Assembly: GCA_035389045.1 (NCBI GenBank)
Contig: DAOORA010000002.1
Span: 14,957-78,956 of the forward strand
DNA: 64,000 nucleotides
Direction of reading: 5' to 3'
Origin: Bacteroidales bacterium
Lineage (GTDB): Bacteria > Bacteroidota > Bacteroidia > Bacteroidales > CAIWKO01
The translations under genes were made by a program, and so were the position numbers. This document shows, in pieces, positions 1-64,000 of this stretch. Under the pieces are notes generated by a model that was not told where the DNA came from, made no database searches, and saw only the letters and a list, made by a program, of their open reading frames with translations. How positions within the stretch are numbered: position 1 is the first letter of the stretch; every line of letters starts with the position of its first letter.

Positions 1-1297
1 AGCCATCAAATCCATTTACGTTGTCTTGCCCTGGATTGCCATAAACGATCTTTTTTTGAATGTCTAATGAAAAACCATTTTTTCTATTATTTCTGTTAAT
101 TGTTTTTTTATCAATCCCATTACTATTTGGCATATTCCAATCATCAATAGGTAATTCCCAGTACAATGAATTTTTGCCAGGTCTGGCTTTTAAGACAATT
201 TCTTTTAATTTACCTACATTTCCCCCATTGATAAATTGCATTTCAGTGGAAATTTCAATTCCACCACTGACCTGAATCAGACTCGTTTTCCCATCGCTCC
301 GATCTATAATTGCACATTGTTTCAGCAAGTCATAGTTTTTTTTAGTCTCAACCGTTTTAATCTTATAATTTTGAAGAATGTAATTCATATCCAAAATATC
401 TTTTATATTTTTTATTCCATTTGCAATTGCGACCATATCAAAGAGGAGCTTTAATCTTCTGACAGGTTCATATACCTCGGCAATTTTGTAAAAGCCATCA
501 GTAAACATTTTTGCAAATTGATTTTCAGCGGAACTCTTATCATAAATATTCTGTTTATTTGAAGTAAGTGTAGTGTCAATCTCAACGCAGATATCCATAA
601 GCATAATGCAGTAAACATCCCCCTGTGTCCTGACTCTGCATGGTGTCCGGTAATTAAACATAAATCTTGACTGACTGGTCTTTTCAGCATCAGTTTCCAT
701 CCCCATAAAATTATTCAATGAATCGGGATTTGTCCAGTGAATATTTATTGCTTTGATGCCCTTTTTTTCCAGATCATTGACCTCCGTTTTAACCAACAAT
801 TCTCTGAATGAAACTATGCTCGCTATTTGTTTTTCTAACTCCAAACTATATTTTTTAAGTATAATATCGCTTGAAAGCATATCATTACCGAAAGAGGTAT
901 TTTCAATATGACCTCCGAATCTAACATCCTGGATTCCTGTTATTATTGTATTTGCAGTGGGATCAATGCTAACCATTGGAAGTTCATCATATATTAGCCG
1001 AGATCTTAAAGCAACAACAAAGTCGTCAAAACGAGCTTCAGGCAATTGTTTTAAATGTTGACCAATAAGAATTATGTCGTTATTTTGTTTGTCAGCAACC
1101 ATGCCTGCCAGGCGGGTAATACCTCCCAAATTAAATAGTTCAGGGCATGAGTTGTTACTTTTTAAGAGTTCCTGTGCCTGATTGAGAGAAAAAGCAATAA
1201 AACTGCCGTCAGCCATTTCTTTATTTTTTCTTCCGCATGAAAAAAGAAACAGGCAGCTAATACATAATATCAAAATAAAAAAACTATTTCGAATCAT
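1..1297 (-). CDS. Lipoprotein of unknown function, 3'-truncated by the window edge; paralog of 2864..4246
   Basis: Absent from the ORF track because it runs off the window. Manual minus-strand translation from the ATG at ~1295-1297 gives MIRNSFFILILCISCLFLFSCGRKNKEMADGSF... (signal peptide plus lipobox-like Cys) and stays open to position 1. It shares the blocks NNDIIL(I/L)G, SRF(M/W)F, (S/C)GG(I/V)(E/D)(I/M)S and KE(I/F)VL..RP with the 460-aa ORF at 2864..4246. Confidence 0.6.
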   Translation of the reverse strand, partial: MIRNSFFILILCISCLFLFSCGRKNKEMADGSFIAFSLNQAQELLKSNNSCPELFNLGGITRLAGMVADKQNNDIILIGQHLKQLPEARFDDFVVALRSRLIYDELPMVSIDPTANTIITGIQDVRFGGHIENTSFGNDMLSSDIILKKYSLELEKQIASIVSFRELLVKTEVNDLEKKGIKAINIHWTNPDSLNNFMGMETDAEKTSQSRFMFNYRTPCRVRTQGDVYCIMLMDICVEIDTTLTSNKQNIYDKSSAENQFAKMFTDGFYKIAEVYEPVRRLKLLFDMVAIANGIKNIKDILDMNYILQNYKIKTVETKKNYDLLKQCAIIDRSDGKTSLIQVSGGIEISTEMQFINGGNVGKLKEIVLKARPGKNSLYWELPIDDWNMPNSNGIDKKTINRNNRKNGFSLDIQKKIVYGNPGQDNVNGFDG

Positions 1298-2804
1298 AAC
1301 CCACGCCGTTTAAACATTTCAAAGGATATGGCCCTTTTATACTATCATTATAAATTCTGCGCACATCTGCTAATGCACCTCCTGGAGTATAGTCAATCCC
1401 TCGTTTTTCCAGTGCAATTTCGTTATGTTTTGTTGCGTTGTCTAAATGTCTATTCCACAAGCCACTCAGAACCGGTCCTATATATGGAATCTGTTCGACA
1501 ATATCTGCACCAGGCCTATAAAGATAATCCATCCTGGCCTCTCCTTGCTTTATTTGAGATGTACTTAGACCATCCCTGTATTTTTGAGGGTCCATTAATC
1601 CCCTATCCCAAGTTAACTGAGTACCTGGGACTCTATTTTCATAAGGCAATATTAACCCATAATAAACTCTTTCAAGTAAAATACGATTGAATATTTGACT
1701 CCTTTCAAAATCTGTTTTGCCCGACAAAATTGATTTGTTTTTTATTTCTCTTATTTGAAGCTCCGGAATAATAATAATAATGTTTTTTATTTCACTAAAT
1801 AAGTCTTCTTTTTTCAAAATATCATTTAATTTGGAAATTATTTCAACATCAAGCATTTCAGGCAATTCGGATTTCAATAAAAACCTAAAAATATCATTCG
1901 TGTCATTAATTGATCGCTGTCTTAAAGCGTACCAATCAATAAAATCGGAAAAACGAAAAAGTGGCGATTTTATCAAGCTGGGACTTATCTTATTCTCAAG
2001 CATCATTATCATCGTCCTGATATTTTCATTAATTAATGGGATGTTGGAAATAGCAGAAGCTGAAGAAAAATATTTCATGATTGAATCCAAATCATTTGTA
2101 TTATTGGTATCTCTATTAAAATAGAAGAACATTGAACAAGCCTTCCCATTTAATGCGATTGCGCTACCAGGAGAATTCATAAACGCGGTATCGAAGTTAA
2201 CGAAAGCTGTTTCCGGTCCTTTGGTATTATAAAATAGAGTTCCACGACTGATATAAAATTCAGCTATTTGTGGATTTAATTTGCAAGCCCTATTAAAATC
2301 CTGTAATGCATGACCCGTGTCACCTATTAGCTCATAAATAAGCCCCCTTGCATTAAATGGTAATGCAAAGTCTTTTTCCATGGTTATAGCGTCATTAAAG
2401 CATTCTAAGGCATTTTCATGTTGCCCGTTTCGGGCATACGCATCTCCTTTTAAATAAATTGCAATTGCTTCTTCCGAGAAACGTTTCCCAAAATCTTCTG
2501 TCCATTTTTGCCACTCCTTTCGTGCCACACTATCATTATTTATAGACCTTAATAAAAAAAACGCCTCATTGTTTTTATTCAGCATAATAGCAGCATGTCC
2601 CATTAATGCAGCTGTTTCAGGTTTTTTCAGAAGCGAATCGTTTTTGAAACAGTCATCGTAAACGGTCTGCCAGTCATGTTTTAAAAGAGCTGCCTCGATA
2701 GTATTCCCGGGTTTATTCCGGCATGATATAAAAATCATCCCAAACAACAAGAGAAAACAGATAAAGACATGAGTTCCTGATGATCCTAAAATTTTTCTTA
2801 ACAT
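1284..2804 (-). CDS. TPR-repeat lipoprotein with a C-terminal domain of unknown function
   Basis: 506-aa ORF. The N-terminus ...FICFLLLFGMIFISCRNK looks like a signal peptide with a lipobox Cys. Central TPR-like repeats are present (AIAIYLKGDAYARNGQHENALECFNDAI; ARGLIYELIGDTGHALQDFNRACKLNP). The stop overlaps the start of the downstream lipoprotein gene by ~14 nt. Confidence 0.6.
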   Translation of the reverse strand: MLRKILGSSGTHVFICFLLLFGMIFISCRNKPGNTIEAALLKHDWQTVYDDCFKNDSLLKKPETAALMGHAAIMLNKNNEAFFLLRSINNDSVARKEWQKWTEDFGKRFSEEAIAIYLKGDAYARNGQHENALECFNDAITMEKDFALPFNARGLIYELIGDTGHALQDFNRACKLNPQIAEFYISRGTLFYNTKGPETAFVNFDTAFMNSPGSAIALNGKACSMFFYFNRDTNNTNDLDSIMKYFSSASAISNIPLINENIRTMIMMLENKISPSLIKSPLFRFSDFIDWYALRQRSINDTNDIFRFLLKSELPEMLDVEIISKLNDILKKEDLFSEIKNIIIIIPELQIREIKNKSILSGKTDFERSQIFNRILLERVYYGLILPYENRVPGTQLTWDRGLMDPQKYRDGLSTSQIKQGEARMDYLYRPGADIVEQIPYIGPVLSGLWNRHLDNATKHNEIALEKRGIDYTPGGALADVRRIYNDSIKGPYPLKCLNGVGYDSK

Positions 2805-2863
2805 GGTTTTATAATTTTTTTAATTAATAATACCTTAATAATTGTGTTTATAGATAATATGCG

Positions 2864-4246
2864 TCACGCTGCTTCACTCTGCATTGAATAATCGTTAACT
2901 TTAAAAGGGAAAATCAGCAGGGATGTTTTTCTTCGGTCTTTTTTAATTTTCTTGGGGGGTGGTGGAGGTGAAGACATATTTACCCTCCAGATAATTATGT
3001 TATCCACAGGCCTTAATCCCAGAACAAACTCTTTGCAATAATTTAACTTGCCGGATTTTGAAAAAAGGTTGCTGCTGGCAACATTCACCGACATATCTAC
3101 CCCGCCGCATACAAGATAAGAATTCTGCAGTGTCGTTGTGGTATAACCATTCTGACGAACCCGTTGCGTCAAGTGATAATTTACAAGTCCCGGCAAAGCC
3201 TCTGGTAATCTACGTTTTGTATTTACATATAATTTAGTTCTGAGGTTTAAATCAAAACCTGATTCCTGGAACGCGCCTTTAAATTCCATAGCACGAAAGC
3301 ACGCTTGCAGACGATAAAGATTTTCAAGTTCAGCAAACCAAAAGATTTCATTTGATAATTCAACATATTTCAAACTCATAATTTCAGCGAAAGCCTCTGC
3401 TATAGGATCTTCTTCAAATTCATTATCGCTAAGGTTTCCATCTGCATCAGCTTGCTGCTTTTCTGTGAGAACCACAACCGGACACTCATTGATAATACAG
3501 ATGCCGTCGCTCTCTGTAAAATTGGGATAATAGGAGCATTTGTTATTTTCTTTAATATGAAACCAAAACCTTGACATTGTTGATGAGGGAAGAGACCTGT
3601 TACAACTGTCGGCAATAGATAAATCAATTAATGATGGAATACCTTTCACTTTTATTTTTCCCTGAGAAATTTTTTTCATTTCATAATCAGCATAAATCAT
3701 GACCTCAGCATGATTGGTATTCATCCCCACACCGCGTACAACAACTTTTTGTCCACCCACAGCATTTTCAAGGTCTGATTTGGTTTTTTCATAGTTATAG
3801 GATGGCGCATTTAAAATGTTTTCTACTTTCTTAATATTTTCAGGATACGGGTCCAGACTACAGTATGGAGCAATAACGCTATCCATCACATTCTGAAAAT
3901 TAACAAACAAATCAGATATATTGTATGCCGGACGCCCAGGAATACTCCTCCCTAAAAGAATAATATCATTATTCTCTTTATCAATTACATACCCCTCGAG
4001 CCAGGACATGCCGTACATGGTGTCGATTTCTGACAAAGCAGTATCATTATTAAGTATTTTATCAGTTTTTGTTTGCATAATTCCGGCCAGCGAAATGCAA
4101 ATGTGTTCGCCTTTCATGTACAATGGGGCTTCGGGTGATATCCTGTGCCTGCATCCCGGGAATAATAAAAATACCAGGCCGGTTAATAATAGTATTTTCA
4201 AGAAAACATGAACTATTTTGCAAATACGAAATACTGGTTGTTTCAT
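2864..4246 (-). CDS. Lipoprotein of unknown function, paralog of 1..1297
   Basis: 460-aa ORF with an N-terminal hydrophobic segment ending LLFPGC (lipobox-like). Conserved blocks are shared with the edge-truncated gene at 1..1297. The C-terminal tail is Pro/Lys-rich (SSPPPPPKKIKKDRRK). Confidence 0.6.
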   Translation of the reverse strand: MKQPVFRICKIVHVFLKILLLTGLVFLLFPGCRHRISPEAPLYMKGEHICISLAGIMQTKTDKILNNDTALSEIDTMYGMSWLEGYVIDKENNDIILLGRSIPGRPAYNISDLFVNFQNVMDSVIAPYCSLDPYPENIKKVENILNAPSYNYEKTKSDLENAVGGQKVVVRGVGMNTNHAEVMIYADYEMKKISQGKIKVKGIPSLIDLSIADSCNRSLPSSTMSRFWFHIKENNKCSYYPNFTESDGICIINECPVVVLTEKQQADADGNLSDNEFEEDPIAEAFAEIMSLKYVELSNEIFWFAELENLYRLQACFRAMEFKGAFQESGFDLNLRTKLYVNTKRRLPEALPGLVNYHLTQRVRQNGYTTTTLQNSYLVCGGVDMSVNVASSNLFSKSGKLNYCKEFVLGLRPVDNIIIWRVNMSSPPPPPKKIKKDRRKTSLLIFPFKVNDYSMQSEAA

Positions 4247-4451
4247 CTGTTAAATAATTTTGTTTTTTTGATACTTCTTAAAGAGGATCTTTTGTCATTT
4301 TAAGTGCCAGAATTTTGGTTTAAAGTTAATACAATATTTTAAAAATAAAGAAATAAATTAACTGTTTTTTTAATTTTCAACTCATAAAATAATATGCGGA
4401 CAGCGCACTGAATGAATCTTTTTAATATAACATGAATTTGTACAAATTGAA

Positions 4452-5225
4452 TTAATTAGTACCACCAGCGCCACCATTATCAATATTGAGATCACTGATA
4501 AAATCATGATATTCTTTTGAATACAAAATCAAGTTGTCAATTTTTGAAATAAAGAGCTGATGCACCTTAATAGCAGCAATTATGTTGGGAGTAAGCCCCT
4601 CCCTTTTAGTTTTCGAAAGAAGCAAACTTTCTATTTCTGTGGTACACCAAATCTTTCCGGAAATACGGTGAGAAGAATTCATATATGTGAGATTACCGAT
4701 ATCTCTTCCGATAAGGCTGGCGCCAACCAGTCCCAGGTACTCCCTGATAAGTTTATAATCATCACTTTTCACAAAGGGGCGGCTCTCCCCAAAAGCGCCT
4801 AAAGCGGCACAATAATTCTCGGATATCAAGAATTTCTCTATACATTCTGCCCAAAAAACCTCACTTTCGGGAACTAAACGTTTACATTGCTGAATTGACA
4901 TTTCGGATTCTGCCATATATTGATCCTTTTTTTCCAGCGACAAGGTGTGGTCTTCGCATACCCAATTGGTTAATAATGCAGACTTCATCCAATATAGACA
5001 CCCGTCCATTGGATTTAATTCGAGACATTTATTGATGTCATCGAGGGCCTGAAGAAATTTTTTTTGAAACCGGTAGCTAAGGCATCGTGCAGAAAAAAAC
5101 TCCCATCTTGGTTCTATATCGATTAACAAAGTATAGCGTTTTTCTGCTTCGTAGAATTGTCCGGAATCCTGCAGTCTTTGGGCATCAAGCCAAAGCTCAT
5201 ACAATACAAAATTATTTTTTTTCAT
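4452..5225 (-). CDS. TPR-like helical-repeat protein
   Basis: ORF 4452..5276. I prefer the internal Met (MKKNNFVLYELW...) at 5225, which lies 1 nt beyond the stop of the upstream Hsp70-like gene, over the track start, which overlaps that gene by 50 nt. TPR-like segments: SGQFYEAEKRYTLLIDIEP and FLQALDDINKCLELNP. Confidence 0.5.
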   Translation of the reverse strand: MKKNNFVLYELWLDAQRLQDSGQFYEAEKRYTLLIDIEPRWEFFSARCLSYRFQKKFLQALDDINKCLELNPMDGCLYWMKSALLTNWVCEDHTLSLEKKDQYMAESEMSIQQCKRLVPESEVFWAECIEKFLISENYCAALGAFGESRPFVKSDDYKLIREYLGLVGASLIGRDIGNLTYMNSSHRISGKIWCTTEIESLLLSKTKREGLTPNIIAAIKVHQLFISKIDNLILYSKEYHDFISDLNIDNGGAGGTN

Positions 5226-5226
5226 A

Positions 5227-7200
5227 TTATTTGTTTTTAATGGTTTTGTATTTAAAAATACGTTGTTCAAACTCATTCACTAAAAGCTCTGCATATCTCT
5301 GTTCCTCTAAAGACAAAAAGCCGTGATAGGATGCATTATGGAGTAAACAACAGAACAAATTAAAAATAAGAGTGGGATCTGTTTCATCATCGTTTATTTG
5401 CTTTCTCAGCTTTTGCAGGTATTTAACCAGGACTTCAGGAGCCCTGGAATTTCCGATATTCCTTTCTATTACATCCATAATTTCATCAATTTTTGAAATA
5501 AATTCGTTGATATCGTTCGCAGAAGGAGGAACAGCAACGGTTACATGGTCATTCAAGAATTCCGGGTATTTGTTAATAACGGGATAAGTGACGACAATAT
5601 CGTTTGCGGAATCGTTTTTGAAACCTTCGAATTGAAATACTTCCGAAGAATCATAAGCATCCCAGATACGTGTTATGAGTTCTTTGTTAGCATTAATTTC
5701 CATTGTCAGACATATTTCGCTGAACGGAAACTGACTGCGAAACTTAAATACCCCCATAAAATGAAACGATTTTATGTTTTGGGAATCAGTTGATACCTGG
5801 AGAATTTTAAAATTATATCCCGAACCAATGCAACTCCAGGGGATGCTGTATACTTCAGACGTGTAGGGGTATACACTGTGTTCAGGTATAAGAACCTTTG
5901 CGAACCGTTCTACTGTGTTTTCATTAATAAAATTAATACCTTCTATACCGAACCCGAATTCCTGTCTGTCGGATGTACGGTTGAACCCTGATAGTGCAGC
6001 TCCTATTCCGATAGCAGTCATCCTGTTGATCTGTGAATCATGCTTATTATTTTGCATATAGAAGGCCTTTATTTGTCTTACTATTTTGGGGTTACTTCCG
6101 AAAAATTCTAAAAACATTTCCGAGAAAACCGGGCTGATCATTGGGCCGCCAACAATCAGCAGGCGGTCAATATCACTAATTTTCAGGCCGGCGCCTTCTA
6201 TGGTATATTTCATTAAATCGTAACACTCATCGGTAATTGTTTTCAGTGCGGTTTTCAGGTCGTTTCCTGTGATTACCAGAATGTCGTTTTTGGAGTCCAC
6301 AATGTCCCCGAGCAAAACATTTACCCTTTCTGAAAAAGAGAGTTCTATTTTAGCTTGTTCTGCTCTTTGTCTGATAGTAGATAAAACCTGCAACGGCAAA
6401 CCGGTCATATTCACTCCTGCTCTTTGACAAATCAGCTGAGTGAGGCACTCGGTAATTTCCATTCCCCCGATTCTTGCCCCGATGTTTCGCCGAGCTTCAT
6501 AGACACATTCATCTTCATCTTTTTTCATTTCAATGGAGCCAACACTAATATCTGTCGTTCCACATCCCATGTCGAAAAGCATTGTTGTAATCTTTGCCTC
6601 TCCAATATTTGCTCCATAAGCCAGTGCAGCAGCTACCGGCTCGCTTATTGTTTTGATTTTATCTTTTTTAAAGCCAGCCATGATCGCAGCATCAATTATC
6701 TCTGAAACTATAACAGGCGTATAGTATGCGGGAACTGAAAATATGACCTCGTCATAGTCTTCATCCCCGATCCCATTTTGTTCTATATCATACTTTAATT
6801 GTCTGAAAATTTCAGCAATTAGCTGATTGGGTGTGAATTCATGTCTCCCCTCATTGAATGTCAGCAGTACTTTTCCATTTTCAGTATCAGGGAAGACTGC
6901 AAAACCAAACCTTTCGAGGAACTGCCCCAGAGAATTATAGGTCATACCAATAATACGTTTGAGACCCCAGGCAACATTTTGGGAGTGTGTTGCCAAAAGT
7001 TGTTTGGCGGCTGACCCAACAAATTCAACTGATCCTTCATTGTTGACAAATACAAATGAAGGCATTTCCTTTTTCCCTTCATGGCTGTCAGCATCAAAAC
7101 TATTTCCAGGTGCATGTTTAATGAACCTGATTTCATTGCCATCCGAAAATACTGCTAATGAATTGTGTGTCCCGAAATCTATTCCTATTACTTTTTTCAT
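5227..7200 (-). CDS. Hsp70-family (DnaK/HscC-like) ATPase, non-canonical
   Basis: 657 aa. Actin-fold nucleotide-binding motifs are readable: VIGIDFGTHNS (phosphate 1), FDMGCGTTDISV (phosphate 2), LLIVGGPMISP (adenosine). A beta-rich segment resembling a substrate-binding domain and a helical tail follow. No J-domain (HPD) partner is visible nearby. Confidence 0.8.
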   Translation of the reverse strand: MKKVIGIDFGTHNSLAVFSDGNEIRFIKHAPGNSFDADSHEGKKEMPSFVFVNNEGSVEFVGSAAKQLLATHSQNVAWGLKRIIGMTYNSLGQFLERFGFAVFPDTENGKVLLTFNEGRHEFTPNQLIAEIFRQLKYDIEQNGIGDEDYDEVIFSVPAYYTPVIVSEIIDAAIMAGFKKDKIKTISEPVAAALAYGANIGEAKITTMLFDMGCGTTDISVGSIEMKKDEDECVYEARRNIGARIGGMEITECLTQLICQRAGVNMTGLPLQVLSTIRQRAEQAKIELSFSERVNVLLGDIVDSKNDILVITGNDLKTALKTITDECYDLMKYTIEGAGLKISDIDRLLIVGGPMISPVFSEMFLEFFGSNPKIVRQIKAFYMQNNKHDSQINRMTAIGIGAALSGFNRTSDRQEFGFGIEGINFINENTVERFAKVLIPEHSVYPYTSEVYSIPWSCIGSGYNFKILQVSTDSQNIKSFHFMGVFKFRSQFPFSEICLTMEINANKELITRIWDAYDSSEVFQFEGFKNDSANDIVVTYPVINKYPEFLNDHVTVAVPPSANDINEFISKIDEIMDVIERNIGNSRAPEVLVKYLQKLRKQINDDETDPTLIFNLFCCLLHNASYHGFLSLEEQRYAELLVNEFEQRIFKYKTIKNK

Positions 7201-7359
7201 AAGTTTGTTTTTTGGGGGTTAATAATTATGTACCTTCATGTTCAAATTTTTATTACGATTCATTTTTTTGCATTTTTGTTTATCGTCTATACCCATTTAA
7301 ACTGAATAATCTGTAAAAATTCACAAAAAGTAAAAAAATTTTAAAAAAAATAAAACCAG

Positions 7360-10320
7360 ATGACACTTGTACAGGAAATGGATAAAGGGATTGGGTTACT
7401 TCATAAAGAGAAAAGATTCGAAGCTGCCAGAAAAATTTTTGAAGAAATAAGAAGCGAAACGAATAAAATGAGCGATGAAGATCAAATTGAATTTCATTTG
7501 AATTATGGCATTTCCTTAGAATTTTTTCTGTCTTTTAATAAGGCTGCAAAAGAGTATAATAAAGCCATTTACTTGTTTAAAAAAATCAGAGGTACAAATA
7601 ACTTCTATTATGTCTCAATTATATTAAGGTTGGCCGGGGCATATTGTAAATTAAACCAATATAATAAGTCAAAAAAACTATTTGGCGAAGCCGTTGAAAC
7701 CGCAAAGGTCTTATTTGAAAACTGCAAGGGTGATAATGATGAATGCAAAGAAATTTATATCATTGCCTTAACTGAATTTGCGATGTTTTACAGGAATACC
7801 CTGGACTACAAGACATCTCAACGCTTATTAATTAAAGTATTTTTCATATTAGGGAAAATAGATGAAAAAAATTATGATGAATATATACGGGTGCTGGATA
7901 ATCTTGCTGAGATATTATGTTTTCAGGGCAAATTCAGCGAAGCTGAAAAGAAATACCTGGAAACATTGAGTACCTTAGAGATTTTATATGGCAGGAAAAG
8001 CCTGTATGCTAAAACACTTATTTTTTTAGCCGGACAATACCGTATTAATAATTATTATGCGAGAGTCGAGCAATTATTAACAGAAGCATATGATATTTTA
8101 TCAGAGTTACAAGACGTTAATAATCCTATTAATAGAATTATCATAACAGATCTGGCTGTGTATTATTTTGAAATGGGTCAGTTTGATAAGGCAAAAAAAA
8201 TTATTTTAAATGAGATTAATCAAAACAAATTCCTCCTGAAAAATAATCCAATGATTTATTCAGGAAATTTGTTACTACTTGCAAATTTATATATTAAAAC
8301 AGATCAATTCAATAAGGCAGATATACAGTATAAAAAAGCATCTAAAATTCTAAGAAGAGATTCGTCAAATCCTCTATATGCAAATGTTTTAGGTGACATG
8401 GCTGAATTAAGAAGGAAGACGGGAAATTACGATGAGGCTGTTTTATTTTGCAGGAAGGCGATGATTTTAAGAAAAAATATATTTGGAGAAAAACACCCGG
8501 AATATGTTTTTAGCTTGAATAGCGTTGCTCTGATATACGATACAATGAAAAAATACAGGGAAGCCGAGACATTATATAAATGCGCGATCAATACAGCCTC
8601 GGAGATCAGGATGGAAAACCATCCCGATTTCGCCAATATACTGAATAATCTGGCGATACTGTATTACAAAACAGATCGAACAACGATGGCATACAAGTTA
8701 TATAAAAAAATAAACCTATGTCTTCTTCAACAGTTAAAGAATAATTATGAATTCCTTTCTGAATCTGAAAGACAACAACATTTTATTACTGTAGCGCACT
8801 GTTTTGAAATATTTAATTCTATTGGCCTGAATATAAAAAAAGACAAATCGTTTTTTGGTCATTCTTATGACAATGAACTTGCTTTAAAAGGAGTACAACT
8901 GCTTTCATTTGTTCAAATGAAAAACAGTATTTTCAGGAGTGGTGATATCAGGCTGGTTGACACTTTTAATAAGTGGCTTTTGCTAAAACGACAGATGACG
9001 GAATTCAATCTTGGGAAACTTGATTCTGTTTTCTTCGACGTTTCTGAAACTGAGGAAAAACTTACCAGGTATGAAAAAGAACTTCTTAGAACCTCTAAAA
9101 GTTTTAAAAAAGCACAAGTTTCTTTTGACTGCAAATGGGGACATATCCAAAAGGCACTAAAATCTGATGAGGCCGCAATTGAATTTATCCGTTTCAATTA
9201 TTTCAATGGATTAGAATATACAAAAATTATAAAATATTGTGCCCTGATAATTCTTCCGCAGAAAAGATTTCCGCTAATGGTTGAGCTTGCTACAGAGGGG
9301 GAAATTATCAAGCAGATTCCCTATATATGGAAAACAGATTTCCCGGATTTAAATAATTTACAAAAATTATATGATCTGATTTGGGAACCAATAGATATAA
9401 AAATAAAAGGTGTAAAAACTATTTATTATTCACCTACTGGTGTATTACTGTATGTGCCTTTTAATTCAATTATAACCCGCAACAACACCCTGCTTGGAAA
9501 TGAATATGAGTTTCATCAGCTAAACAGCACACGTGAAATATTGCATCTGCAAAAAAATAAAAAAGACATCATGATAAAAGATGCAGCTTTATTTGGCGGG
9601 ATTCAATATGAAATAAAGTGTAAAAATCAAAAAAAAGAAACAGTGACACTGCTTCAAAATACAGGCGACTTTCAATCCTTACCATGGACATTACATGAGG
9701 TTCATAGTATTGGAAGTTTATTAAAAAAATGTAAAATCAAAACGATATCTATAAAAACCGGAGTAAAAGCCACATCTAAATCATTTTTATCGATAGAAAA
9801 AAAAGAAAAATCACCGGAATTAATTCATATTTCCACTCACGGATACTATTTTCCTTCAAATAAGAATTCATCTGAGGGCAATTTATATATTACATCAGCA
9901 GACCCACTAATCAGATCTGGGTTAATAATGGCCGGCGGTAATGTAACCTGGAGAGGAGGAAAACTTCCGCAGGTATTTAACTCTGGTGTTTTAAGCGCGA
10001 GAGAAATATCCGAAATGAATCTGAGCAATACCAAATTGGTTATTCTTTCAGCATGCAAATCAGGAAGAGGAGATATAAGGGATTATGAAGGAGTTTATGG
10101 ATTACAACGGGCATTTAAAATGGCTGGTGTTCAGAATTTGATAATTGCTTTATGGGAAATTGATCAGTACACGTCAAGGCATTTTATGGAAAGATTTTAT
10201 TTAAACCTGATCGTCTTAAAAAAACACCTGAGAGCTGCCTTTATAAAGACGATAAATGAGATCAGGCAAGAATACAATGAGCCCAAATACTGGGCTGGTT
10301 TTATACTGATTGAAGGCTAA
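7360..10320 (+). CDS. TPR-repeat protein with a C-terminal CHAT (caspase-like) protease domain
   Basis: 986 aa. The N-terminal ~450 aa carry many TPR-like repeats (e.g. YANVLGDMAELRRKTGNYDEAVLFCRKAMILRK; FANILNNLAILYYKTDR). The C-terminus has the CHAT hallmarks ELIHISTHGYYF (His, codon ~827, nt 9838-9840), KLVILSACKSGRGD (Cys, codon ~899, nt 10054-10056) and GLQRAFKMAGVQNLIIALWEID. It is divergent from the Hsp70 operon. Confidence 0.8.
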   Translation: MTLVQEMDKGIGLLHKEKRFEAARKIFEEIRSETNKMSDEDQIEFHLNYGISLEFFLSFNKAAKEYNKAIYLFKKIRGTNNFYYVSIILRLAGAYCKLNQYNKSKKLFGEAVETAKVLFENCKGDNDECKEIYIIALTEFAMFYRNTLDYKTSQRLLIKVFFILGKIDEKNYDEYIRVLDNLAEILCFQGKFSEAEKKYLETLSTLEILYGRKSLYAKTLIFLAGQYRINNYYARVEQLLTEAYDILSELQDVNNPINRIIITDLAVYYFEMGQFDKAKKIILNEINQNKFLLKNNPMIYSGNLLLLANLYIKTDQFNKADIQYKKASKILRRDSSNPLYANVLGDMAELRRKTGNYDEAVLFCRKAMILRKNIFGEKHPEYVFSLNSVALIYDTMKKYREAETLYKCAINTASEIRMENHPDFANILNNLAILYYKTDRTTMAYKLYKKINLCLLQQLKNNYEFLSESERQQHFITVAHCFEIFNSIGLNIKKDKSFFGHSYDNELALKGVQLLSFVQMKNSIFRSGDIRLVDTFNKWLLLKRQMTEFNLGKLDSVFFDVSETEEKLTRYEKELLRTSKSFKKAQVSFDCKWGHIQKALKSDEAAIEFIRFNYFNGLEYTKIIKYCALIILPQKRFPLMVELATEGEIIKQIPYIWKTDFPDLNNLQKLYDLIWEPIDIKIKGVKTIYYSPTGVLLYVPFNSIITRNNTLLGNEYEFHQLNSTREILHLQKNKKDIMIKDAALFGGIQYEIKCKNQKKETVTLLQNTGDFQSLPWTLHEVHSIGSLLKKCKIKTISIKTGVKATSKSFLSIEKKEKSPELIHISTHGYYFPSNKNSSEGNLYITSADPLIRSGLIMAGGNVTWRGGKLPQVFNSGVLSAREISEMNLSNTKLVILSACKSGRGDIRDYEGVYGLQRAFKMAGVQNLIIALWEIDQYTSRHFMERFYLNLIVLKKHLRAAFIKTINEIRQEYNEPKYWAGFILIEG

Positions 10321-10389
10321 ACCCAAATTAAGCAATACTCTGAATGACCTTTTGGCAGATTCTCACACTATTGTTGCTTAATTTGGGTT
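10320..10389. repeat. Perfect 16-bp inverted repeat (possible bidirectional terminator or structured element)
   Basis: AACCCAAATTAAGCAA (10320..10335) and TTGCTTAATTTGGGTT (10374..10389) are separated by ~38 nt. The element starts in the CHAT gene stop codon and lies between convergent genes. Confidence 0.45.
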
Positions 10390-10418
10390 AAATTATCATT
10401 TTCGACCTGTCGTTTTTC

Positions 10419-10814
10419 TTACCAATTATTGAACAAATGCTTATTTTTTAAATCTTCTGCTGATATATCTGAATTTCTGCAATAACTAATAATTGTTATT
10501 AAGACGATTGAATACAAAACCGATGATACCATACCAAACCAGAAAATCATGTCAGTGTACCAGATATGGTTGATCTCCGGAAACCAACTATTGAAAAAGG
10601 CAGGAATAAAAACATATTTTACTAACAAAAAATAACCAATCTGACCTATTAAGGGAAAGAAACCTGTAACAAAAGATATTATACCAACAATGGTATTATA
10701 AACAAAAATAATCACAATGGCATCCCGAAAAGGAAAAAATAAGAATGCCAGGGCCATAATAGCCAGGCCGGTGACAAAATTGAAAGTCTTGATTTTTCTG
10801 ATTGTTGTTTCCAT
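10419..10814 (-). CDS. Small integral membrane protein
   Basis: 131-aa ORF with about four long hydrophobic segments (e.g. FVTGLAIMALAFLFFPF; IFWFGMVSSVLYSIVLITII). No recognisable motif. Confidence 0.4.
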   Translation of the reverse strand: METTIRKIKTFNFVTGLAIMALAFLFFPFRDAIVIIFVYNTIVGIISFVTGFFPLIGQIGYFLLVKYVFIPAFFNSWFPEINHIWYTDMIFWFGMVSSVLYSIVLITIISYCRNSDISAEDLKNKHLFNNW

Positions 10815-11168
10815 GGCTTAACATTTTAAGGTTAATAATATTGGGCATGTCTATCATATAATACTGATGTAAGCCTGAAAATTCACAAAATATTGAAAAA
10901 AAATGCAGCACTGTAATTGTATTAATGTTATCCTACTGACGAAAAAAGGATAACGTAATCATCATCCCAAAATACCTAGCTGAATTATCGAATTTATCCG
11001 TAAATTTGAGGAAGTTATTTTGAACGTTTTACATAGGAAAAACATCTAATAATTTCTGTCTATAAATAACTTTAAAAAAGTTCTAATCAGACATGGCCGT
11101 CTGAGGATCTAAATATCGCCCGTTTCAGCAATAATGATCTCATTACGAAGGCAAAAATGTATGATCGT

Positions 11169-11660
11169 TTATAATATTTGTTTAAAATATTTTTCCGGCA
11201 TTTCAAGTATTATTTTTGACCCTGTCAATGCGGCATCTATATCAGCAGAAAGAACTTTCAGCCCGGTTTTTTTTATAACATCTATTATTATCCCTTCAGG
11301 CAATGCCTTTCCGGTCAGATAAATACCTTCAGAACAGATTTTTTTAGTGAACCGCGAAGGAGTATTTTCAAGAATATTCTTTATTACTGCAATCACTCTC
11401 AAATTTATTTCTGCCACCCTGGGTAATGTTTTACAGTAAATAATTGTACCATTGGCTATAACACCAAATTCAATAAAATTTTCTTCGAAATTTAGTATCA
11501 TGTTTCCTTGATCATCAAAGGCATCAATGTCAAACCCCACAGCTGCCGCCATTAAAGTATAGATAATTAATACCTGTTCCGTTTTATTATTTAATAAAGC
11601 GTTTTTTATTTCTTTTATTTCAATGTCATTCATACTGCAGGGGATAAGAAATGTTTTCAT
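11169..11660 (-). CDS. Hypothetical protein; weak resemblance to the C-terminal half of actin-fold ATPases (MreB/Hsp70 superfamily)
   Basis: 163-aa ORF. The segment EGIYLTGKALPEGIIIDVIKKTGLKVLSADIDAALTGSKIILE resembles the MreB C-terminal block (G-vLTGGGALL..L...l.eetg.pV.vaedP...va.G). No N-terminal phosphate-binding half is present. Confidence 0.3.
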   Translation of the reverse strand: MKTFLIPCSMNDIEIKEIKNALLNNKTEQVLIIYTLMAAAVGFDIDAFDDQGNMILNFEENFIEFGVIANGTIIYCKTLPRVAEINLRVIAVIKNILENTPSRFTKKICSEGIYLTGKALPEGIIIDVIKKTGLKVLSADIDAALTGSKIILEMPEKYFKQIL

Positions 11661-11702
11661 ATTAACTGTTTAAATTATTTTAAAGACATCGAATAACTAA
11701 TG

Positions 11703-12247
11703 CTAATGAAAAATGTCGATTTTGTTATAATGTACTTCGGGATACCCACATATTAATGCACAAATGATTGGAATTGCTATCGTTAAAATAATTAGAATAC
11801 ATATGGTCAAAACATATAGACTTTCTTTTACTTTTTTGGTCAGATAAAAAAGCCCGAAAGCTGGAAATACTGCGCCAAAAAAGGAAACAATCAAAGCGGA
11901 TTTAATTTGTATTGTAGTGTCTAAAGGCATCCTGTTCCTATACCAAACAGCAGACAGTGATCCGTATGGGTTTTCATTAGCGTTTTTCCAACCAAGTATG
12001 AAAAAAAATCCAAAAACAATAGCTCCAATTATTATAAAATAATATTGATATCGTTTTTCTGAAATACCTTTTTTTTAATGATTAACAAAACCAAAAAAAC
12101 AATTACCCCGAAAAAAAATCCGGTCCACAATGAAATACCATATGGTATCCAATAATGATAAAATAAAAACGATGATAAAATCCCGGCAGAAAAAAAACAA
12201 CAAATCCCCGAAACAACAAAAAAAATCAATTGTCTAAAATATTTCAA
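11703..12247 (-). pseudogene. Multi-pass membrane protein gene apparently split by a frameshift at an A8/T8 homopolymer
   Basis: Two hydrophobic ORFs are listed (12032..12247 and 11703..11930). The gap between them is open and hydrophobic in the downstream frame (...YYFIIIGAIVFGFFFILGWKNANENPYGSLSAVWYRNR-MPLD...). One extra A in the run at 12069..12076 would fuse everything into a ~180-aa membrane protein. Confidence 0.35.
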
Positions 12248-12414
12248 TTATTATTGTTTTAACTGATTTAAGAATTCTTATTAAAATGTTTAGCAGCGCA
12301 TACTGCAACATATTTTATTTTCATTTTTGTAAAACCATGAAATTTGTGAAATTCGAAAATATTAAACTTTGCTAATTATTTGTCATTTTTTCCCGCAATT
12401 CAATTAATTTGTAT

Positions 12415-13236
12415 TTACTGTTGTATCAAAATTACTACCCTTGCATTTACATTTAAAACTTGCGAACCATTTTTATACTCTCTTAATGGTTCATTCCAAA
12501 ATTTATGTCCGGAAATAATCAAATTTGGTGGCGAATTTTCAATAGTTTTCGTTATCTCAATATTGCCTTTAAAGTTATCGAATTCGTAATCTGGTGTTTC
12601 GTGCAAAATCATTATGTCAGGTTTATCAGCAAGCATTTTCTTTAAACTTGAAAGATAATCACATTCATCAACTCTATTAGGTTTCAAAATATTGCCAATT
12701 ATTCCACTTATTCCTGAAATTTGAAGGCCATCTATTAATTTTGTGGTCTTGTGCAAAATGAAAATATTTTCTTGTTGTTTAAAGCGTGTCTCATCTAATT
12801 TAGTAATTCCGATTTTGTCGTGGTTTCCGTTTACACCAACGACCCATTTAAAATTATTTCTAAAATTAATATATACTTGTCTTACATCTCCGTAACCGCC
12901 ACGTTTATGAAGTGTTGCATATAAATCGCCGGCTAAAATCACACCTACTCTATTAGGTGAAATATTAAATTCTTTCTCAAATAAATTTCTTAAATATTCC
13001 GCAATTTGTTCTCCTAATAGTTTTGATTCTCCATTATTTTCCAGGTTTCCTTGCAGGTCAGAGGCGATAATCAACGCATCTATATCTTGTGATTTCCAAT
13101 TGAAAAATCCTTGGTGTATTGGCAAATATACATCCTTAATTATTCTGCTTCCATCATAATTACTATCGCGACGAGAGCCAACACATTTGTAAGAAAATGT
13201 ATTGAATGGAATTGTATCAATAGAAATTATCTGCAT
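12415..13236 (-). CDS. Calcineurin-like metallophosphoesterase
   Basis: 273 aa with ordered metallophosphoesterase motifs: ALIIASDLQG (variant of DxH), ILAGDLYA (GDxx), VGVNGNHD (GNHD), MILHETP and IISGHKF (GH). Confidence 0.65.
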   Translation of the reverse strand: MQIISIDTIPFNTFSYKCVGSRRDSNYDGSRIIKDVYLPIHQGFFNWKSQDIDALIIASDLQGNLENNGESKLLGEQIAEYLRNLFEKEFNISPNRVGVILAGDLYATLHKRGGYGDVRQVYINFRNNFKWVVGVNGNHDKIGITKLDETRFKQQENIFILHKTTKLIDGLQISGISGIIGNILKPNRVDECDYLSSLKKMLADKPDIMILHETPDYEFDNFKGNIEITKTIENSPPNLIISGHKFWNEPLREYKNGSQVLNVNARVVILIQQ

Positions 13237-13495
13237 TTATCAATTAATCTGTATGTATTTATATTCAGATAAATATGAATTTTTGAAATTAACGCAAACA
13301 AATTGGCGGGGGGTTTATGTTGTGGATATAGAAACAGTATCCTGCCAAGATTTACGAAAGTTGTATTAGATGCAGAAACGTTCGACCCCGCATTATCTCG
13401 GCAATTAAATAATCCGCCTGTTGAAGCGCCCCTCCGTCTGCGAGACAGAAAATGACTAACATTACTATGCTTAGATTGATTGTTTTTACTGAATA

Positions 13496-15208
13496 TTAAC
13501 ACCAATATCTTTCAATACAGAAGTCAGCTAAAACAGTTGTTCTCTTCTGCAGATCATCCTTGACAAATTTATTTTTGCTAGCAATTTCAGAAGAAAGATT
13601 CTTTGTCATTATAAAAAGGGATTTATCGTAGAACGGAATCTTACTAAGGGGAACAAGATTCTGGCATGCGGAGTTGAGCTTCTTTTCAAGAATTGTAAGG
13701 TTTCCAAACTTATGCTCGTAAGACAAAAAGTCTTCATTATCATTAAAACCTAATGCAACTGGTGAAAAATTTGGAGTTTGAGCTAAAATATGTTCTATCG
13801 CTGGTTCTGACTCCATAAATTTCATCAAATCATTAAGTGAGTATGACTTTTTTATTATTTTTTCACAATATTCAATGAAAACACCTCGCATTAATTGCGC
13901 ATTGCCATACATATTACCAAGAAGATTTGAACGGAATAAATCTTTTGGCATCCATGCAGCATTAAACCACCGCATCCAGTTTTCAATTTCTATTTCATTT
14001 TTAAATTGGATTTCATAAACGAAATCAGCAATATTACGCTTAGGATCGGTACCTCTAGTTTTATAGACTCTCACATCAATAAGTTCAATCAAATCAAAAA
14101 ATGTGTAATTCTGATCAGAGGGTAGTGCATTATCCAAAATACCTTTTGATTCCAACTTAATTACCAATGGATATAAACGTGCAGATAAATTAAGAATACA
14201 GAAAAGCTTATAGTACTTGACATTATTTGTTACACGTTCAATGACAGATTTGCAGCATTGGAAAAAATTGAACAAGCTAGATACATATTGCGTAATATAT
14301 TTTTCGACTTCAGATTTGAACAATACATTATCAGCAGTCATGTGTTTTGTTCTAAGGTCCGATAAGACTAATTTCAAATTTCTTAAAACATGTTCAGCAG
14401 TAGGGTCATAATCTCCATTATTAAAAGTTACAAAATGATATCTAAGGAGAGAATCTTCTGTAAAATTAACGTTACTAATAAGGTTAATACTATATTCTTC
14501 ACCTAAATGTTTTATGTCATCGTAAAGTTCGAAGATATCGCTAAAACTATTATTAATAGAATCGTCCAACTTCTTATCAAGGTATCTGTTTGAAAAGTAA
14601 ATAAGCAAACTTTTAACCTTTTCCATATTTGATAATAATTTACCTCTATCATTAACAGTCTGAAAAATTCTTATTGCATCCCCTTCTGAATTTTCGATAA
14701 AAACCATAATTTCAAGCTGTTCTATTGCACGGAGAAATTCCAATTTATTATTTAGCATGGACACCCGTGCTTCTATTTCGGTGTATGCTTCAAGCAAGTA
14801 CCGCTGACTTTTGTTTTCAGGTTTATTCTTAATTCCATTTATCAGGTCATTAAAAAATTGACTATCCCTATTCATGGGAACTAAACGATAATGATTTGAT
14901 TCTCTAATGTAAAACCTCTCATAATAATATTTATCATTTGAGCTAAGGTTTTTAATGATTGAATTTAAAATAAGAGTCAGTGTAGTAATTCGCTGCTGAC
15001 CATCAACGACGTAATATATTGAATCGTCATCTTTGCATTTTGATAGAACAATTGTACCTATATAGTGCGAAGTGCCAGATTCAATAGCTTCATTAAGGTC
15101 ATCAAATAAATCACGTACATTGTTTACTTCCCACGCAAAACCTCTTTGGTATTTGGGAATTTCAAAAAAACGACGATTAAAAAAATCGGAAACTTTTGTG
15201 CTTGACAT
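13496..15208 (-). CDS. GmrSD-like type IV restriction enzyme (DUF262 N-terminal, DUF1524 C-terminal)
   Basis: DUF262 hallmarks: FEIPKYQRGFAWE and YVVDGQQRITTL. The C-terminal His-Me-like block is AIEHILAQTP ... KFGNLTILEKKLNSACQN, typical of DUF1524. I prefer the Met-32 start (MSSTKVSDFF), by frame arithmetic at 15208, because the first 31 codons of the track ORF are AT-rich leader. Confidence 0.8.
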   Translation of the reverse strand: MSSTKVSDFFNRRFFEIPKYQRGFAWEVNNVRDLFDDLNEAIESGTSHYIGTIVLSKCKDDDSIYYVVDGQQRITTLTLILNSIIKNLSSNDKYYYERFYIRESNHYRLVPMNRDSQFFNDLINGIKNKPENKSQRYLLEAYTEIEARVSMLNNKLEFLRAIEQLEIMVFIENSEGDAIRIFQTVNDRGKLLSNMEKVKSLLIYFSNRYLDKKLDDSINNSFSDIFELYDDIKHLGEEYSINLISNVNFTEDSLLRYHFVTFNNGDYDPTAEHVLRNLKLVLSDLRTKHMTADNVLFKSEVEKYITQYVSSLFNFFQCCKSVIERVTNNVKYYKLFCILNLSARLYPLVIKLESKGILDNALPSDQNYTFFDLIELIDVRVYKTRGTDPKRNIADFVYEIQFKNEIEIENWMRWFNAAWMPKDLFRSNLLGNMYGNAQLMRGVFIEYCEKIIKKSYSLNDLMKFMESEPAIEHILAQTPNFSPVALGFNDNEDFLSYEHKFGNLTILEKKLNSACQNLVPLSKIPFYDKSLFIMTKNLSSEIASKNKFVKDDLQKRTTVLADFCIERYWC

Positions 15209-15328
15209 GATAAGTGATTTTTTACGGTTATTATGCACGAATATATAAATAATTATCGTGATGTAGTATTTAATAATAATTGTTTTTATAAATACGGTCA
15301 TTCATCAGTAAAATCCAATTCCGAAAGT

Positions 15329-15452
15329 TCAATATTCTTTGCGGATTTGCCTGGTTTTATTGGATTTTTTCTCTTTCGTTTTCTTCTTCTCCCACAGCCC
15401 CGCTGCCACTTCCTCCTCATGTATCTTGTTGTTCAACTCCAGCAGGTATATT
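15329..15452 (-). pseudogene. Remnant of the C-terminal ~40 codons of a second DISARM-type methyltransferase gene
   Basis: The minus-strand translation ...YLLELNNKIHEEEVAAGLWEKKKTKEKKSNKTRQIRKEY* matches the C-terminus of the 1356-aa MTase (RLLELNHKIHEEEVAAGLWEKKKNKEYKNKK...). The 66-nt core 15381..15446 differs at only 4 positions from 16452..16517. Confidence 0.65.
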
Positions 15453-15512
15453 TTACAAGTTAAACATATCAAAACCAAAAAGATTCTTATTTGGATCAGT
15501 ATGATCCTCTTT

Positions 15513-16355
15513 TTAACTTTTCATCTTTAAATCTTCATAATACTTACCATACGATTCCATGAACTTATTATAGCTCACAAGGTCTTCAAGTTTCTGACGC
15601 ATTTGAGGTTCCTTGTTAACATTGAAATCTGACGCATATATCCTATCTGCAACCAGACGCAACGCTTCCAGCCTGTTTTTAAGGGTTGGATGCTTAAACG
15701 TAAAAGTGTATTGCCAGCCTTGTGAGAAAAACTCTGATATTTCCTTTTCTGTGCTCTGTCCCGGGAATATTCGATGAACAAGTGCATCCTGTTTATTAAA
15801 ACAATCTTCGTATATATTAATATCATGGGTCACAAAAAAAGAATAGCGATCAGCATTGTATTCATTTAAATGAGTCAGAATATGGGAAAGAGTAATAAAC
15901 CGAAATAAGGAATCCCGATCACTGGCATAAAATTTTGCAAACAGGTCAGTATAGTTTGCCGGATTCACAGGCATAAGAAAAATGCTATGTCCGATTTCAT
16001 GCGCTACTATTGATAAGGTTTCGACCTCATTAAACGTTTCTAAAAAAAATGAATGGTAATAGATGTAAGAGCAATCAGGAGAGGAGAAACACGACATTAT
16101 GCTATTTGAATGCTCATTTATATCTTCTAATACAACGAATTTTGTACTGAGATTTTGTGTATTGATTATTTTATTTACTGCTTTTAAAACAGGATTTTCT
16201 ATATCTGAAATAACTTTTCTGTTTTCCCTAAGACCAATAATAGTTGGTTCATCGCCAATGAGTTTTTCAAAGCTTTTACCCGATTTAATTGTCGGTTCCA
16301 ACTCATAATATTCCCAGAGTTTCTTTTCAATATCCAAAATGAAATTGTCGAACAT
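15513..16355 (-). CDS. M48-like zinc metallopeptidase, soluble
   Basis: 280 aa. The zinc site is LSIVAHEIGHSIF (HExxH). NEYNADRYS downstream resembles the M48 ExxAD third-ligand region, and KHPTLKNRLEAL resembles the HtpX-type sHPpl.eRi..L motif. No TM segments. The start lies 6 nt after the MTase stop. Confidence 0.6.
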   Translation of the reverse strand: MFDNFILDIEKKLWEYYELEPTIKSGKSFEKLIGDEPTIIGLRENRKVISDIENPVLKAVNKIINTQNLSTKFVVLEDINEHSNSIMSCFSSPDCSYIYYHSFFLETFNEVETLSIVAHEIGHSIFLMPVNPANYTDLFAKFYASDRDSLFRFITLSHILTHLNEYNADRYSFFVTHDINIYEDCFNKQDALVHRIFPGQSTEKEISEFFSQGWQYTFTFKHPTLKNRLEALRLVADRIYASDFNVNKEPQMRQKLEDLVSYNKFMESYGKYYEDLKMKS

Positions 16356-16360
16356 AGTAA

Positions 16361-19300
16361 TCAGTTTTGAGTATCAAACAACCCCCCATACCCACCTTCC
16401 GGCTCCTTGGCCTGTTGGCCTGGGGACTTTTTATTTTTATATTCCTTATTTTTCTTCTTCTCCCACAGCCCCGCGGCTACTTCCTCCTCATGTATCTTGT
16501 GGTTCAATTCCAGCAGGCGTTTCAGTATTTCTTTGCGGGCTTCGGGGTGGATGGTGTAGCGGATTCTGTCGTTTTCGGGAAGGTAGTCTACTTCGTAGAA
16601 ATCGTGGCGCAAATCAATTCCGGCTCTGCCTTCGACGGGGCTCTGGCTGACGCCGGAATTGGCCCAGCCGTATGCTTCCAGCACTGCATTATCCATTTCC
16701 ACATGCAGCTCGCGCAGCTTTACTATGCCGGCTATGGCTTCTTCTATGGTGCACACGGCGGGCGTTTTTTGCAGGTGGTTCCATAAGTTCCAGACCTCTT
16801 TGCCGTACTGCTTTTCTATGGCTTGCTTGTTTAAGCCCTGCAAAGCAGCGCTCGTTATGCCGGGCTGTATTTCTTTAGCATGAAAAGCATTGTAGGTTTT
16901 GGTTAAACCAAGCTGCATGGAAAGCATTAATTGGCGGCGGTGTTCGTGGTAGGTTTCGCCAATACTATCTATTTTATTTTGTAATTCAATTGGAAGATTT
17001 TCTAATATTGGGAATGTATCAATACAATCTCTATTTGTATAACGAATATCAAATTTCATTGTAGATCCATATTTCCAAGCCCAGAGGTTATGCAATGTGG
17101 ATTGTAAAAAAGCATATTCCCAATATTCACTTCTTATCACAACAGAAGTTGCCACGTCAAAAATTGCCCCAACCTTTACGAACGACTGATTTACATATTT
17201 AGAAACACGACAAGAAACTAAAACACGATTAAGATGCTTGGTAGCATTATAAAGGGCCGGTCTTTTTTCACAATGTTGCCACCATTTAACTGGAAGAGGA
17301 TGCCTTAAAGCATATTCTCCAATTATTGGGTTTCCATCTTTATCCTCTTTCCACCGTGTACGCTCTGGTTTTACTTTTTCTTCCACAAGCTTATAGACTT
17401 CTTTATATTCTGATGCCTTTTCTATTGACCAATCAAAGAAATTAATCACATAACGACTTGGGTTCTGACTGGGGTTGCTATTTAAATCATCACCATTCAG
17501 GTATGGTTGGATCACTTCAGAGTTTTTAGGTTCAACCGAAATTAATTTCTCTGCTTCATTTTGTTTAAGCACAAAACCAAGCCCAAGGATGATACTGCCT
17601 TGATAACTTTTGCCATCATTGTTAAATAAAGGGAATGGGGTTCCTGTATTATCTGCCTCATCTAAAAAGGGTGAGATTTGATTAGTTTCTTTTCCATTCA
17701 AATAAAACTTCCCTTTCCAACCACCCTTGAAAATAGTTATTAATGAAACTTCAACGGCCGCCAATCCGGGCCATTTCATACTTTTAACAGCATGATTTAA
17801 ATTTGAACCATTTGCAATAATTTTTTCTAATCCAAATTCCCTTGCTTTACCTTGTGCTAAGGTGTTTGTAGAAATTAATGACTGATAACCTTTTTCTTTC
17901 AGAATTGAATTAATCCTAAGCAAGAAATAGACAACAAGGTCAACAGTTGCACCTTCAGTAAAGTAAAAACGAATCCATTCAAGGAAATTTTCGCCTAAAG
18001 CTTCTTTCAGGCGTCTATCTCCAAGAAATGGAGGATTTCCCAAAATACAATCAAATCCGCCATCTTGAAAAACCTCAGGAAATTCAATAAACCAATGGAA
18101 AAATTTCTTTTCCTGCGCCACTGCCACTGCCTTGGCGGTCTTCATGTTTTGCCATCCGGCATAGCCACTCAAAATGGTGCGAAACTCGGCATCGGTCATC
18201 AGCCGGCCCTGGTTTTCTTCGGTTTTGGGTATAAAAAACTGCGCCACCTGTGTGTCGGCCATCGCCTTAAGCCAGGTATAGCCTTTGCCACCAACAAACT
18301 TTTTATAGGCCTTTTGCTTTATGGCAATTTCTTCCGGAGTTTTTTCAGGCAGGTTGTTAAAGTTACGGTAATCTGCCATGGCTTCATTTACCGAGTTGCC
18401 GGTTGTGGCTTCAAAATCGGTTTTTAATTGTACCACATTTACTTCTCTGCTAACGCGCTCCATGCGGTTTTGTTTGGCAAGGTAAGCTGCATAAGTTACA
18501 TCAACCGTTTTTTCGTTGCGTGCCGTAACCAGAAAACTTTTCTCTTCGGGTGTGAGTGCCTTAAATGCTTCATCCGGTATTCCCTTATCAAGCTCTTCAC
18601 GGTGCACCAGCCCCACTATGCTGTCGCCGCATTTAATATGATGATCAAGAAAATTCAGGGGCTCGCCCGGGTTGTGGCTTTCGAGCCAGAGCGCCACTTT
18701 GCAAAGTTCCACTGCCAGCGGGTTTTTATCCACGCCGTAAATGCAGTGACGTATCACCAGCTTGATTGCAGCACGCGTAGCGGTAGGCGTGGGCTGGTCG
18801 CTTTCTTCCACCAGGGCGGCATAGCGGTCGGCAATGCGGCGGGCCGCACTCAACAAAATATGCCCGCTGCCACAGGCCACATCCGCCACTTTCAACGAAA
18901 GCAGATGCTGTGCAACAATTTTTTCACGGGCTTCGGTCTGGCTTTCGCCCCGCAGTTTTTTTTGTTCAATGTCTTTTTTAATCAGTTTCTCCCGGTCTTC
19001 GAGCAAATAATCCAGCGAGTGTTTTATCAACGGCTGCACCAGTTCTTCGGGCGTGTAGTGTGCTCCTTCCCTGCTGCGCTTTGTACCCGCAACAAAATCA
19101 AAGGTGTAATGGCTGCCAATTAATTTTATATCGGGATCGTATTCCAGCAAGCCCTCATACACCGAACCAAATTCCTCCACATTTAAAAGTTTATAATTGA
19201 TGGGTTGTGTGGTGCCGTTGGCAGCCGTAAACCACGACAGATTTTGGAGGGCATTGAGAAATGTTTTATTGTCAAGTCCGCAATTACCAATTATTCCCAG

Positions 19301-20431
19301 CGCATCATCGCCAAACAAATCGCCGTTCAGCGGTTGAATTTTTAATGCATCGCCGTATTTTTTATTTTCAAAAAACAGAAAGGTGTTTTGCAGGCTCAGC
19401 CATAAGTCGCTGTAGCGGCTGTCTTTGGAATAGTTGTTCCGGGTAAGGTTGCGCAAGCGCCCGAGGCCGTAGTATTTATAATAGATATCCCGTAACCGCC
19501 TTATCTCTTTGAGGTTTGTATTCGGGTACACGAGGTTTCTTTCCTCAATCACCATCAGGAACAGCAGGCGGTATATCAACCGCAGCAGGTATCTGTAATA
19601 TTCGTGTGCATTCAGGTTTCCGAGCTTTATCGCCTGTCGGAGTTCTTCGTTCCCGCTGAAATTTAAAAATCCGGTACCAAAAATTCTGATCGCGTTTTCG
19701 ACGGCTTCACTAAGTTTTTCACGAATGCGGGTGCCGCTTTCCAGTGCGTCGAGATGATAGGTTTCCATCAGACATTCCGGCCCGGCATGTTGCTTTTGCG
19801 GCATGCGGCTGGCGTGTAACAAGCGGAACAGCACAGCAAAGTCGGCGTACAACCCTTCGTCGAACATTCTTTCGAGGTCAACTTCCAGGTACGAAAGGCG
19901 GATGATGCGCCCGGAATCCCTGAGCAGGCGGATGACTTTTCCGTTGGTAACCAGCCCATACAAAAAGGGTTCGTTGTTATTGAGATACTCCTGAAGCAAT
20001 GCGTGCGGCGACATGCGCAGGCCATAAGGCTTTTTGTCAAGGTCTTGTTCCGAACCCACGATGATCACAGGAAAATTATCCATGTTTTCAGCAGGGTCGG
20101 TGATGTGGTAGGTTTTGCCCAGCACTGTCTGTGCCGATTTCTCGTAGCGGATATTGTACCCCATAAGGCTCAGCAGCGGCCCTATCCAGATGCTCCTGTT
20201 TTCCGATTCGCCGCTTTGTCCGTGACTGAGTTTTGAAAGTTTTAGTTTGTATCCTTTGTAGAAAGAAGTTGCCAGCGACCATGCCTGCGAAATTTCATCC
20301 CTTACCTTTACGGAGCTGTCGAGATTAAAATCCTTCGGTTTCTGCCCTGCAATATTATCATCCGAATCAAGCCGTGTCAGCAGGTCGGGTGAAATAATAT
20401 TCCCGAATATTTGTATGGATGGATAATTCAT
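16361..20431 (-). CDS. Large N6-adenine DNA methyltransferase (Eco57I/type IIG-like; DrmMI-like)
   Basis: 1356 aa. SAM-binding motif I is LKVADVACGSGHILLSAARRIA (nt ~18863-18895). Catalytic motif IV is CILGNPPFLGD (NPPF, nt ~18022-18036). There are a long N-terminal domain and a C-terminal putative target-recognition region. The start overlaps the SNF2 stop by 4 nt (ATGA). Confidence 0.85.
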   Translation of the reverse strand: MNYPSIQIFGNIISPDLLTRLDSDDNIAGQKPKDFNLDSSVKVRDEISQAWSLATSFYKGYKLKLSKLSHGQSGESENRSIWIGPLLSLMGYNIRYEKSAQTVLGKTYHITDPAENMDNFPVIIVGSEQDLDKKPYGLRMSPHALLQEYLNNNEPFLYGLVTNGKVIRLLRDSGRIIRLSYLEVDLERMFDEGLYADFAVLFRLLHASRMPQKQHAGPECLMETYHLDALESGTRIREKLSEAVENAIRIFGTGFLNFSGNEELRQAIKLGNLNAHEYYRYLLRLIYRLLFLMVIEERNLVYPNTNLKEIRRLRDIYYKYYGLGRLRNLTRNNYSKDSRYSDLWLSLQNTFLFFENKKYGDALKIQPLNGDLFGDDALGIIGNCGLDNKTFLNALQNLSWFTAANGTTQPINYKLLNVEEFGSVYEGLLEYDPDIKLIGSHYTFDFVAGTKRSREGAHYTPEELVQPLIKHSLDYLLEDREKLIKKDIEQKKLRGESQTEAREKIVAQHLLSLKVADVACGSGHILLSAARRIADRYAALVEESDQPTPTATRAAIKLVIRHCIYGVDKNPLAVELCKVALWLESHNPGEPLNFLDHHIKCGDSIVGLVHREELDKGIPDEAFKALTPEEKSFLVTARNEKTVDVTYAAYLAKQNRMERVSREVNVVQLKTDFEATTGNSVNEAMADYRNFNNLPEKTPEEIAIKQKAYKKFVGGKGYTWLKAMADTQVAQFFIPKTEENQGRLMTDAEFRTILSGYAGWQNMKTAKAVAVAQEKKFFHWFIEFPEVFQDGGFDCILGNPPFLGDRRLKEALGENFLEWIRFYFTEGATVDLVVYFLLRINSILKEKGYQSLISTNTLAQGKAREFGLEKIIANGSNLNHAVKSMKWPGLAAVEVSLITIFKGGWKGKFYLNGKETNQISPFLDEADNTGTPFPLFNNDGKSYQGSIILGLGFVLKQNEAEKLISVEPKNSEVIQPYLNGDDLNSNPSQNPSRYVINFFDWSIEKASEYKEVYKLVEEKVKPERTRWKEDKDGNPIIGEYALRHPLPVKWWQHCEKRPALYNATKHLNRVLVSCRVSKYVNQSFVKVGAIFDVATSVVIRSEYWEYAFLQSTLHNLWAWKYGSTMKFDIRYTNRDCIDTFPILENLPIELQNKIDSIGETYHEHRRQLMLSMQLGLTKTYNAFHAKEIQPGITSAALQGLNKQAIEKQYGKEVWNLWNHLQKTPAVCTIEEAIAGIVKLRELHVEMDNAVLEAYGWANSGVSQSPVEGRAGIDLRHDFYEVDYLPENDRIRYTIHPEARKEILKRLLELNHKIHEEEVAAGLWEKKKNKEYKNKKSPGQQAKEPEGGYGGLFDTQN

Positions 20432-23268
20432 GATTTTATTTCTATATCAGGTAATAAAATATAGATGCCCATCAGGTCCATCGGCAGCACGGCGCCCACT
20501 TCATATTCTTTTCCTTTCAGCGCCTTGCGGTATCTTTCATGTGCCTCTACCAGTTTTTCCGAACGTTCCCGGGCAATTTTATCCGCATCGGGTTGCCTGT
20601 TTTTTATGATTTCAACTTCCTTGTCAATAAAGCGGATTTGCTGCTCAGGGTCTATGTCTTTATTGACTCTTGCCGTCAGCAACAAGTCTTTTGCTTCATC
20701 GGGCCTGAAGGTTTTTCCGCTTGCGGGATTTCCTTCGTAACCCCACAACAGCATTTCTTCTGCAAGAAATTCGTGCGTTCCTTTGATTTGCTTGATAAGG
20801 TTTCTTACTCTGTATAAAACAATAATGGTTTTTTGTTTTACCGATGACGAAACAAATACGGCAGCCCTTGCCACTTTTTTTCGTTCGGCAGGGATAAATG
20901 CCAATCCGAGCAAATAATGACAGAGTTGTTCCACAAAAGGGTGATTCCTGCCCACATAGTAATATCCATCGGCAACAGGTGAAAAGAAGGTTATGCGGAG
21001 ATTTTTTTCGTTGGGAAGGTACGACTGAAGCTGTTCCGGCAACTGGGAAGGATAAATACGCCATCCTTTTTTTGCAGTTTCCATTTGTGCGCCTAAGAAC
21101 AGGAAGGCGTCCTGCACAAATTTCTCAACAGTTTTCGGCTCTCCAAGGGCTTCATCGGTTTCCTTCAGGTCTTCATCAATATTCAATTCTTTGACGATAG
21201 GATTTTGAGCAAACAGGTTTCTGATTTTAATTTCATCATTGATGGCCTTGTCGTATGCCCTGGTAACTTTCAGTTCCGATTCTTTCACTACCGGGTCCAC
21301 GCCCAGGTCGAGCGTGAGTTGCTGTGAATCTGTTATGGCATTTGGATTTAATATAACGGCATTAATAATCGCTTCCATGATGGATTGATTATTTTCCGGA
21401 AAAGGAACCGTGATGCCGTTGGCTTTTCTTATCTGGCGGGCTTTTTCGAGTAATACCCGCATAACAACGCCATCCATGGGATTGTCTTTTCCAAACAAGA
21501 GCGTGGTAACCACCTTTTCTGCAGGTTGTCCGTAGCGGTCAATACGGCCTTCGCGTTGTTCGAGCCGGTTGGGGTTCCAGGGAAGGTCGTAATGCAATAC
21601 CGCTGTAAAATAATCCTGCAGGTTAATACCTTCACTTAAACAGTCGGTGGCAAATATCAATCGTTTGGATGATTTTCCGATTTGTGCGATTCGTTCTTTG
21701 CGCAGATCATCGTTTAATTCGCTTGTGATCACTTCTACCTGAATATCAGGAAATTCTTTTTTGATAAGCGGTTGTAATAATTTGCCCAGATAATTCGCCG
21801 TTTGTATGAACCTGCAAAATACGATGGGCTGGTATCCTTCTTTGATCCACTTTATCAGCAAGGTTGCTGCGGTGGACGCTTTTCTGTCGTCTTTCAGGTT
21901 TCCCAGTTTCCCCAGTTCTTCCATCAGGAATTTCAGGGTTCTGTCTTCGGCAGAGGTAAATGTTGTTTTGGTAAACAGGTCGCCTGGTTCATTATCGCTT
22001 TCATTTCCGAAATCAGAATCAATTGCCGGGTTTATATCGTCATCAGCCATTTCAACCGTGCTGCCGGCTTCAGATGTTTTAAGCCAGCGGTTCCGGAGCA
22101 TTTCCACACCGGCATCGGGGCTTGACATCACACCCCGGATAAGGGAAAGGATGGTCCAATAGCGCATTTTTTGCTGGGGGCTTACCTTGCTGTTATCAAT
22201 GGTAACGCCTTTTGCGAATTTCCAGAGTTCATTATAAAAGCTTTTGTATGCCGGCGACAATTCATATTCTACTTCACCGGCTTCGCGTTGAGGGAAAGGT
22301 GTTTTTTCGTCCAGCCAGTCTTCAACATCTTTTCTTCTGCGCTGTATATAGTGAGCGGCAACTTTTCGTTTGCTGTCGTAATCATCGTTCAGAAGATCCA
22401 TTTCTTCAAATTCGGGTTTCAGCAAACCCAACAGCGATTGAAACTCATCCTGCTTTCCGCTATGCGGAGTGGCAGTGAGCAGTATCATGTGAAGGTCGTC
22501 TTTTTTTGAAAGTTGATGCAGCAGGTGATACCGTTGCTGCTGGCTTGCTGAAGCGCCCTGCGGCCGGGAACAGGTGTGTGCTTCATCCACAATAATAAGC
22601 TCAGGACATTCATTGATAAATCTGTTCTTGTATTTTTCCTGTTTGATAAAATCTATTGATAGAATCTGATACGGGAAATACTGAAACACGCTGAGGTCGC
22701 CGGGGACATCGCGTTCTAATTTTCCGATGGTTCCCGAACGTATTATCTCTGCATCAATACCGAACTTATCTCTTAACTCTTCCTTCCATTGCTCGCACAA
22801 ATGCGGCAGGCAGACAACGGCAAAACGCTTTATTTCTCCCCGGTCCAGCAATTCGCGAACCACCAGGAGGGCTTCCACCGTCTTCCCGATACCCACGTCA
22901 TCGGCAATCAAAAGTCTTTTTATGTCAAGTTTCAATGCCATGATCAGGGGAACAAGCTGATAGGTGCGCGGACGGACAGACAGCTTTCCAAACGACCGAA
23001 AAGGTCCTGCACCGGCACGGAAAGATAAACGGGACGCGTTATACAGCAAGCGGGCAGTTGCAAAATCACCCAGATCATTAGCGTCAGGCAACGGAAAATT
23101 ATCTAATTTGGGAACATCATCAGGGAAAGGAAGTTTTTTATAAATCCCGATGGATTCTTCCTCCGTACCGCCAAGAGGTTTCAACAATAGCAAATCCTCG
23201 TCCTGGGAAGGCAACACCACCCATTGGCGGTTACGCACTTTTACAATATTGCCGGTAGTATAATCCAT
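20428..23268 (-). CDS. SNF2-family helicase/translocase (DrmD-like)
   Basis: 946 aa with SNF2 motifs: LIADDVGIGKTVEAL (I), LIIVDEAHTCS (II, DEAH), ILLTATPHSG (III), SEGINLQ (V), NPNRLEQREGRIDRYGQ (VI). The start codon overlaps the stop of the upstream helicase gene by 1 nt. Confidence 0.85.
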   Translation of the reverse strand: MDYTTGNIVKVRNRQWVVLPSQDEDLLLLKPLGGTEEESIGIYKKLPFPDDVPKLDNFPLPDANDLGDFATARLLYNASRLSFRAGAGPFRSFGKLSVRPRTYQLVPLIMALKLDIKRLLIADDVGIGKTVEALLVVRELLDRGEIKRFAVVCLPHLCEQWKEELRDKFGIDAEIIRSGTIGKLERDVPGDLSVFQYFPYQILSIDFIKQEKYKNRFINECPELIIVDEAHTCSRPQGASASQQQRYHLLHQLSKKDDLHMILLTATPHSGKQDEFQSLLGLLKPEFEEMDLLNDDYDSKRKVAAHYIQRRRKDVEDWLDEKTPFPQREAGEVEYELSPAYKSFYNELWKFAKGVTIDNSKVSPQQKMRYWTILSLIRGVMSSPDAGVEMLRNRWLKTSEAGSTVEMADDDINPAIDSDFGNESDNEPGDLFTKTTFTSAEDRTLKFLMEELGKLGNLKDDRKASTAATLLIKWIKEGYQPIVFCRFIQTANYLGKLLQPLIKKEFPDIQVEVITSELNDDLRKERIAQIGKSSKRLIFATDCLSEGINLQDYFTAVLHYDLPWNPNRLEQREGRIDRYGQPAEKVVTTLLFGKDNPMDGVVMRVLLEKARQIRKANGITVPFPENNQSIMEAIINAVILNPNAITDSQQLTLDLGVDPVVKESELKVTRAYDKAINDEIKIRNLFAQNPIVKELNIDEDLKETDEALGEPKTVEKFVQDAFLFLGAQMETAKKGWRIYPSQLPEQLQSYLPNEKNLRITFFSPVADGYYYVGRNHPFVEQLCHYLLGLAFIPAERKKVARAAVFVSSSVKQKTIIVLYRVRNLIKQIKGTHEFLAEEMLLWGYEGNPASGKTFRPDEAKDLLLTARVNKDIDPEQQIRFIDKEVEIIKNRQPDADKIARERSEKLVEAHERYRKALKGKEYEVGAVLPMDLMGIYILLPDIEIKS

Positions 23269-26200
23269 TAATTTTTTACGGTTTTAAAAACATGAGGGTA
23301 TAATTTCACAAATTCGTCAAGTGGAGTCAGGTAATGCCATACTAATACTTCGTATCCCAGGTTCTCGAGACATTCTCGTTTTATGGCATCCGATTCCGCA
23401 ACTTTGGGAATGTCGTGCGGCGTTCCGTCGCAGAACACACAAACTTTTATTTCTTCGTTATATACAAAATCAGGAATGGTGTAGCAACCATATTTTGCCA
23501 TGTTCACCTGAGTGAGGTCGGGCAAACGCAGATGGTTCCTGTATAGATATTGCAGGAACTTTAATTCGGTGCTTGATTTTGGGTCAATGTTTTTTAATAA
23601 TTCCTGGTATTGATGTTCATAATCCTTGTAAAGCGAAGACCTTTTAATTTCGACATTGGCATTCATTAAGGTTTCAAGCGCATTTTTTATCAGATACCGG
23701 TCAATGATTTTATGATGCCTCTGGTTAAAAAAACTCAGGAGGTCTGTATAGGATGCGGCCCCGAATTGCTGCTGTTCTTCTTCAGATTTATTAAAATGAC
23801 AGATTTCCCATGCTGATTGAATCAGTTTTTTGAAATAGCTGACATCTTTTACCATTTGAGCAATCACGCCAAGACTGCCTTCGGCAGATTCGTATAAAAG
23901 CATATTGGGCTCTTCGGATGTCCCCATCAAAGAAACTCCGATTTCATTGCTTTCCACCTGAAACAGCGTTTCAAATCCACGCTTGATGGCATACATCAAC
24001 GTAGTAACACCGGCGTCAAAAGGATGTAAATTGAGATTCTTAGTAGGCTGAATGTATAAAGCATCGGCAGTATTCTCGGCATAAAGTTTAATTCTTTGAA
24101 CTTCTTCTGCATTTTGTGTCCGGTTTTCCAATTGAGCAGGCCTTTTCCAGAAACCGGTCTTCTTTCCCATCAAAAAGCCATCGCCTTCTTTCGAAACACG
24201 CCATTTGTTATTGATAAGAACAATTCTGGCAGCCGGCAGGTATTGCATCCGGAGAAAGATTTCGCCATCCACTTTTACAAGAATTTCTTCAATATTGTTT
24301 AACCCGCTCTGTAAGTAAAATGCGGTGGTGATATCGTATCCCAAAATCTGTCTTTCTTCTTCTTCGCAGGTTATGCGGTCATTCACATCGGCGCGAGATT
24401 CCCTGATCTCGATCATATCGCTGATCACTTTGCGGTTTGCGTTTTCTGTCAGATCGGCGCCTGTAACCGGACAAACATTTCGTTGCGTATCAGCGCCAAT
24501 CAATATATAACCCGATGCGGTTGAGATTTTAGCAGAAACCATAGGATTGTCCATTTCAGACCAAAGCATCTGATTTACCTTGTATTTTCCGCCACTGTGA
24601 TATATCGTATTATGCGGCCCAAATTCGCGCAGGGCTATAAATTTTGGCCTGGAGATATATTCTCCGCCATCTGAAGGGACAAACAGACGTACCGGCAGTT
24701 TGGTAAAACCATATCCCGGGAGAAAGCCCTCGGCAGCTAAATATCTGTATGGGTAAAACTCTGAAAGTTGATTGTTGCTTCCCGTTGTTTTGTTTCTCAA
24801 TAGCTCTATTTGCTTCTCTGCATAACGCCGGTCATTTTCCGCATTTCGTTTTCTTTCGTCGGTTCTCGGTATCCGGGGATCGCCAAGTATCTGGCTGGAG
24901 GCCTGCAACTGTTCAACGCATTTTTTGTAAATTTCCCTCCAGCGGTCAATGGCCCTGTCAAATGATTCGGGAGCTTGTGCCAGTTTTCTTTTTACCCAAT
25001 CTGATTTATACCATGTTGACGGAAGTTTTTCAAGGTTGGGAACTATATCTGCAATGGCCCTTGTGTAAATTCTTTCAAGATCTTCAATTACTTCTTTTTC
25101 GAGATGTATTGCATTTTTTGTTTCCTGTTTAAGCGACAGGCCAATGGGGTCGGCATCCATTTCGAGTATGTCTTCGATGGAATCATTCAATGCCCCTAAG
25201 TTTGTTCTGGATAAAAACAAGGCGTTTAAATGCGACCTTAGCAGTTCTTCCTGATTTAAATCCAGCTTGGGCGGACTTACGATTCCTGACACCATTTCTA
25301 TCCGGTTCTCAAAATAATGCCTGTCGTGCGGATTGGTATTTGAACAATAAGTTACGATTAAGGCCGCCTGCCCGCTTCTGCCGGCGCGTCCGCTTCTCTG
25401 CGCATAATTTGCAGGATTCGGAGGGACATTTCGCATCTGCACGATATTCAATTCCGAAATGTCAACACCCAGTTCCATGGTAGGCGAACAATACAATGCG
25501 CTTACATCACCTTTGATAAAATCTTCTTCAGCTTTTCTTCTTTTTTCATTTTTCACCTGCCCTGTATGTTCAGCACTTCTGATAGGTTTCATTTTTCCAA
25601 AATCCTGTTTGTAGAAATCCTGAAAAAATGTATTTACCGTGCGTTCACCTTGCTTTCTTGTGCGTATTCGCACCTGATCATACCAGGGTGTTTGTTCGTC
25701 ACCCTTTGCCCATAGCACATGATTGCCATTAAGTTGATATAAGTCCTGGTCTAATAAACCTTCCCGTTTTCTTAATATTCCGGAAGAACTGAGCAGGTTC
25801 AATAAAGTCGCAATCCAGTTATTTAATTCTTCACCCTTAATATCTTCACCAATGGATTTGAACTGTGCTTTTATAAATTTGCCATATGCACTCTGAGCGC
25901 TGATGCTTTGGGTATGTATGTTTTGTCTTTTGGAATACGGTTTATATACCCTGAGATAATTAGGAACCCGCAAATCATCCGTTTTATCAAGAGTCCAGGG
26001 TTCCTTTAAATTTTCAGAAATAACTTTTTTATTTACTTCATGATTATCATATAAATTGAAATGAAAGGCAAAGGATGTCCTGAAAAATTCAAGTGTTTGA
26101 AACAGTATGTATAATTGTTTTTCCTTACTGAATTTTTCGAAATTCGGTAAAGCGTTCCATTTATCTTTTTTTACATCTTCAGCCAATCCTTTGTAATCAA

Positions 26201-28412
26201 TTTTCAGCAGGCCCACCTGTTCGAGGTTCGGCAAAATAACACGCCACCCCCTGCGTAAATCATAAAGAATTCTGTACGACAGGTATAATTTTAAGGCCTT
26301 TTCATTTTCATTGTATTGATAGCTTCCGGAATCAGCAGCAACCTGGGCATATTCGGTCTGATCCAGATTCAATATGCTAAAAACCTCCTTGTCAATATTT
26401 GTGTAATCCAGGTACTCATTCGCAATAACGGCCTTGTGTATTGCCGACCTGAGCTGTCCCACCTTGATAAAATCATTAAAGTGGCCTGATTGCAGGGCTA
26501 CGTCCTGTCTGATATCCGAAAAACAGAGCAACTTTTGAGATTTGCGGTCATCAATTGCTTTTACCAGTTCTTTAATTATCAGAAACGATAAGATGGTGGT
26601 CGCAGTGCTCCGGCCCTCATTTCCCAGCCGTGCGAGCTTATTGGCTTCTCTGGGGTTTCCTCCTTCAAAAGTTGTCTTGCTGGTGGGATCAAAAGGCAAG
26701 GGGGAAATTATAAACCAACCTTTGATAAAGCCATCTGCGGGGGTGTTTCTAAATTGGCCATCTTTTGAAAAGTATATTGCTACAGGAAGTTTGTGGCGGT
26801 TTTCGGCTTTTATGGTACGTGTCCCGTTTTTCTTGCTGATGTTAAACCACGAATCCGGCAAATACTCCTGATCAACTTCCGGATCCCATACGGCTTCGCT
26901 TCCTTCCTTTTCTAAAATAATATACCCAACGGTAGTGTCCGATTCTTCGTCATCATCGTTTCTTTCCGAATTAAACGGCACAGCCTCTAAGGTAGAGTCT
27001 TCATCATTTTTTTTGACACAGATAAATTCATACCCGGAATAGCGGCTAAAAACTACCTGGAACAGAGGTATTTTTCCCTCGAGCTCACCGGTTTTGTTTT
27101 TTGCCTCCAGCGTGATGATCCTGCTATTGGCATCTTCAAGTGATGTATATACTGAACCGGTTTGTGCAATGAACTGATGAATTTTATATGGGAGATAAGA
27201 ACGCCTCGGCCTGAGTGAGGCAATTTCAACATTGATTTGCTCAGCCCAAAGTAAAAGTTCAACAAGTTTCTTTTGGCATATGTTCCCGTCTAAGCCTGTA
27301 GCATCCTTAAGCTTTTCTGCAATCTCTTTGAAAGTAGATGGTTTGGCACGCATCCATTTATCTTCTTTCTTTTCTAAACAAATATTCCTTTCTATCCATC
27401 GTGCAAGCTTGTTTTCTTTTATAAGTACCTCATCAATGGCATTTGGAATCTCATTTAAAATTTCATTTTTTAATTCTTCGTTGCTCACATCAGCGCCGGG
27501 GAAAGCCTCTCTTATGCTTTCTGTAATGATGTTTTCCCAGGTGAAATTTTGCCCGAAAATTTTGGTGGCCACATTAGCAATTTCTTCTCTTTGCGATTGG
27601 ATAGTGCCTTCTCCCGATGCCATAGTTGCCGATGTGCCGATACAAATGATTTTTTTGCTTACACACTGCGCTTTTATCCTTCTTATCAATAACGCAACAT
27701 CTGCTCCCTGCCTGCCACGGTAGGTATGCAGCTCGTCAAAAACCAGAAACTCACAATTTTTATATAATGCTTCAATGATCCTTTGCTCTTTTGCTCTGGT
27801 AAGAATAAGCTCAAGCATCATATAGTTTGTCAGCAAAATATGCGGAGGCTTTAATCTTAATTGATCACGGCACTCCTCTGATTCCTGGCCGGTATATTTT
27901 CCAAAACTTGGGAAGATGGCGCCGGGATTTTTTTCGTAAATATTTGCAAATTCTGTTAAAGCATTGAATTGAGAGTTAATCAAAGCATTCATAGGATACA
28001 CAATCACTGCTTTGATCCCGGGCTTCTCAATACCATCATTAAAAATTTTATTTAAGATTGTAGCAATGTAAGTCAACGATTTGCCGGAGCCGGTCCCCGA
28101 TGTAACCACAAAACTCTCATCCCTGCAACCCATTTCAATCGCTTCTTTCTGGTGCTGATATAATTCAAAGCCAGAAAAAACGTTCAGCAATTCTTTATTT
28201 AAGGAAAGAGAGCCGGAATTGATCAGGGATTCTATGGTGCCGCCGACCTTGTATGATGGGTTGAATTGGATGAGCGGCTCGGGAATTAATTTCTTCGATA
28301 ACAACTCCGAATTTACTTTTTCACGTATTTTCTCATCCTGTATGTTAAGAAAGCTACTGATGTAAGAACTGTAATTTGAAATAATATTTTCGTGAAGGTT
28401 GAATATATTCAT
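23268..28412 (-). CDS. SF2 DEAD/DEAH-box helicase fused to a DUF1998-like module and a C-terminal Vsr/DUF559-like PD-(D/E)xK nuclease (DrmA+DrmB-like)
   Basis: 1714 aa. Helicase motifs: LYQHQ (Q), VVTSGTGSGKS (I, aa ~104-112), LVFDELHTYRG (II, aa 226-229), GTSATM (III), SPTMELGVDI and ANYAQRSGRAGRSG (V/VI, nt ~25371-25412). The DUF1998-type block is YPYRYLAAEGFLPGYGF (nt ~24715-24762) ... ESAEGSLGV ... AASYTDLLSFFNQRHHKIIDR. The C-terminal block YTIPDFVYNEEIKVCVFCDGTPHD...SDAIKRECLENLGYEVLVW fits the Vsr/DUF559 pattern (pDF ... v.v..DG..H ... D..R...L...G..V). Confidence 0.8.
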   Translation of the reverse strand: MNIFNLHENIISNYSSYISSFLNIQDEKIREKVNSELLSKKLIPEPLIQFNPSYKVGGTIESLINSGSLSLNKELLNVFSGFELYQHQKEAIEMGCRDESFVVTSGTGSGKSLTYIATILNKIFNDGIEKPGIKAVIVYPMNALINSQFNALTEFANIYEKNPGAIFPSFGKYTGQESEECRDQLRLKPPHILLTNYMMLELILTRAKEQRIIEALYKNCEFLVFDELHTYRGRQGADVALLIRRIKAQCVSKKIICIGTSATMASGEGTIQSQREEIANVATKIFGQNFTWENIITESIREAFPGADVSNEELKNEILNEIPNAIDEVLIKENKLARWIERNICLEKKEDKWMRAKPSTFKEIAEKLKDATGLDGNICQKKLVELLLWAEQINVEIASLRPRRSYLPYKIHQFIAQTGSVYTSLEDANSRIITLEAKNKTGELEGKIPLFQVVFSRYSGYEFICVKKNDEDSTLEAVPFNSERNDDDEESDTTVGYIILEKEGSEAVWDPEVDQEYLPDSWFNISKKNGTRTIKAENRHKLPVAIYFSKDGQFRNTPADGFIKGWFIISPLPFDPTSKTTFEGGNPREANKLARLGNEGRSTATTILSFLIIKELVKAIDDRKSQKLLCFSDIRQDVALQSGHFNDFIKVGQLRSAIHKAVIANEYLDYTNIDKEVFSILNLDQTEYAQVAADSGSYQYNENEKALKLYLSYRILYDLRRGWRVILPNLEQVGLLKIDYKGLAEDVKKDKWNALPNFEKFSKEKQLYILFQTLEFFRTSFAFHFNLYDNHEVNKKVISENLKEPWTLDKTDDLRVPNYLRVYKPYSKRQNIHTQSISAQSAYGKFIKAQFKSIGEDIKGEELNNWIATLLNLLSSSGILRKREGLLDQDLYQLNGNHVLWAKGDEQTPWYDQVRIRTRKQGERTVNTFFQDFYKQDFGKMKPIRSAEHTGQVKNEKRRKAEEDFIKGDVSALYCSPTMELGVDISELNIVQMRNVPPNPANYAQRSGRAGRSGQAALIVTYCSNTNPHDRHYFENRIEMVSGIVSPPKLDLNQEELLRSHLNALFLSRTNLGALNDSIEDILEMDADPIGLSLKQETKNAIHLEKEVIEDLERIYTRAIADIVPNLEKLPSTWYKSDWVKRKLAQAPESFDRAIDRWREIYKKCVEQLQASSQILGDPRIPRTDERKRNAENDRRYAEKQIELLRNKTTGSNNQLSEFYPYRYLAAEGFLPGYGFTKLPVRLFVPSDGGEYISRPKFIALREFGPHNTIYHSGGKYKVNQMLWSEMDNPMVSAKISTASGYILIGADTQRNVCPVTGADLTENANRKVISDMIEIRESRADVNDRITCEEEERQILGYDITTAFYLQSGLNNIEEILVKVDGEIFLRMQYLPAARIVLINNKWRVSKEGDGFLMGKKTGFWKRPAQLENRTQNAEEVQRIKLYAENTADALYIQPTKNLNLHPFDAGVTTLMYAIKRGFETLFQVESNEIGVSLMGTSEEPNMLLYESAEGSLGVIAQMVKDVSYFKKLIQSAWEICHFNKSEEEQQQFGAASYTDLLSFFNQRHHKIIDRYLIKNALETLMNANVEIKRSSLYKDYEHQYQELLKNIDPKSSTELKFLQYLYRNHLRLPDLTQVNMAKYGCYTIPDFVYNEEIKVCVFCDGTPHDIPKVAESDAIKRECLENLGYEVLVWHYLTPLDEFVKLYPHVFKTVKN

Positions 28413-28614
28413 AGTTTATGTTTTCTTTTATCAAGCTTATTATAATTGTAAAATCAGGATAGGCCTGATTGCAATTATACAAAAAATAAAGAAACAAAAA
28501 GAAATAATATTAATATTTAATTGTTGCTGGAGTGCGGCAGGGGATATTTTTAAGACAGCCGGGGTAAAATGGCTTTTTGCGCGCAGGTATTTTGCCCGGG
28601 AGCTGTAGCATAGT

Positions 28615-28878
28615 TTGCTCCGGAATAGCCAGCAACTGGTATGCATGGTTCATGCCAGGTCCAAGTTCAAGCACGACAAAGACAATGATCCCGTATTGGT
28701 CCCGCAGATAATGTCAATGTTCCATGATCTATATGAAATCGAGCGCGAAGCTCGCGAGAAAAACATATCGAATGATGAAATAAAAGCTTTGCGCTTGCTA
28801 AACGCGACCGATATTCTTACGGATATGAAAGCCTGGCTTGACGACAAGTTGCTTACCGTGCCTCCCAAAAGTGGTTGA
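28615..28878 (+). pseudogene. IS66-family transposase C-terminal remnant
   Basis: The 87-aa ORF LVCMVHARSKFKHD...MFHDLYEIEREAREKNISNDEIKALRLLNATDILTDMKAWLDDKLLTVPPKSG matches the IS66 TnpC C-terminal pattern (CwAHaRRkF ... LY.iE ... R ... P.l..l..WL......v.Pks). No N-terminal or catalytic part is present. A second ARRYF-like scrap lies just upstream in another frame (~28560-28608). Confidence 0.6.
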
Positions 28879-29022
28879 GTTAAAAAGTTGGATGTATTTT
28901 ACTATTTTCAAATCAATCAACTTTTCTTTGAAGAAGTTTTGAATAACTTTTTGTCACTCATGACTTGGTTAATATTTGAAACAAGAATGGGTAAACTTTC
29001 CTACTTAGTCTTGTTTCTCAAT

Positions 29023-29083
29023 GTTTACGATATGCATTAGATCAATCGTAAACTATCGTAAACAATTAATGAATGTTTACGAT
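29023..29083. repeat. Cluster of four 9-bp GTTTACGAT motifs, outer pair direct and inner pair inverted (candidate protein-binding sites)
   Basis: GTTTACGAT occurs at 29023..29031 and 29075..29083. Its complement ATCGTAAAC occurs at 29045..29053 and 29055..29063. A partial copy, TACGATTTG, recurs at ~29299..29307. Confidence 0.45.
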
Positions 29084-29613
29084 TTGGTCAAAATCAAAAA
29101 TAATATATGATAATCATTTTTACTTCTTTATTTAAGAAACATTAATCTGCTTCGTATCAATTATCATTAATGAAATTTATTATGAAAAACTAAAGTTTTG
29201 ACATAAACACATACATTATAGAAAAAATCAATGTTGATTTTTACAAATCCAAAATATTATTGTAATAAAAACATAAATAAAATTGATTATAACAAGTATA
29301 CGATTTGAGTGGCCTTTTGAAAATAGATTATAAATTGTTATTGAAAAAGGCCATTCTAAAAAATATTTATAAAAAACTTACATGAAAATACTAATTTACA
29401 CACGCGTAATAAAAATATACGTGATATGTTTTAACCTTGCTTAAGGTCGTTCATATTTATGGTGGTTCGAGCCCGGTTACAAACTGACTCTGATTTCTTA
29501 AGCACACATACGTGAGTCTTGAACTCGAAGAGGAAATTGTTTTATAAAAAAACATCTTCATAATTGATTTTATTCTGATTTCTTATGAACTCAAAGTGAT
29601 ATTGTATTTTTTT

Positions 29614-29693
29614 TTATCTTCTTAAAACGCATACAAGTAGCTGTTTGTTAATTTTATCTTCTTAAAACGCATGTAAGTAGCTGTTTGTTAATT
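29614..29693. repeat. Tandem direct repeat, 2 x 40 bp
   Basis: TTATCTTCTTAAAACGCATACAAGTAGCTGTTTGTTAATT is followed immediately by TTATCTTCTTAAAACGCATGTAAGTAGCTGTTTGTTAATT (2 adjacent mismatches). Related CTGATTTCTTA(A/T)G motifs occur at ~29491 and ~29573. Confidence 0.7.
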
Positions 29694-29741
29694 TGTTGCG
29701 ATTATTGAGGAAATGATTTATAGAGGAAATACTAATTTATA

Positions 29742-29772
29742 TTTGGAAATATATTTTTTTTTATTACCTTTG
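29742..29772 (+). promoter_or_regulatory. Candidate Bacteroidota sigma-A-type promoter for the 29806 gene
   Basis: TTTG (29742..29745), a 19-nt spacer, then TACCTTTG (29765..29772). This matches the -33 TTTG / -7 TAnnTTTG consensus and lies ~33 nt upstream of the ATG. Confidence 0.35.
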
Positions 29773-29805
29773 GCAAATGAAAATTAATTAAAATCATTTA
29801 ATGTA

Positions 29806-30729
29806 ATGAACCAATTATCTGAACCCGAGTATTTAAAACTATTTCCCATAGAAAAAATGAGGGAACTATATCCAAAAATAAGTGAGCAAATTATTCCATT
29901 ATCTGTAACCGGAATCTCACCACGTACTTTTTTTAGCTGGAAACAACACGGTATAATAGATTATCCTGATAATATGCGCGTTAAGTTAAACCTGTTTCAA
30001 TACACCTGGATGATGGTGTGCGTTACTCTTCGTGATTTTGGAGTTTCATTAAAAATTATGAAGGAAGTGAAACAGAGCATGTTCGAGGATATGGGGATGT
30101 CTCTTCTTGAGAGAAAAGATGAAATCCTTAAACTCATTTATAAAAATGAACATAAGGACCCAAATTTGGCCAGTATTTCAAAGATGATATACCCTATACT
30201 TGAAAAAGAATACCAAAATTTTGCTCAAGAATTCAGAATATATACTTCGGTTTTAGGGGCTGCAATCGGAGCTATTTTACTGTTGAATAGGGAAGCTACC
30301 ATAGTTATTACTAAAAATAAAAAAGAGGTCGGATTCGAAGTCATTAATTATAAATCTCTCAGTGAGTTTAGCGAAAGAACAGCTGAATATCATGATAAAC
30401 CGCACCTTTTGATACCTATGAGTGGAATCATTGCTGATTTTTTAACTACAACTAAAAACGAAAAATATATAGCCAAGTTGGAATTACTGACCAAGGATGA
30501 AAAAAAAGTAATTGACATCATTAGAAGCAAGGACTTTTATGATCTCAGAATAAAAAAAATCAATGATGAAAAGGAACTTAAAATAACCAAATCAAAAGAA
30601 AAGGATATTAAGGGCGCTCAGGTAAATGAGATTGTAAGAATTTTGGGATTAAATCAATATGAAGAAGTAACAATGCATTTGAGAAGTAAAGAACACATTC
30701 ATTTTAAATGTAAAGCAACATGCAAATAA
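29806..30729 (+). CDS. Hypothetical protein with an N-terminal HTH-like segment (mobile-element associated)
   Basis: 307-aa ORF. The N-terminal LSVTGISPRTFFSWKQHGIIDYP resembles MerR/excisionase-type HTH motifs. The rest has no recognisable motif. It sits directly upstream of the serine recombinase. Confidence 0.4.
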   Translation: MNQLSEPEYLKLFPIEKMRELYPKISEQIIPLSVTGISPRTFFSWKQHGIIDYPDNMRVKLNLFQYTWMMVCVTLRDFGVSLKIMKEVKQSMFEDMGMSLLERKDEILKLIYKNEHKDPNLASISKMIYPILEKEYQNFAQEFRIYTSVLGAAIGAILLLNREATIVITKNKKEVGFEVINYKSLSEFSERTAEYHDKPHLLIPMSGIIADFLTTTKNEKYIAKLELLTKDEKKVIDIIRSKDFYDLRIKKINDEKELKITKSKEKDIKGAQVNEIVRILGLNQYEEVTMHLRSKEHIHFKCKATCK

Positions 30730-30955
30730 ATGTCCCGGGTCACCCGGGGCAAAGTAATATAACGGCCAAATCCCCCTGGAAAGGGTGTTTGTCTGCATCT
30801 TATAAACTAAATGTTATCCTATGAGAAATGTAAACAAATTCTAAGAATTGAAAATGAAAAAATCAGCGAGGAGGAAGTAATAGCGTTTCGGAATATGCTC
30901 TATGCAATAGCTGAAACCGCAATCGAAACTTTTATAATTAAGGAGGGACAGAAAC

Positions 30956-32515
30956 ATGAAAACTGCAGCGATCATGAGCCGTGTGAGCTCGGATGAACAG
31001 GCAAAAGGGTATTCTCTGGATGTTCAGGAAGAAGAATTAATAAAACATTGCAATAATCATAATATTAAGGTAGAATACGCTTTTAGGGAAGATCATTCTG
31101 CAAAAACTTTTGACCGCCCGAAATTCAAGGAATTTAAAAGCCTGGTTGCTTCCGGGAAATTAAAAGTTGATTTGCTGCTATTTACATCGTGGGATAGGTT
31201 TTCCAGGAATATCCGTGAGTCTCTTGAAATAATTGAATGGTTGAAAAAACATGGCATTACAGCAGCAGCTGTTGAGCAACCTTTGGATATGAGTGTCCCT
31301 GAAAACCTTGCTATGCTTGCCATTTACCTTGCCTTTCCGGAGATAGACAATAAGAGACGCTCTATAAAGATCAGAGGAGGCATAAGAGAAGCCCTAAAAT
31401 GTGGCAGATGGGTACGGAAAGCTCCAATAGGTTATAAAAATTCACGTGATGAACAGAATAAGCCGATAATTGTACCATCAGATAAAGCCCCTTTAGTTAA
31501 ATTGGCCTATACTTTAATTGCAGCCAATATGGAACAGGCAAAAGTAAGATTGACTCTTGAGAAAAAAGGTTTAAAATTAAGTCGTTCAAATCTCTCAAGA
31601 CTATTAAGAAACATTGTATACATTGGGAAAATAATAGTTCCGGCATCCGTTAACGAGCCTGCCGCAATTGTGAATGGGTTACATGAATCAATAATTTCGG
31701 AAAGTCTATTTTATAAGGTACAGAATATTTTAAATGGCCGTGTACTAAGTAAAAACAAAGCGAAATTTTATGTAAAAAGGCCGGAATTACCATTAAGGGG
31801 AAGCCTTTTATGCTCAACATGCGGAAATAAACTCACAGGGAGCGCCTCCAGAAGTAAAACCGGGGAGCTTCACTTTTATTACCATTGTAATCACTGTCAT
31901 AAAGAACGGCATCGGGCCATTTCCGTGAATGAATCAGTATCAGAACTAATGAAAAGCCTAAAGTTTAAAGGGACCTGCAATGATCTTTACAGAATGATTC
32001 TTGAGGATGTCCTCCATGAAAAGCGAGTGGAAATGAAAGCTACATCATCAGTCAATGAGAAGAAATATAATGAAATATGCCAAAGGATAGAGAAGCTGCA
32101 GGATATGCTAATAGATGGTGTTGTATCAAATAATGATTACCTTCAAATGAAAACCCGTTATGAAGGAGAAAGGAATAAAATCGAACTTAGTCTAAAACAA
32201 ATCAAAACTAATGACCATTCGCTGCAAGTCAAATTAAACAAGTGTTTTAACGTTCTATCACACCTTGATGAACTTTATGAAAAAGCCAATCATGATAACA
32301 AAAAGCGACTTGTAAGTTCGATTTTTCCAGATAAAATCATTTTTGACGGAAAAAAAAGTCGAACTCCGAGAATGAATGAGGTTCTCCGCCTGTGCACCTT
32401 AATTAACAAGGCTTCCGGGAAAAATAAAACGGGACAAAGTACTGAAAAACGTACTGTGTCCCGTCAGGTGGAGCGTATGGGAGTCGAACCCATGACCTTC
32501 AGACTGCCAGTCTGA
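30956..32515 (+). CDS. Large serine recombinase (integrase)
   Basis: 519 aa. The resolvase catalytic N-terminus is MKTAAIMSRVSSDEQAKGYSLDVQ (R-V-S-S-x-x-Q nucleophile motif). The recombinase domain contains GRWVRKAPIGYK. The zinc ribbon is CSTCGNKLTG...YYHCNHC. A C-terminal coiled-coil-like region follows. The last ~15 codons (..VERMGVEPMTFRLPV*) are encoded by the complementary strand of tRNA-Ala. Confidence 0.85.
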   Translation: MKTAAIMSRVSSDEQAKGYSLDVQEEELIKHCNNHNIKVEYAFREDHSAKTFDRPKFKEFKSLVASGKLKVDLLLFTSWDRFSRNIRESLEIIEWLKKHGITAAAVEQPLDMSVPENLAMLAIYLAFPEIDNKRRSIKIRGGIREALKCGRWVRKAPIGYKNSRDEQNKPIIVPSDKAPLVKLAYTLIAANMEQAKVRLTLEKKGLKLSRSNLSRLLRNIVYIGKIIVPASVNEPAAIVNGLHESIISESLFYKVQNILNGRVLSKNKAKFYVKRPELPLRGSLLCSTCGNKLTGSASRSKTGELHFYYHCNHCHKERHRAISVNESVSELMKSLKFKGTCNDLYRMILEDVLHEKRVEMKATSSVNEKKYNEICQRIEKLQDMLIDGVVSNNDYLQMKTRYEGERNKIELSLKQIKTNDHSLQVKLNKCFNVLSHLDELYEKANHDNKKRLVSSIFPDKIIFDGKKSRTPRMNEVLRLCTLINKASGKNKTGQSTEKRTVSRQVERMGVEPMTFRLPV

Positions 32516-32542
32516 CACTCTAGCCAACTGAGCTAACGCCCC
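32469..32542 (-). tRNA. tRNA-Ala (anticodon GGC)
   Basis: The reverse complement reads GGGGCGTTAGCTCAGTTGGCTAGAGTGTCAGACTGGCAGTCTGAAGGTCATGGGTTCGACTCCCATACGCTCCA. It has a full cloverleaf, the anticodon loop CTGGCAG, the G3:U70 alanine identity pair and a GGTTCGA T-loop. CCA is not encoded. Confidence 0.9.
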
Positions 32543-32553
32543 AAAATGAAGTG

Positions 32554-32561
32554 CAAAAGTA
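32554..32561 (-). promoter_or_regulatory. Candidate -7 promoter element (TAnnTTTG) for tRNA-Ala
   Basis: The minus strand reads TACTTTTG ~12 nt upstream of tRNA position 1, with a TTTG ~21 nt further upstream. Confidence 0.4.
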
Positions 32562-32604
32562 AAAATTTTATTCATATTTTTACAAAAAGTTTTATTTTTT
32601 TAGT

Positions 32605-33156
32605 TTGAAAAGAATTTTTGCAGCGGTAAAAATTGAGCCTCAACCAGAGTTGACAGCATTCTTGGGAAAACTTAGAATGTACCTCGCAGACAGCGATATT
32701 AAATGGGTTGAGCTAAAGAACCTGCATCTCACATTGAAATTTTTCGGTGAAACATCTGATGATAAAATACCTCTGATCGCTGAAGTTATGAAAAAAGTCA
32801 CCTGTACACCTTTCGTTTTGGTATTAGGAAATCTAAAAATCTTCGGAAGCCGTTATCAGCCACGTGTGCTATTTCTGGAAGCCATGAACGCAGAGCCATT
32901 TGTAGATCTTAGAAACCAGGTTGATGAACAAATAAAACTTTTAGGCTATGAACCCGACAGGCAAAATTTTGTACCCCATCTTACCATAGGGCGCATTAAA
33001 AAAATCTCTGATAAAAAATATTTTCAGCAGAACATCAGTAATTTTTCGGATAAAACCTTACAATTTCAGCAAGTATCTGCTTTCTATCTTATCGAAAGTA
33101 TTTTACATTCATCAGGTCCGGAATATAATGTTTTGGCATCCTTTGCTTTAGAATAA
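32605..33156 (+). CDS. thpR: RNA 2',3'-cyclic phosphodiesterase (2H family, LigT/ThpR)
   Basis: 183 aa with the two HxTx motifs of the 2H phosphoesterase family: NLHLTLKFFG and VPHLTIGRIK. The apparent start is TTG. Confidence 0.75.
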   Translation: MKRIFAAVKIEPQPELTAFLGKLRMYLADSDIKWVELKNLHLTLKFFGETSDDKIPLIAEVMKKVTCTPFVLVLGNLKIFGSRYQPRVLFLEAMNAEPFVDLRNQVDEQIKLLGYEPDRQNFVPHLTIGRIKKISDKKYFQQNISNFSDKTLQFQQVSAFYLIESILHSSGPEYNVLASFALE

Positions 33157-33190
33157 TTTTGAAAAATTGTTTTTTTAATTGATTTTTTTG

Positions 33191-33198
33191 TAAATTTG
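33191..33198 (+). promoter_or_regulatory. Candidate -7 promoter element (TAnnTTTG) for tRNA-Gln
   Basis: TAAATTTG lies 11 nt upstream of the tRNA 5' end. Confidence 0.4.
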
Positions 33199-33208
33199 CA
33201 CCCGCAAT

Positions 33209-33281
33209 TGTCCTATGGTGTAACTGGCAACACGTCTGATTTTGGTTCAGAAGAGTTCAGGTTCGAGTCCTGATAGGACAA
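33209..33281 (+). tRNA. tRNA-Gln (anticodon TTG)
   Basis: TGTCCTA TG GTGT AACTGGCA ACAC G TCTGA TTTTGGT TCAGA AGAGT TCAGG TTCGAGT CCTGA TAGGACA A. All four stems pair, a U1:A72 pair is present as in bacterial tRNA-Gln, and the anticodon loop is TTTTGGT. Confidence 0.85.
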
Positions 33282-33304
33282 CAGAAAAAAATGGAAAAGT
33301 TGTT

Positions 33305-33330
33305 GAGGGGACTTGCGTCCCCTCTTTTAT
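33305..33330 (+). terminator. Stem-loop plus T-run between tRNA-Gln and rimP (terminator/attenuator-like)
   Basis: GAGGGGA-cttgcg-TCCCCTC followed by TTTTATT. It ends 10 nt before the rimP ATG. Confidence 0.5.
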
Positions 33331-33339
33331 TAACATATT

Positions 33340-33798
33340 ATGATCACTATAAAACAAATATCCGAAATCGTCAACGAGAAACTTCATGGCACAGAACTTT
33401 TTCTTGTGGAAGCCCATGTCGGTTCAGACAATCATATTACAGTTTTTATAGACGCGGACACTCATGTCAGCATTTCCGACTGTGCAGAACTCAGCCGTTT
33501 TATTGAATCAAAGCTTGACAGGGATAAAGAAGATTTTGAACTTGAAGTTTCCTCAGCAGGACTTGATCTGCCGATTAAACTTCACCGGCAATTTATAAAA
33601 AATATTGGCAATGATGTTAAAATTATTACACGCAGCGGAAAAAGTTTTATTGCAGCTTTGCTGGGTGCGGGCGATGATAATATAACAGTGCTGATACCTG
33701 AAAATAAAAAGAAAAAAATGCCTGAAGAACATATCGTTCTGACTCTCAGCGATATCAAAGAAGTAAAAGTGATAATAAAAATTAATAACAATAAATAA
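33340..33798 (+). CDS. rimP: Ribosome maturation factor RimP
   Basis: 152 aa, immediately upstream of nusA. The N-terminal pattern ...LVEAHVGSDNHITVFIDADTHVSISDCAELSRFIESKLD is typical of RimP. Confidence 0.8.
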   Translation: MITIKQISEIVNEKLHGTELFLVEAHVGSDNHITVFIDADTHVSISDCAELSRFIESKLDRDKEDFELEVSSAGLDLPIKLHRQFIKNIGNDVKIITRSGKSFIAALLGAGDDNITVLIPENKKKKMPEEHIVLTLSDIKEVKVIIKINNNK

Positions 33799-33809
33799 AG
33801 TATCGAATA

Positions 33810-35045
33810 ATGGAACATATCAATTTAGTTGAATCGTTTTCTGAGTTTAAAGAATTCAAAAATATTGAGCGCGAGACCATGATGCGCATACTCGAAGATG
33901 TGTTCAGACACATGCTGATAAAGAAATATGGCAGCGACGAAAATTTCGACATCATTGTAAACATCGACAAAGGGGACCTTGAAGTATGGAGGAACCGGAA
34001 GATCGTTGATGATAATGAAGTTGCCGACGAAAACAAGGAGATTGCCTATTCAGATGCCATTAAAATAGAACCCGACTTTGAAATAGGTGAAGACGTTTCA
34101 GAAGAAGTGAAACTAAAGGATTTCGGTCGCCGTGAAATATTGGCTATGAGGCAGAACCTGATCTCAAAGATCCTTGAATTTGAAAAAGACAACATCTATA
34201 AGGAGTATATTGAAAAGGTAGGACAGATTGTTACCGGCGAAGTATATCAGGTATGGAAAAAAGAAATCCTGGTGCTCGATGACGACAATATTGAGCTCAT
34301 TATTCCAAAATCAGAACAGATACCATCTGATTTTTACCGAAAGGGAGAATCGGTTCGTGCGGTAGTTTCCAAGGTTGAGATGAAAAACGGAACCCCGGTC
34401 ATCATACTTTCCCGTACTTCTCCTGTATTCCTCGAACGCCTTTTTGAAGCTGAAGTGCCCGAAGTTTTTGACGGACTGATCACCATAAAAAAAATTGTCC
34501 GCATTCCAGGCGAACGGGCAAAAGTTGCTGTTGAATCTTATGATGACCGTATTGATCCTGTCGGCGCATGCGTCGGAATGAAAGGCGCCCGCATTCATGG
34601 TATTGTACGCGAACTGCGCAACGAAAACATTGATGTCATCAATTTTACCACAAATACTTCGCTTTATATCACACGTGCTTTAAGCCCTGCCAAAGTTTCT
34701 TCCATCAAAATTGATGAAAAAAATAAAAAAGCAGATGTGTATCTCAAACCCGACCAGGTTTCCCTTGCCATCGGTAAAGGCGGATATAATATCAAACTGG
34801 CTGCAAAACTTACAGGCTATGAAATAGACGTGTACCGTGATTCTGATTCGGATTACGAGGATGTCGACCTTCAGGAGTTTTCAGATGAGATTGATGACTG
34901 GATCATCACCGAACTTAAAAATGTTGGATTCGATACGGCTAAAAGCGTTCTGGAACTCAGCGTGGAAGAATTAGTGCAACGTACCGACCTGGAAGAAGAA
35001 ACCATAAAAGAAGTAATTAAAATTTTAAAATCAGAATTTGAATAA
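33810..35045 (+). CDS. nusA: Transcription termination/antitermination factor NusA
   Basis: 411 aa. It has an S1-like region (GQIVTGEVYQV), KH domains (PGERAKVAV.S.D..IDPVGACVGMKGARI; LAIGKGGYNIKLAAKLTGYEIDV) and conserved rimP-nusA-infB synteny. Confidence 0.95.
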   Translation: MEHINLVESFSEFKEFKNIERETMMRILEDVFRHMLIKKYGSDENFDIIVNIDKGDLEVWRNRKIVDDNEVADENKEIAYSDAIKIEPDFEIGEDVSEEVKLKDFGRREILAMRQNLISKILEFEKDNIYKEYIEKVGQIVTGEVYQVWKKEILVLDDDNIELIIPKSEQIPSDFYRKGESVRAVVSKVEMKNGTPVIILSRTSPVFLERLFEAEVPEVFDGLITIKKIVRIPGERAKVAVESYDDRIDPVGACVGMKGARIHGIVRELRNENIDVINFTTNTSLYITRALSPAKVSSIKIDEKNKKADVYLKPDQVSLAIGKGGYNIKLAAKLTGYEIDVYRDSDSDYEDVDLQEFSDEIDDWIITELKNVGFDTAKSVLELSVEELVQRTDLEEETIKEVIKILKSEFE

Positions 35046-35101
35046 CATACAGAGATCAATCACTAACTGCATAAAATAAATAAAGGCCAATCAGGTAAAA
35101 T

Positions 35102-38100
35102 ATGGAAGAAACCGTAAAAACGTACCGATTAAGTAAAATTGCAAGCGAATTCAATATCTCCGTCGGGTCAATTGTAGATTTTCTTAATAAAAAAGGAATC
35201 AAAGTTGATAATAATCCGAATGCAAAAATCTCTACTGATATTTATGAAATTCTGCTAAAGGAGTATTCGACCGACAAAAAGGTAAAGGAGACATCAAAAA
35301 AGCTCGATATCGGGATGAGCCGCCACGAAACCATCACGCTCGATAGCGCAAAGGAACGCGAAAAAGAATCGGAACCAATTCAGGACAAAGAACTCTTTAT
35401 TAAAAATGTTCCGGTATCCTATCCCAAAGACACTAAACTTGCTGAAAAGAAAGAAGAGCCGGTAAAAAAACAGCCCGAACCAATCAAAGAAAAAACTGAA
35501 CAAGAAGTCAAAATAACGCCGGAAAAAGAAGATAAAAAAATTGTAAAACCACCGGTCGCAGAACCTGAAGAAACCGAAGATCCCTCAACAATCAAAGGCC
35601 CCAGGGTAGTGGGTAAAATTGATCTTGATAAAGTAAACGATAAAAAACCATCGAAAAAAACCAAAGAAGAAATCCAGGAGGAAACGAAAGAAAAAAACAG
35701 GAAAACAAAGAAACAAAAAACGGAAACAACCGAGGAAGTAAAGGAACCCACTGAAGAAAAAAAGGCAACAAAAAAAACTAAAAAAACTGAACTTCCTATT
35801 GAACTAAAGCCTGTGCCAGAGTCAGAACCAGAACCGAAATCAGATAAGGATACTAAAGAAGAAGTAGTTGAAAAAGAAGTAAAAGAAGAAACATCTGTCA
35901 TTATTGAAGATACCCCAACTCCCCCTGTCAAGGAAGAAACAAAAGAAAAGGAAATCGATAATTTTATTGCTACCCAGTATACAGTGCTTACCGGACCTAA
36001 AATTATTGGTAAAATTGAATTGTCTGAAAAGCCGCCGGCACAGAAACAACCGATTGCAACTTCTTATGACAAGGTGTCCGACAGAAAGCGACAGCGAAAA
36101 CGAATTAAAAAAGACACTCCCCCTGCAGAAAACCATGGCCAAACTGCAAAGCACAGTGGTTCTGGGGGCTCTTCCATAGCTGACAAGTTGCACAAGCAGG
36201 GAAAGGTTCATAAAGGTAAAGTTGTTGAACGGCCGGAAGTTTCGGATGAAGAAATTCAGAAACAAATTCGTGAAACACTGGCACGCCTGAGTACCCCTGC
36301 TAAATCAAAAGCATCAAAATACCGCCGACAGAAAAGAGACCTTGTCCAGCATCATATCGAAGAAGAACAGATGAAGCTGGAAGAAGAAAAGAAAATCCTT
36401 AAAGTTACAGAATTTGTCACAGTGAGCGAAATAGCTCAACTGATGAATGTTCCCGTCACTGAAATCATTTCCACATGTATGAGTCTGGGGTTGTTTGTTT
36501 CGATCAATCAACGCCTTGATGCAGAAGTGTTATCCATTGTAGCCGAAGAATTTGGTTATAAAACTGAATTTATCAGCACTGAACTGGAAGAAGCTATTCA
36601 TACTGAAAAAGATGCTCCGGATCAACTCACAGAACGGCATCCTATTGTCACGGTAATGGGACATGTGGACCACGGAAAAACATTGTTGCTCGATTATATC
36701 AGAAATTCCAATGTTATCGCAGGTGAGGCCGGTGGTATAACACAACATATAGGCGCCTACGAAGTGACACTCGACAACGGAAAAAAAATAACATTCCTCG
36801 ACACCCCTGGCCACGAAGCTTTTACTGCCATGCGTGCACGCGGAGCAAAAGTCACCGATATTGCCATCATCGTCATTGCTGCTGACGATAGCATAATGCC
36901 ACAGACCGTTGAGGCAATCAACCATGCTCAGGCAGCAAAAGTTCCCATCATATTTGCCATCAACAAAATTGATAAACCAACGGCCAATCCCGAAAAGATC
37001 AAAGAAGCTTTAGCAGCCATGAATATGTTGGTTGAAGACTGGGGTGGCAAATATCAATGCCAGGAAATATCCGCAAAAAAGGGGATCAATATTGATAAAC
37101 TCCTCGAAAAAATATTGCTCGAAGCTGAAATGCTTGAGCTAAAAGCAAATCCCAACCGTGATGCATACGGTACCGTTTTGGAATCATCGCTTGAAAAAGG
37201 CCGTGGTTACGTAGCCAAGCTCCTTATGCTTAACGGGACTTTGCGCGTGGGGGACATGGTCCTTGCCGGATCAAGCTATGGCAGGGTAAAAGCCATGTAT
37301 AATGAACGAAATTTAATTGTCGAAAATGCAGGACCAGCCACACCATTGCTACTGCTGGGGCTTAACGGTGCCCCCCAGGCCGGCGATTCTTTTGCCGTAA
37401 TGCAGGACGAACGCGAAGCCAAAGAAATCGCAAACAAGCGGTTTCAACTGCAGCGCGAACAAAACATCCGCACACACAAGCATATCACCCTCGACGAAAT
37501 TGGCCGACGTATTGCCATCGGAGATTTTAAAGAACTTAACATCATTGTGAAAGGAGATGTTGACGGTTCGATAGAGGCCTTATCCGACTCGCTGCTCAAA
37601 CTTTCCAATGAGGAAGTCCAGGTTAATGTTATCCACAAGTCTGTCGGGCAGATTACCGAATCAGACGTTTTACTGGCATCGGCTTCCAATGCAATCATCA
37701 TTGGGTTCCAGGTACGCCCGTCACTCAGCGCCCGCAAACTTGCAGAACACGAACAAATAGATATCCGCCTTTACTCCATCATTTATACCGCCATCAATGA
37801 GATTACTTCTGCTATCGAAGGTATGCTGTCGCCTGAAATCGAAGAAAAAATTGTCTGTAACCTTGAAGTAAAAGAAGTATTCAAAATCTCAAAAATAGGC
37901 ACTATCGCCGGTTGCCAGTGCCTCGACGGTAAAATCGGAAGAAACACATTAGTCAGGATCATCCGCAATGGCATTGTGGTATATTCCGGAAAACTCGGCT
38001 CTTTGAAACGTTTTAAAGATGATGTCAAGGAGGTATTCGCCGGACAGGAATGCGGACTGAATATCGAAAACTTCAACGATATTAAAGTGGAGGATATTAT

Positions 38101-38143
38101 CGAAGGTTACGAACAAACTGAAGTCAAAAGAAAACTTGGATAA
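35102..38143 (+). CDS. infB: Translation initiation factor IF-2
   Basis: 1013 aa. A long K/E/P-rich N-terminal region is followed by a GTPase domain with [16 protein letters not shown] (G1), DTPGHEAF (G3) and NKIDK (G4). Confidence 0.95.
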
Positions 38144-38183
38144 AACCCTGTTTCCCTAATCACTTTTTTTCATGCTTAAAGCA

Positions 38184-38220
38184 AAAGAGGCGGTCATAAA
38201 AAGGCTGCCTCTTTTGTTTA
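38184..38220. terminator. Rho-independent-type hairpin between convergent infB and slyD
   Basis: AAAGAGGC ... GCCTCTTT stem followed by TGTTT, and preceded by an A-run usable on the opposite strand. Confidence 0.5.
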
Positions 38221-38255
38221 CAGGTATCGTATTGATGGCTATTAAACCGAAATTA

Positions 38256-38780
38256 TCATCCACCACAACAACAACTGTCACCATGGTCGTGATGCCCATG
38301 ACTGTTCCGTTGAATAATCTCCTCTTCTGACGGATTGCGAATACCAATGATCTTGCCGGTAAAATGAAGATTCTTGCCGGCCAGCGGATGATTGAAATCT
38401 ATGATAACGTCCGTGTCTTTAATCTCTTTTATCATTCCGTTTAAAACCTGACCGCTTTCATTACGCATCGGGATTATATTTCCAACCTCACACAATTCTG
38501 TATCGAGTTTCCCGTCCCTGAAAAACATGTCAACAGGCAGTTCAGCTAACCCATTTTCATCAAATTCGCCATAGGCATCGGCAGCAGCTACGCTGAACGA
38601 AAAAGTATCTCCTGTTTGCAGATTAAGTATGTTACTTTCAAAACCCGGGATCAAATTATCAACACCAAAAAGAAAAACCAGAGGCCCTTCTTCTCCTGTT
38701 TCTTCAATAAGTGATCCTTGTTCATCATTTTCTGTGAGCCGGTAAGTAAGAGAAACCATTTTGTTTTTTTCGACTTTCAT
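38256..38780 (-). CDS. slyD: FKBP-type peptidyl-prolyl isomerase SlyD with a His/Cys-rich metal-binding tail
   Basis: The start is trimmed to MKVEKNKMVSLTYRL (Met-25 of the track ORF). SlyD-type features are present: LVFLFGVDNLIPGFE, IIDFNHPLAGKNLHF, and the C-terminal tail HGHHDHGDSCCCGG. Confidence 0.8.
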   Translation of the reverse strand: MKVEKNKMVSLTYRLTENDEQGSLIEETGEEGPLVFLFGVDNLIPGFESNILNLQTGDTFSFSVAAADAYGEFDENGLAELPVDMFFRDGKLDTELCEVGNIIPMRNESGQVLNGMIKEIKDTDVIIDFNHPLAGKNLHFTGKIIGIRNPSEEEIIQRNSHGHHDHGDSCCCGG

Positions 38781-38951
38781 TTTTGTACCTTTTAGGGCGC
38801 AAAGGTAATGTTTATATGATGTCAGGTATGAATTAATTTTGTTTCTTATCATTACCGGAAAATACTTAAAAATAAATTTTTACGTTTGCTTTTCGCTATT
38901 TTGCCAGAAACATAAGCCTTTTACATTAAAATATTTGTATTTTTGCACCTT

Positions 38952-39992
38952 ATGAAACTACTAAACACCATCAGGATTGTATTGTTTTTGATGATCGTAA
39001 TGATCAGTTCAAAGGGCTTTACACAAAGACTATCGGGGGTTCCATCAATGGGTCCCAAACAGCAGATACTGTATGTTTCCAAAACACCAAATGACACACT
39101 TTTACCCGGCAACCTGCCTTACCTGGTAACTCCTGAATATGTATTGCTTCCTTCGACTAACGGAGGTTATGTATTAGGCACTAACGGCTGGAACGATAAA
39201 TGCAAATGCCAGCAGTTTAAGGTCAGTTATTATTATCATATCGAAGGAGCCATTTACTGGTTTGGTTACAAAAAGGCCGATTCTGCCGGATTGGTAAGGT
39301 TTGCTATCTGGAATATGGATAGTGTCAGAGGCACCACGTACAACTATGCTGATTCTGCAATACATACCGGCCAGAATTGTCCGGGGACCATAATTCTGGC
39401 TGTTACGGACACCACCACTAACATTGACACTTCTTCCTCATACAGCCAGGCTCATATTGTTATGTTTCCATTCCCTGTTCTCGTAACATCTGATTATTGT
39501 ATCGGGTTTGACATGAGTAAAACCGGGGCGGATTCCATTGCACTGATGAGCACCAACAAAGGCCAGGGCGGCAAACTTCAATTAGTATGGGAACAATGGT
39601 CATCAAACAATAAATGGTACACGCTGCAGGGAGCTCAATGGGACGGGGATACCCTGGATATTGATGCCATGATCTTTCCCATTATTGATAATACGGTAGG
39701 CTGTATAGAAAACGGTGAATTTATATCGGGAGTAAAACTCAGTCAGTCCTACCCCAACCCCGTTGCCGGGCAATGCACTATAACCTACGAACTCGCCGAT
39801 CCTCAATCATCTGTTACACTTCGTATTTTAAATATTCAGGGCAAACAGGTTTACTTCAGCAAAGAACCCGAAAAGTCTCGGGGGATACACCAGGTGACGG
39901 TTGATGTTTCAAATCTGGCAGACGGAACGTATTTCTACGTTTTGTCAACCGACGGAGCTCATATTGCAAAAAAAATGTGCGTCAACAAATAA
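38952..39992 (+). CDS. Secreted protein with a T9SS (Por) C-terminal sorting domain
   Basis: Signal peptide MKLLNTIRIVLFLMIVMISSKGFT. The C-terminal ~80 aa (LSQSYPNPVAGQCTITYEL...LRILNIQGKQV...LADGTYFYVLSTDG) match the T9SS type A sorting-domain pattern. Confidence 0.65.
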   Translation: MKLLNTIRIVLFLMIVMISSKGFTQRLSGVPSMGPKQQILYVSKTPNDTLLPGNLPYLVTPEYVLLPSTNGGYVLGTNGWNDKCKCQQFKVSYYYHIEGAIYWFGYKKADSAGLVRFAIWNMDSVRGTTYNYADSAIHTGQNCPGTIILAVTDTTTNIDTSSSYSQAHIVMFPFPVLVTSDYCIGFDMSKTGADSIALMSTNKGQGGKLQLVWEQWSSNNKWYTLQGAQWDGDTLDIDAMIFPIIDNTVGCIENGEFISGVKLSQSYPNPVAGQCTITYELADPQSSVTLRILNIQGKQVYFSKEPEKSRGIHQVTVDVSNLADGTYFYVLSTDGAHIAKKMCVNK

Positions 39993-40062
39993 AGAAATAA
40001 TCAGGTTTTCAATCCTTCAGCAGTATCGTTTGTGTTCTTCATATTTTTTTAATCACCATCAT

Positions 40063-40692
40063 ATGCTGAAAAATATCTTTCTTTTACTGTTTATTTATCT
40101 TGGGACTTGGGTTACCGGATCAGAATATCATATAAAAACGTTAAATGTGAAAAATTATACTGAATTGGACACCGCCACTTTTGGCGGGGGGTGCTTCTGG
40201 TGCATTGAAGCTATTTTTGAACAGGTGAATGGTGTGAAACAAGTGGTATCGGGCTATGCGGGAGGCCACACCATTAATCCCACATATAAGCAGGTATGCA
40301 CCGGAGAAACCGGCCATGCTGAAGTATGTCAGATTACCTTTGATAAGAAAATAATAAGCTACCAGGAGCTGCTGCTGATCTTTTTTTCTTCTCACGACCC
40401 CACTACCCCTGGCAGACAAGGTGCCGATATAGGAACACAGTACAGATCTGTAATATTTTACCATGATACGCAACAAAAAAATATTGCGGAAAACTTCATG
40501 AATGTATTCAACGAACAAAAAGTGTTTGACAACCCTTTAGTTACAGAACTCAAAACTTACACAACTTTTTATCCGGCCGAAAATTACCATCAGCAATACT
40601 TTGATAACAATTCATCACAACCCTATTGCAGGATTGTTATCGCCCCCAAGCTGGAAAAAATAAAAAAAGAATTAGCCAGGTATCTGAAATAA
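40063..40692 (+). CDS. msrA: Peptide methionine (S)-S-oxide reductase MsrA, with an N-terminal signal-like segment
   Basis: Catalytic motif ATFGGGCFWCIEAIF, plus GHAEVCQITFD and GTQYRSVIFY. The start is trimmed to MLKNIFLLLFIYLG (Met-55 of the track ORF). Confidence 0.9.
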   Translation: MLKNIFLLLFIYLGTWVTGSEYHIKTLNVKNYTELDTATFGGGCFWCIEAIFEQVNGVKQVVSGYAGGHTINPTYKQVCTGETGHAEVCQITFDKKIISYQELLLIFFSSHDPTTPGRQGADIGTQYRSVIFYHDTQQKNIAENFMNVFNEQKVFDNPLVTELKTYTTFYPAENYHQQYFDNNSSQPYCRIVIAPKLEKIKKELARYLK

Positions 40693-40884
40693 AACGGATA
40701 AACACCCCCTTTTCCACAGTATCCTTGATTAATATTGCTGAATGGACAGCAAATAACCTGAAAACGTCCGATTGTTTTTATTCCCCTGAGTTTTCTATCA
40801 CAGGTACAGAACAAACCCTTCAGATTTGCCCCGTACAAGAATAATAGCGTTAACTTGCTGTGTTTTAAATACTATAAGCAGGTT

Positions 40885-43770
40885 TTATTCCCCGCTGACG
40901 TCCGTTTGCTGGCAAACACAAACCAGGTTTCTGTCGCCAGAAGCATCATCAATGCGGGTTACCGTTGGCCAGTATTTATCATTGGATGACCAGGACATCG
41001 GAAAGGCTGCTTTCATCCGGCTGTAAGGCAGGTTCCATTCATCGGTGGCAATCATTTCGGCAGTATGGGGCGCCTTTTTAATAATGTTTACGACCTTGTC
41101 TGCTTTGCCTTCCGCAATTTCATCGATCTCTTTCCTAATAACGATCAGCGCCTCCACGAGGCGGTTCAGTTCATAAAATGGTTCGCTTTCGGTGGGTTCA
41201 ACCATTAGCGTTCCATGAACGGGAAATGCAACTGTAGGTGCATGAAAACCGTAATCCATAAGGCGTTTAGCAATATCTATTGCGCTAATACCCGTCTGAT
41301 GGTCGATCTCATTACAGTCGAGTATCATTTCATGGGCAACCCGCCCTTTTGAGCCAGTATAAAGCACTGGATAGTGTTCTTCAAGACATGATTTCAGGTA
41401 GTTGGCATTCAGTATGGCAAAACGTGTCGCTTCGGCAAGTCCCGCCCCACCCATTAGCTTTATATAGGCATACGAAATAGTAAGTATCAATGCGCTTCCG
41501 AAAGGCGCCGAAGAGACTGCCGTTATACCGTTCGGACTGTTCAGGCAATTACAGAATACGTGCTGCGGTAAAAACTCCACAAGATGTTTGGCCACCCCTA
41601 TAGGACCTGCTCCGGGGCCGCCGCCACCGTGAGGAATAGCAAATGTTTTATGAAGGTTCAGATGACACACATCGGCACCGATGCGTGCAGGACTTGTAAA
41701 GCCCACCTGCGCGTTCATATTGGCGCCATCCATGTATACCTGTCCTCCATTCTGATGAATAATATCAACAATTTCAAGAATATTTTCCTCAAACACCCCA
41801 TGGGTCGAAGGATAGGTTACCATCAATGCGGCAAGTGTTTCCTTATATTGATTTGCCTTTTCACGAAGGTCATTGGTATCAATGTTTCCATGCTCATCAC
41901 ATTTCACAACAACAACTTTAAATCCTGCCATTACAGCGCTAGCAGGATTGGTGCCATGTGCCGAAGCCGGTATCAGAACCACATCGCGCTGCTGCTGCCC
42001 CCGTGTTATATTATACTGACGGATCACCATAAGTCCGGCATATTCGCCGGCAGCACCCGAATTAGGCTGGAATGAAATAGCCGAAAAGCCCGTAATCTCA
42101 CAAAGGGCTTTTTCCAGTTCTTTAATCATAAAGTAATACCCTTCCGCCTGATCGGCAGGAACAAAAGGATGCATGTTGCCAAATTCCGGCCAACTCAGTG
42201 CAAACATTTCAGCACCCGCATTCAGCTTCATGGTGCACGATCCCAGAGGTATCATAGCACGGTTTAACGATAGATCCTTCACCTCAAGTTTTTTTATGTA
42301 ACGCATCATCTCCGTTTCGGAATGATAAGAGTTGAAAACAGGATGTGTAAGGTATGCAGAGGTTCGTAACAACCCGGAAGGCATCGTGGAAATTTCAGCA
42401 CATTTGTTTATTTCGTATTCATAAGGTGTGAACGCCTGTTTATTAGCGCCCGCAAAGATGGATAACAAAACATTAATATCGTTAAGTGTGGTGACTTCAT
42501 CAACAGAAATTCCGATACTTTTTTCATCTATATACCTTAAGTTGATATTTTTTTCCAGTGCCGCAGTACGAATATCTATGATACTCACTTTGTCGGGCAG
42601 GGTAACTTTTATTGTATCAAAGAAATATTTATTCTCCTGTGTATACCCGTATTTAGTAAGTTCTGAAGCCAGAATACCTGCCATAACATTAATATCGCGG
42701 GCAATTTCATAAAGGCCTTTTGGCCCGTGATAAACAGCGTACATTCCTGACATGATAGCAAGCAAAGCCTGAGCTGTACAGATATTTGATGTAGCACGTT
42801 CGCGTTTTATATGTTGCTCGCGTGTTTGCAAAGCCATGCGAAGCGCCCTGTTACCATTGGCATCCACCGAAACACCGATAATACGGCCCGGAATGTTACG
42901 TTTGAATTTCTCGTTCACTGCAAAAAAACCGGCATGAGGCCCACCGAAGCCCATGGGTAATCCGAAACGCTGCGTAGAACCCAGGACAGCATCAGCACCC
43001 CATTCACCCGGAGGTGTGAGCATGGTGAGTGATAACAGATCAGCAGTAACAGCCACAGCAATATTTAACGAATGAGCATGATTTACAAATTCAGCATAAT
43101 TATGAACATTACCACAGGAAGTCGGATATTGAATAATAGCCCCGAAATAAGTATTATCAAGGCTTATTTCTTCATGGTTTCCAATAATAATCTCAATTCC
43201 AAAAGGTTTTGAACGTGTTTTCAGCACCTCGCGTGTATGAGGAAAAACACACTTGGATACAAAAACCTTGTTTGAATTGTTTTTAACCTGCTCACGGCTG
43301 CGCGCATTATAAAACATGATCATGGCTTCAGCGGCAGCAGTTCCCTCATCCAGCAGTGAGGCATTGGCTATCGGCATGGCTGTCAGGTCGGAAACTACAG
43401 TCTGAAAATTCAGCAGCGCCTCTAAACGCCCCTGTGATATTTCAGCCTGATAGGGCGTGTAAGATGTGTACCACCCGGGATTCTCAAGGATATTTCTCGT
43501 AATGACACCCGGAATTATTGTACCATAATAACCCAGCCCAATGTAACTCTTATAAAGTCTGTTCCGGCCTGCAATTTCCTTCAGGTGATTCAGAAATTCA
43601 TATTCGTTCATTCCCGAAGGAAGATTCAGCGGTTGTGATAAACGAATAGACCGGGGAATGGTCTGGTCAATAAGTTCGTCAATGGATGCAACCCCGATTC
43701 TTTGCAGCATTTGTTCAATTTCTTTGCCCCGCGGCCCGTTATGGCGGCTCATAAAATTATTGGTAATCAT
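40885..43770 (-). CDS. gcvP: Glycine dehydrogenase (decarboxylating), single-chain P protein
   Basis: 961 aa, the full-length GcvP size. Conserved blocks: YIGLGYYGT, YTPYQAEISQGRLEALLNFQT, CHLNLHKTFAIPHGGGGPG (PLP-lysine region) and HAPTVAFPV.GTLMVEPTESE. Confidence 0.95.
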   Translation of the reverse strand: MITNNFMSRHNGPRGKEIEQMLQRIGVASIDELIDQTIPRSIRLSQPLNLPSGMNEYEFLNHLKEIAGRNRLYKSYIGLGYYGTIIPGVITRNILENPGWYTSYTPYQAEISQGRLEALLNFQTVVSDLTAMPIANASLLDEGTAAAEAMIMFYNARSREQVKNNSNKVFVSKCVFPHTREVLKTRSKPFGIEIIIGNHEEISLDNTYFGAIIQYPTSCGNVHNYAEFVNHAHSLNIAVAVTADLLSLTMLTPPGEWGADAVLGSTQRFGLPMGFGGPHAGFFAVNEKFKRNIPGRIIGVSVDANGNRALRMALQTREQHIKRERATSNICTAQALLAIMSGMYAVYHGPKGLYEIARDINVMAGILASELTKYGYTQENKYFFDTIKVTLPDKVSIIDIRTAALEKNINLRYIDEKSIGISVDEVTTLNDINVLLSIFAGANKQAFTPYEYEINKCAEISTMPSGLLRTSAYLTHPVFNSYHSETEMMRYIKKLEVKDLSLNRAMIPLGSCTMKLNAGAEMFALSWPEFGNMHPFVPADQAEGYYFMIKELEKALCEITGFSAISFQPNSGAAGEYAGLMVIRQYNITRGQQQRDVVLIPASAHGTNPASAVMAGFKVVVVKCDEHGNIDTNDLREKANQYKETLAALMVTYPSTHGVFEENILEIVDIIHQNGGQVYMDGANMNAQVGFTSPARIGADVCHLNLHKTFAIPHGGGGPGAGPIGVAKHLVEFLPQHVFCNCLNSPNGITAVSSAPFGSALILTISYAYIKLMGGAGLAEATRFAILNANYLKSCLEEHYPVLYTGSKGRVAHEMILDCNEIDHQTGISAIDIAKRLMDYGFHAPTVAFPVHGTLMVEPTESEPFYELNRLVEALIVIRKEIDEIAEGKADKVVNIIKKAPHTAEMIATDEWNLPYSRMKAAFPMSWSSNDKYWPTVTRIDDASGDRNLVCVCQQTDVSGE

Positions 43771-44080
43771 ATTTTTTTTGAAATTAATTTGGTTTGGTCA
43801 ATATTTAAAGGGTACAAAACCTTCAATCATTTGAAATAATTCACAAAACTCAATTATAGCTCACTCTGTATCAATATTATACATCGGGAAACTGAATTAA
43901 CTCCACCTGTTTAGCGATACTATCCGGGGCGCAAAGATAGCAAACACATATTAAAAACAAAACAATGAACATTTTAATTTTAATTGAAATCTATTTTGGA
44001 GAAGTTTGATTATAGTAAAATCAAAAAATTTTTATAATGAATTTCCTATTACTTTTGCAGTTTAATTCCAATGAACTATT

Positions 44081-45184
44081 ATGACGGAAATACCACCATT
44101 CAACAGTACGCTATATAAGAATAATTACAAGCAGCTTTTTATAAACCTGTTTCGTTTTAACAGTACCAGCCTTGCCAATATTGTTTTTCTGTTGCGGGTA
44201 ATCTGGTATCAGCGGAAGGCAATGAAAACCAGGCAACGGTCAAAACTCAATAATACCGAAGTCCCTCCATTGATTTTTTTCAGCATTACCAAAAACTGCA
44301 ATCTGAACTGCAAGGGCTGTTATCAGAAATCCCAGAACCGGACTGCCGAAAAAGAGATGAGTACTGAAAAAATGCTTTCCATTCTCAGGGAAGGAGAAGC
44401 ATTAGGTTCTTCAATTATTGGCGTACTGGGCGGAGAACCATTTACACGTAAAGATTTCTTTCATATCGCCTCCACCATGAAAAAAATGTTGTTTATCACA
44501 TTTACCAATGGAATGTTGATCGATGACGCTATGATAAAAAAACTCAAAAAAAATAAAAATATTATTCCCATAATCAGCAACGAAGGCCGTGAATGTGAAA
44601 CCGACGGAAGACGTGGTTCGGGTGTTTACAGCCATTTCAAAAATACGGCTCAGAAATTCAAAAAAAATCATATCATTTTCGGGATGTCATTCACGGCTAC
44701 CAAAGACAACTTTCATATCATCACTGATGATGCCTTCCTCAGGGAAATGATCAGCCTGGGCTGCAGCACATTCTTTTACTTTCCTTACAAACCGGTTGAC
44801 GGACGTTCCGAAGAACTAATTCTGGATCACAACCAGCTGAAAGTGCTTGAAGAATACACCTATACGTTTCGTGAAAAATACAAGACACTCTACTTTTCAC
44901 CCCTGGCTGAGAAGCAGTTCAACGGGTGCATCGGCGCCGGCAAGGGTCTGATTCATATCAACTACGACGGCAGCATTGAGCCATGCCCCTTTGCACCTTA
45001 TTCCGATATTAATCTTTATAATGTCACACTGAAAGAAGCTTTAAATTCTGAACTGCTGCGAACTATCAGGGAAAACCATGCCTGGCTGGAGCAGAATAAT
45101 AACGGCGACTGTCCGCTCTGGGAAAACCGGGAATGGCTGGCTTCGCTCACCAGAAAAAAAGAAGAAGTAAGCGGAGTGCTATAA
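44081..45184 (+). CDS. Radical SAM enzyme with a C-terminal Cys-containing auxiliary (SPASM/twitch-like) region
   Basis: The CxxxCxxC cluster motif is ITKNCNLNCKGCY, with a GGEP glycine-rich motif (VLGGEPFT). The C-terminus NGCIGAGKGLIHINYDGSIEPCPF ... GDCPLW resembles an auxiliary cluster domain. An alternative start is Met-48 (44222). Confidence 0.75.
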   Translation: MTEIPPFNSTLYKNNYKQLFINLFRFNSTSLANIVFLLRVIWYQRKAMKTRQRSKLNNTEVPPLIFFSITKNCNLNCKGCYQKSQNRTAEKEMSTEKMLSILREGEALGSSIIGVLGGEPFTRKDFFHIASTMKKMLFITFTNGMLIDDAMIKKLKKNKNIIPIISNEGRECETDGRRGSGVYSHFKNTAQKFKKNHIIFGMSFTATKDNFHIITDDAFLREMISLGCSTFFYFPYKPVDGRSEELILDHNQLKVLEEYTYTFREKYKTLYFSPLAEKQFNGCIGAGKGLIHINYDGSIEPCPFAPYSDINLYNVTLKEALNSELLRTIRENHAWLEQNNNGDCPLWENREWLASLTRKKEEVSGVL

Positions 45185-45197
45185 TCTGCAGACCGTT

Positions 45198-45596
45198 ATG
45201 GATAATGAACAGATGTCACAGGATGGGAAAGTCTACCCGGAAAAAAAATACAAAACGCTTGTTTATACTCCCGGTAAAAACGGAACCTATATTGCCATGA
45301 TCAGTGAGGGCGGAGAGCCTGAAAATATTGCACACAGGCAGGCCCGGGACGCCATCAATGAATCGGCTGAAAATATTAAAAAACGTGTGATTGCGGGGGA
45401 ACTCAGTCCGATAGCATATTACATGGCAAAATATCAGTATAGCCTCAGAAGACTGGCAAACCTGACAGGCCTGACGAAAAAAGATATCAGGAAACATATA
45501 AAGCCGGCAGACTTTGCTAAAATTGACAGTAAAACCCTTGAAATCTATGCACAGGCTTTTAAAACGCCTGCCGAACAAATTCTGAAACCTTTTTGA
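45198..45596 (+). CDS. Hypothetical protein with a possible C-terminal HTH
   Basis: 132-aa ORF. YSLRRLANLTGLTKKDIRKHIKP resembles an XRE-type HTH. It sits in an operon position between the rSAM and methyltransferase-like genes. Confidence 0.3.
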   Translation: MDNEQMSQDGKVYPEKKYKTLVYTPGKNGTYIAMISEGGEPENIAHRQARDAINESAENIKKRVIAGELSPIAYYMAKYQYSLRRLANLTGLTKKDIRKHIKPADFAKIDSKTLEIYAQAFKTPAEQILKPF

Positions 45597-45609
45597 CATT
45601 TCGGTACTC

Positions 45610-46566
45610 ATGATGAGCCAAAGACGAAGAAATAAAATAGAAGAAGTTCTCAGCTACCTTGAAAATCAAATCACACAAGGAAATTCAGACAATGATGGTA
45701 TAGCAGAAAACATCACGTTTTTCAGACATGCGTATTCAAGAATTGATTTTTACAAATGGCTATATACCAAAGCAACGACGATCAGGCAGGAAAACCTTCT
45801 CGAACTGATGGATATAGATCCCAACAGCCCCTATGACAAGGAACTCGTGACATCACTGGCTGCTACTGAAAGGAAAGTCTTTCCCGGATTGGTAAACCCG
45901 CTTGTAAAAGAGATTTTTCATCTGATCTATGATCATGACCAATCAATTATCATGAGCCTTGGCTCAGGAGCTATGGAAGTTGAACGCCGGGTGATCACTA
46001 AACTGATACGTTCTGGTAATAAGAAACCTGTTTTTTTTGTTGGGATTGATAATTCAGACACAAGTCACGGTATTGCCAAAAATAATCTTGCTGAGATCAA
46101 ATCCGGTATCAATATCATAGAAATAAACGAACTTAATGACACATCACTGCAACTCATCATAAACAAGAATAAAAGCCTGTATACCATTATTTTATGTAAA
46201 AATAATATATTCTTATTTGACAAATGTTTTAAAAAATCACAGTTTGATGTGGCTTACAATTGTTTTTTCAAACATCATCTCACGGCAGAACAATCCGAAA
46301 AGGCTGATGACATCCTGAAAAGACATACTAAAATCATGATTGATTATGACGGAGTGAAGAGTAACTTTAATTCCTTCATACAATCTCTTTTTGTTTGGCA
46401 AAATCCTGTATTACTCAACGGGACGGTATTTTCAAACCTGAGGTATTTGAAAAAAAGTGATTTGAAATCAATGAACGATGGGGTTAAAATAAAAACTTAC
46501 TGGATGAAAGGAACTTATCTGAAAGAAACCAGCAACCCCAAGCCTCATGATCCGGGAATAATATGA
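45610..46566 (+). CDS. Putative class I SAM-dependent methyltransferase-like protein
   Basis: 318 aa. IIMSLGSGAMEV (motif I-like GxGxx), FFVGIDNSD (acidic beta-2 end) and FDVAYNCFFKHHL (motif-like fD.v.....l.Hl). The assignment is weak. Confidence 0.4.
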   Translation: MMSQRRRNKIEEVLSYLENQITQGNSDNDGIAENITFFRHAYSRIDFYKWLYTKATTIRQENLLELMDIDPNSPYDKELVTSLAATERKVFPGLVNPLVKEIFHLIYDHDQSIIMSLGSGAMEVERRVITKLIRSGNKKPVFFVGIDNSDTSHGIAKNNLAEIKSGINIIEINELNDTSLQLIINKNKSLYTIILCKNNIFLFDKCFKKSQFDVAYNCFFKHHLTAEQSEKADDILKRHTKIMIDYDGVKSNFNSFIQSLFVWQNPVLLNGTVFSNLRYLKKSDLKSMNDGVKIKTYWMKGTYLKETSNPKPHDPGII

Positions 46567-47555
46567 TAAAGAATTTCACACACATACATGCAGCACATTG
46601 CGAAACCGGAGTTTTGCAAGGACTCTTAAAGCACAACGGTTTCAACATCAGCGAACCAATGATTTTCGGTTGCGGGTCAGGACTGTATTTTGCATATATG
46701 CCTTATATAAAGCGTAATTCTATCCCTTTTATATCATACCGGATCATGCCCGGCTGGCTGACCAACAGGTTCAAAAAACGCTTTGATATCGGTATCGTAA
46801 GGAAAAAATATCGCTCCAAAGCCGAAGCCATGGACGACCTCGATAAACTGCTCATGCAAAATATTCCTGTCGGGCTGTTCACGAATCTCTTTTTTATACC
46901 GTATTTTCCTGAATCATACCGTTTTCATTTCAACAATCACAACCTGATCGTTTACGGTAAAGAAAACGGTTCCTATCTGGTAAGCGACCCCATATTGGAT
47001 GTACCGTCAAGCATTTCCTTCGACGACCTGGCCACGGCAAGATTTGCAGCAGGTATCCGGAATCTCAGGGGGGATTTGTTTTATATCAGCAGCACCTCCA
47101 ACAGCTACGACCTGCAAAAGATCATTCCCGAAGCCATACATACGTCGACAAGAAGTATGCTCACTCCCCTGCCCCTGAACGGATACAGGGGGATACGCTA
47201 TCTTTCGGCAAGGGTAAAGAAATGGCCGGATAAACTGGGTGAAAAAATGTCAAAGCGTTATATGGGAAATATCATCCGGATGCTTGAAGAAGTAGGTACA
47301 GGCGGTTCCGGGTTCCGGTATATGTATGCAGCATTTTTGCAGGAAGCAGCCATGTATTATAAAAAAGACCTTTTATTGGAATCCTCTGACAAAATGACTA
47401 TGGCCGCCGATACCTGGCGCGAATTTGCTTATCATGCAGCCGTTATCTGTAAAACAGAACAACCTCCGCAGGATATGTTCAATGCTGCATCGGACATCCT
47501 TGTGCGATGCTCCGAAACCGAAGAAATGGTTTTCAGAAATTTATCAAAAGTATAA
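46563..47555 (+). CDS. BtrH-N-terminal-like (papain-fold acyl/peptidyl transferase-like) protein
   Basis: 330 aa. The N-terminus IHAAHCETGVLQGLLKHNGFNISEPMIFGCGSGLYFAY matches the BtrH_N pattern with a candidate catalytic Cys. There is a 4-nt ATGA overlap with the upstream gene. Confidence 0.55.
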   Translation: MIKNFTHIHAAHCETGVLQGLLKHNGFNISEPMIFGCGSGLYFAYMPYIKRNSIPFISYRIMPGWLTNRFKKRFDIGIVRKKYRSKAEAMDDLDKLLMQNIPVGLFTNLFFIPYFPESYRFHFNNHNLIVYGKENGSYLVSDPILDVPSSISFDDLATARFAAGIRNLRGDLFYISSTSNSYDLQKIIPEAIHTSTRSMLTPLPLNGYRGIRYLSARVKKWPDKLGEKMSKRYMGNIIRMLEEVGTGGSGFRYMYAAFLQEAAMYYKKDLLLESSDKMTMAADTWREFAYHAAVICKTEQPPQDMFNAASDILVRCSETEEMVFRNLSKV

Positions 47556-47565
47556 TTGTTGCTCA

Positions 47566-48315
47566 ATGGAAAACAGCATTATCATAAAAGTTGAAGACCT
47601 GTCAAAAATTTATAAGGGCAGCAAAAACCCCGCTGTTGATACTATTCGTGTTTCCATCACAAAAAATGAGATTTTCGGTTTGCTGGGCCCTAACGGCGCC
47701 GGAAAAACAACTTTGATCTCCGTTTTGTGCGGACTCTACAAACCCAGCAGCGGGAAGGTATATATCAAGAATTCTGATCTGCACCAGAATCTAAAATCCC
47801 TGAAAAATATCATTGGCATCGTCCCGCAGGACATCGCGCTGTATCCTACGCTGACAGCCAGAGAAAACCTGCTCTTTTTCGGCAAAGTGTACGGTTTGAA
47901 CAGGCATTACCTCGATGAAAAGATCAGCGAATGTTTGACCTTGCTTGAACTTGAACATTCAAAAGATAAAAAGATCAGCACTTTTTCAGGAGGCATGAAA
48001 CGCCGTATCAACATCATCGCCGGTTTGCTTCACGATCCGGAAATTTTGTTTCTTGATGAACCTACCGTTGGAATCGACATACATTCCAAAAAGATCATTA
48101 TTGATTATCTCACTGAAATAAATAAAAAAGGCACAACTATTATTTACACTTCTCATCTTATTGCAGAAGCCGAAGACTTTTGCAGCTATATTGCCATTAT
48201 GAATAAAGGAAGAATAATAGCACGGGGAACTCCTGCTGAATTGATCCAGAGCTTTTACAACTCCAAAGACCTCGAGGATGTTTTCCTTGAGTTAACTGAA
48301 AAATCCAATCAATAA
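47566..48315 (+). CDS. ABC transporter ATP-binding protein
   Basis: Walker A GLLGPNGAGKTT, signature FSGGMKRR, Walker B ILFLDEPTVGID and H-loop TSHL. The start is trimmed to MENSIIIKVEDL (Met-48 of the track ORF). Confidence 0.85.
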   Translation: MENSIIIKVEDLSKIYKGSKNPAVDTIRVSITKNEIFGLLGPNGAGKTTLISVLCGLYKPSSGKVYIKNSDLHQNLKSLKNIIGIVPQDIALYPTLTARENLLFFGKVYGLNRHYLDEKISECLTLLELEHSKDKKISTFSGGMKRRINIIAGLLHDPEILFLDEPTVGIDIHSKKIIIDYLTEINKKGTTIIYTSHLIAEAEDFCSYIAIMNKGRIIARGTPAELIQSFYNSKDLEDVFLELTEKSNQ

Positions 48316-49604
48316 TGAAAGCTTTCCTGGCCTCTATAAAAAAAGAGTTGCTGATACTGCTGAGAGACCGTGCGGGACTTGGGATACTCTTTGTGATGCC
48401 GCTGGCGCTGGTCATCATCATGGCTTTGGTGCAGGACGGGCCATACAGAAATTTCCAGAAATCAGAATTTCCGCTGATATTTGTTGATAATGATAAAGAT
48501 ACCGTTGGCGCCGTCATTGAAAAAAACCTGAAAGATGCCAATATTTTCAGGATCAGTAAAGAACTCAACGGGCTTATGGCAACAGAACAAACAGCGAAGG
48601 AAGCCGTTGCACAGGGGAAATTTAAGGTTGGCGTAGTGGTGCCTGCAGGACTATCCAGATTTTTGCGGAAAAATGCCCGTATCATCGTTGCCAAAACATT
48701 TTCGGGGCGCCCTGTTTCGGAAGACAAACTTTTCGAAAAACCTCCCGATTCGATGAAAATAAAATATTTTCTTGATCCGCTGACCTCCTTTTCATTTAAA
48801 AACACCATCGTTTACATACTCGAAAAATCATCGTCCTCGCTTATCTCACAAACAATTACAAATAAGTATTACGAACATTTTGAAAATTTTTATCCTGTTG
48901 ACAATAAAATTAATTTCGACAGCTGCAGAATCATCGACATACAGGAAATTGATGCTTCGAACGTTTATAATGCCAATGTTGTCTTTAACTCTGTGCAGCA
49001 CAATGTGCCGGCATGGACCATGTTTGCCATATTTTTTATTTTTCTGCCGCTGGCCGGAGGGATCATCCGAGAACGCGATTATGGTACATTTGTAAGATTG
49101 AAGTTCATGCCTTACAGTTTTTCTACCATAATAACCGGAAAAATAATTTTATATACCGTGGTAGGCTGTGTCCAGTTCCTGATGATGATGCTGACAGGCC
49201 AATACCTGCTTCCCGCCCTGGGTCTTCCGTCGCTGATCATCGGTCACAATTATTTTGCTATCTGTATGGTTGTTTTGTCAGCTTCGCTCGCCGCAACAGG
49301 GTTGGGCGTACTCATCGGGACATTCTTCTCAACGCACCAGCAAATGGTGACCTTCGGCTCTATTTCAGTCATAATACTTGCGGCTATCGGAGGGATATTT
49401 GTTCCGATCTATATTATGTCGAAGGCCATGGTCAAAATAAGCAAATACTCGCCGCTCGAATGGGGAATGAATGCGTTTAATGAAATATTCCTGCATAATG
49501 GTAATTTTTCCAATATCTATCCCGATGCATTAAAACTATTAGTATTTTCATTCACTGCTTTTTTACTGTCATTTTTGTATTATAAATTCAAAAGTATCAA
49601 ATAA
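48315..49604 (+). CDS. ABC-2-type transporter permease
   Basis: 429 aa. It has an N-terminal TM segment, a large extracytoplasmic loop and ~5 C-terminal TM segments. The start overlaps the ATPase stop. Confidence 0.75.
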   Translation: MKAFLASIKKELLILLRDRAGLGILFVMPLALVIIMALVQDGPYRNFQKSEFPLIFVDNDKDTVGAVIEKNLKDANIFRISKELNGLMATEQTAKEAVAQGKFKVGVVVPAGLSRFLRKNARIIVAKTFSGRPVSEDKLFEKPPDSMKIKYFLDPLTSFSFKNTIVYILEKSSSSLISQTITNKYYEHFENFYPVDNKINFDSCRIIDIQEIDASNVYNANVVFNSVQHNVPAWTMFAIFFIFLPLAGGIIRERDYGTFVRLKFMPYSFSTIITGKIILYTVVGCVQFLMMMLTGQYLLPALGLPSLIIGHNYFAICMVVLSASLAATGLGVLIGTFFSTHQQMVTFGSISVIILAAIGGIFVPIYIMSKAMVKISKYSPLEWGMNAFNEIFLHNGNFSNIYPDALKLLVFSFTAFLLSFLYYKFKSIK

Positions 49605-49618
49605 TAAACCGGAACCTC

Positions 49619-49888
49619 ATGAGCCAACTTACCGACGAACTGAAAAACAACATCATAAAGGAATTGAAATTAGGTGATGAGTTTAATGATATACAGCCCG
49701 ACACCCCGCTTTTCAACAACACCTTTGTTGTCCTTGATTCCATTGATGCACTCAGAATCATCATGATGTTACAAAAAACTTACGGTATAAAAATACAAGA
49801 CCTCACAGAAGGTCGGAAAATCCTGTTTTCATTAAGTACTATTGCCGGATTTATTCAAGAATATAAAGCCACCCGAACCAATCAATAA
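49619..49888 (+). CDS. Acyl carrier protein-like
   Basis: 89 aa. VVLDSIDALRIIMML contains the DS(L/I) phosphopantetheine-attachment motif at the expected position (~aa 40). Confidence 0.65.
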   Translation: MSQLTDELKNNIIKELKLGDEFNDIQPDTPLFNNTFVVLDSIDALRIIMMLQKTYGIKIQDLTEGRKILFSLSTIAGFIQEYKATRTNQ

Positions 49889-49930
49889 TCTCTATTCTGT
49901 CGAGCGCCAAATACTATTGCTATAGGATGT

Positions 49931-50437
49931 TTACCTGACACACATCTTCCCTATCAGTTCACTGTGTTGTGGAAAGCTTTTCATCAGGGAAGACTTTTCG
50001 GCAAGTTCAAAGTCTTTGAAATCAAAACCGGGGGCTACCGTGCATCCGACTAAGGAAAAAGAACCGGGATGCTTTATTTCGGCTGCAAACCACGATCCAT
50101 GCGGTATAACAAGCTGTAGCTGCTCATGGTCAGGAACATGCCGGCCCAGAATGTTTTCGGTTAATCGGCCTTCTTCGTCAATCATATAAACTGTTATGGA
50201 TGAACCTTCATAAAAATGCCAAATCTCATCCGATTTCAACCTGTGAAAGGCAGAAATCTGGCTGCTTTTTAAAAGAAAATATATTGAGGTGGCGAAACAT
50301 CGTCCTGAATCATACCGAATATGGATCAAATCCGTGCCGATATATTCCAAAGAACGATATATTTCCCTAAAATATCCTCCTTCGGGATGCGGCTGCAATT
50401 GAAGGTTTTCTATCCAGAATTCAGCAGTGCTCATCAT
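49931..50437 (-). CDS. Cupin-fold protein (DUF985-like)
   Basis: 168 aa. LQLQPHPEGGYFREIYRS ... IYFLL ... FHRLKSDEIWHFYEG ... GCTVAPGFDFKDFEL is the characteristic DUF985/cupin pattern. Confidence 0.7.
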   Translation of the reverse strand: MMSTAEFWIENLQLQPHPEGGYFREIYRSLEYIGTDLIHIRYDSGRCFATSIYFLLKSSQISAFHRLKSDEIWHFYEGSSITVYMIDEEGRLTENILGRHVPDHEQLQLVIPHGSWFAAEIKHPGSFSLVGCTVAPGFDFKDFELAEKSSLMKSFPQHSELIGKMCVR

Positions 50438-50448
50438 CAGAAAACAAT

Positions 50449-51198
50449 TTATTCCGTAGTTTTGGTCTTCTTTTTCTTATCTCTATTTTTCTTAAACGTA
50501 AACCTGTCCGGAAGGTATTTTTCATTAAAATAATAAAGCAACCTTATCGTAATAACATTATTATATTGCTTTCGTTCCCATGTTTCGAAAGTCACCGGAT
50601 TGGTATATACACGGGTTCTGACAGGAACCAGAGAATAAGAATACCGTATATTGAATTTCAAATGCTTCCAGATACGGAACCGGAGGTCTGCTATCACTGA
50701 AAAATCATTTTTTGTCTTATAGGTAATGGTGTCAGGTCGATCCCAGGGTTTCTGAATATTCCATTCTTTTTCCTTAAAAGATACCATACGCCCCCACGAA
50801 AATCCCAATCCGAAAGTCCAGGTATTGCGATCCTCATAATGAAACATCAACGGAGCCGTAAGATAATTCCATTTAAGAGAGTAATAAGGAAGTTGCAGCG
50901 AATCAACAGGTGACGGAGGATATTTGCGAAAAGCGCCTTTTTCATCGTATAAGATTTCAAGGCTCATAGAAAAACGATGCCCCAAAGGCAAAATACCACC
51001 AAATCCTACACAGGTGCCAAACTTATTGAATCCATAAACTTCATCACCATCCACCTGCGTCAGGTTAAATCCCGCAATTGCCACACCTTTTATTTCCCTG
51101 TCTACTCCCGGTTTTTCGTCGGTTTTATTTTGTGCCTGTATAAGTGGAGACAGGCCACCATTCAATAGAAAAATGATTATTAAAATTTTAAACCTCAT
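50449..51198 (-). CDS. Outer-membrane beta-barrel protein (porin-family-like) with a Lys-rich C-terminal tail
   Basis: Signal peptide MRFKILIIIFLLNGGLSPLIQAQ. Alternating aromatic/hydrophobic beta-strand patterns are present. The tail is FKKNRDKKKKTKTTE. Confidence 0.5.
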   Translation of the reverse strand: MRFKILIIIFLLNGGLSPLIQAQNKTDEKPGVDREIKGVAIAGFNLTQVDGDEVYGFNKFGTCVGFGGILPLGHRFSMSLEILYDEKGAFRKYPPSPVDSLQLPYYSLKWNYLTAPLMFHYEDRNTWTFGLGFSWGRMVSFKEKEWNIQKPWDRPDTITYKTKNDFSVIADLRFRIWKHLKFNIRYSYSLVPVRTRVYTNPVTFETWERKQYNNVITIRLLYYFNEKYLPDRFTFKKNRDKKKKTKTTE

Positions 51199-51299
51199 AC
51201 CGGTTCGCAGATATTATGCAAAATTAAAGGTTTTTCCGTATTACTTAAAACAATTCTTAAAATAACGCCGGTAACTGGTTCAAAGTATCTGAACCCCAT

Positions 51300-51328
51300 A
51301 AAAAAAGCCGGATGATCCGGCTTTTTAA
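51300..51328. terminator. Bidirectional rho-independent-type terminator downstream of hppA
   Basis: AAAAAAGCCGGA-tga-TCCGGCTTTTT: a 7-bp GC-rich stem flanked by an A-run and a T-run. Confidence 0.55.
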
Positions 51329-51341
51329 TAAAAAATAATTT

Positions 51342-53795
51342 CTAATCTTTCTGCGGTTTTATCCTCATCCTATAAAATGTACGGTATACAAAATATAAAG
51401 CAATTACAAAAAATACGATACCGATAATCGGGGCAATTTCCCGGAAGCTTTCTGAAATGGCAATCTCCATAGCAAGCAATCCAAACAAAGTAGTGAATTT
51501 AATAATTGGGTTCAATGCCACCGAAGAGGTATCTTTAAAAGGGTCTCCCACAGTATCGCCTATCACCGTGGCATCATGAAGCGGTGTTCCTTTTTCTTTC
51601 AGATCAACTTCCACCACTTTCTTGGCGTTATCCCATGCACCGCCGGCATTCGCCATAAATATTGCCTGGAATAATCCAAATACGGCAATGGAAATCAGGT
51701 AACAAACAAAGAAAGACACCGGCGCGGCAAGGTCAAGTTTTTTAACCATATCATCGGTACCATTCAGATCTCCGGGCGCCGAAAAGAAAGCAAAAGCAAG
51801 CGCAAAAGCAAAGATCCCGATAAAGATATTAAACATGCCATTTTGTGCGTACCTGGTACATATCTTTACCACTTCTTTTGATTGGTCAACCGAGGCTATT
51901 TTCGGAGCATTGGGATCGAGATTAATATGTTTTTTGATGTATTCCACAGCCCGGTATGCACCGGTTGTTACTGCCTGCATTGATGCACCGGTAAACCAAT
52001 AAATAACAGCGCCTCCTGCAATAAATCCCAGGATGGAATATGGATTCAGAATATTTAATATCTGCTCGGGAGCAATACCTACAACATTTTTGATAACAAG
52101 GATAAGCGAAAAAATCATTGTGGTTGCCCCTACAACGGCGGTTCCTATTAACACCGGTTTTGCTGTGGCTTTAAAAGTGTTACCGGCTCCGTCATTGGCT
52201 TCGAGATAATGTTTGGCCTTTTCAAAATCAGGTTTAAACCCGAAATTCTTTTCAATATCCTGGTCAATATCTTTCTGTTCTTCAATCAGCGAAAGTTCAT
52301 AAATCGACTGGGCATTATCGGTCACCGGGCCATAGCTGTCCACAGCAATAGTAACGGGACCCATGCCTAACATCCCGAAAGCAACCAGACCGAAAGCAAA
52401 AATAGACGGGTAGATCATCAGGTCAACCAGGCCGAAAGTACTTGCATAGTAAGCTCCGAACATCAATCCGAAAAACACCATTCCCTTCCAGAATGCGCTG
52501 AAATTTCCGGCCACCAGGCCCGACAAAATGGTTAATGATGCCCCGCCTTCACGTGAGGCCTGAACAATTTCATTGACGTGTTTGGACTTCGGACTGGTAA
52601 AAATTTTTGTAAACTCAGGAATCAATGCAGCCCCCAGCGTTCCAAAACTGATAATAGTAGATAAAATCAGCCAGAGGCTTCCATTAGTGGCGCCAATTTC
52701 GCTGTTGGGCCCTATCATAAAATAACTGGCAAAGAAAGTGGCAATAATGGATAAAATGGATGTTATCCAAACCAGGTTGGTAAGTGGTTTTTCAAAATCA
52801 ATATCATCACTTTTACCATAGAGTGTTTGGCTGATACCATGATTTATAAAAAATGACAGTATCGATGTAACTACCATAAGGATGCGCATGACAAAGATCC
52901 AGGTCAGTAATTCCATCTGGAAATTCACATTGGCAACTGCAAGAACAATAAAAGAAACCAAAGCCACGCCGGTGACTCCGTATGTTTCAAATCCGTCGGC
53001 GGTAGGCCCTACGCTGTCACCAGCATTATCTCCTGTGCAATCAGCAATGACGCCGGGGTTCCGTGGATCATCCTCACCGATTTTAAAAACCACTTTCATC
53101 AGATCGGAACCAATATCGGCAATCTTTGTGAATATACCTCCTGCAATACGCAAAGCAGAAGCGCCCAACGACTCCCCTATAGCAAAACCAATGAAACTGG
53201 CGCCTGCAAGATGCCGTGGAACAAATAGCAAAATTATTAACATCATGATTAACTCAACACATACCAGCATAACACCAATACTCATTCCGGCATTAAGTGG
53301 AATATTCAACAATTTTATCGGCTTACGCTCCAGCGAAGCAAAGGCCATCCGGCTGTTGGCAAGTGTATTCATACGGATACCAAACCACGCCACGCCATAA
53401 GACCCTAAAATACCAACCACTGTCCAGGAAATAATAAGCAAAACGCCTCCGGGACTGGTATGCTGTAGAAAGCCGAAATAAAATGAAATACACAGGGCTA
53501 TAAAAACAAAAAGAAGAATTAAAAAACGGCCTTGCTGAATCAGATACGTTTTACAAGTTTCAAATATTACTTTGGAAACATCAAGCATCGACTGATGTGC
53601 CTTTAGGTTTTTGACTTTTACAAACTGATATAACCCAAACAGTAAACCAAGAAAGCATATCAGAAAACCGAAAAGTAAAATATTATTCTGTCCAGATGAC
53701 AAATCAGGTATCTTCAAATCCGCTTCGCTGCCGAAGGTCAACACCGGAATAAGAAAAAATAGTAATGTTAAAAATGCCTGTACTGCTTTTTTCAT
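51342..53795 (-). CDS. hppA: Membrane-bound proton-translocating pyrophosphatase (likely K+-independent type)
   Basis: 817 aa and polytopic. Conserved blocks: ADCTGDNAGDSVGPTADGFETY, DNAGGAWDNAKK and IGDTVGDPFKDTS. GNTFKATAKP carries Lys at the position that distinguishes K+-independent enzymes (GNTTKA). Confidence 0.93.
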   Translation of the reverse strand: MKKAVQAFLTLLFFLIPVLTFGSEADLKIPDLSSGQNNILLFGFLICFLGLLFGLYQFVKVKNLKAHQSMLDVSKVIFETCKTYLIQQGRFLILLFVFIALCISFYFGFLQHTSPGGVLLIISWTVVGILGSYGVAWFGIRMNTLANSRMAFASLERKPIKLLNIPLNAGMSIGVMLVCVELIMMLIILLFVPRHLAGASFIGFAIGESLGASALRIAGGIFTKIADIGSDLMKVVFKIGEDDPRNPGVIADCTGDNAGDSVGPTADGFETYGVTGVALVSFIVLAVANVNFQMELLTWIFVMRILMVVTSILSFFINHGISQTLYGKSDDIDFEKPLTNLVWITSILSIIATFFASYFMIGPNSEIGATNGSLWLILSTIISFGTLGAALIPEFTKIFTSPKSKHVNEIVQASREGGASLTILSGLVAGNFSAFWKGMVFFGLMFGAYYASTFGLVDLMIYPSIFAFGLVAFGMLGMGPVTIAVDSYGPVTDNAQSIYELSLIEEQKDIDQDIEKNFGFKPDFEKAKHYLEANDGAGNTFKATAKPVLIGTAVVGATTMIFSLILVIKNVVGIAPEQILNILNPYSILGFIAGGAVIYWFTGASMQAVTTGAYRAVEYIKKHINLDPNAPKIASVDQSKEVVKICTRYAQNGMFNIFIGIFAFALAFAFFSAPGDLNGTDDMVKKLDLAAPVSFFVCYLISIAVFGLFQAIFMANAGGAWDNAKKVVEVDLKEKGTPLHDATVIGDTVGDPFKDTSSVALNPIIKFTTLFGLLAMEIAISESFREIAPIIGIVFFVIALYFVYRTFYRMRIKPQKD

Positions 53796-53951
53796 TTAAT
53801 TAATATTTTAAGTAAATAAGGTTGCAAAAATACAAAATTCTGTACATCAAACACACTATTTTTGTTAATACTGTTTATTCTTTCAAACTATTTTTATGTT
53901 ATCAGAATAACTATCTTTGCACGTGCCAAATTTTGCTAAAACTGCCCTTTA

Positions 53952-54563
53952 ATGGAGAAAACCAGACTCGAAGTTATTGGAATAACCAAAAGCCAGTCAC
54001 AATCAGGCGCCTTTGCTGTGATCCTTGAAGATGCCGCGGAAAAGAGGCAGTTACCTATACTCATCGGATATAATGAAGCACAATCCATAGCCATAGCTCT
54101 GGAACATATCAGGCCTCCGCGTCCCCTGACACATGATCTTTTTAAGTCCTTCGCTGAAGTTTTCAATATCACTATCGTTGAAGTGATTATCTCTAAACTG
54201 GCTGATGGAGTTTTTTACTCAAAGCTTATTTGCCATGACGGCATCAGAGAACAGGAGATTGACTCCCGCACCTCCGACGCCATTGCCCTGGCATTAAGGT
54301 TCGGATGCCCTATATATGCTTACAAGTCCGTTATGGAAGCTGCCCATAACATCGAAAGTGAAGAGGAGGAAAAAAAGGAAGAAGAAGAAACTATGCCCGG
54401 AAAAAAAAATGCAGAGAAAAAAGATGTTTCAGAAGATAATCCGGTTTCTGAATTTGAAAAATATTCCCTGAAAGAATTGAATGAGCTGCTTAACGAAGCA
54501 ATTGTCAATGAAGAATACGAAAAGGCGTCAAGGATCCGCGATGAAATAAGAAAACGAAAATAA
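53952..54563 (+). CDS. Bifunctional nuclease (DUF151/BFN) domain protein with a C-terminal UVR motif
   Basis: The N-terminal LPILIGYNEAQSIAIALEHIRPPRPLTHDLF is the DUF151 signature. An acidic linker follows. The C-terminal LNEAIVNEEYEKASRIRDEIRKR is UVR-like. Confidence 0.7.
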   Translation: MEKTRLEVIGITKSQSQSGAFAVILEDAAEKRQLPILIGYNEAQSIAIALEHIRPPRPLTHDLFKSFAEVFNITIVEVIISKLADGVFYSKLICHDGIREQEIDSRTSDAIALALRFGCPIYAYKSVMEAAHNIESEEEEKKEEEETMPGKKNAEKKDVSEDNPVSEFEKYSLKELNELLNEAIVNEEYEKASRIRDEIRKRK

Positions 54564-54591
54564 AAGTCAGTATCATTAAAACAAATTTATT

Positions 54592-55845
54592 ATGTATTTA
54601 AAACAACGTTTGATTGCGATGAACTTTTTGCAGTTTTTTATCTGGGGTTCATGGCTGATATCCATTGGAAGATTCTGGTTTGATTATAAAGGATGGTCAA
54701 GTACAGAATTCGGGATCATTTTTTCGACGATGGGCATAGCTTCGCTGTTCATGCCAGCTATTGCCGGCATTATTGCCGACAGATGGGTTAACGCTGAAAG
54801 ACTTTATGGTCTTTTTCACATTTGCGGGGCTATTATTCTTTTCATCCTTCCAAATATAACTGACCCTGTCACCTTTTTCTGGATCATGCTCCTGAATATG
54901 ATCTTTTATATGCCAACCATAGCACTGGCAATAACGGTCTGTTATTCATCAATGAAAAAATCAGGAATGGATATTGTAAAAGAATATCCGCCAATCCGGG
55001 TTTTTGGTACCATAGGTTTTATTGTGGCATTGTGGATAATCAATCTTTTACATTGGGGGGCATCACCCAATCAGTTTTACCTTGCTTCGGCAGCAGCGCT
55101 ATGCCTGGGAATTTATGCGTTCACTATGCCCAAATGCCCCCCGCTTGGCAAAGGACATCAGACAACCTTTGTCAGCGCTCTCGGATTAAATGCTTTTAAA
55201 CTTTTTAAAAGCTATAAAATGGCCTTGTTTTTTATTTTCGCCATGTTACTCGGAGCGGCACTGCAATTGACCAATGCTTACGGGGATACCTTCATCAGCG
55301 ACTTTGCCAAAGACCCTCTGTATAAATATGCTTTTGCTGTCAGGTATTCTGAGATCATTATGTCCATATCACAAATTTCCGAAACCCTTTTTATTCTCAC
55401 CATTCCTTTTTTCCTTAAAAGATTTGGCATAAAAAAGGTGATGCTCATGAGCATGATTGCCTGGGTGCTCAGGTTTGGCCTTTTAGGATTTGGAAATCCT
55501 GCTGATGGATTATGGATGATCATACTTTCTTGTATTATTTACGGAATGGCATTTGATTTTTTCAATATCTCGGGATCCATTTATGTGGAAACACAGAGTG
55601 AGCCTAAGATCAGAGCCAGCGCCCAGGGATTGTTCATGATGATGACCAATGGAGTCGGCGCTGTTACAGGCAGCCTGTTAAGCGGAATTATCATTGAAAA
55701 ATATTTTATGCCCGATGGAGTAAACAAGGAGTGGCCCGGAATATGGTTTACATTTGCCGCTTACGCACTGGTTGTCGCTGTATTGTTTGCTGTGTTATTC
55801 AAACACAAACACGACTCCAAATCTATGGAAAGTGTCCATCACTGA
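54592..55845 (+). CDS. Nucleoside:H+ symporter family MFS permease (NupG/XapB-like)
   Basis: 417 aa with ~12 TM segments. The N-terminus LIAMNFLQFFIWGSWLISIG is typical of the nucleoside permease family. Confidence 0.7.
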   Translation: MYLKQRLIAMNFLQFFIWGSWLISIGRFWFDYKGWSSTEFGIIFSTMGIASLFMPAIAGIIADRWVNAERLYGLFHICGAIILFILPNITDPVTFFWIMLLNMIFYMPTIALAITVCYSSMKKSGMDIVKEYPPIRVFGTIGFIVALWIINLLHWGASPNQFYLASAAALCLGIYAFTMPKCPPLGKGHQTTFVSALGLNAFKLFKSYKMALFFIFAMLLGAALQLTNAYGDTFISDFAKDPLYKYAFAVRYSEIIMSISQISETLFILTIPFFLKRFGIKKVMLMSMIAWVLRFGLLGFGNPADGLWMIILSCIIYGMAFDFFNISGSIYVETQSEPKIRASAQGLFMMMTNGVGAVTGSLLSGIIIEKYFMPDGVNKEWPGIWFTFAAYALVVAVLFAVLFKHKHDSKSMESVHH

Positions 55846-55932
55846 TAATTGTGAAGTAGTGCATTGATGGCTGAATTACCTGTAATTTAATGTCCTTGTC
55901 AAGCGCTGGTTTATCACAAAAAACATGAACAA

Positions 55933-56937
55933 ATGTCGCTAAAAATTGGCATCAATGGTTTTGGAAGGATCGGTAAACTTGTTTTCAGGCTGCTGCAGGA
56001 AAAACCCGATATTGAAATCGTTGGCATCAACGACCCTGCAAACATTATCACCCTAGCACACTTGCTGAAATATGATTCGGCGCACGGGAGGTTTTCCGGC
56101 ACTGTAGATATTTCCGGTAATAAACTTATTGTTAATAAAAAGCCAATCGAAGTTTATCACGAACAGATACCTGCTGATATCCCGCGAACCATGCATGGCG
56201 CTGATATCGTTATAGAAGCCTCCGGCTTGTTTACAACACGGGATCAGTTATCACAGCATCTGACATCCGGGGCGGAAAAAGTCATACTCACCTGCCCTCC
56301 GAAAGATGAACTCGATAAAACCATCATCATCGGGATCAATGAAGATACGATTACTTCAAACGACCGGATTATCTCCAATGCATCATGTACGGCAAACTGC
56401 GCTGCTCCTTTACTGAAAATTGTACATGATAATTTCGGAATCGAAAGGATTTTTATGAATACCGTTCACCCGGCAACCAACAATCAGCGGCTGATCGATG
56501 CGCCTCATCCTGACCTGAGACGTTCACGCACAGCCCTGACAAACATTATTCCTACTACATCCACCGCTATACCCCTGATAAAAAAATTAATGCCGTTTCT
56601 CAACGATTGTTTCGACGGATTGGCCACCCGTGTTCCGGTGGATGACGGATCGCTGATCGAATTTGCCATAGTAGTTAAAAAAAATACCAACGCAGATGAA
56701 GTGAACCACTCATTCCGGCAGGCATCCATCGGAGTTTACAAAGGAATAGTTGAATACACGTCCGACCCGATCGTTTCGGGCGATATCATCGGCAACCCGC
56801 ATTCCGCAATATTCGACAGCCGCTGCACCAAAGTCCTGAAAGATAATTTCATTCAGATCATCGGCTGGTATGATAATGAATACGGATATTCAAGCCGAGT
56901 AGTTGACCTGATCGGTTTGATGAAAAAATTCTTATAG
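55933..56937 (+). CDS. gap: Glyceraldehyde-3-phosphate dehydrogenase
   Basis: NAD-binding site KIGINGFGRIGKLVFR, catalytic site SNASCTANCAAP, and the C-terminal WYDNEYGYSSRVVDL. Confidence 0.9.
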   Translation: MSLKIGINGFGRIGKLVFRLLQEKPDIEIVGINDPANIITLAHLLKYDSAHGRFSGTVDISGNKLIVNKKPIEVYHEQIPADIPRTMHGADIVIEASGLFTTRDQLSQHLTSGAEKVILTCPPKDELDKTIIIGINEDTITSNDRIISNASCTANCAAPLLKIVHDNFGIERIFMNTVHPATNNQRLIDAPHPDLRRSRTALTNIIPTTSTAIPLIKKLMPFLNDCFDGLATRVPVDDGSLIEFAIVVKKNTNADEVNHSFRQASIGVYKGIVEYTSDPIVSGDIIGNPHSAIFDSRCTKVLKDNFIQIIGWYDNEYGYSSRVVDLIGLMKKFL

Positions 56938-56957
56938 ATTTCTAAAGTACTCAACCA

Positions 56958-58583
56958 TTGACAACCGAAAAGAAAGACAATTTGCTTATTCACGGATTTA
57001 TTGATGCTGCCAATAAATTTAATGGGCATCATGCACTTGATATAGACAACAACAAGACTACTTATGGCGAGTTAAAAAATCATATTGAAAAAATTGCCGG
57101 ATGCATAATAGCAAACACCCAACCTTCAGCTTCTTTTGTTGCCATACTTGCCGACAGAAGCCTTTCGGCATACTCAGGCGTCCTGGGCACCCTGCTGGCC
57201 GGGAAAGCTTATGTCCCGCTGAACCATAAATTCCCTGTTGAACGGTCCTTATATATGGCTGATTTTTCGTCCGTTGATATTATTATTGTCGGCCCGGAAT
57301 GTTATGAATACTTTTTTCAGATACTTCAAAAAATCAAAAAAAACATTGTTGCTATTTTCCCTGAAACTACCAAACCGGAGCATATCGAAAAAGATTATCC
57401 GCAACATGTTTTTTTCGGAGCTGATGAATTGAACCTGTTTGACACCTCAAAAATACCATCAAACGTTCATCCCGATACACCGGCATATATGCTGTTTACA
57501 TCGGGCAGCACAGGTATTCCCAAAGCGGTGCCGGTATCCAACAGAAATGTCGTATCCTATATTGATAATATTTCGAGTCTTTACGATTTTAATGAAACCG
57601 ACAGATTCTACCAGGTTTCCGACCTCACTTTTGATCTGAGTGTACAGGACCTGTTCCTGTGTTGGAAATCAGGAGGATGCCTCTGTGCTCCGGGGAACAA
57701 CAATTTGGTTGCCATACCCCGGTTCATCAAGGAAAAACAACTGACGGTATGGCTTTTTGTACCCTCTGTAGCTATTCTTTTCTCAAAAATGAGGTTGCTC
57801 AAACCAGGCTCTTTTCCTTCACTGAGATATAGTATGTTCTGCGGAGAAGCCTTGCCGGCGTCAACTGCCGAAACATGGCAGGCAGCAGCATCCTATTCTA
57901 CCCTAATAAACCTTTACGGCCCAACCGAGGCCACCGTGGCCATTGCTCATTATAAATGGAACAAAAACTCTCAGGAAAACAATTCCATAAACGGAATAGT
58001 GCCTTTAGGAAAGATTTTTAAAAACCAGAAATACTGCATTGTGGATGACGATCTCAACCCTGTTGAAAAGGGCACGATAGGAGAACTTTGTCTAAGCGGC
58101 TCACAAGTTTGCCATGGTTATTTTAAAAGCCCTGAAAACAATGAAAAATCTTTCATAAGAATAGCTTCCATGCCGGAAGATCTCTGGTACAGAACCGGTG
58201 ACAGGGTAATGGCCGATAAAAATGACTGCCTGTATTTCTTCGGCCGGGCTGATAGTGAGTTGAAAATAAAAGGCTACCGCGTAAATCTGCTGGAAATAGA
58301 CCATGCGGTCAGCAGTTTTTTCAAGGCCTCTGTTGTTGCAACTATAGCCATACCCGACCCGGTTGATGCAACAAATATGTTAGTCACATTTATATGCTCA
58401 CGGGATGTGGAACAGAAAAAAAACGAAACGGCTGTCATCAATCATTGTAAACAAATATTACCTCATTACATGCTGCCTGAAAAAATCTTTTTCCTCGACG
58501 AAATCCCATTGAATAACAACGGTAAAATAGACCGTCCAGCTTTGATAAATAAATATAAAACGCTTTGCCCTGATGGAAACTAA
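56958..58583 (+). CDS. Stand-alone adenylation enzyme (ANL superfamily; DltA/NRPS A-domain-like)
   Basis: Core motifs in order: YMLFTSGSTGIPKAV (A3), NLYGPTE (A5), YRTGD (A7), GRADSELKIKGYRVNLLEID (A8), NNNGKIDR (A10). The apparent start is TTG. Confidence 0.8.
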   Translation: MTTEKKDNLLIHGFIDAANKFNGHHALDIDNNKTTYGELKNHIEKIAGCIIANTQPSASFVAILADRSLSAYSGVLGTLLAGKAYVPLNHKFPVERSLYMADFSSVDIIIVGPECYEYFFQILQKIKKNIVAIFPETTKPEHIEKDYPQHVFFGADELNLFDTSKIPSNVHPDTPAYMLFTSGSTGIPKAVPVSNRNVVSYIDNISSLYDFNETDRFYQVSDLTFDLSVQDLFLCWKSGGCLCAPGNNNLVAIPRFIKEKQLTVWLFVPSVAILFSKMRLLKPGSFPSLRYSMFCGEALPASTAETWQAAASYSTLINLYGPTEATVAIAHYKWNKNSQENNSINGIVPLGKIFKNQKYCIVDDDLNPVEKGTIGELCLSGSQVCHGYFKSPENNEKSFIRIASMPEDLWYRTGDRVMADKNDCLYFFGRADSELKIKGYRVNLLEIDHAVSSFFKASVVATIAIPDPVDATNMLVTFICSRDVEQKKNETAVINHCKQILPHYMLPEKIFFLDEIPLNNNGKIDRPALINKYKTLCPDGN

Positions 58584-58839
58584 AGAAAAAGAAGTATTCG
58601 ACTGTATCATAGTTCAGTTATCCGATAAATTAAAAAGAAGCGGCTTGTCTGCAAACGATATCACTCCTCAGTTCAATCTGACCAAAACCGGACTGTTGGA
58701 CTCGCTTTCATTCGTTAACCTGGTCGCCTTCCTCGAACATAAATACGACATGGAGGTCAATTATGAAGAAGCATTTCTGGATCCGGATTTTACAAGTATT
58801 TCAGGACTGACCGGCGTAATACTGAAAGGAATAAAATGA
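58573..58839 (+). CDS. Carrier protein (ACP/PCP-like)
   Basis: 88 aa. GLLDSLSFVNLVAFLE contains the phosphopantetheinyl-serine motif. It overlaps the adenylation gene by 11 nt. Confidence 0.65.
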   Translation: METKEKEVFDCIIVQLSDKLKRSGLSANDITPQFNLTKTGLLDSLSFVNLVAFLEHKYDMEVNYEEAFLDPDFTSISGLTGVILKGIK

Positions 58840-59324
58840 GCGATATTATTATAAAAGCCATTACCGAAAAAGATATAGATCTGATTGCTCAGATAAAAAA
58901 GCTTTTCGCCCAAATGTATGAATTTTTCACCCAAAAAGGATTGACAATTTCCCTGGTGAAAAATGGTGAAGAGATTTGGATGGATTCAATATTACCCACG
59001 CTGAACAGGCTAAATATTCTATTTGTTGCAGTAGAACACGACGAAGTCATTGGTTTTATATACGGTTATTTCAGTTTTACCCGGGAACACACCGGTTCAC
59101 TAAAAGTGGGTGTAATATCTGAAACCTATGTTAAACCGGGTAGCCGGAAAAAAGGCATTGGAAAGTTATTGGTTGCAACCATTGAAAACTGGTTCATCAG
59201 TAAGGATGTACATTCAATTGAACTGCAGGTGATCTGTAATAACGAAAGCGCCCTTTCTTTCTGGGGAAAATCCGGATATACCAGAGAAAGTATCCGATTC
59301 AGAAAAGAATTTATTAAAAGCTGA
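58836..59324 (+). CDS. GNAT-family N-acetyltransferase
   Basis: 162 aa. The acetyl-CoA-binding motif A is ETYVKPGSRKKGIGKLLV, with a downstream ALSFWGKSGY. There is an ATGA overlap with the carrier gene. Confidence 0.65.
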   Translation: MSDIIIKAITEKDIDLIAQIKKLFAQMYEFFTQKGLTISLVKNGEEIWMDSILPTLNRLNILFVAVEHDEVIGFIYGYFSFTREHTGSLKVGVISETYVKPGSRKKGIGKLLVATIENWFISKDVHSIELQVICNNESALSFWGKSGYTRESIRFRKEFIKS

Positions 59325-59333
59325 CCATCTGTC

Positions 59334-60200
59334 GTGGAAAAGTATATCCCATATACAAAGATCAGTGATGAACTTGATATTCATGAAGGGGACATGGTAT
59401 TTATTGCCTCTGACATCACAAAATTAAGCATCAGTGCGATCAGGGCTGAAGGAGCTTTTGACCCCGATGCATTTATTAACAGTATACAAAACAAACTTGG
59501 CCCAAAGGGAACCCTGTTGTTTCCCGCATATAATTATCTGCTGGAAACCGGAGATCATTTTGACATCAGAAAAACCAGGCCATTCCTCTGTGGAGCCTTA
59601 TCACTGGCGGCATTGCAACGGCCGGACTTCGTACGGACAAAACATCCGCTGCATTCTTTTCTGGTTTGGGGCAAACATGCCGGGCAACTCAGTACCATGG
59701 GTAACAAAAGTTCCTTTGGCGACGATTCTCCTTACGCCTTCATGCATCAGCATAAGGCGAAAATGTTATGCATTGACATCGACATCTGGGGATCTTTCAC
59801 CTTCACACATTACATTGAAGAAAAGCTGCAGGTGAATTATCGTCACATGAGAAAATATACGTTTTTATATACGGACGAAACAGGTAATACTACATCCAAA
59901 GAATACCTTTTATACAAAAAATATCCGGGCATAAAAATGATTTTTGGACGGTTAGAACATATTTTCAAAGAACATAATATTTTTAAAGAACTTACAATAA
60001 ATAAATGCTTGTTCAGGATAATTCCACTGGATGACAATACTTTTTCAATTGTAATTAACGACATCCGTAACAATAAAGCCCGCAACATTGCAAAATTCAG
60101 CTTCCCGCTTTTTGTAAAAGACATCTTAAAAATAATCCTGAAAAAACTTCATCTCTTCAGGCCATTAAATGAAAGAATAGGTAATGCTTCTGGTATATAG
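59334..60200 (+). CDS. AAC(3)-family (aminoglycoside 3-N-acetyltransferase-like) protein
   Basis: 288 aa. EGDMVFIASD, PKGTLLFPAYN, VRTKHPLHSFLVWGKHA, DSPYAF and FTFTHYIEE follow the order and spacing of the AAC(3)/Antibiotic_NAT fold motifs. The start is GTG. Confidence 0.55.
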   Translation: MEKYIPYTKISDELDIHEGDMVFIASDITKLSISAIRAEGAFDPDAFINSIQNKLGPKGTLLFPAYNYLLETGDHFDIRKTRPFLCGALSLAALQRPDFVRTKHPLHSFLVWGKHAGQLSTMGNKSSFGDDSPYAFMHQHKAKMLCIDIDIWGSFTFTHYIEEKLQVNYRHMRKYTFLYTDETGNTTSKEYLLYKKYPGIKMIFGRLEHIFKEHNIFKELTINKCLFRIIPLDDNTFSIVINDIRNNKARNIAKFSFPLFVKDILKIILKKLHLFRPLNERIGNASGI

Positions 60201-61491
60201 CCCATACATCACACCACGAGTGACTTATGTTTTCGACCTGATTTTTAAAAGTCTTATAGGCATACCATATGGCATTACAACCGATATAGAAGAATTTGAA
60301 AAATATTCTGGACCCTGTTTGAATTATTCACCGGCCAGGATTGGCCATGAATTATTTATCGAAACAAACGACCTGCTCTTTGAAAAAAATATCCGCTCTC
60401 TGGCCATCGGGGTTTCCGAGTGGAACGGCACAAAAACATTTTTCAAAACCTCTGAAAATTCCGACATTCCGTTCGACCTGTTTTCAGCAAGCTTTTTCCT
60501 GATTTCACGATATGAAGAATATCTTCCTTCGGTCCGCGACGCCCACAACCGTTTCATTGCGGAAGACAGCATTGCTTTTAAAAATGATTTCCTGCAAAAA
60601 CCTCTTGTAAATATCTGGGCGGCTTTGCTCAAACAAAAAATACAAGTACACTACCCTGAAATTGTTTTTACACCACCGCACTATCATTATATTTCGACCT
60701 TTGATCTTGATAATGTTTTTTGTTACCGTGGTAAAGGCTTGATCCGTAATGCCGGCGGTTTTGTCAAATCGTTGTTGAAACTGAATTTTTCCAAAATCAC
60801 GGAAAGGATACATGTTTTATCAGGCAAAATCAATGACCCTTTCGACCACTATGAGTTCCATCGCAAATTACAAGAGTTATATAGATTTCCTATAATATAT
60901 TTTTTACTCTTTGCAAAAAAAACGCTTTTCGACGGAGCTTTGTCACCAAAGAGTATCGCCTACAAAAACCTGATAAACAGCATAAAACAATATGCAGAAA
61001 TTGGAATTCATCCCTCCTATTTTTCTGGTGAAAAACCCAGCCTGTTTCAACAGGAACTTCAACATTTGAGCAAGGTTACTCAAACGCCCATAACCAAAAG
61101 CCGCCAGCACTTTCTGAAAATTTCATTTCCGGATACCTACCATAACCTCATGCAGGCTGGCATCACAGAAGATTATTCTATGGGGTACCCTTCCCATTTG
61201 GGATTCCGGGCAGGTATCTGCACTCCTTTTTATTTTTATGATCTGTCACAGGAAACTGTCACGGACTTAAAAATCTTTCCTTTCTGCATAATGGACTCAG
61301 CCATGTTCGACTATATGAAGATCCCTTCCGGCAATGCTTTGCAGCATATCAAAAAACTGGTGGATGAAGTAAAAAATGTTAACGGAACCCTGATTACCAT
61401 CTGGCACGACCGGACATTCAGCAATGCCGGGCACTACAAGGGATGGAAGAATGTATTTGAAGAAACAGTTAAAATGGCAAGTATAAAATAG
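60184..61491 (+). CDS. Hypothetical protein, possibly polysaccharide-deacetylase-related
   Basis: 435-aa ORF overlapping the upstream gene by 17 nt. The N-terminus SPYITPRVTYVFDLIF resembles Bacteroidota proteins I recall as annotated polysaccharide deacetylase family. No catalytic motif could be verified by eye. Confidence 0.35.
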   Translation: MLLVYSPYITPRVTYVFDLIFKSLIGIPYGITTDIEEFEKYSGPCLNYSPARIGHELFIETNDLLFEKNIRSLAIGVSEWNGTKTFFKTSENSDIPFDLFSASFFLISRYEEYLPSVRDAHNRFIAEDSIAFKNDFLQKPLVNIWAALLKQKIQVHYPEIVFTPPHYHYISTFDLDNVFCYRGKGLIRNAGGFVKSLLKLNFSKITERIHVLSGKINDPFDHYEFHRKLQELYRFPIIYFLLFAKKTLFDGALSPKSIAYKNLINSIKQYAEIGIHPSYFSGEKPSLFQQELQHLSKVTQTPITKSRQHFLKISFPDTYHNLMQAGITEDYSMGYPSHLGFRAGICTPFYFYDLSQETVTDLKIFPFCIMDSAMFDYMKIPSGNALQHIKKLVDEVKNVNGTLITIWHDRTFSNAGHYKGWKNVFEETVKMASIK

Positions 61492-61506
61492 CTTATAACC
61501 AATTTT

Positions 61507-62577
61507 TTATATCTTTGGAAAAACCATTTCGCCCTGGCTTTCCTGATAAAGCTGCCGGTAAGTAACAAATTGCACCTGATCAGGGTGTTTTTCCTGTACT
61601 TTTTTCACAAAATCAACAAACATCCGCATAGAATAGTCGCCCATGGTTTTCGGATGTCCTATCGCACAAAGCATCACCTCGTCATACATGCGGTATTTAT
61701 GAAGATTGTATTCCAATATTTTCATCAGATAAGCTGCCGATAAAGTGTAATTATCAAAACTCAGCATCCTGCTTGAACAGAGCTGGCCAATTCTTTTTTT
61801 CATTCCGGCCGGTTTGCCCCGGTGAACCTGACAACCATGATCTGCAGGAGCCCGCGGAGCCATTTTATTAATTTTAAAGCGGGTGGGCAGCTCAAAAATT
61901 GTTTTCAGAATCCCGGCAATGGGAATTTCGAGTATCCCGGCATTATTTTCTTTCCTGAAATCCCCCTCCGGCCCGATGAACCAGTTCGGGCTCGCCGGCA
62001 TACCCGTAAAATCAACATCAGATAAGGCGGAACCGAACCGGTAGCCTTTACAAATTGAACTATCATAACAAATACCGTTCTCAAGAAGACTCTGAAATAT
62101 CTGGTCACTGCCCGGCTCCAGGTTATAGCCTCCAGCGCGGTATGCAACACAACGGTAATCTTTCTGAACACCAGCGCATAATTCCGTAAGAAAATGTCTG
62201 CCATGGCTTACAATTTTTCGGATATCCCATACCGGATGAACCTTAAAATCAGAAAGCATAAAATCACCCGACGGCTGATAAGTATTCCCCTCAAAAACAG
62301 AGGTCAGCCAATGCGGATGAAGATGAAGCTGCACATCATGATTATTATGTAATGCCTGATAAAGCTGATCTTTATACGGTTGAAAAAAATCATTTTTATC
62401 CCAGTCACTGAATTGATAGGCACAAAGAACATCAGTAAAAAGAGTAAGCGGTACACCCAACCCCGTCGCAATTTCCAACAGTTTCTTAGTAGGCCTGAAT
62501 AAAGCTTCATGGTATGAAGTTTTCAAGCCGCCCAAGGGCAACTCATGATCAAAAGTGAGAAACAGCTTACACTTCAT
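61507..62577 (-). CDS. Putative polysaccharide deacetylase-like (NodB-fold-like) protein
   Basis: 356 aa. The N-terminus LFLTFDHELPLGG resembles the TFDD/E metal-binding strand, and HLHPHW is a His-rich site. It is convergent with the upstream operon. Confidence 0.4.
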   Translation of the reverse strand: MKCKLFLTFDHELPLGGLKTSYHEALFRPTKKLLEIATGLGVPLTLFTDVLCAYQFSDWDKNDFFQPYKDQLYQALHNNHDVQLHLHPHWLTSVFEGNTYQPSGDFMLSDFKVHPVWDIRKIVSHGRHFLTELCAGVQKDYRCVAYRAGGYNLEPGSDQIFQSLLENGICYDSSICKGYRFGSALSDVDFTGMPASPNWFIGPEGDFRKENNAGILEIPIAGILKTIFELPTRFKINKMAPRAPADHGCQVHRGKPAGMKKRIGQLCSSRMLSFDNYTLSAAYLMKILEYNLHKYRMYDEVMLCAIGHPKTMGDYSMRMFVDFVKKVQEKHPDQVQFVTYRQLYQESQGEMVFPKI

Positions 62578-62667
62578 TCTTAGAATAAAAATAAAAATTA
62601 ATCGCCCGGATATGACAAATCATACAAACACAAAGGTAATGATATGTCACAAAACTATTCCAAGTTA

Positions 62668-63084
62668 TTAATCAGCACAGCGATCAAAACCATATTCATC
62701 GGAAAACTTTCTCAGAATAGCAGAAATATCTTCAAAAGCAACATAATGCTTGCTGCATCCTTTGCGGGAGCAAATAACCACTTTCCCGCCTTTGTCCAGA
62801 AGAAAACCCACCATAGGCGCTTTGCATTTTTCACATTCTTCTTTGGAATTTAGGACATGCTGGCAATGTGGACAGGTAAATTCAGCAATATCAGTACCCG
62901 AAAGATCCAGATCACACACATGGTCAAAACAACCGTAAACAGAGCATAAATGAATAATCCCTCTCATCTGATCCACATAAATATTCAGTTTTATACTTGG
63001 TTTATCGCATAATTTGACCTGCTCATCCATAAGTGATTCTTTACAAAAAGGACACCTGACACTTACACTTATTATATTGGCCAT
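62668..63084 (-). CDS. Zinc-ribbon-rich small protein
   Basis: 138 aa with paired Cys motifs CPFC, CPHCQ...CEKC and CSRKGC. Confidence 0.4.
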   Translation of the reverse strand: MANIISVSVRCPFCKESLMDEQVKLCDKPSIKLNIYVDQMRGIIHLCSVYGCFDHVCDLDLSGTDIAEFTCPHCQHVLNSKEECEKCKAPMVGFLLDKGGKVVICSRKGCSKHYVAFEDISAILRKFSDEYGFDRCAD

Positions 63085-63246
63085 GAACTCCTCCGATTTT
63101 AATGTCTTTAATTTGATAGTATAAATTTACAACAATTTCACATGAAAAACAGGATTATTATTTTTATTCAGGTGTGTTCCTGACGCTATTATCTGAAACT
63201 ATTTTCTGACATATTTTATATCTTTGAACTCAAACACAATTCTCTT

Positions 63247-64000
63247 ATGAATCATGCCGAAAAAATTGCAAAAGAACTTGGTTTACAAAAACGCCAGGTT
63301 GAAAATACCATATACCTGTTAAACAATGGCGCAACGATACCCTTTATTGCGCGTTACCGCAAAGAGCTGACCGGTTCGCTCGATGAGGTCGGCATCGGAA
63401 ATATCCGCGACAGGAGCCACCAGCTTGTTGAACTGGACAAACGCCGTGACAGTATACTGGAATCCATAAAAGAACAGGACAAACTGACTCCGGACTTAGA
63501 AAAATCAATTCTTGCGGCTGAAACCATGTCGGAACTGGAAGACCTGTATCTACCCTATAAGCCTAAACGTAAAACACGTGCCACCATTGCAAAAGCCAAA
63601 GGGCTGGAACCTCTGGCAGAAATAATTTTGAGGCAGGATGATTTGGATATTTTGGCCAAAGCGCTCGAGTTTATTGATGAAGAAAAAGGGGTACACAATG
63701 CAGACGAGGCCATTGCAGGGGCTTGCGACATCATAGCCGAATGGATCAGCGAAAACCAGCAGGTGCGCTCGCGGATTAGGATACTTTTTGAAAAAGAATC
63801 GGTTATAACTTCCAAAGTAGCCAAAGGCAAAGAGATCGAAGGCCGCAACTATGAGATGTATTATGAAATGAACGAACCACTGATAAAATCTCCCTCCCAT
63901 CGTCTTCTGGCCATGCTCCGGGGCGAGGCAGAAGGTTTTCTGAAGATTTCCATAGAACCATCTTCCGAAAAAGCTATTGAAATCATGGAACGGCACATTC
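63247..64000 (+). CDS. tex: Tex-like transcription accessory protein (S1 RNA-binding family), 3'-truncated by the window edge
   Basis: Absent from the ORF track because it is open to the window end. Manual translation from the ATG at 63247 gives MNHAEKIAKELGLQKRQVENTIYLLNNGATIPFIARYRKELTGSLDEV..., the canonical Tex N-terminus (TIPFIARYRKE). A TATCTTTG promoter-like motif lies ~25 nt upstream. Confidence 0.85.
   Translation, partial: MNHAEKIAKELGLQKRQVENTIYLLNNGATIPFIARYRKELTGSLDEVGIGNIRDRSHQLVELDKRRDSILESIKEQDKLTPDLEKSILAAETMSELEDLYLPYKPKRKTRATIAKAKGLEPLAEIILRQDDLDILAKALEFIDEEKGVHNADEAIAGACDIIAEWISENQQVRSRIRILFEKESVITSKVAKGKEIEGRNYEMYYEMNEPLIKSPSHRLLAMLRGEAEGFLKISIEPSSEKAIEIMERHI

Follow-up and report, generated by a model that had tools for sequence, protein, structure and literature searches.

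The window, the 64 kb stretch of DNA analyzed here, encodes a three-gene defence core, two accessory genes, and, between the latter, a fragment of methyltransferase sequence. The features are as follows, in the order in which they are read on the minus strand:

23268..28412, minus strand: 1714-aa DEAD/DEAH helicase with an MZB (DUF1998) zinc-binding domain (Pfam DEAD, Helicase_C, ResIII, MZB)
20428..23268, minus strand: 946-aa SNF2-type helicase, DrmD/DpdE/ArmA-like (Pfam SNF2-rel_dom, Helicase_C)
16361..20431, minus strand: 1356-aa N6-adenine DNA methyltransferase of the Eco57I/MmeI type, DrmMI/ArmB-like (Pfam Eco57I, MmeI_Mtase, MmeI_TRD)
16361..16518, minus strand: resident functional copy of the methyltransferase tail, the last 51 codons and stop (ending in LLELNHKIHEEEVAAGLWEKKKNKEYKNKKSPGQQAKEPEGGYGGLFDTQN and the stop), with the repeat core at 16452–16517
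15513..16355, minus strand: 280-aa soluble M48-like zinc metallopeptidase, the cargo between the repeats, starting 5 nt past the methyltransferase stop
15448..15512, no strand: AT-rich spacer (GC 0.24), from the peptidase stop to the abrupt start of the displaced tail
15298..15447, minus strand: probable displaced 3′ end of a second methyltransferase allele (~150 nt, ~49 codons and stop), with the repeat core at 15381–15446
13496..15208, minus strand: 570-aa GmrSD-type (DUF262 and DUF1524) type IV restriction enzyme (GmrSD_N 3.1e-36 and GmrSD_C 2.1e-16, both above cut-offs)

The 1714-aa helicase, the first gene of the defence core, resembles DruE, a DrmA-DrmB fusion, or ArmC (PADLOC DruE, 1.8e-89), and has an upstream homolog in 61 of the fetched loci. 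The SNF2-type helicase matches DpdE (7.9e-156) and DrmD (1.7e-86) in PADLOC, as well as NCBIfam DISARM_DrmD (6.2e-93, below the cut-off of the model), and the methyltransferase matches PADLOC DrmMI (2.8e-221). When the architecture is compared with that of described systems (PMC13463889), the DISARM class 1/ARMADA-like trio is present: SNF2 helicase (DrmD/ArmA), methyltransferase (DrmMI/ArmB), and DUF1998 helicase (DrmA and DrmB/ArmC). Among six genes there is no Pfam match at E < 0.01 to PLD (DrmC), Vsr/DUF559 (the ArmC nuclease of ARMADA II), or UvrD (ArmD), and the NCBIfam DISARM models score below their cut-offs; thus, the system is labeled "DISARM/ARMADA-like" rather than assigned to either family. 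The methyltransferase ends in a conserved Lys-rich C-terminus (RLLELNHKIHEEEV...GYGGLF) that is present in nearly all loci, and, in comparisons between loci, its 3′ 600 nt rank with the best-conserved DNA of the gene, which is partly an effect of how the loci were selected. Its target-recognition segment is low in GC (GC3 of 0.29 in 16802–18001), and the conserved 3′ block has a GC3 of 0.61 (last 300 nt). The shift in composition at the methyltransferase stop is a feature of the family as a whole (GC3 higher in the tail than in the cargo in 47 of 56 loci) and so does not date the event in the window.

The label "M48-like", given in an earlier note on this DNA, holds at the level of the family. 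An alignment of its eight members shows conservation of the HEIGH, SEYNADR, and HPxxxxR motifs, and seven of the eight match Pfam Peptidase_M48 (PF01435) at E < 0.01 (best 9.2e-9); the window peptidase itself scores 18.8 bits against a gathering cut-off of 20.3. The family profile also matches Ste24p (4il3), in an alignment spanning the HExxH and HP..R motifs. A homolog (P0002) that is 42% identical to the window peptidase lies directly 3′ of a homologous methyltransferase tail; therefore, the methyltransferase-peptidase pair may be old and may have arrived with the whole system. The second accessory gene had been called GmrSD-like, in agreement with its matches to both Pfam GmrSD domains and to PADLOC HEC-06 (7e-44). 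A longer, 601-aa ORF for this gene, starting at 15301, is an over-extension: all homologs align from its residue 32, and the NCBI annotation has 570 aa.

Two copies of one methyltransferase sequence bracket the peptidase gene. The 66-nt core at 15381–15446 is identical to 16452–16517 at 62 of 66 bases, in direct orientation, with differences at exactly the four positions listed previously; a repeat search extends the match to an 82-nt direct repeat (15365–15446 vs. 16436–16517; 88% identity), and the longest exact run common to both copies is 23 nt. A degenerate pattern of the core, with three further mismatches allowed, finds only these two copies in the 64 kb, and has no matches in 100 dinucleotide-preserving shuffles. 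The similarity is not confined to low-complexity sequence, an objection that the note itself had raised: simple sequence is limited to the first 12 bases of the core (TTCTTCTTCTCC, a Lys-rich stretch). The upper copy lies within the 3′ end of the methyltransferase ORF, and the lower copy translates as a methyltransferase C-terminus (LLELNNKIHEEEVAAGLWEKKKTKEKKSNKTRQIRKEY, followed by a stop), as had been claimed. So too had the peptidase been described as the only gene between the copies, and the sole sizeable ORF there is indeed the 280-aa HExxH protein.

On alignment with nine other methyltransferase tails, the homology of the lower copy continues beyond the limit first given, through a frameshift, to the terminal ...DLF.. 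motif and stop of the family. The fragment is thus 15298–15447, with the ancestral stop (TGA) at 15298–15300; because the reading frame is broken in an A-rich stretch, the original frame now stops at 15329–15331. The 5′ break at 15447/15448 is sharp, and methyltransferase sequence is absent upstream of it; the adjoining spacer contains a palindrome (GGATCAGTATGATCC) at 15493–15507. In the tail alignment, the displaced tail falls in the class "KKKTKxKKSN..." and has a 15-nt deletion in common with three other loci (L031, L037, and L051), and the resident tail falls in the class "KKKxKEYK...", as in L009 and L013. The window copies are 94% identical in the core and ~65% identical in the distal tail, and three of the four core differences are synonymous. 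By its tail class, indel, and synonymous differences, the displaced tail is judged to be a different allele, and not a fresh duplicate of the resident tail. We infer that 15298–15447 is probably a scar left by recombination, as in C-terminal displacement: the displaced, frameshifted end of a second, diverged methyltransferase allele.

Such scars recur in the family. The window and 79 related loci were each searched with their own methyltransferase, across 0.93 Mb of flanks. C-terminal fragments occur at six loci (the window, L006, L040, L064, L077, and L083), all of them downstream, on the same strand, and one to four co-oriented cargo genes away from the full gene; besides the window, terminal scars are present in ~6–8% of the 79 related loci. 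The cargo in the five further scar loci is unrelated (a kinase, a Bro-N candidate, a Schlafen-ATPase, and unknowns). One mirror-image case was identified, with an N-terminal (5′) fragment upstream (L042; n = 1), and L140 has an orphan methyltransferase tail. There are no internal or inverted methyltransferase fragments in the 0.93 Mb of flanks from the 79 loci and the window, and no arrays of remnants, with at most one fragment per locus in the 80 loci. Remnants at the six loci are 71–435 nt in length, and the start points are at −119, −156, −221/−224, −281, and −533 nt from the stop. The remnants keep their native coupling to the next gene: in the window the stop of the displaced tail is 89 nt ahead of the GmrSD start, in L064 and L140 the remnant overlaps a DUF5677 and an ATPase gene, respectively, and in L040 the remnant is followed by a terminator-like hairpin. 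All scar-bearing loci are from MAG or metagenome assemblies, and the scar is present in neither of the two isolate genomes of the set. A sister genome or contig with the pre-insertion (empty-site) state was not found; the closest relatives of the GmrSD protein do not exceed 62% identity, and none of these lies behind this methyltransferase family.

The slot 3′ of the methyltransferase is hypervariable, with 54 gene clusters in 74 loci; its contents include pAgo, GmrSD, PDC-M62A and HEC-03B ATPases, PD-T4-6 kinase, and PDC-S13. The earlier note had suggested a comparison with loci in which the methyltransferase is followed by GmrSD with no peptidase gene, and GmrSD lies directly 3′ of the methyltransferase in L024, L063, and L065. 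Two of the scar loci, L040 and L077, have common flanks (the methyltransferase tail and 96 nt on one side; ~125 nt and the remnant on the other) around unrelated cargo. The L040 remnant is 93.8% identical to the L077 main tail, vs. 83% between the two main tails, and on these alignments L040 and L077 would represent cargo exchange between shared flanks.

Four other origins of the scar were weighed. By the first of these, the peptidase gene alone inserted into a single methyltransferase 3′ end with duplication of a ~150-nt target, and the copies diverged in place. Direct repeats of more than 30 bp (here 66–82 nt) around an insert that lacks a mobility gene are the criteria used for such insertions (PMC2853133), the insert is compact (spacers of 5 nt and 66 nt), and the L077 copies are identical at 70 of 71 positions; however, a dead copy should change mostly non-synonymously. 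Pooled over five loci, there are 46.8 synonymous vs. 33.2 non-synonymous differences (pN/pS 0.19; 0.09–0.26 per locus), a synonymous fraction of 0.585 compared with ~0.33 expected under in-place duplication and neutral decay (P = 1.6e-6) and with 0.57 predicted for two constrained alleles at an omega of 0.2; the window taken by itself does not show a significant excess of synonymous differences (3/4; P = 0.10). Because the differences are mostly synonymous, in-place duplication followed by decay is rejected, and two functional alleles fit. Furthermore, if the divergence of the distal tail were neutral, ~16 core differences would be expected in the window, whereas four are seen, and the indels match another tail class in other genomes; thus, a long target duplication is an unlikely origin. 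The allelic divergence would also be explained if two tandem paralogous systems (A with the peptidase, B with GmrSD) had been present and B had been deleted except for its methyltransferase tail, and defence islands often contain several related systems. Yet random deletion within a ~12 kb system should leave remnants of widely varying length, and the chance that all six would be ≤540 nt is ~1e-8 under a uniform model. Given also that there is no SNF2/helicase fragment in the remnants and no second full or half methyltransferase in the 80 loci, we consider this history quite unlikely.

Integrative elements that target the 3′ ends of tRNA or protein genes, a class also mentioned in PMC2853133, bring a replacement 3′ end. 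The window resembles their classic attL/attR layout, in which the target gene is completed by an element-borne 3′ end, followed by the cargo, with the displaced 3′ end as a direct repeat on the far side. An integrase-less peptidase cassette might thus have integrated site-specifically, through an att site that copies the methyltransferase 3′ end and a recombinase acting in trans; the cargo units are compact and co-oriented, and a large serine recombinase (30956–32515), adjoining tRNA-Ala, lies 15 kb away. Against this, none of the six loci has a recombinase between the repeats, the remnants begin at widely different points (between −119 and −533 nt relative to the stop), terminal inverted repeats and a fixed, conserved core are absent (23 nt being the longest exact identity), and the mirror-image 5′ case in L042 would require a second site, so that site-specific integration appears very unlikely. 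Least credible, and highly improbable, is an artefact of metagenome assembly, in which a single contig would combine sequence from two strains that differ in their methyltransferase tails. All records are metagenome-derived, and the three that contain the same 4.5 kb at 100% identity (the NCBI MAG GCA_029561235.1, JGI 3300010355, and Logan SRR4244858) probably share a sample; but these are the output of three pipelines, and the same architecture is found in five unrelated assemblies. A repeat-induced chimera would also switch inside the shared core, rather than make a non-homologous junction at 15447/15448, and the longest exact repeat is shorter than the k-mers that assemblers usually employ in the final round.

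For displacement of an older methyltransferase tail, the reading that we prefer, the direction, order, and enzymology of the event can be inferred as follows. The starting locus would have had a methyltransferase that ended 89 nt upstream of GmrSD, and on the incoming DNA the gene for the M48-like peptidase would have lain behind a homologous methyltransferase 3′ end. The left crossover would have arisen by pairing in conserved methyltransferase sequence; the join on the right, 66 nt past the end of the peptidase gene and 150 nt short of the stop of the resident methyltransferase, would have formed without homology. In the product, the new tail would complete the methyltransferase, with the peptidase gene 5 nt later, and the old tail would be pushed downstream together with GmrSD, presumed to be the older cargo attached to it. 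This could have proceeded by homology-facilitated illegitimate recombination of linear DNA, or by single-crossover integration of a small circle bearing the tail and cargo. The order could also have been the converse, with a fragment comprising the old tail and GmrSD joined behind an existing methyltransferase-peptidase pair. The scar itself is probably without function, although recombination between the two tail copies may still occur, as conversion, as an exchange of cassettes, or as an infrequent loss of the peptidase gene. The earlier note had offered two options. That a new tail and the peptidase were recombined in front of an older tail is upheld by the different tail class, the predominance of synonymous core differences, and the proximity of the stop of the older tail to GmrSD; that the conserved methyltransferase C-terminus acts as a recombination anchor is supported by the five further loci, the mirror-image case, the L040/L077 exchange, and the hypervariable slot. 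The two options are two sides of one process.

The arrangement is like the C-terminal displacement known from rhs, CDI, and T6SS loci, where an intact gene is followed by a same-strand 3′ fragment of the same gene with its own downstream partner, and where the new module adjoins the intact gene and the older module is pushed downstream. Orphan modules of rhs/CDI (cdiA-CT/cdiI) are attributed to Jackson et al. (2009) and Koskiniemi et al. [quoted passage not shown] In those systems, however, the protein's own toxin tip is swapped together with an immunity gene, whereas here the conserved methyltransferase tail is the anchor and a separate defence gene is variable; orphan arrays are also common there, in contrast to one remnant per locus here. 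Restriction-modification units inserted with long target duplication likewise have defence genes between direct repeats of tens to hundreds of bp and no transposase or integrase, but their repeats are copies of one target, 93–100% identical to the empty site (Furuta, Abe and Kobayashi, 2010; PMC2853133), whereas the copies here differ as two functional alleles of different tail classes.

Surveys often find accessory defence genes embedded in, or linked to, BREX, DISARM, Hma, and type I R-M systems, an association used for discovering new defences, and the route by which they arrive has been left open. A catalogue of embedded defence genes, including BREX-BrxU, loosely attributes them to a "genomic sink", and the words recombination and remnant are absent from its text (bioRxiv, 2024; 10.1101/2024.01.29.577857). 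As in that catalogue, co-oriented accessory genes (GmrSD/HEC-06-like, ABC ATPases, and PDC candidates) are associated here with a helicase-methylase system; unlike those, they come after the last gene of the system and are not interspersed among its genes, and the tail scars point to a concrete route. These observations suggest that the conserved end of this methyltransferase gene anchors the recombination by which accessory defence genes come to lie behind it. A broader proposal, which we regard as doubtful at present, is that the conserved 3′ (perhaps also 5′) end of DISARM/ARMADA-type methyltransferase genes is a general docking site, at which compact tail-and-cargo modules that circulate between distantly related bacteria are captured through recombination in the conserved tail and then stacked or exchanged. 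If true, this would amount to a cassette system comparable to those of integrons or rhs but working without an integrase, and would explain the embedding of defence genes in larger systems, and the GC3-enriched tail could be a footprint of unusually frequent recombination. Terminal methyltransferase scars provide a concrete, testable route for the capture of accessory genes: homology at a conserved gene end would serve as the anchor, and the previous tail would be displaced together with its cargo. If general, the scars could reveal the order in which defence islands acquired their genes, help to predict which neighbours are recent cargo (the M48-like peptidases, a rare family linked to the methyltransferase, being an example), and guide cassette swapping at these loci; the principle of C-terminal displacement would then extend from polymorphic toxins to immune systems.

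The methyltransferase stands in a three-gene core with two helicases, and all relevant genes at the repeat locus lie on the minus strand. The genes of the locus, followed by those on the low-coordinate side of the island, are:

Before the methyltransferase, minus: SNF2 helicase, DrmD/DpdE-like
Before the methyltransferase, minus: 1714-aa DEAD helicase with an MZB/DUF1998 domain, DruE-like
16361–20431, minus: Eco57I/MmeI-type N6-adenine methyltransferase (PADLOC DrmMI, 2.8e-221; Pfam Eco57I, MmeI_Mtase, MmeI_TRD)
15513–16355, minus: 280-aa HExxH peptidase, starting 5 nt past the methyltransferase stop
Downstream, start at 15208, minus: GmrSD type IV restriction enzyme (570 aa per NCBI)
12415–13236: metallophosphatase, PADLOC candidate PDC-S10-like
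11169–11660: MreB-like fragment
7360–10320: TPR-CHAT protein, 986 aa
5227–7200: Hsp70-like protein

The core has the architecture described for DISARM class 1/ARMADA (PMC13463889). No PLD, Vsr, or UvrD components were detected in this locus, and the window proteins score under the cut-offs of the NCBIfam DISARM models; we therefore label it only DISARM/ARMADA-like. Toward higher coordinates, a large serine recombinase (30956–32542; Resolvase, Recombinase, and zinc-ribbon domains) overlaps by its 3' end a tRNA-Ala(ggc) on the opposite strand, beyond which lie tRNA-Gln and then rimP-nusA; the defence island as a whole, or an integrative element, probably ends here.

An earlier note had described a direct repeat of the methyltransferase 3' end bracketing the peptidase gene, and this description is borne out. 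A repeat search found a single long direct repeat in 13–19 kb (15365–15446 vs. 16436–16517; 82 nt, 88% identity), of which the 66-nt core (15381–15446 and 16452–16517) has mismatches at exactly the four positions originally named. The upper copy lies within the last 52 codons of the 1356-aa methyltransferase ORF, the lower copy translates as a methyltransferase C-terminus (LLELNNKIHEEEVAAGLWEKKKTKEKKSNKTRQIRKEY*), and the one real gene between them encodes the HExxH protein. Neither chance nor low complexity accounts for the repeat: a degenerate search allowing ≤3 further mismatches recovered only the two copies in 64 kb, and 0/100 shuffles matched. A widespread repeat unrelated to methyltransferases is likewise ruled out, all blastn matches of the lower copy in other loci being methyltransferase 3' ends. 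Over the 4.5 kb around the repeat, three records agree at 100% identity: an NCBI MAG (GCA_029561235.1, Bacteroidales), a metagenome assembly from JGI, and one from Logan. No known RNA family was found at E ≤ 1 in 15000–16800, and promoter and terminator scans of 13000–17000 did not rise usefully above shuffled background, a palindrome at 15493–15507 being the only item noted.

Judged by its sequence, the lower copy is the complete but broken gene end of another methyltransferase allele. On its 5' side, methyltransferase homology ends abruptly at 15447/15448. On its 3' side, nine other tails align with it through a Lys-rich stretch and, after a frame change, up to the terminal ...(G)DLF..* motif of the family and a stop at 15298–15300, which delimits the fragment as 15298–15447. 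This displaced tail has in common with three related loci (L031, L037, and L051) a 15-nt deletion and a KKKTKxKKSN motif; the resident tail (KKKNKEYKNKKSPG...GYGGLFDTQN) resembles those of L009 and L013, and belongs to a different tail class. The remnant carries a 40-aa ORF in the JGI gene call, and its ancestral stop lies 89 nt ahead of the GmrSD ATG. A 601-aa GmrSD ORF from 15301, whose apparent ATG overlaps this ancestral stop, is 31 codons too long; the true start is placed at 15208, since alignments to homologs begin at residue 32 of the longer ORF and the NCBI protein has 570 aa.

Insertion with long target duplication, documented for R-M units (PMC2853133) and the nearest precedent among restriction-modification genes, would copy the target in place and leave a dead copy to drift. 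In a codon-wise comparison of ungapped repeat blocks, pN/pS is 0.09 in the window, 0.10 in L006, 0.15 in L040, 0 in L077, and 0.26 in L083, or 0.19 pooled. The pooled synonymous fraction is 58.5%, vs. ~33% expected for in-place duplication with drift of a dead copy (P = 1.6e-6), which argues against that rival; two constrained alleles with omega ~0.2 predict 57%. The window taken alone has too few differences for significance (P = 0.10). Of the four differences in its core, three alter only the third codon position and are synonymous (GAA/GAG, GTA/GTG, and GCC/GCA), the remaining one being CAC/AAC. The contrast between a core 94% identical and a tail ~65% identical with class-specific indels points in the same direction as the pooled excess. 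The copies thus appear to have diverged as functional alleles.

Similar remnants recur in related loci. A scan with the C-terminal 250 methyltransferase residues, run on a single genome for each species, yielded 80 loci (47–72% identity, mostly Bacteroidota). For the 79 loci with the methyltransferase stop inside, each locus was searched with its own methyltransferase, the full ORF being masked. Exactly seven fragments, window included, were found in 0.93 Mb of flanks: six C-terminal, downstream, and on the same strand (window, L006, L040, L064, L077, and L083), and one N-terminal, upstream, and on the same strand (L042). No internal or inverted methyltransferase fragments were found in these flanks (79 loci plus the window). 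The mirror-image scar of L042 (4425–6800) comprises methyltransferase residues 12–67, 91% identical, at 5394–5561 before the full gene; a minus-strand PIN/VapC-like ORF (6141–6539) lies between the two, and a 321-aa gene of unassigned function precedes the fragment. An eighth case, L140 (3931–4530), is an orphan 207-aa methyltransferase tail, 74% identical to that of the window, that shares 20 nt with the AAA_15 ATPase gene downstream; no methyltransferase occurs within 3.9 kb upstream, where esterase and TIR-like genes are found. These six plus two cases all come from metagenome assemblies, and the loci were picked via the C-terminus. Short methyltransferase-tail proteins from the protein search were rejected as a count of orphans because candidate selection favours short proteins; two of them (P0043 and P0045) lie at the ends of their contigs. 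Viral contigs contained no relative of the tail, and matches in a plasmid collection were distant and single-copy (≤41% identity).

Each locus has its own, unrelated genes between full gene and fragment: a Bro-N protein (PADLOC PDC-S13, 2e-117) in one, and in others a Ser/Thr kinase (PD-T4-6-like) with an unknown gene, a Schlafen/AAA protein with others, or two unknowns, the peptidase being the cargo of the window. Cargo units are compact and co-oriented, 5–127 nt past the methyltransferase stop and 8–308 nt ahead of the fragment, and the fragments measure 71–435 nt. The slot is hypervariable more generally. Across 74 loci, the gene immediately following the methyltransferase represents 54 sequence clusters, and in nearly every case it has the same orientation and a short gap; annotated slot genes include pAgo, GmrSD, PDC-M62A and HEC-03B ATPases, and a PLD-like protein. 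Loci with GmrSD directly after the methyltransferase, for which the earlier note had proposed a comparison, exist (L024, L063, and L065).

Cargo exchange is directly visible when L040 and L077 are compared. Their methyltransferases are 92% identical over 2 kb, then unalignable in the recognition domain (L040 4234–5186 vs. L077 2014–2993), which indicates recognition-domain swapping; similarity resumes at 83% identity in the tail and the 96 nt after it. On the far side ~125 nt and the remnant are held in common, and the cargo between is unrelated. The L040 remnant is closer to the L077 main tail (93.8%) than main tail is to main tail; the two L077 copies are identical at 70/71 positions, which suggests conversion. 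The intergenic block of ~125 nt (L040 8606–8730; L077 4765–4916), directly upstream of the tail remnant, is ~97% identical, and in L077 it comes after a perfect 23-nt tandem duplication, GGGACGGGATTGCGGGACGTCCA, which contains the palindrome GGACGTCC. No convincing terminal inverted repeats or shared ends were found around the L040/L077 cargo.

The last 600 nt of the methyltransferase gene are among the best DNA-conserved parts across loci, which is partly built in, the loci having been selected through C-terminal peptides. Across the family (56 related loci, L006–L085, and the window), GC3 is 0.49 in the last 300 nt, 0.42 in the rest of the gene, and 0.32 in the first downstream gene, with tail above cargo in 47/56 loci; codon constraint and frequent recombination are possible causes. 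In the window, GC3 is 0.29 in the target-recognition segment (16802–18001) and 0.61 in the last 300 nt (16361–16660), making the methyltransferase gene a mosaic in composition. Because the GC break at the methyltransferase stop is family-wide, it was rejected as a sign of a recent join.

The simplest account of the scars is the mechanism proposed for T6SS effector-immunity arrays and rhs loci (PMC5361080), C-terminal displacement being documented for polymorphic toxins. Incoming DNA would pair with the resident locus inside the conserved methyltransferase gene; homology would end at the stop codon, and the non-homologous end would join nearby. Where the join lies upstream of the resident stop, the resident tail would persist after the new cargo, now a short direct repeat. 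Such pairing and joining would explain why the fragments are short, lie in direct orientation, come from the gene end, and stay linked to the older gene downstream of them; the mirror-image scar at the 5' end would be explained as well. The product would be the same if a small circle with tail and cargo had integrated by a single crossover, and recombination between the two copies could itself generate such a circle. We infer the direction of the event, with the peptidase module the newer, and its enzymology. Two tandem systems followed by deletion would also leave a second tail, but this history is unlikely given uniformly short remnants. A site-specific element is unlikely because remnant start points vary and recombinases are absent, and the non-homologous junction makes an assembly chimera unlikely.

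Embedding of defence genes is documented for Hma, BREX, DISARM, and type I R-M, with a 'genomic sink' as the only mechanism offered (10.1101/2024.01.29.577857). Our literature search turned up no account in which cargo capture by helicase-methylase defence systems is marked by displaced methyltransferase tails, weak evidence as a negative.

No empty-site relative was found, and 48 metagenome loci with GmrSD homologs (47–59% identical) have no upstream methyltransferase of this family that would represent the ancestral methyltransferase-GmrSD order. In the protein database, the nearest GmrSD (62% identical) is preceded by an Hma-like methyltransferase of distant relationship; this GmrSD gene is the last of an operon (L142, 571–11692) that also has SNF2, Eco57I-type methyltransferase, and SMC-like ATPase genes. 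Members of this GmrSD clade thus tend to be found downstream of helicase-methylase systems, and these systems belong to different families.

The peptidase family is very small (8 representatives among 1.84 billion clusters). As a single sequence, the window peptidase matched nothing in PDB, NCBIfam, or PADLOC, scored just short of the Pfam Peptidase_M48 cut-off, and was resolved only with a family profile. The 'M48-like' label given to it is fair, based on the conserved motifs HE(I/V/L)GH, SE(Y/F)NADR, and HPxxxxR, Pfam Peptidase_M48 matches for 7/8 members, and the match of the family profile to Ste24p. One member (42% identical) stands between a homologous methyltransferase tail and a PtuA-like ATPase downstream, without a scar; another (32% identical; L138/L139) comes after an N6_N4 methyltransferase at a locus where DpnII and ParB_N genes are also present. 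These neighbourhoods mark the peptidase as a methyltransferase-associated accessory of unassigned role, and the latter suggests that the family may be linked to DNA methyltransferases in general.
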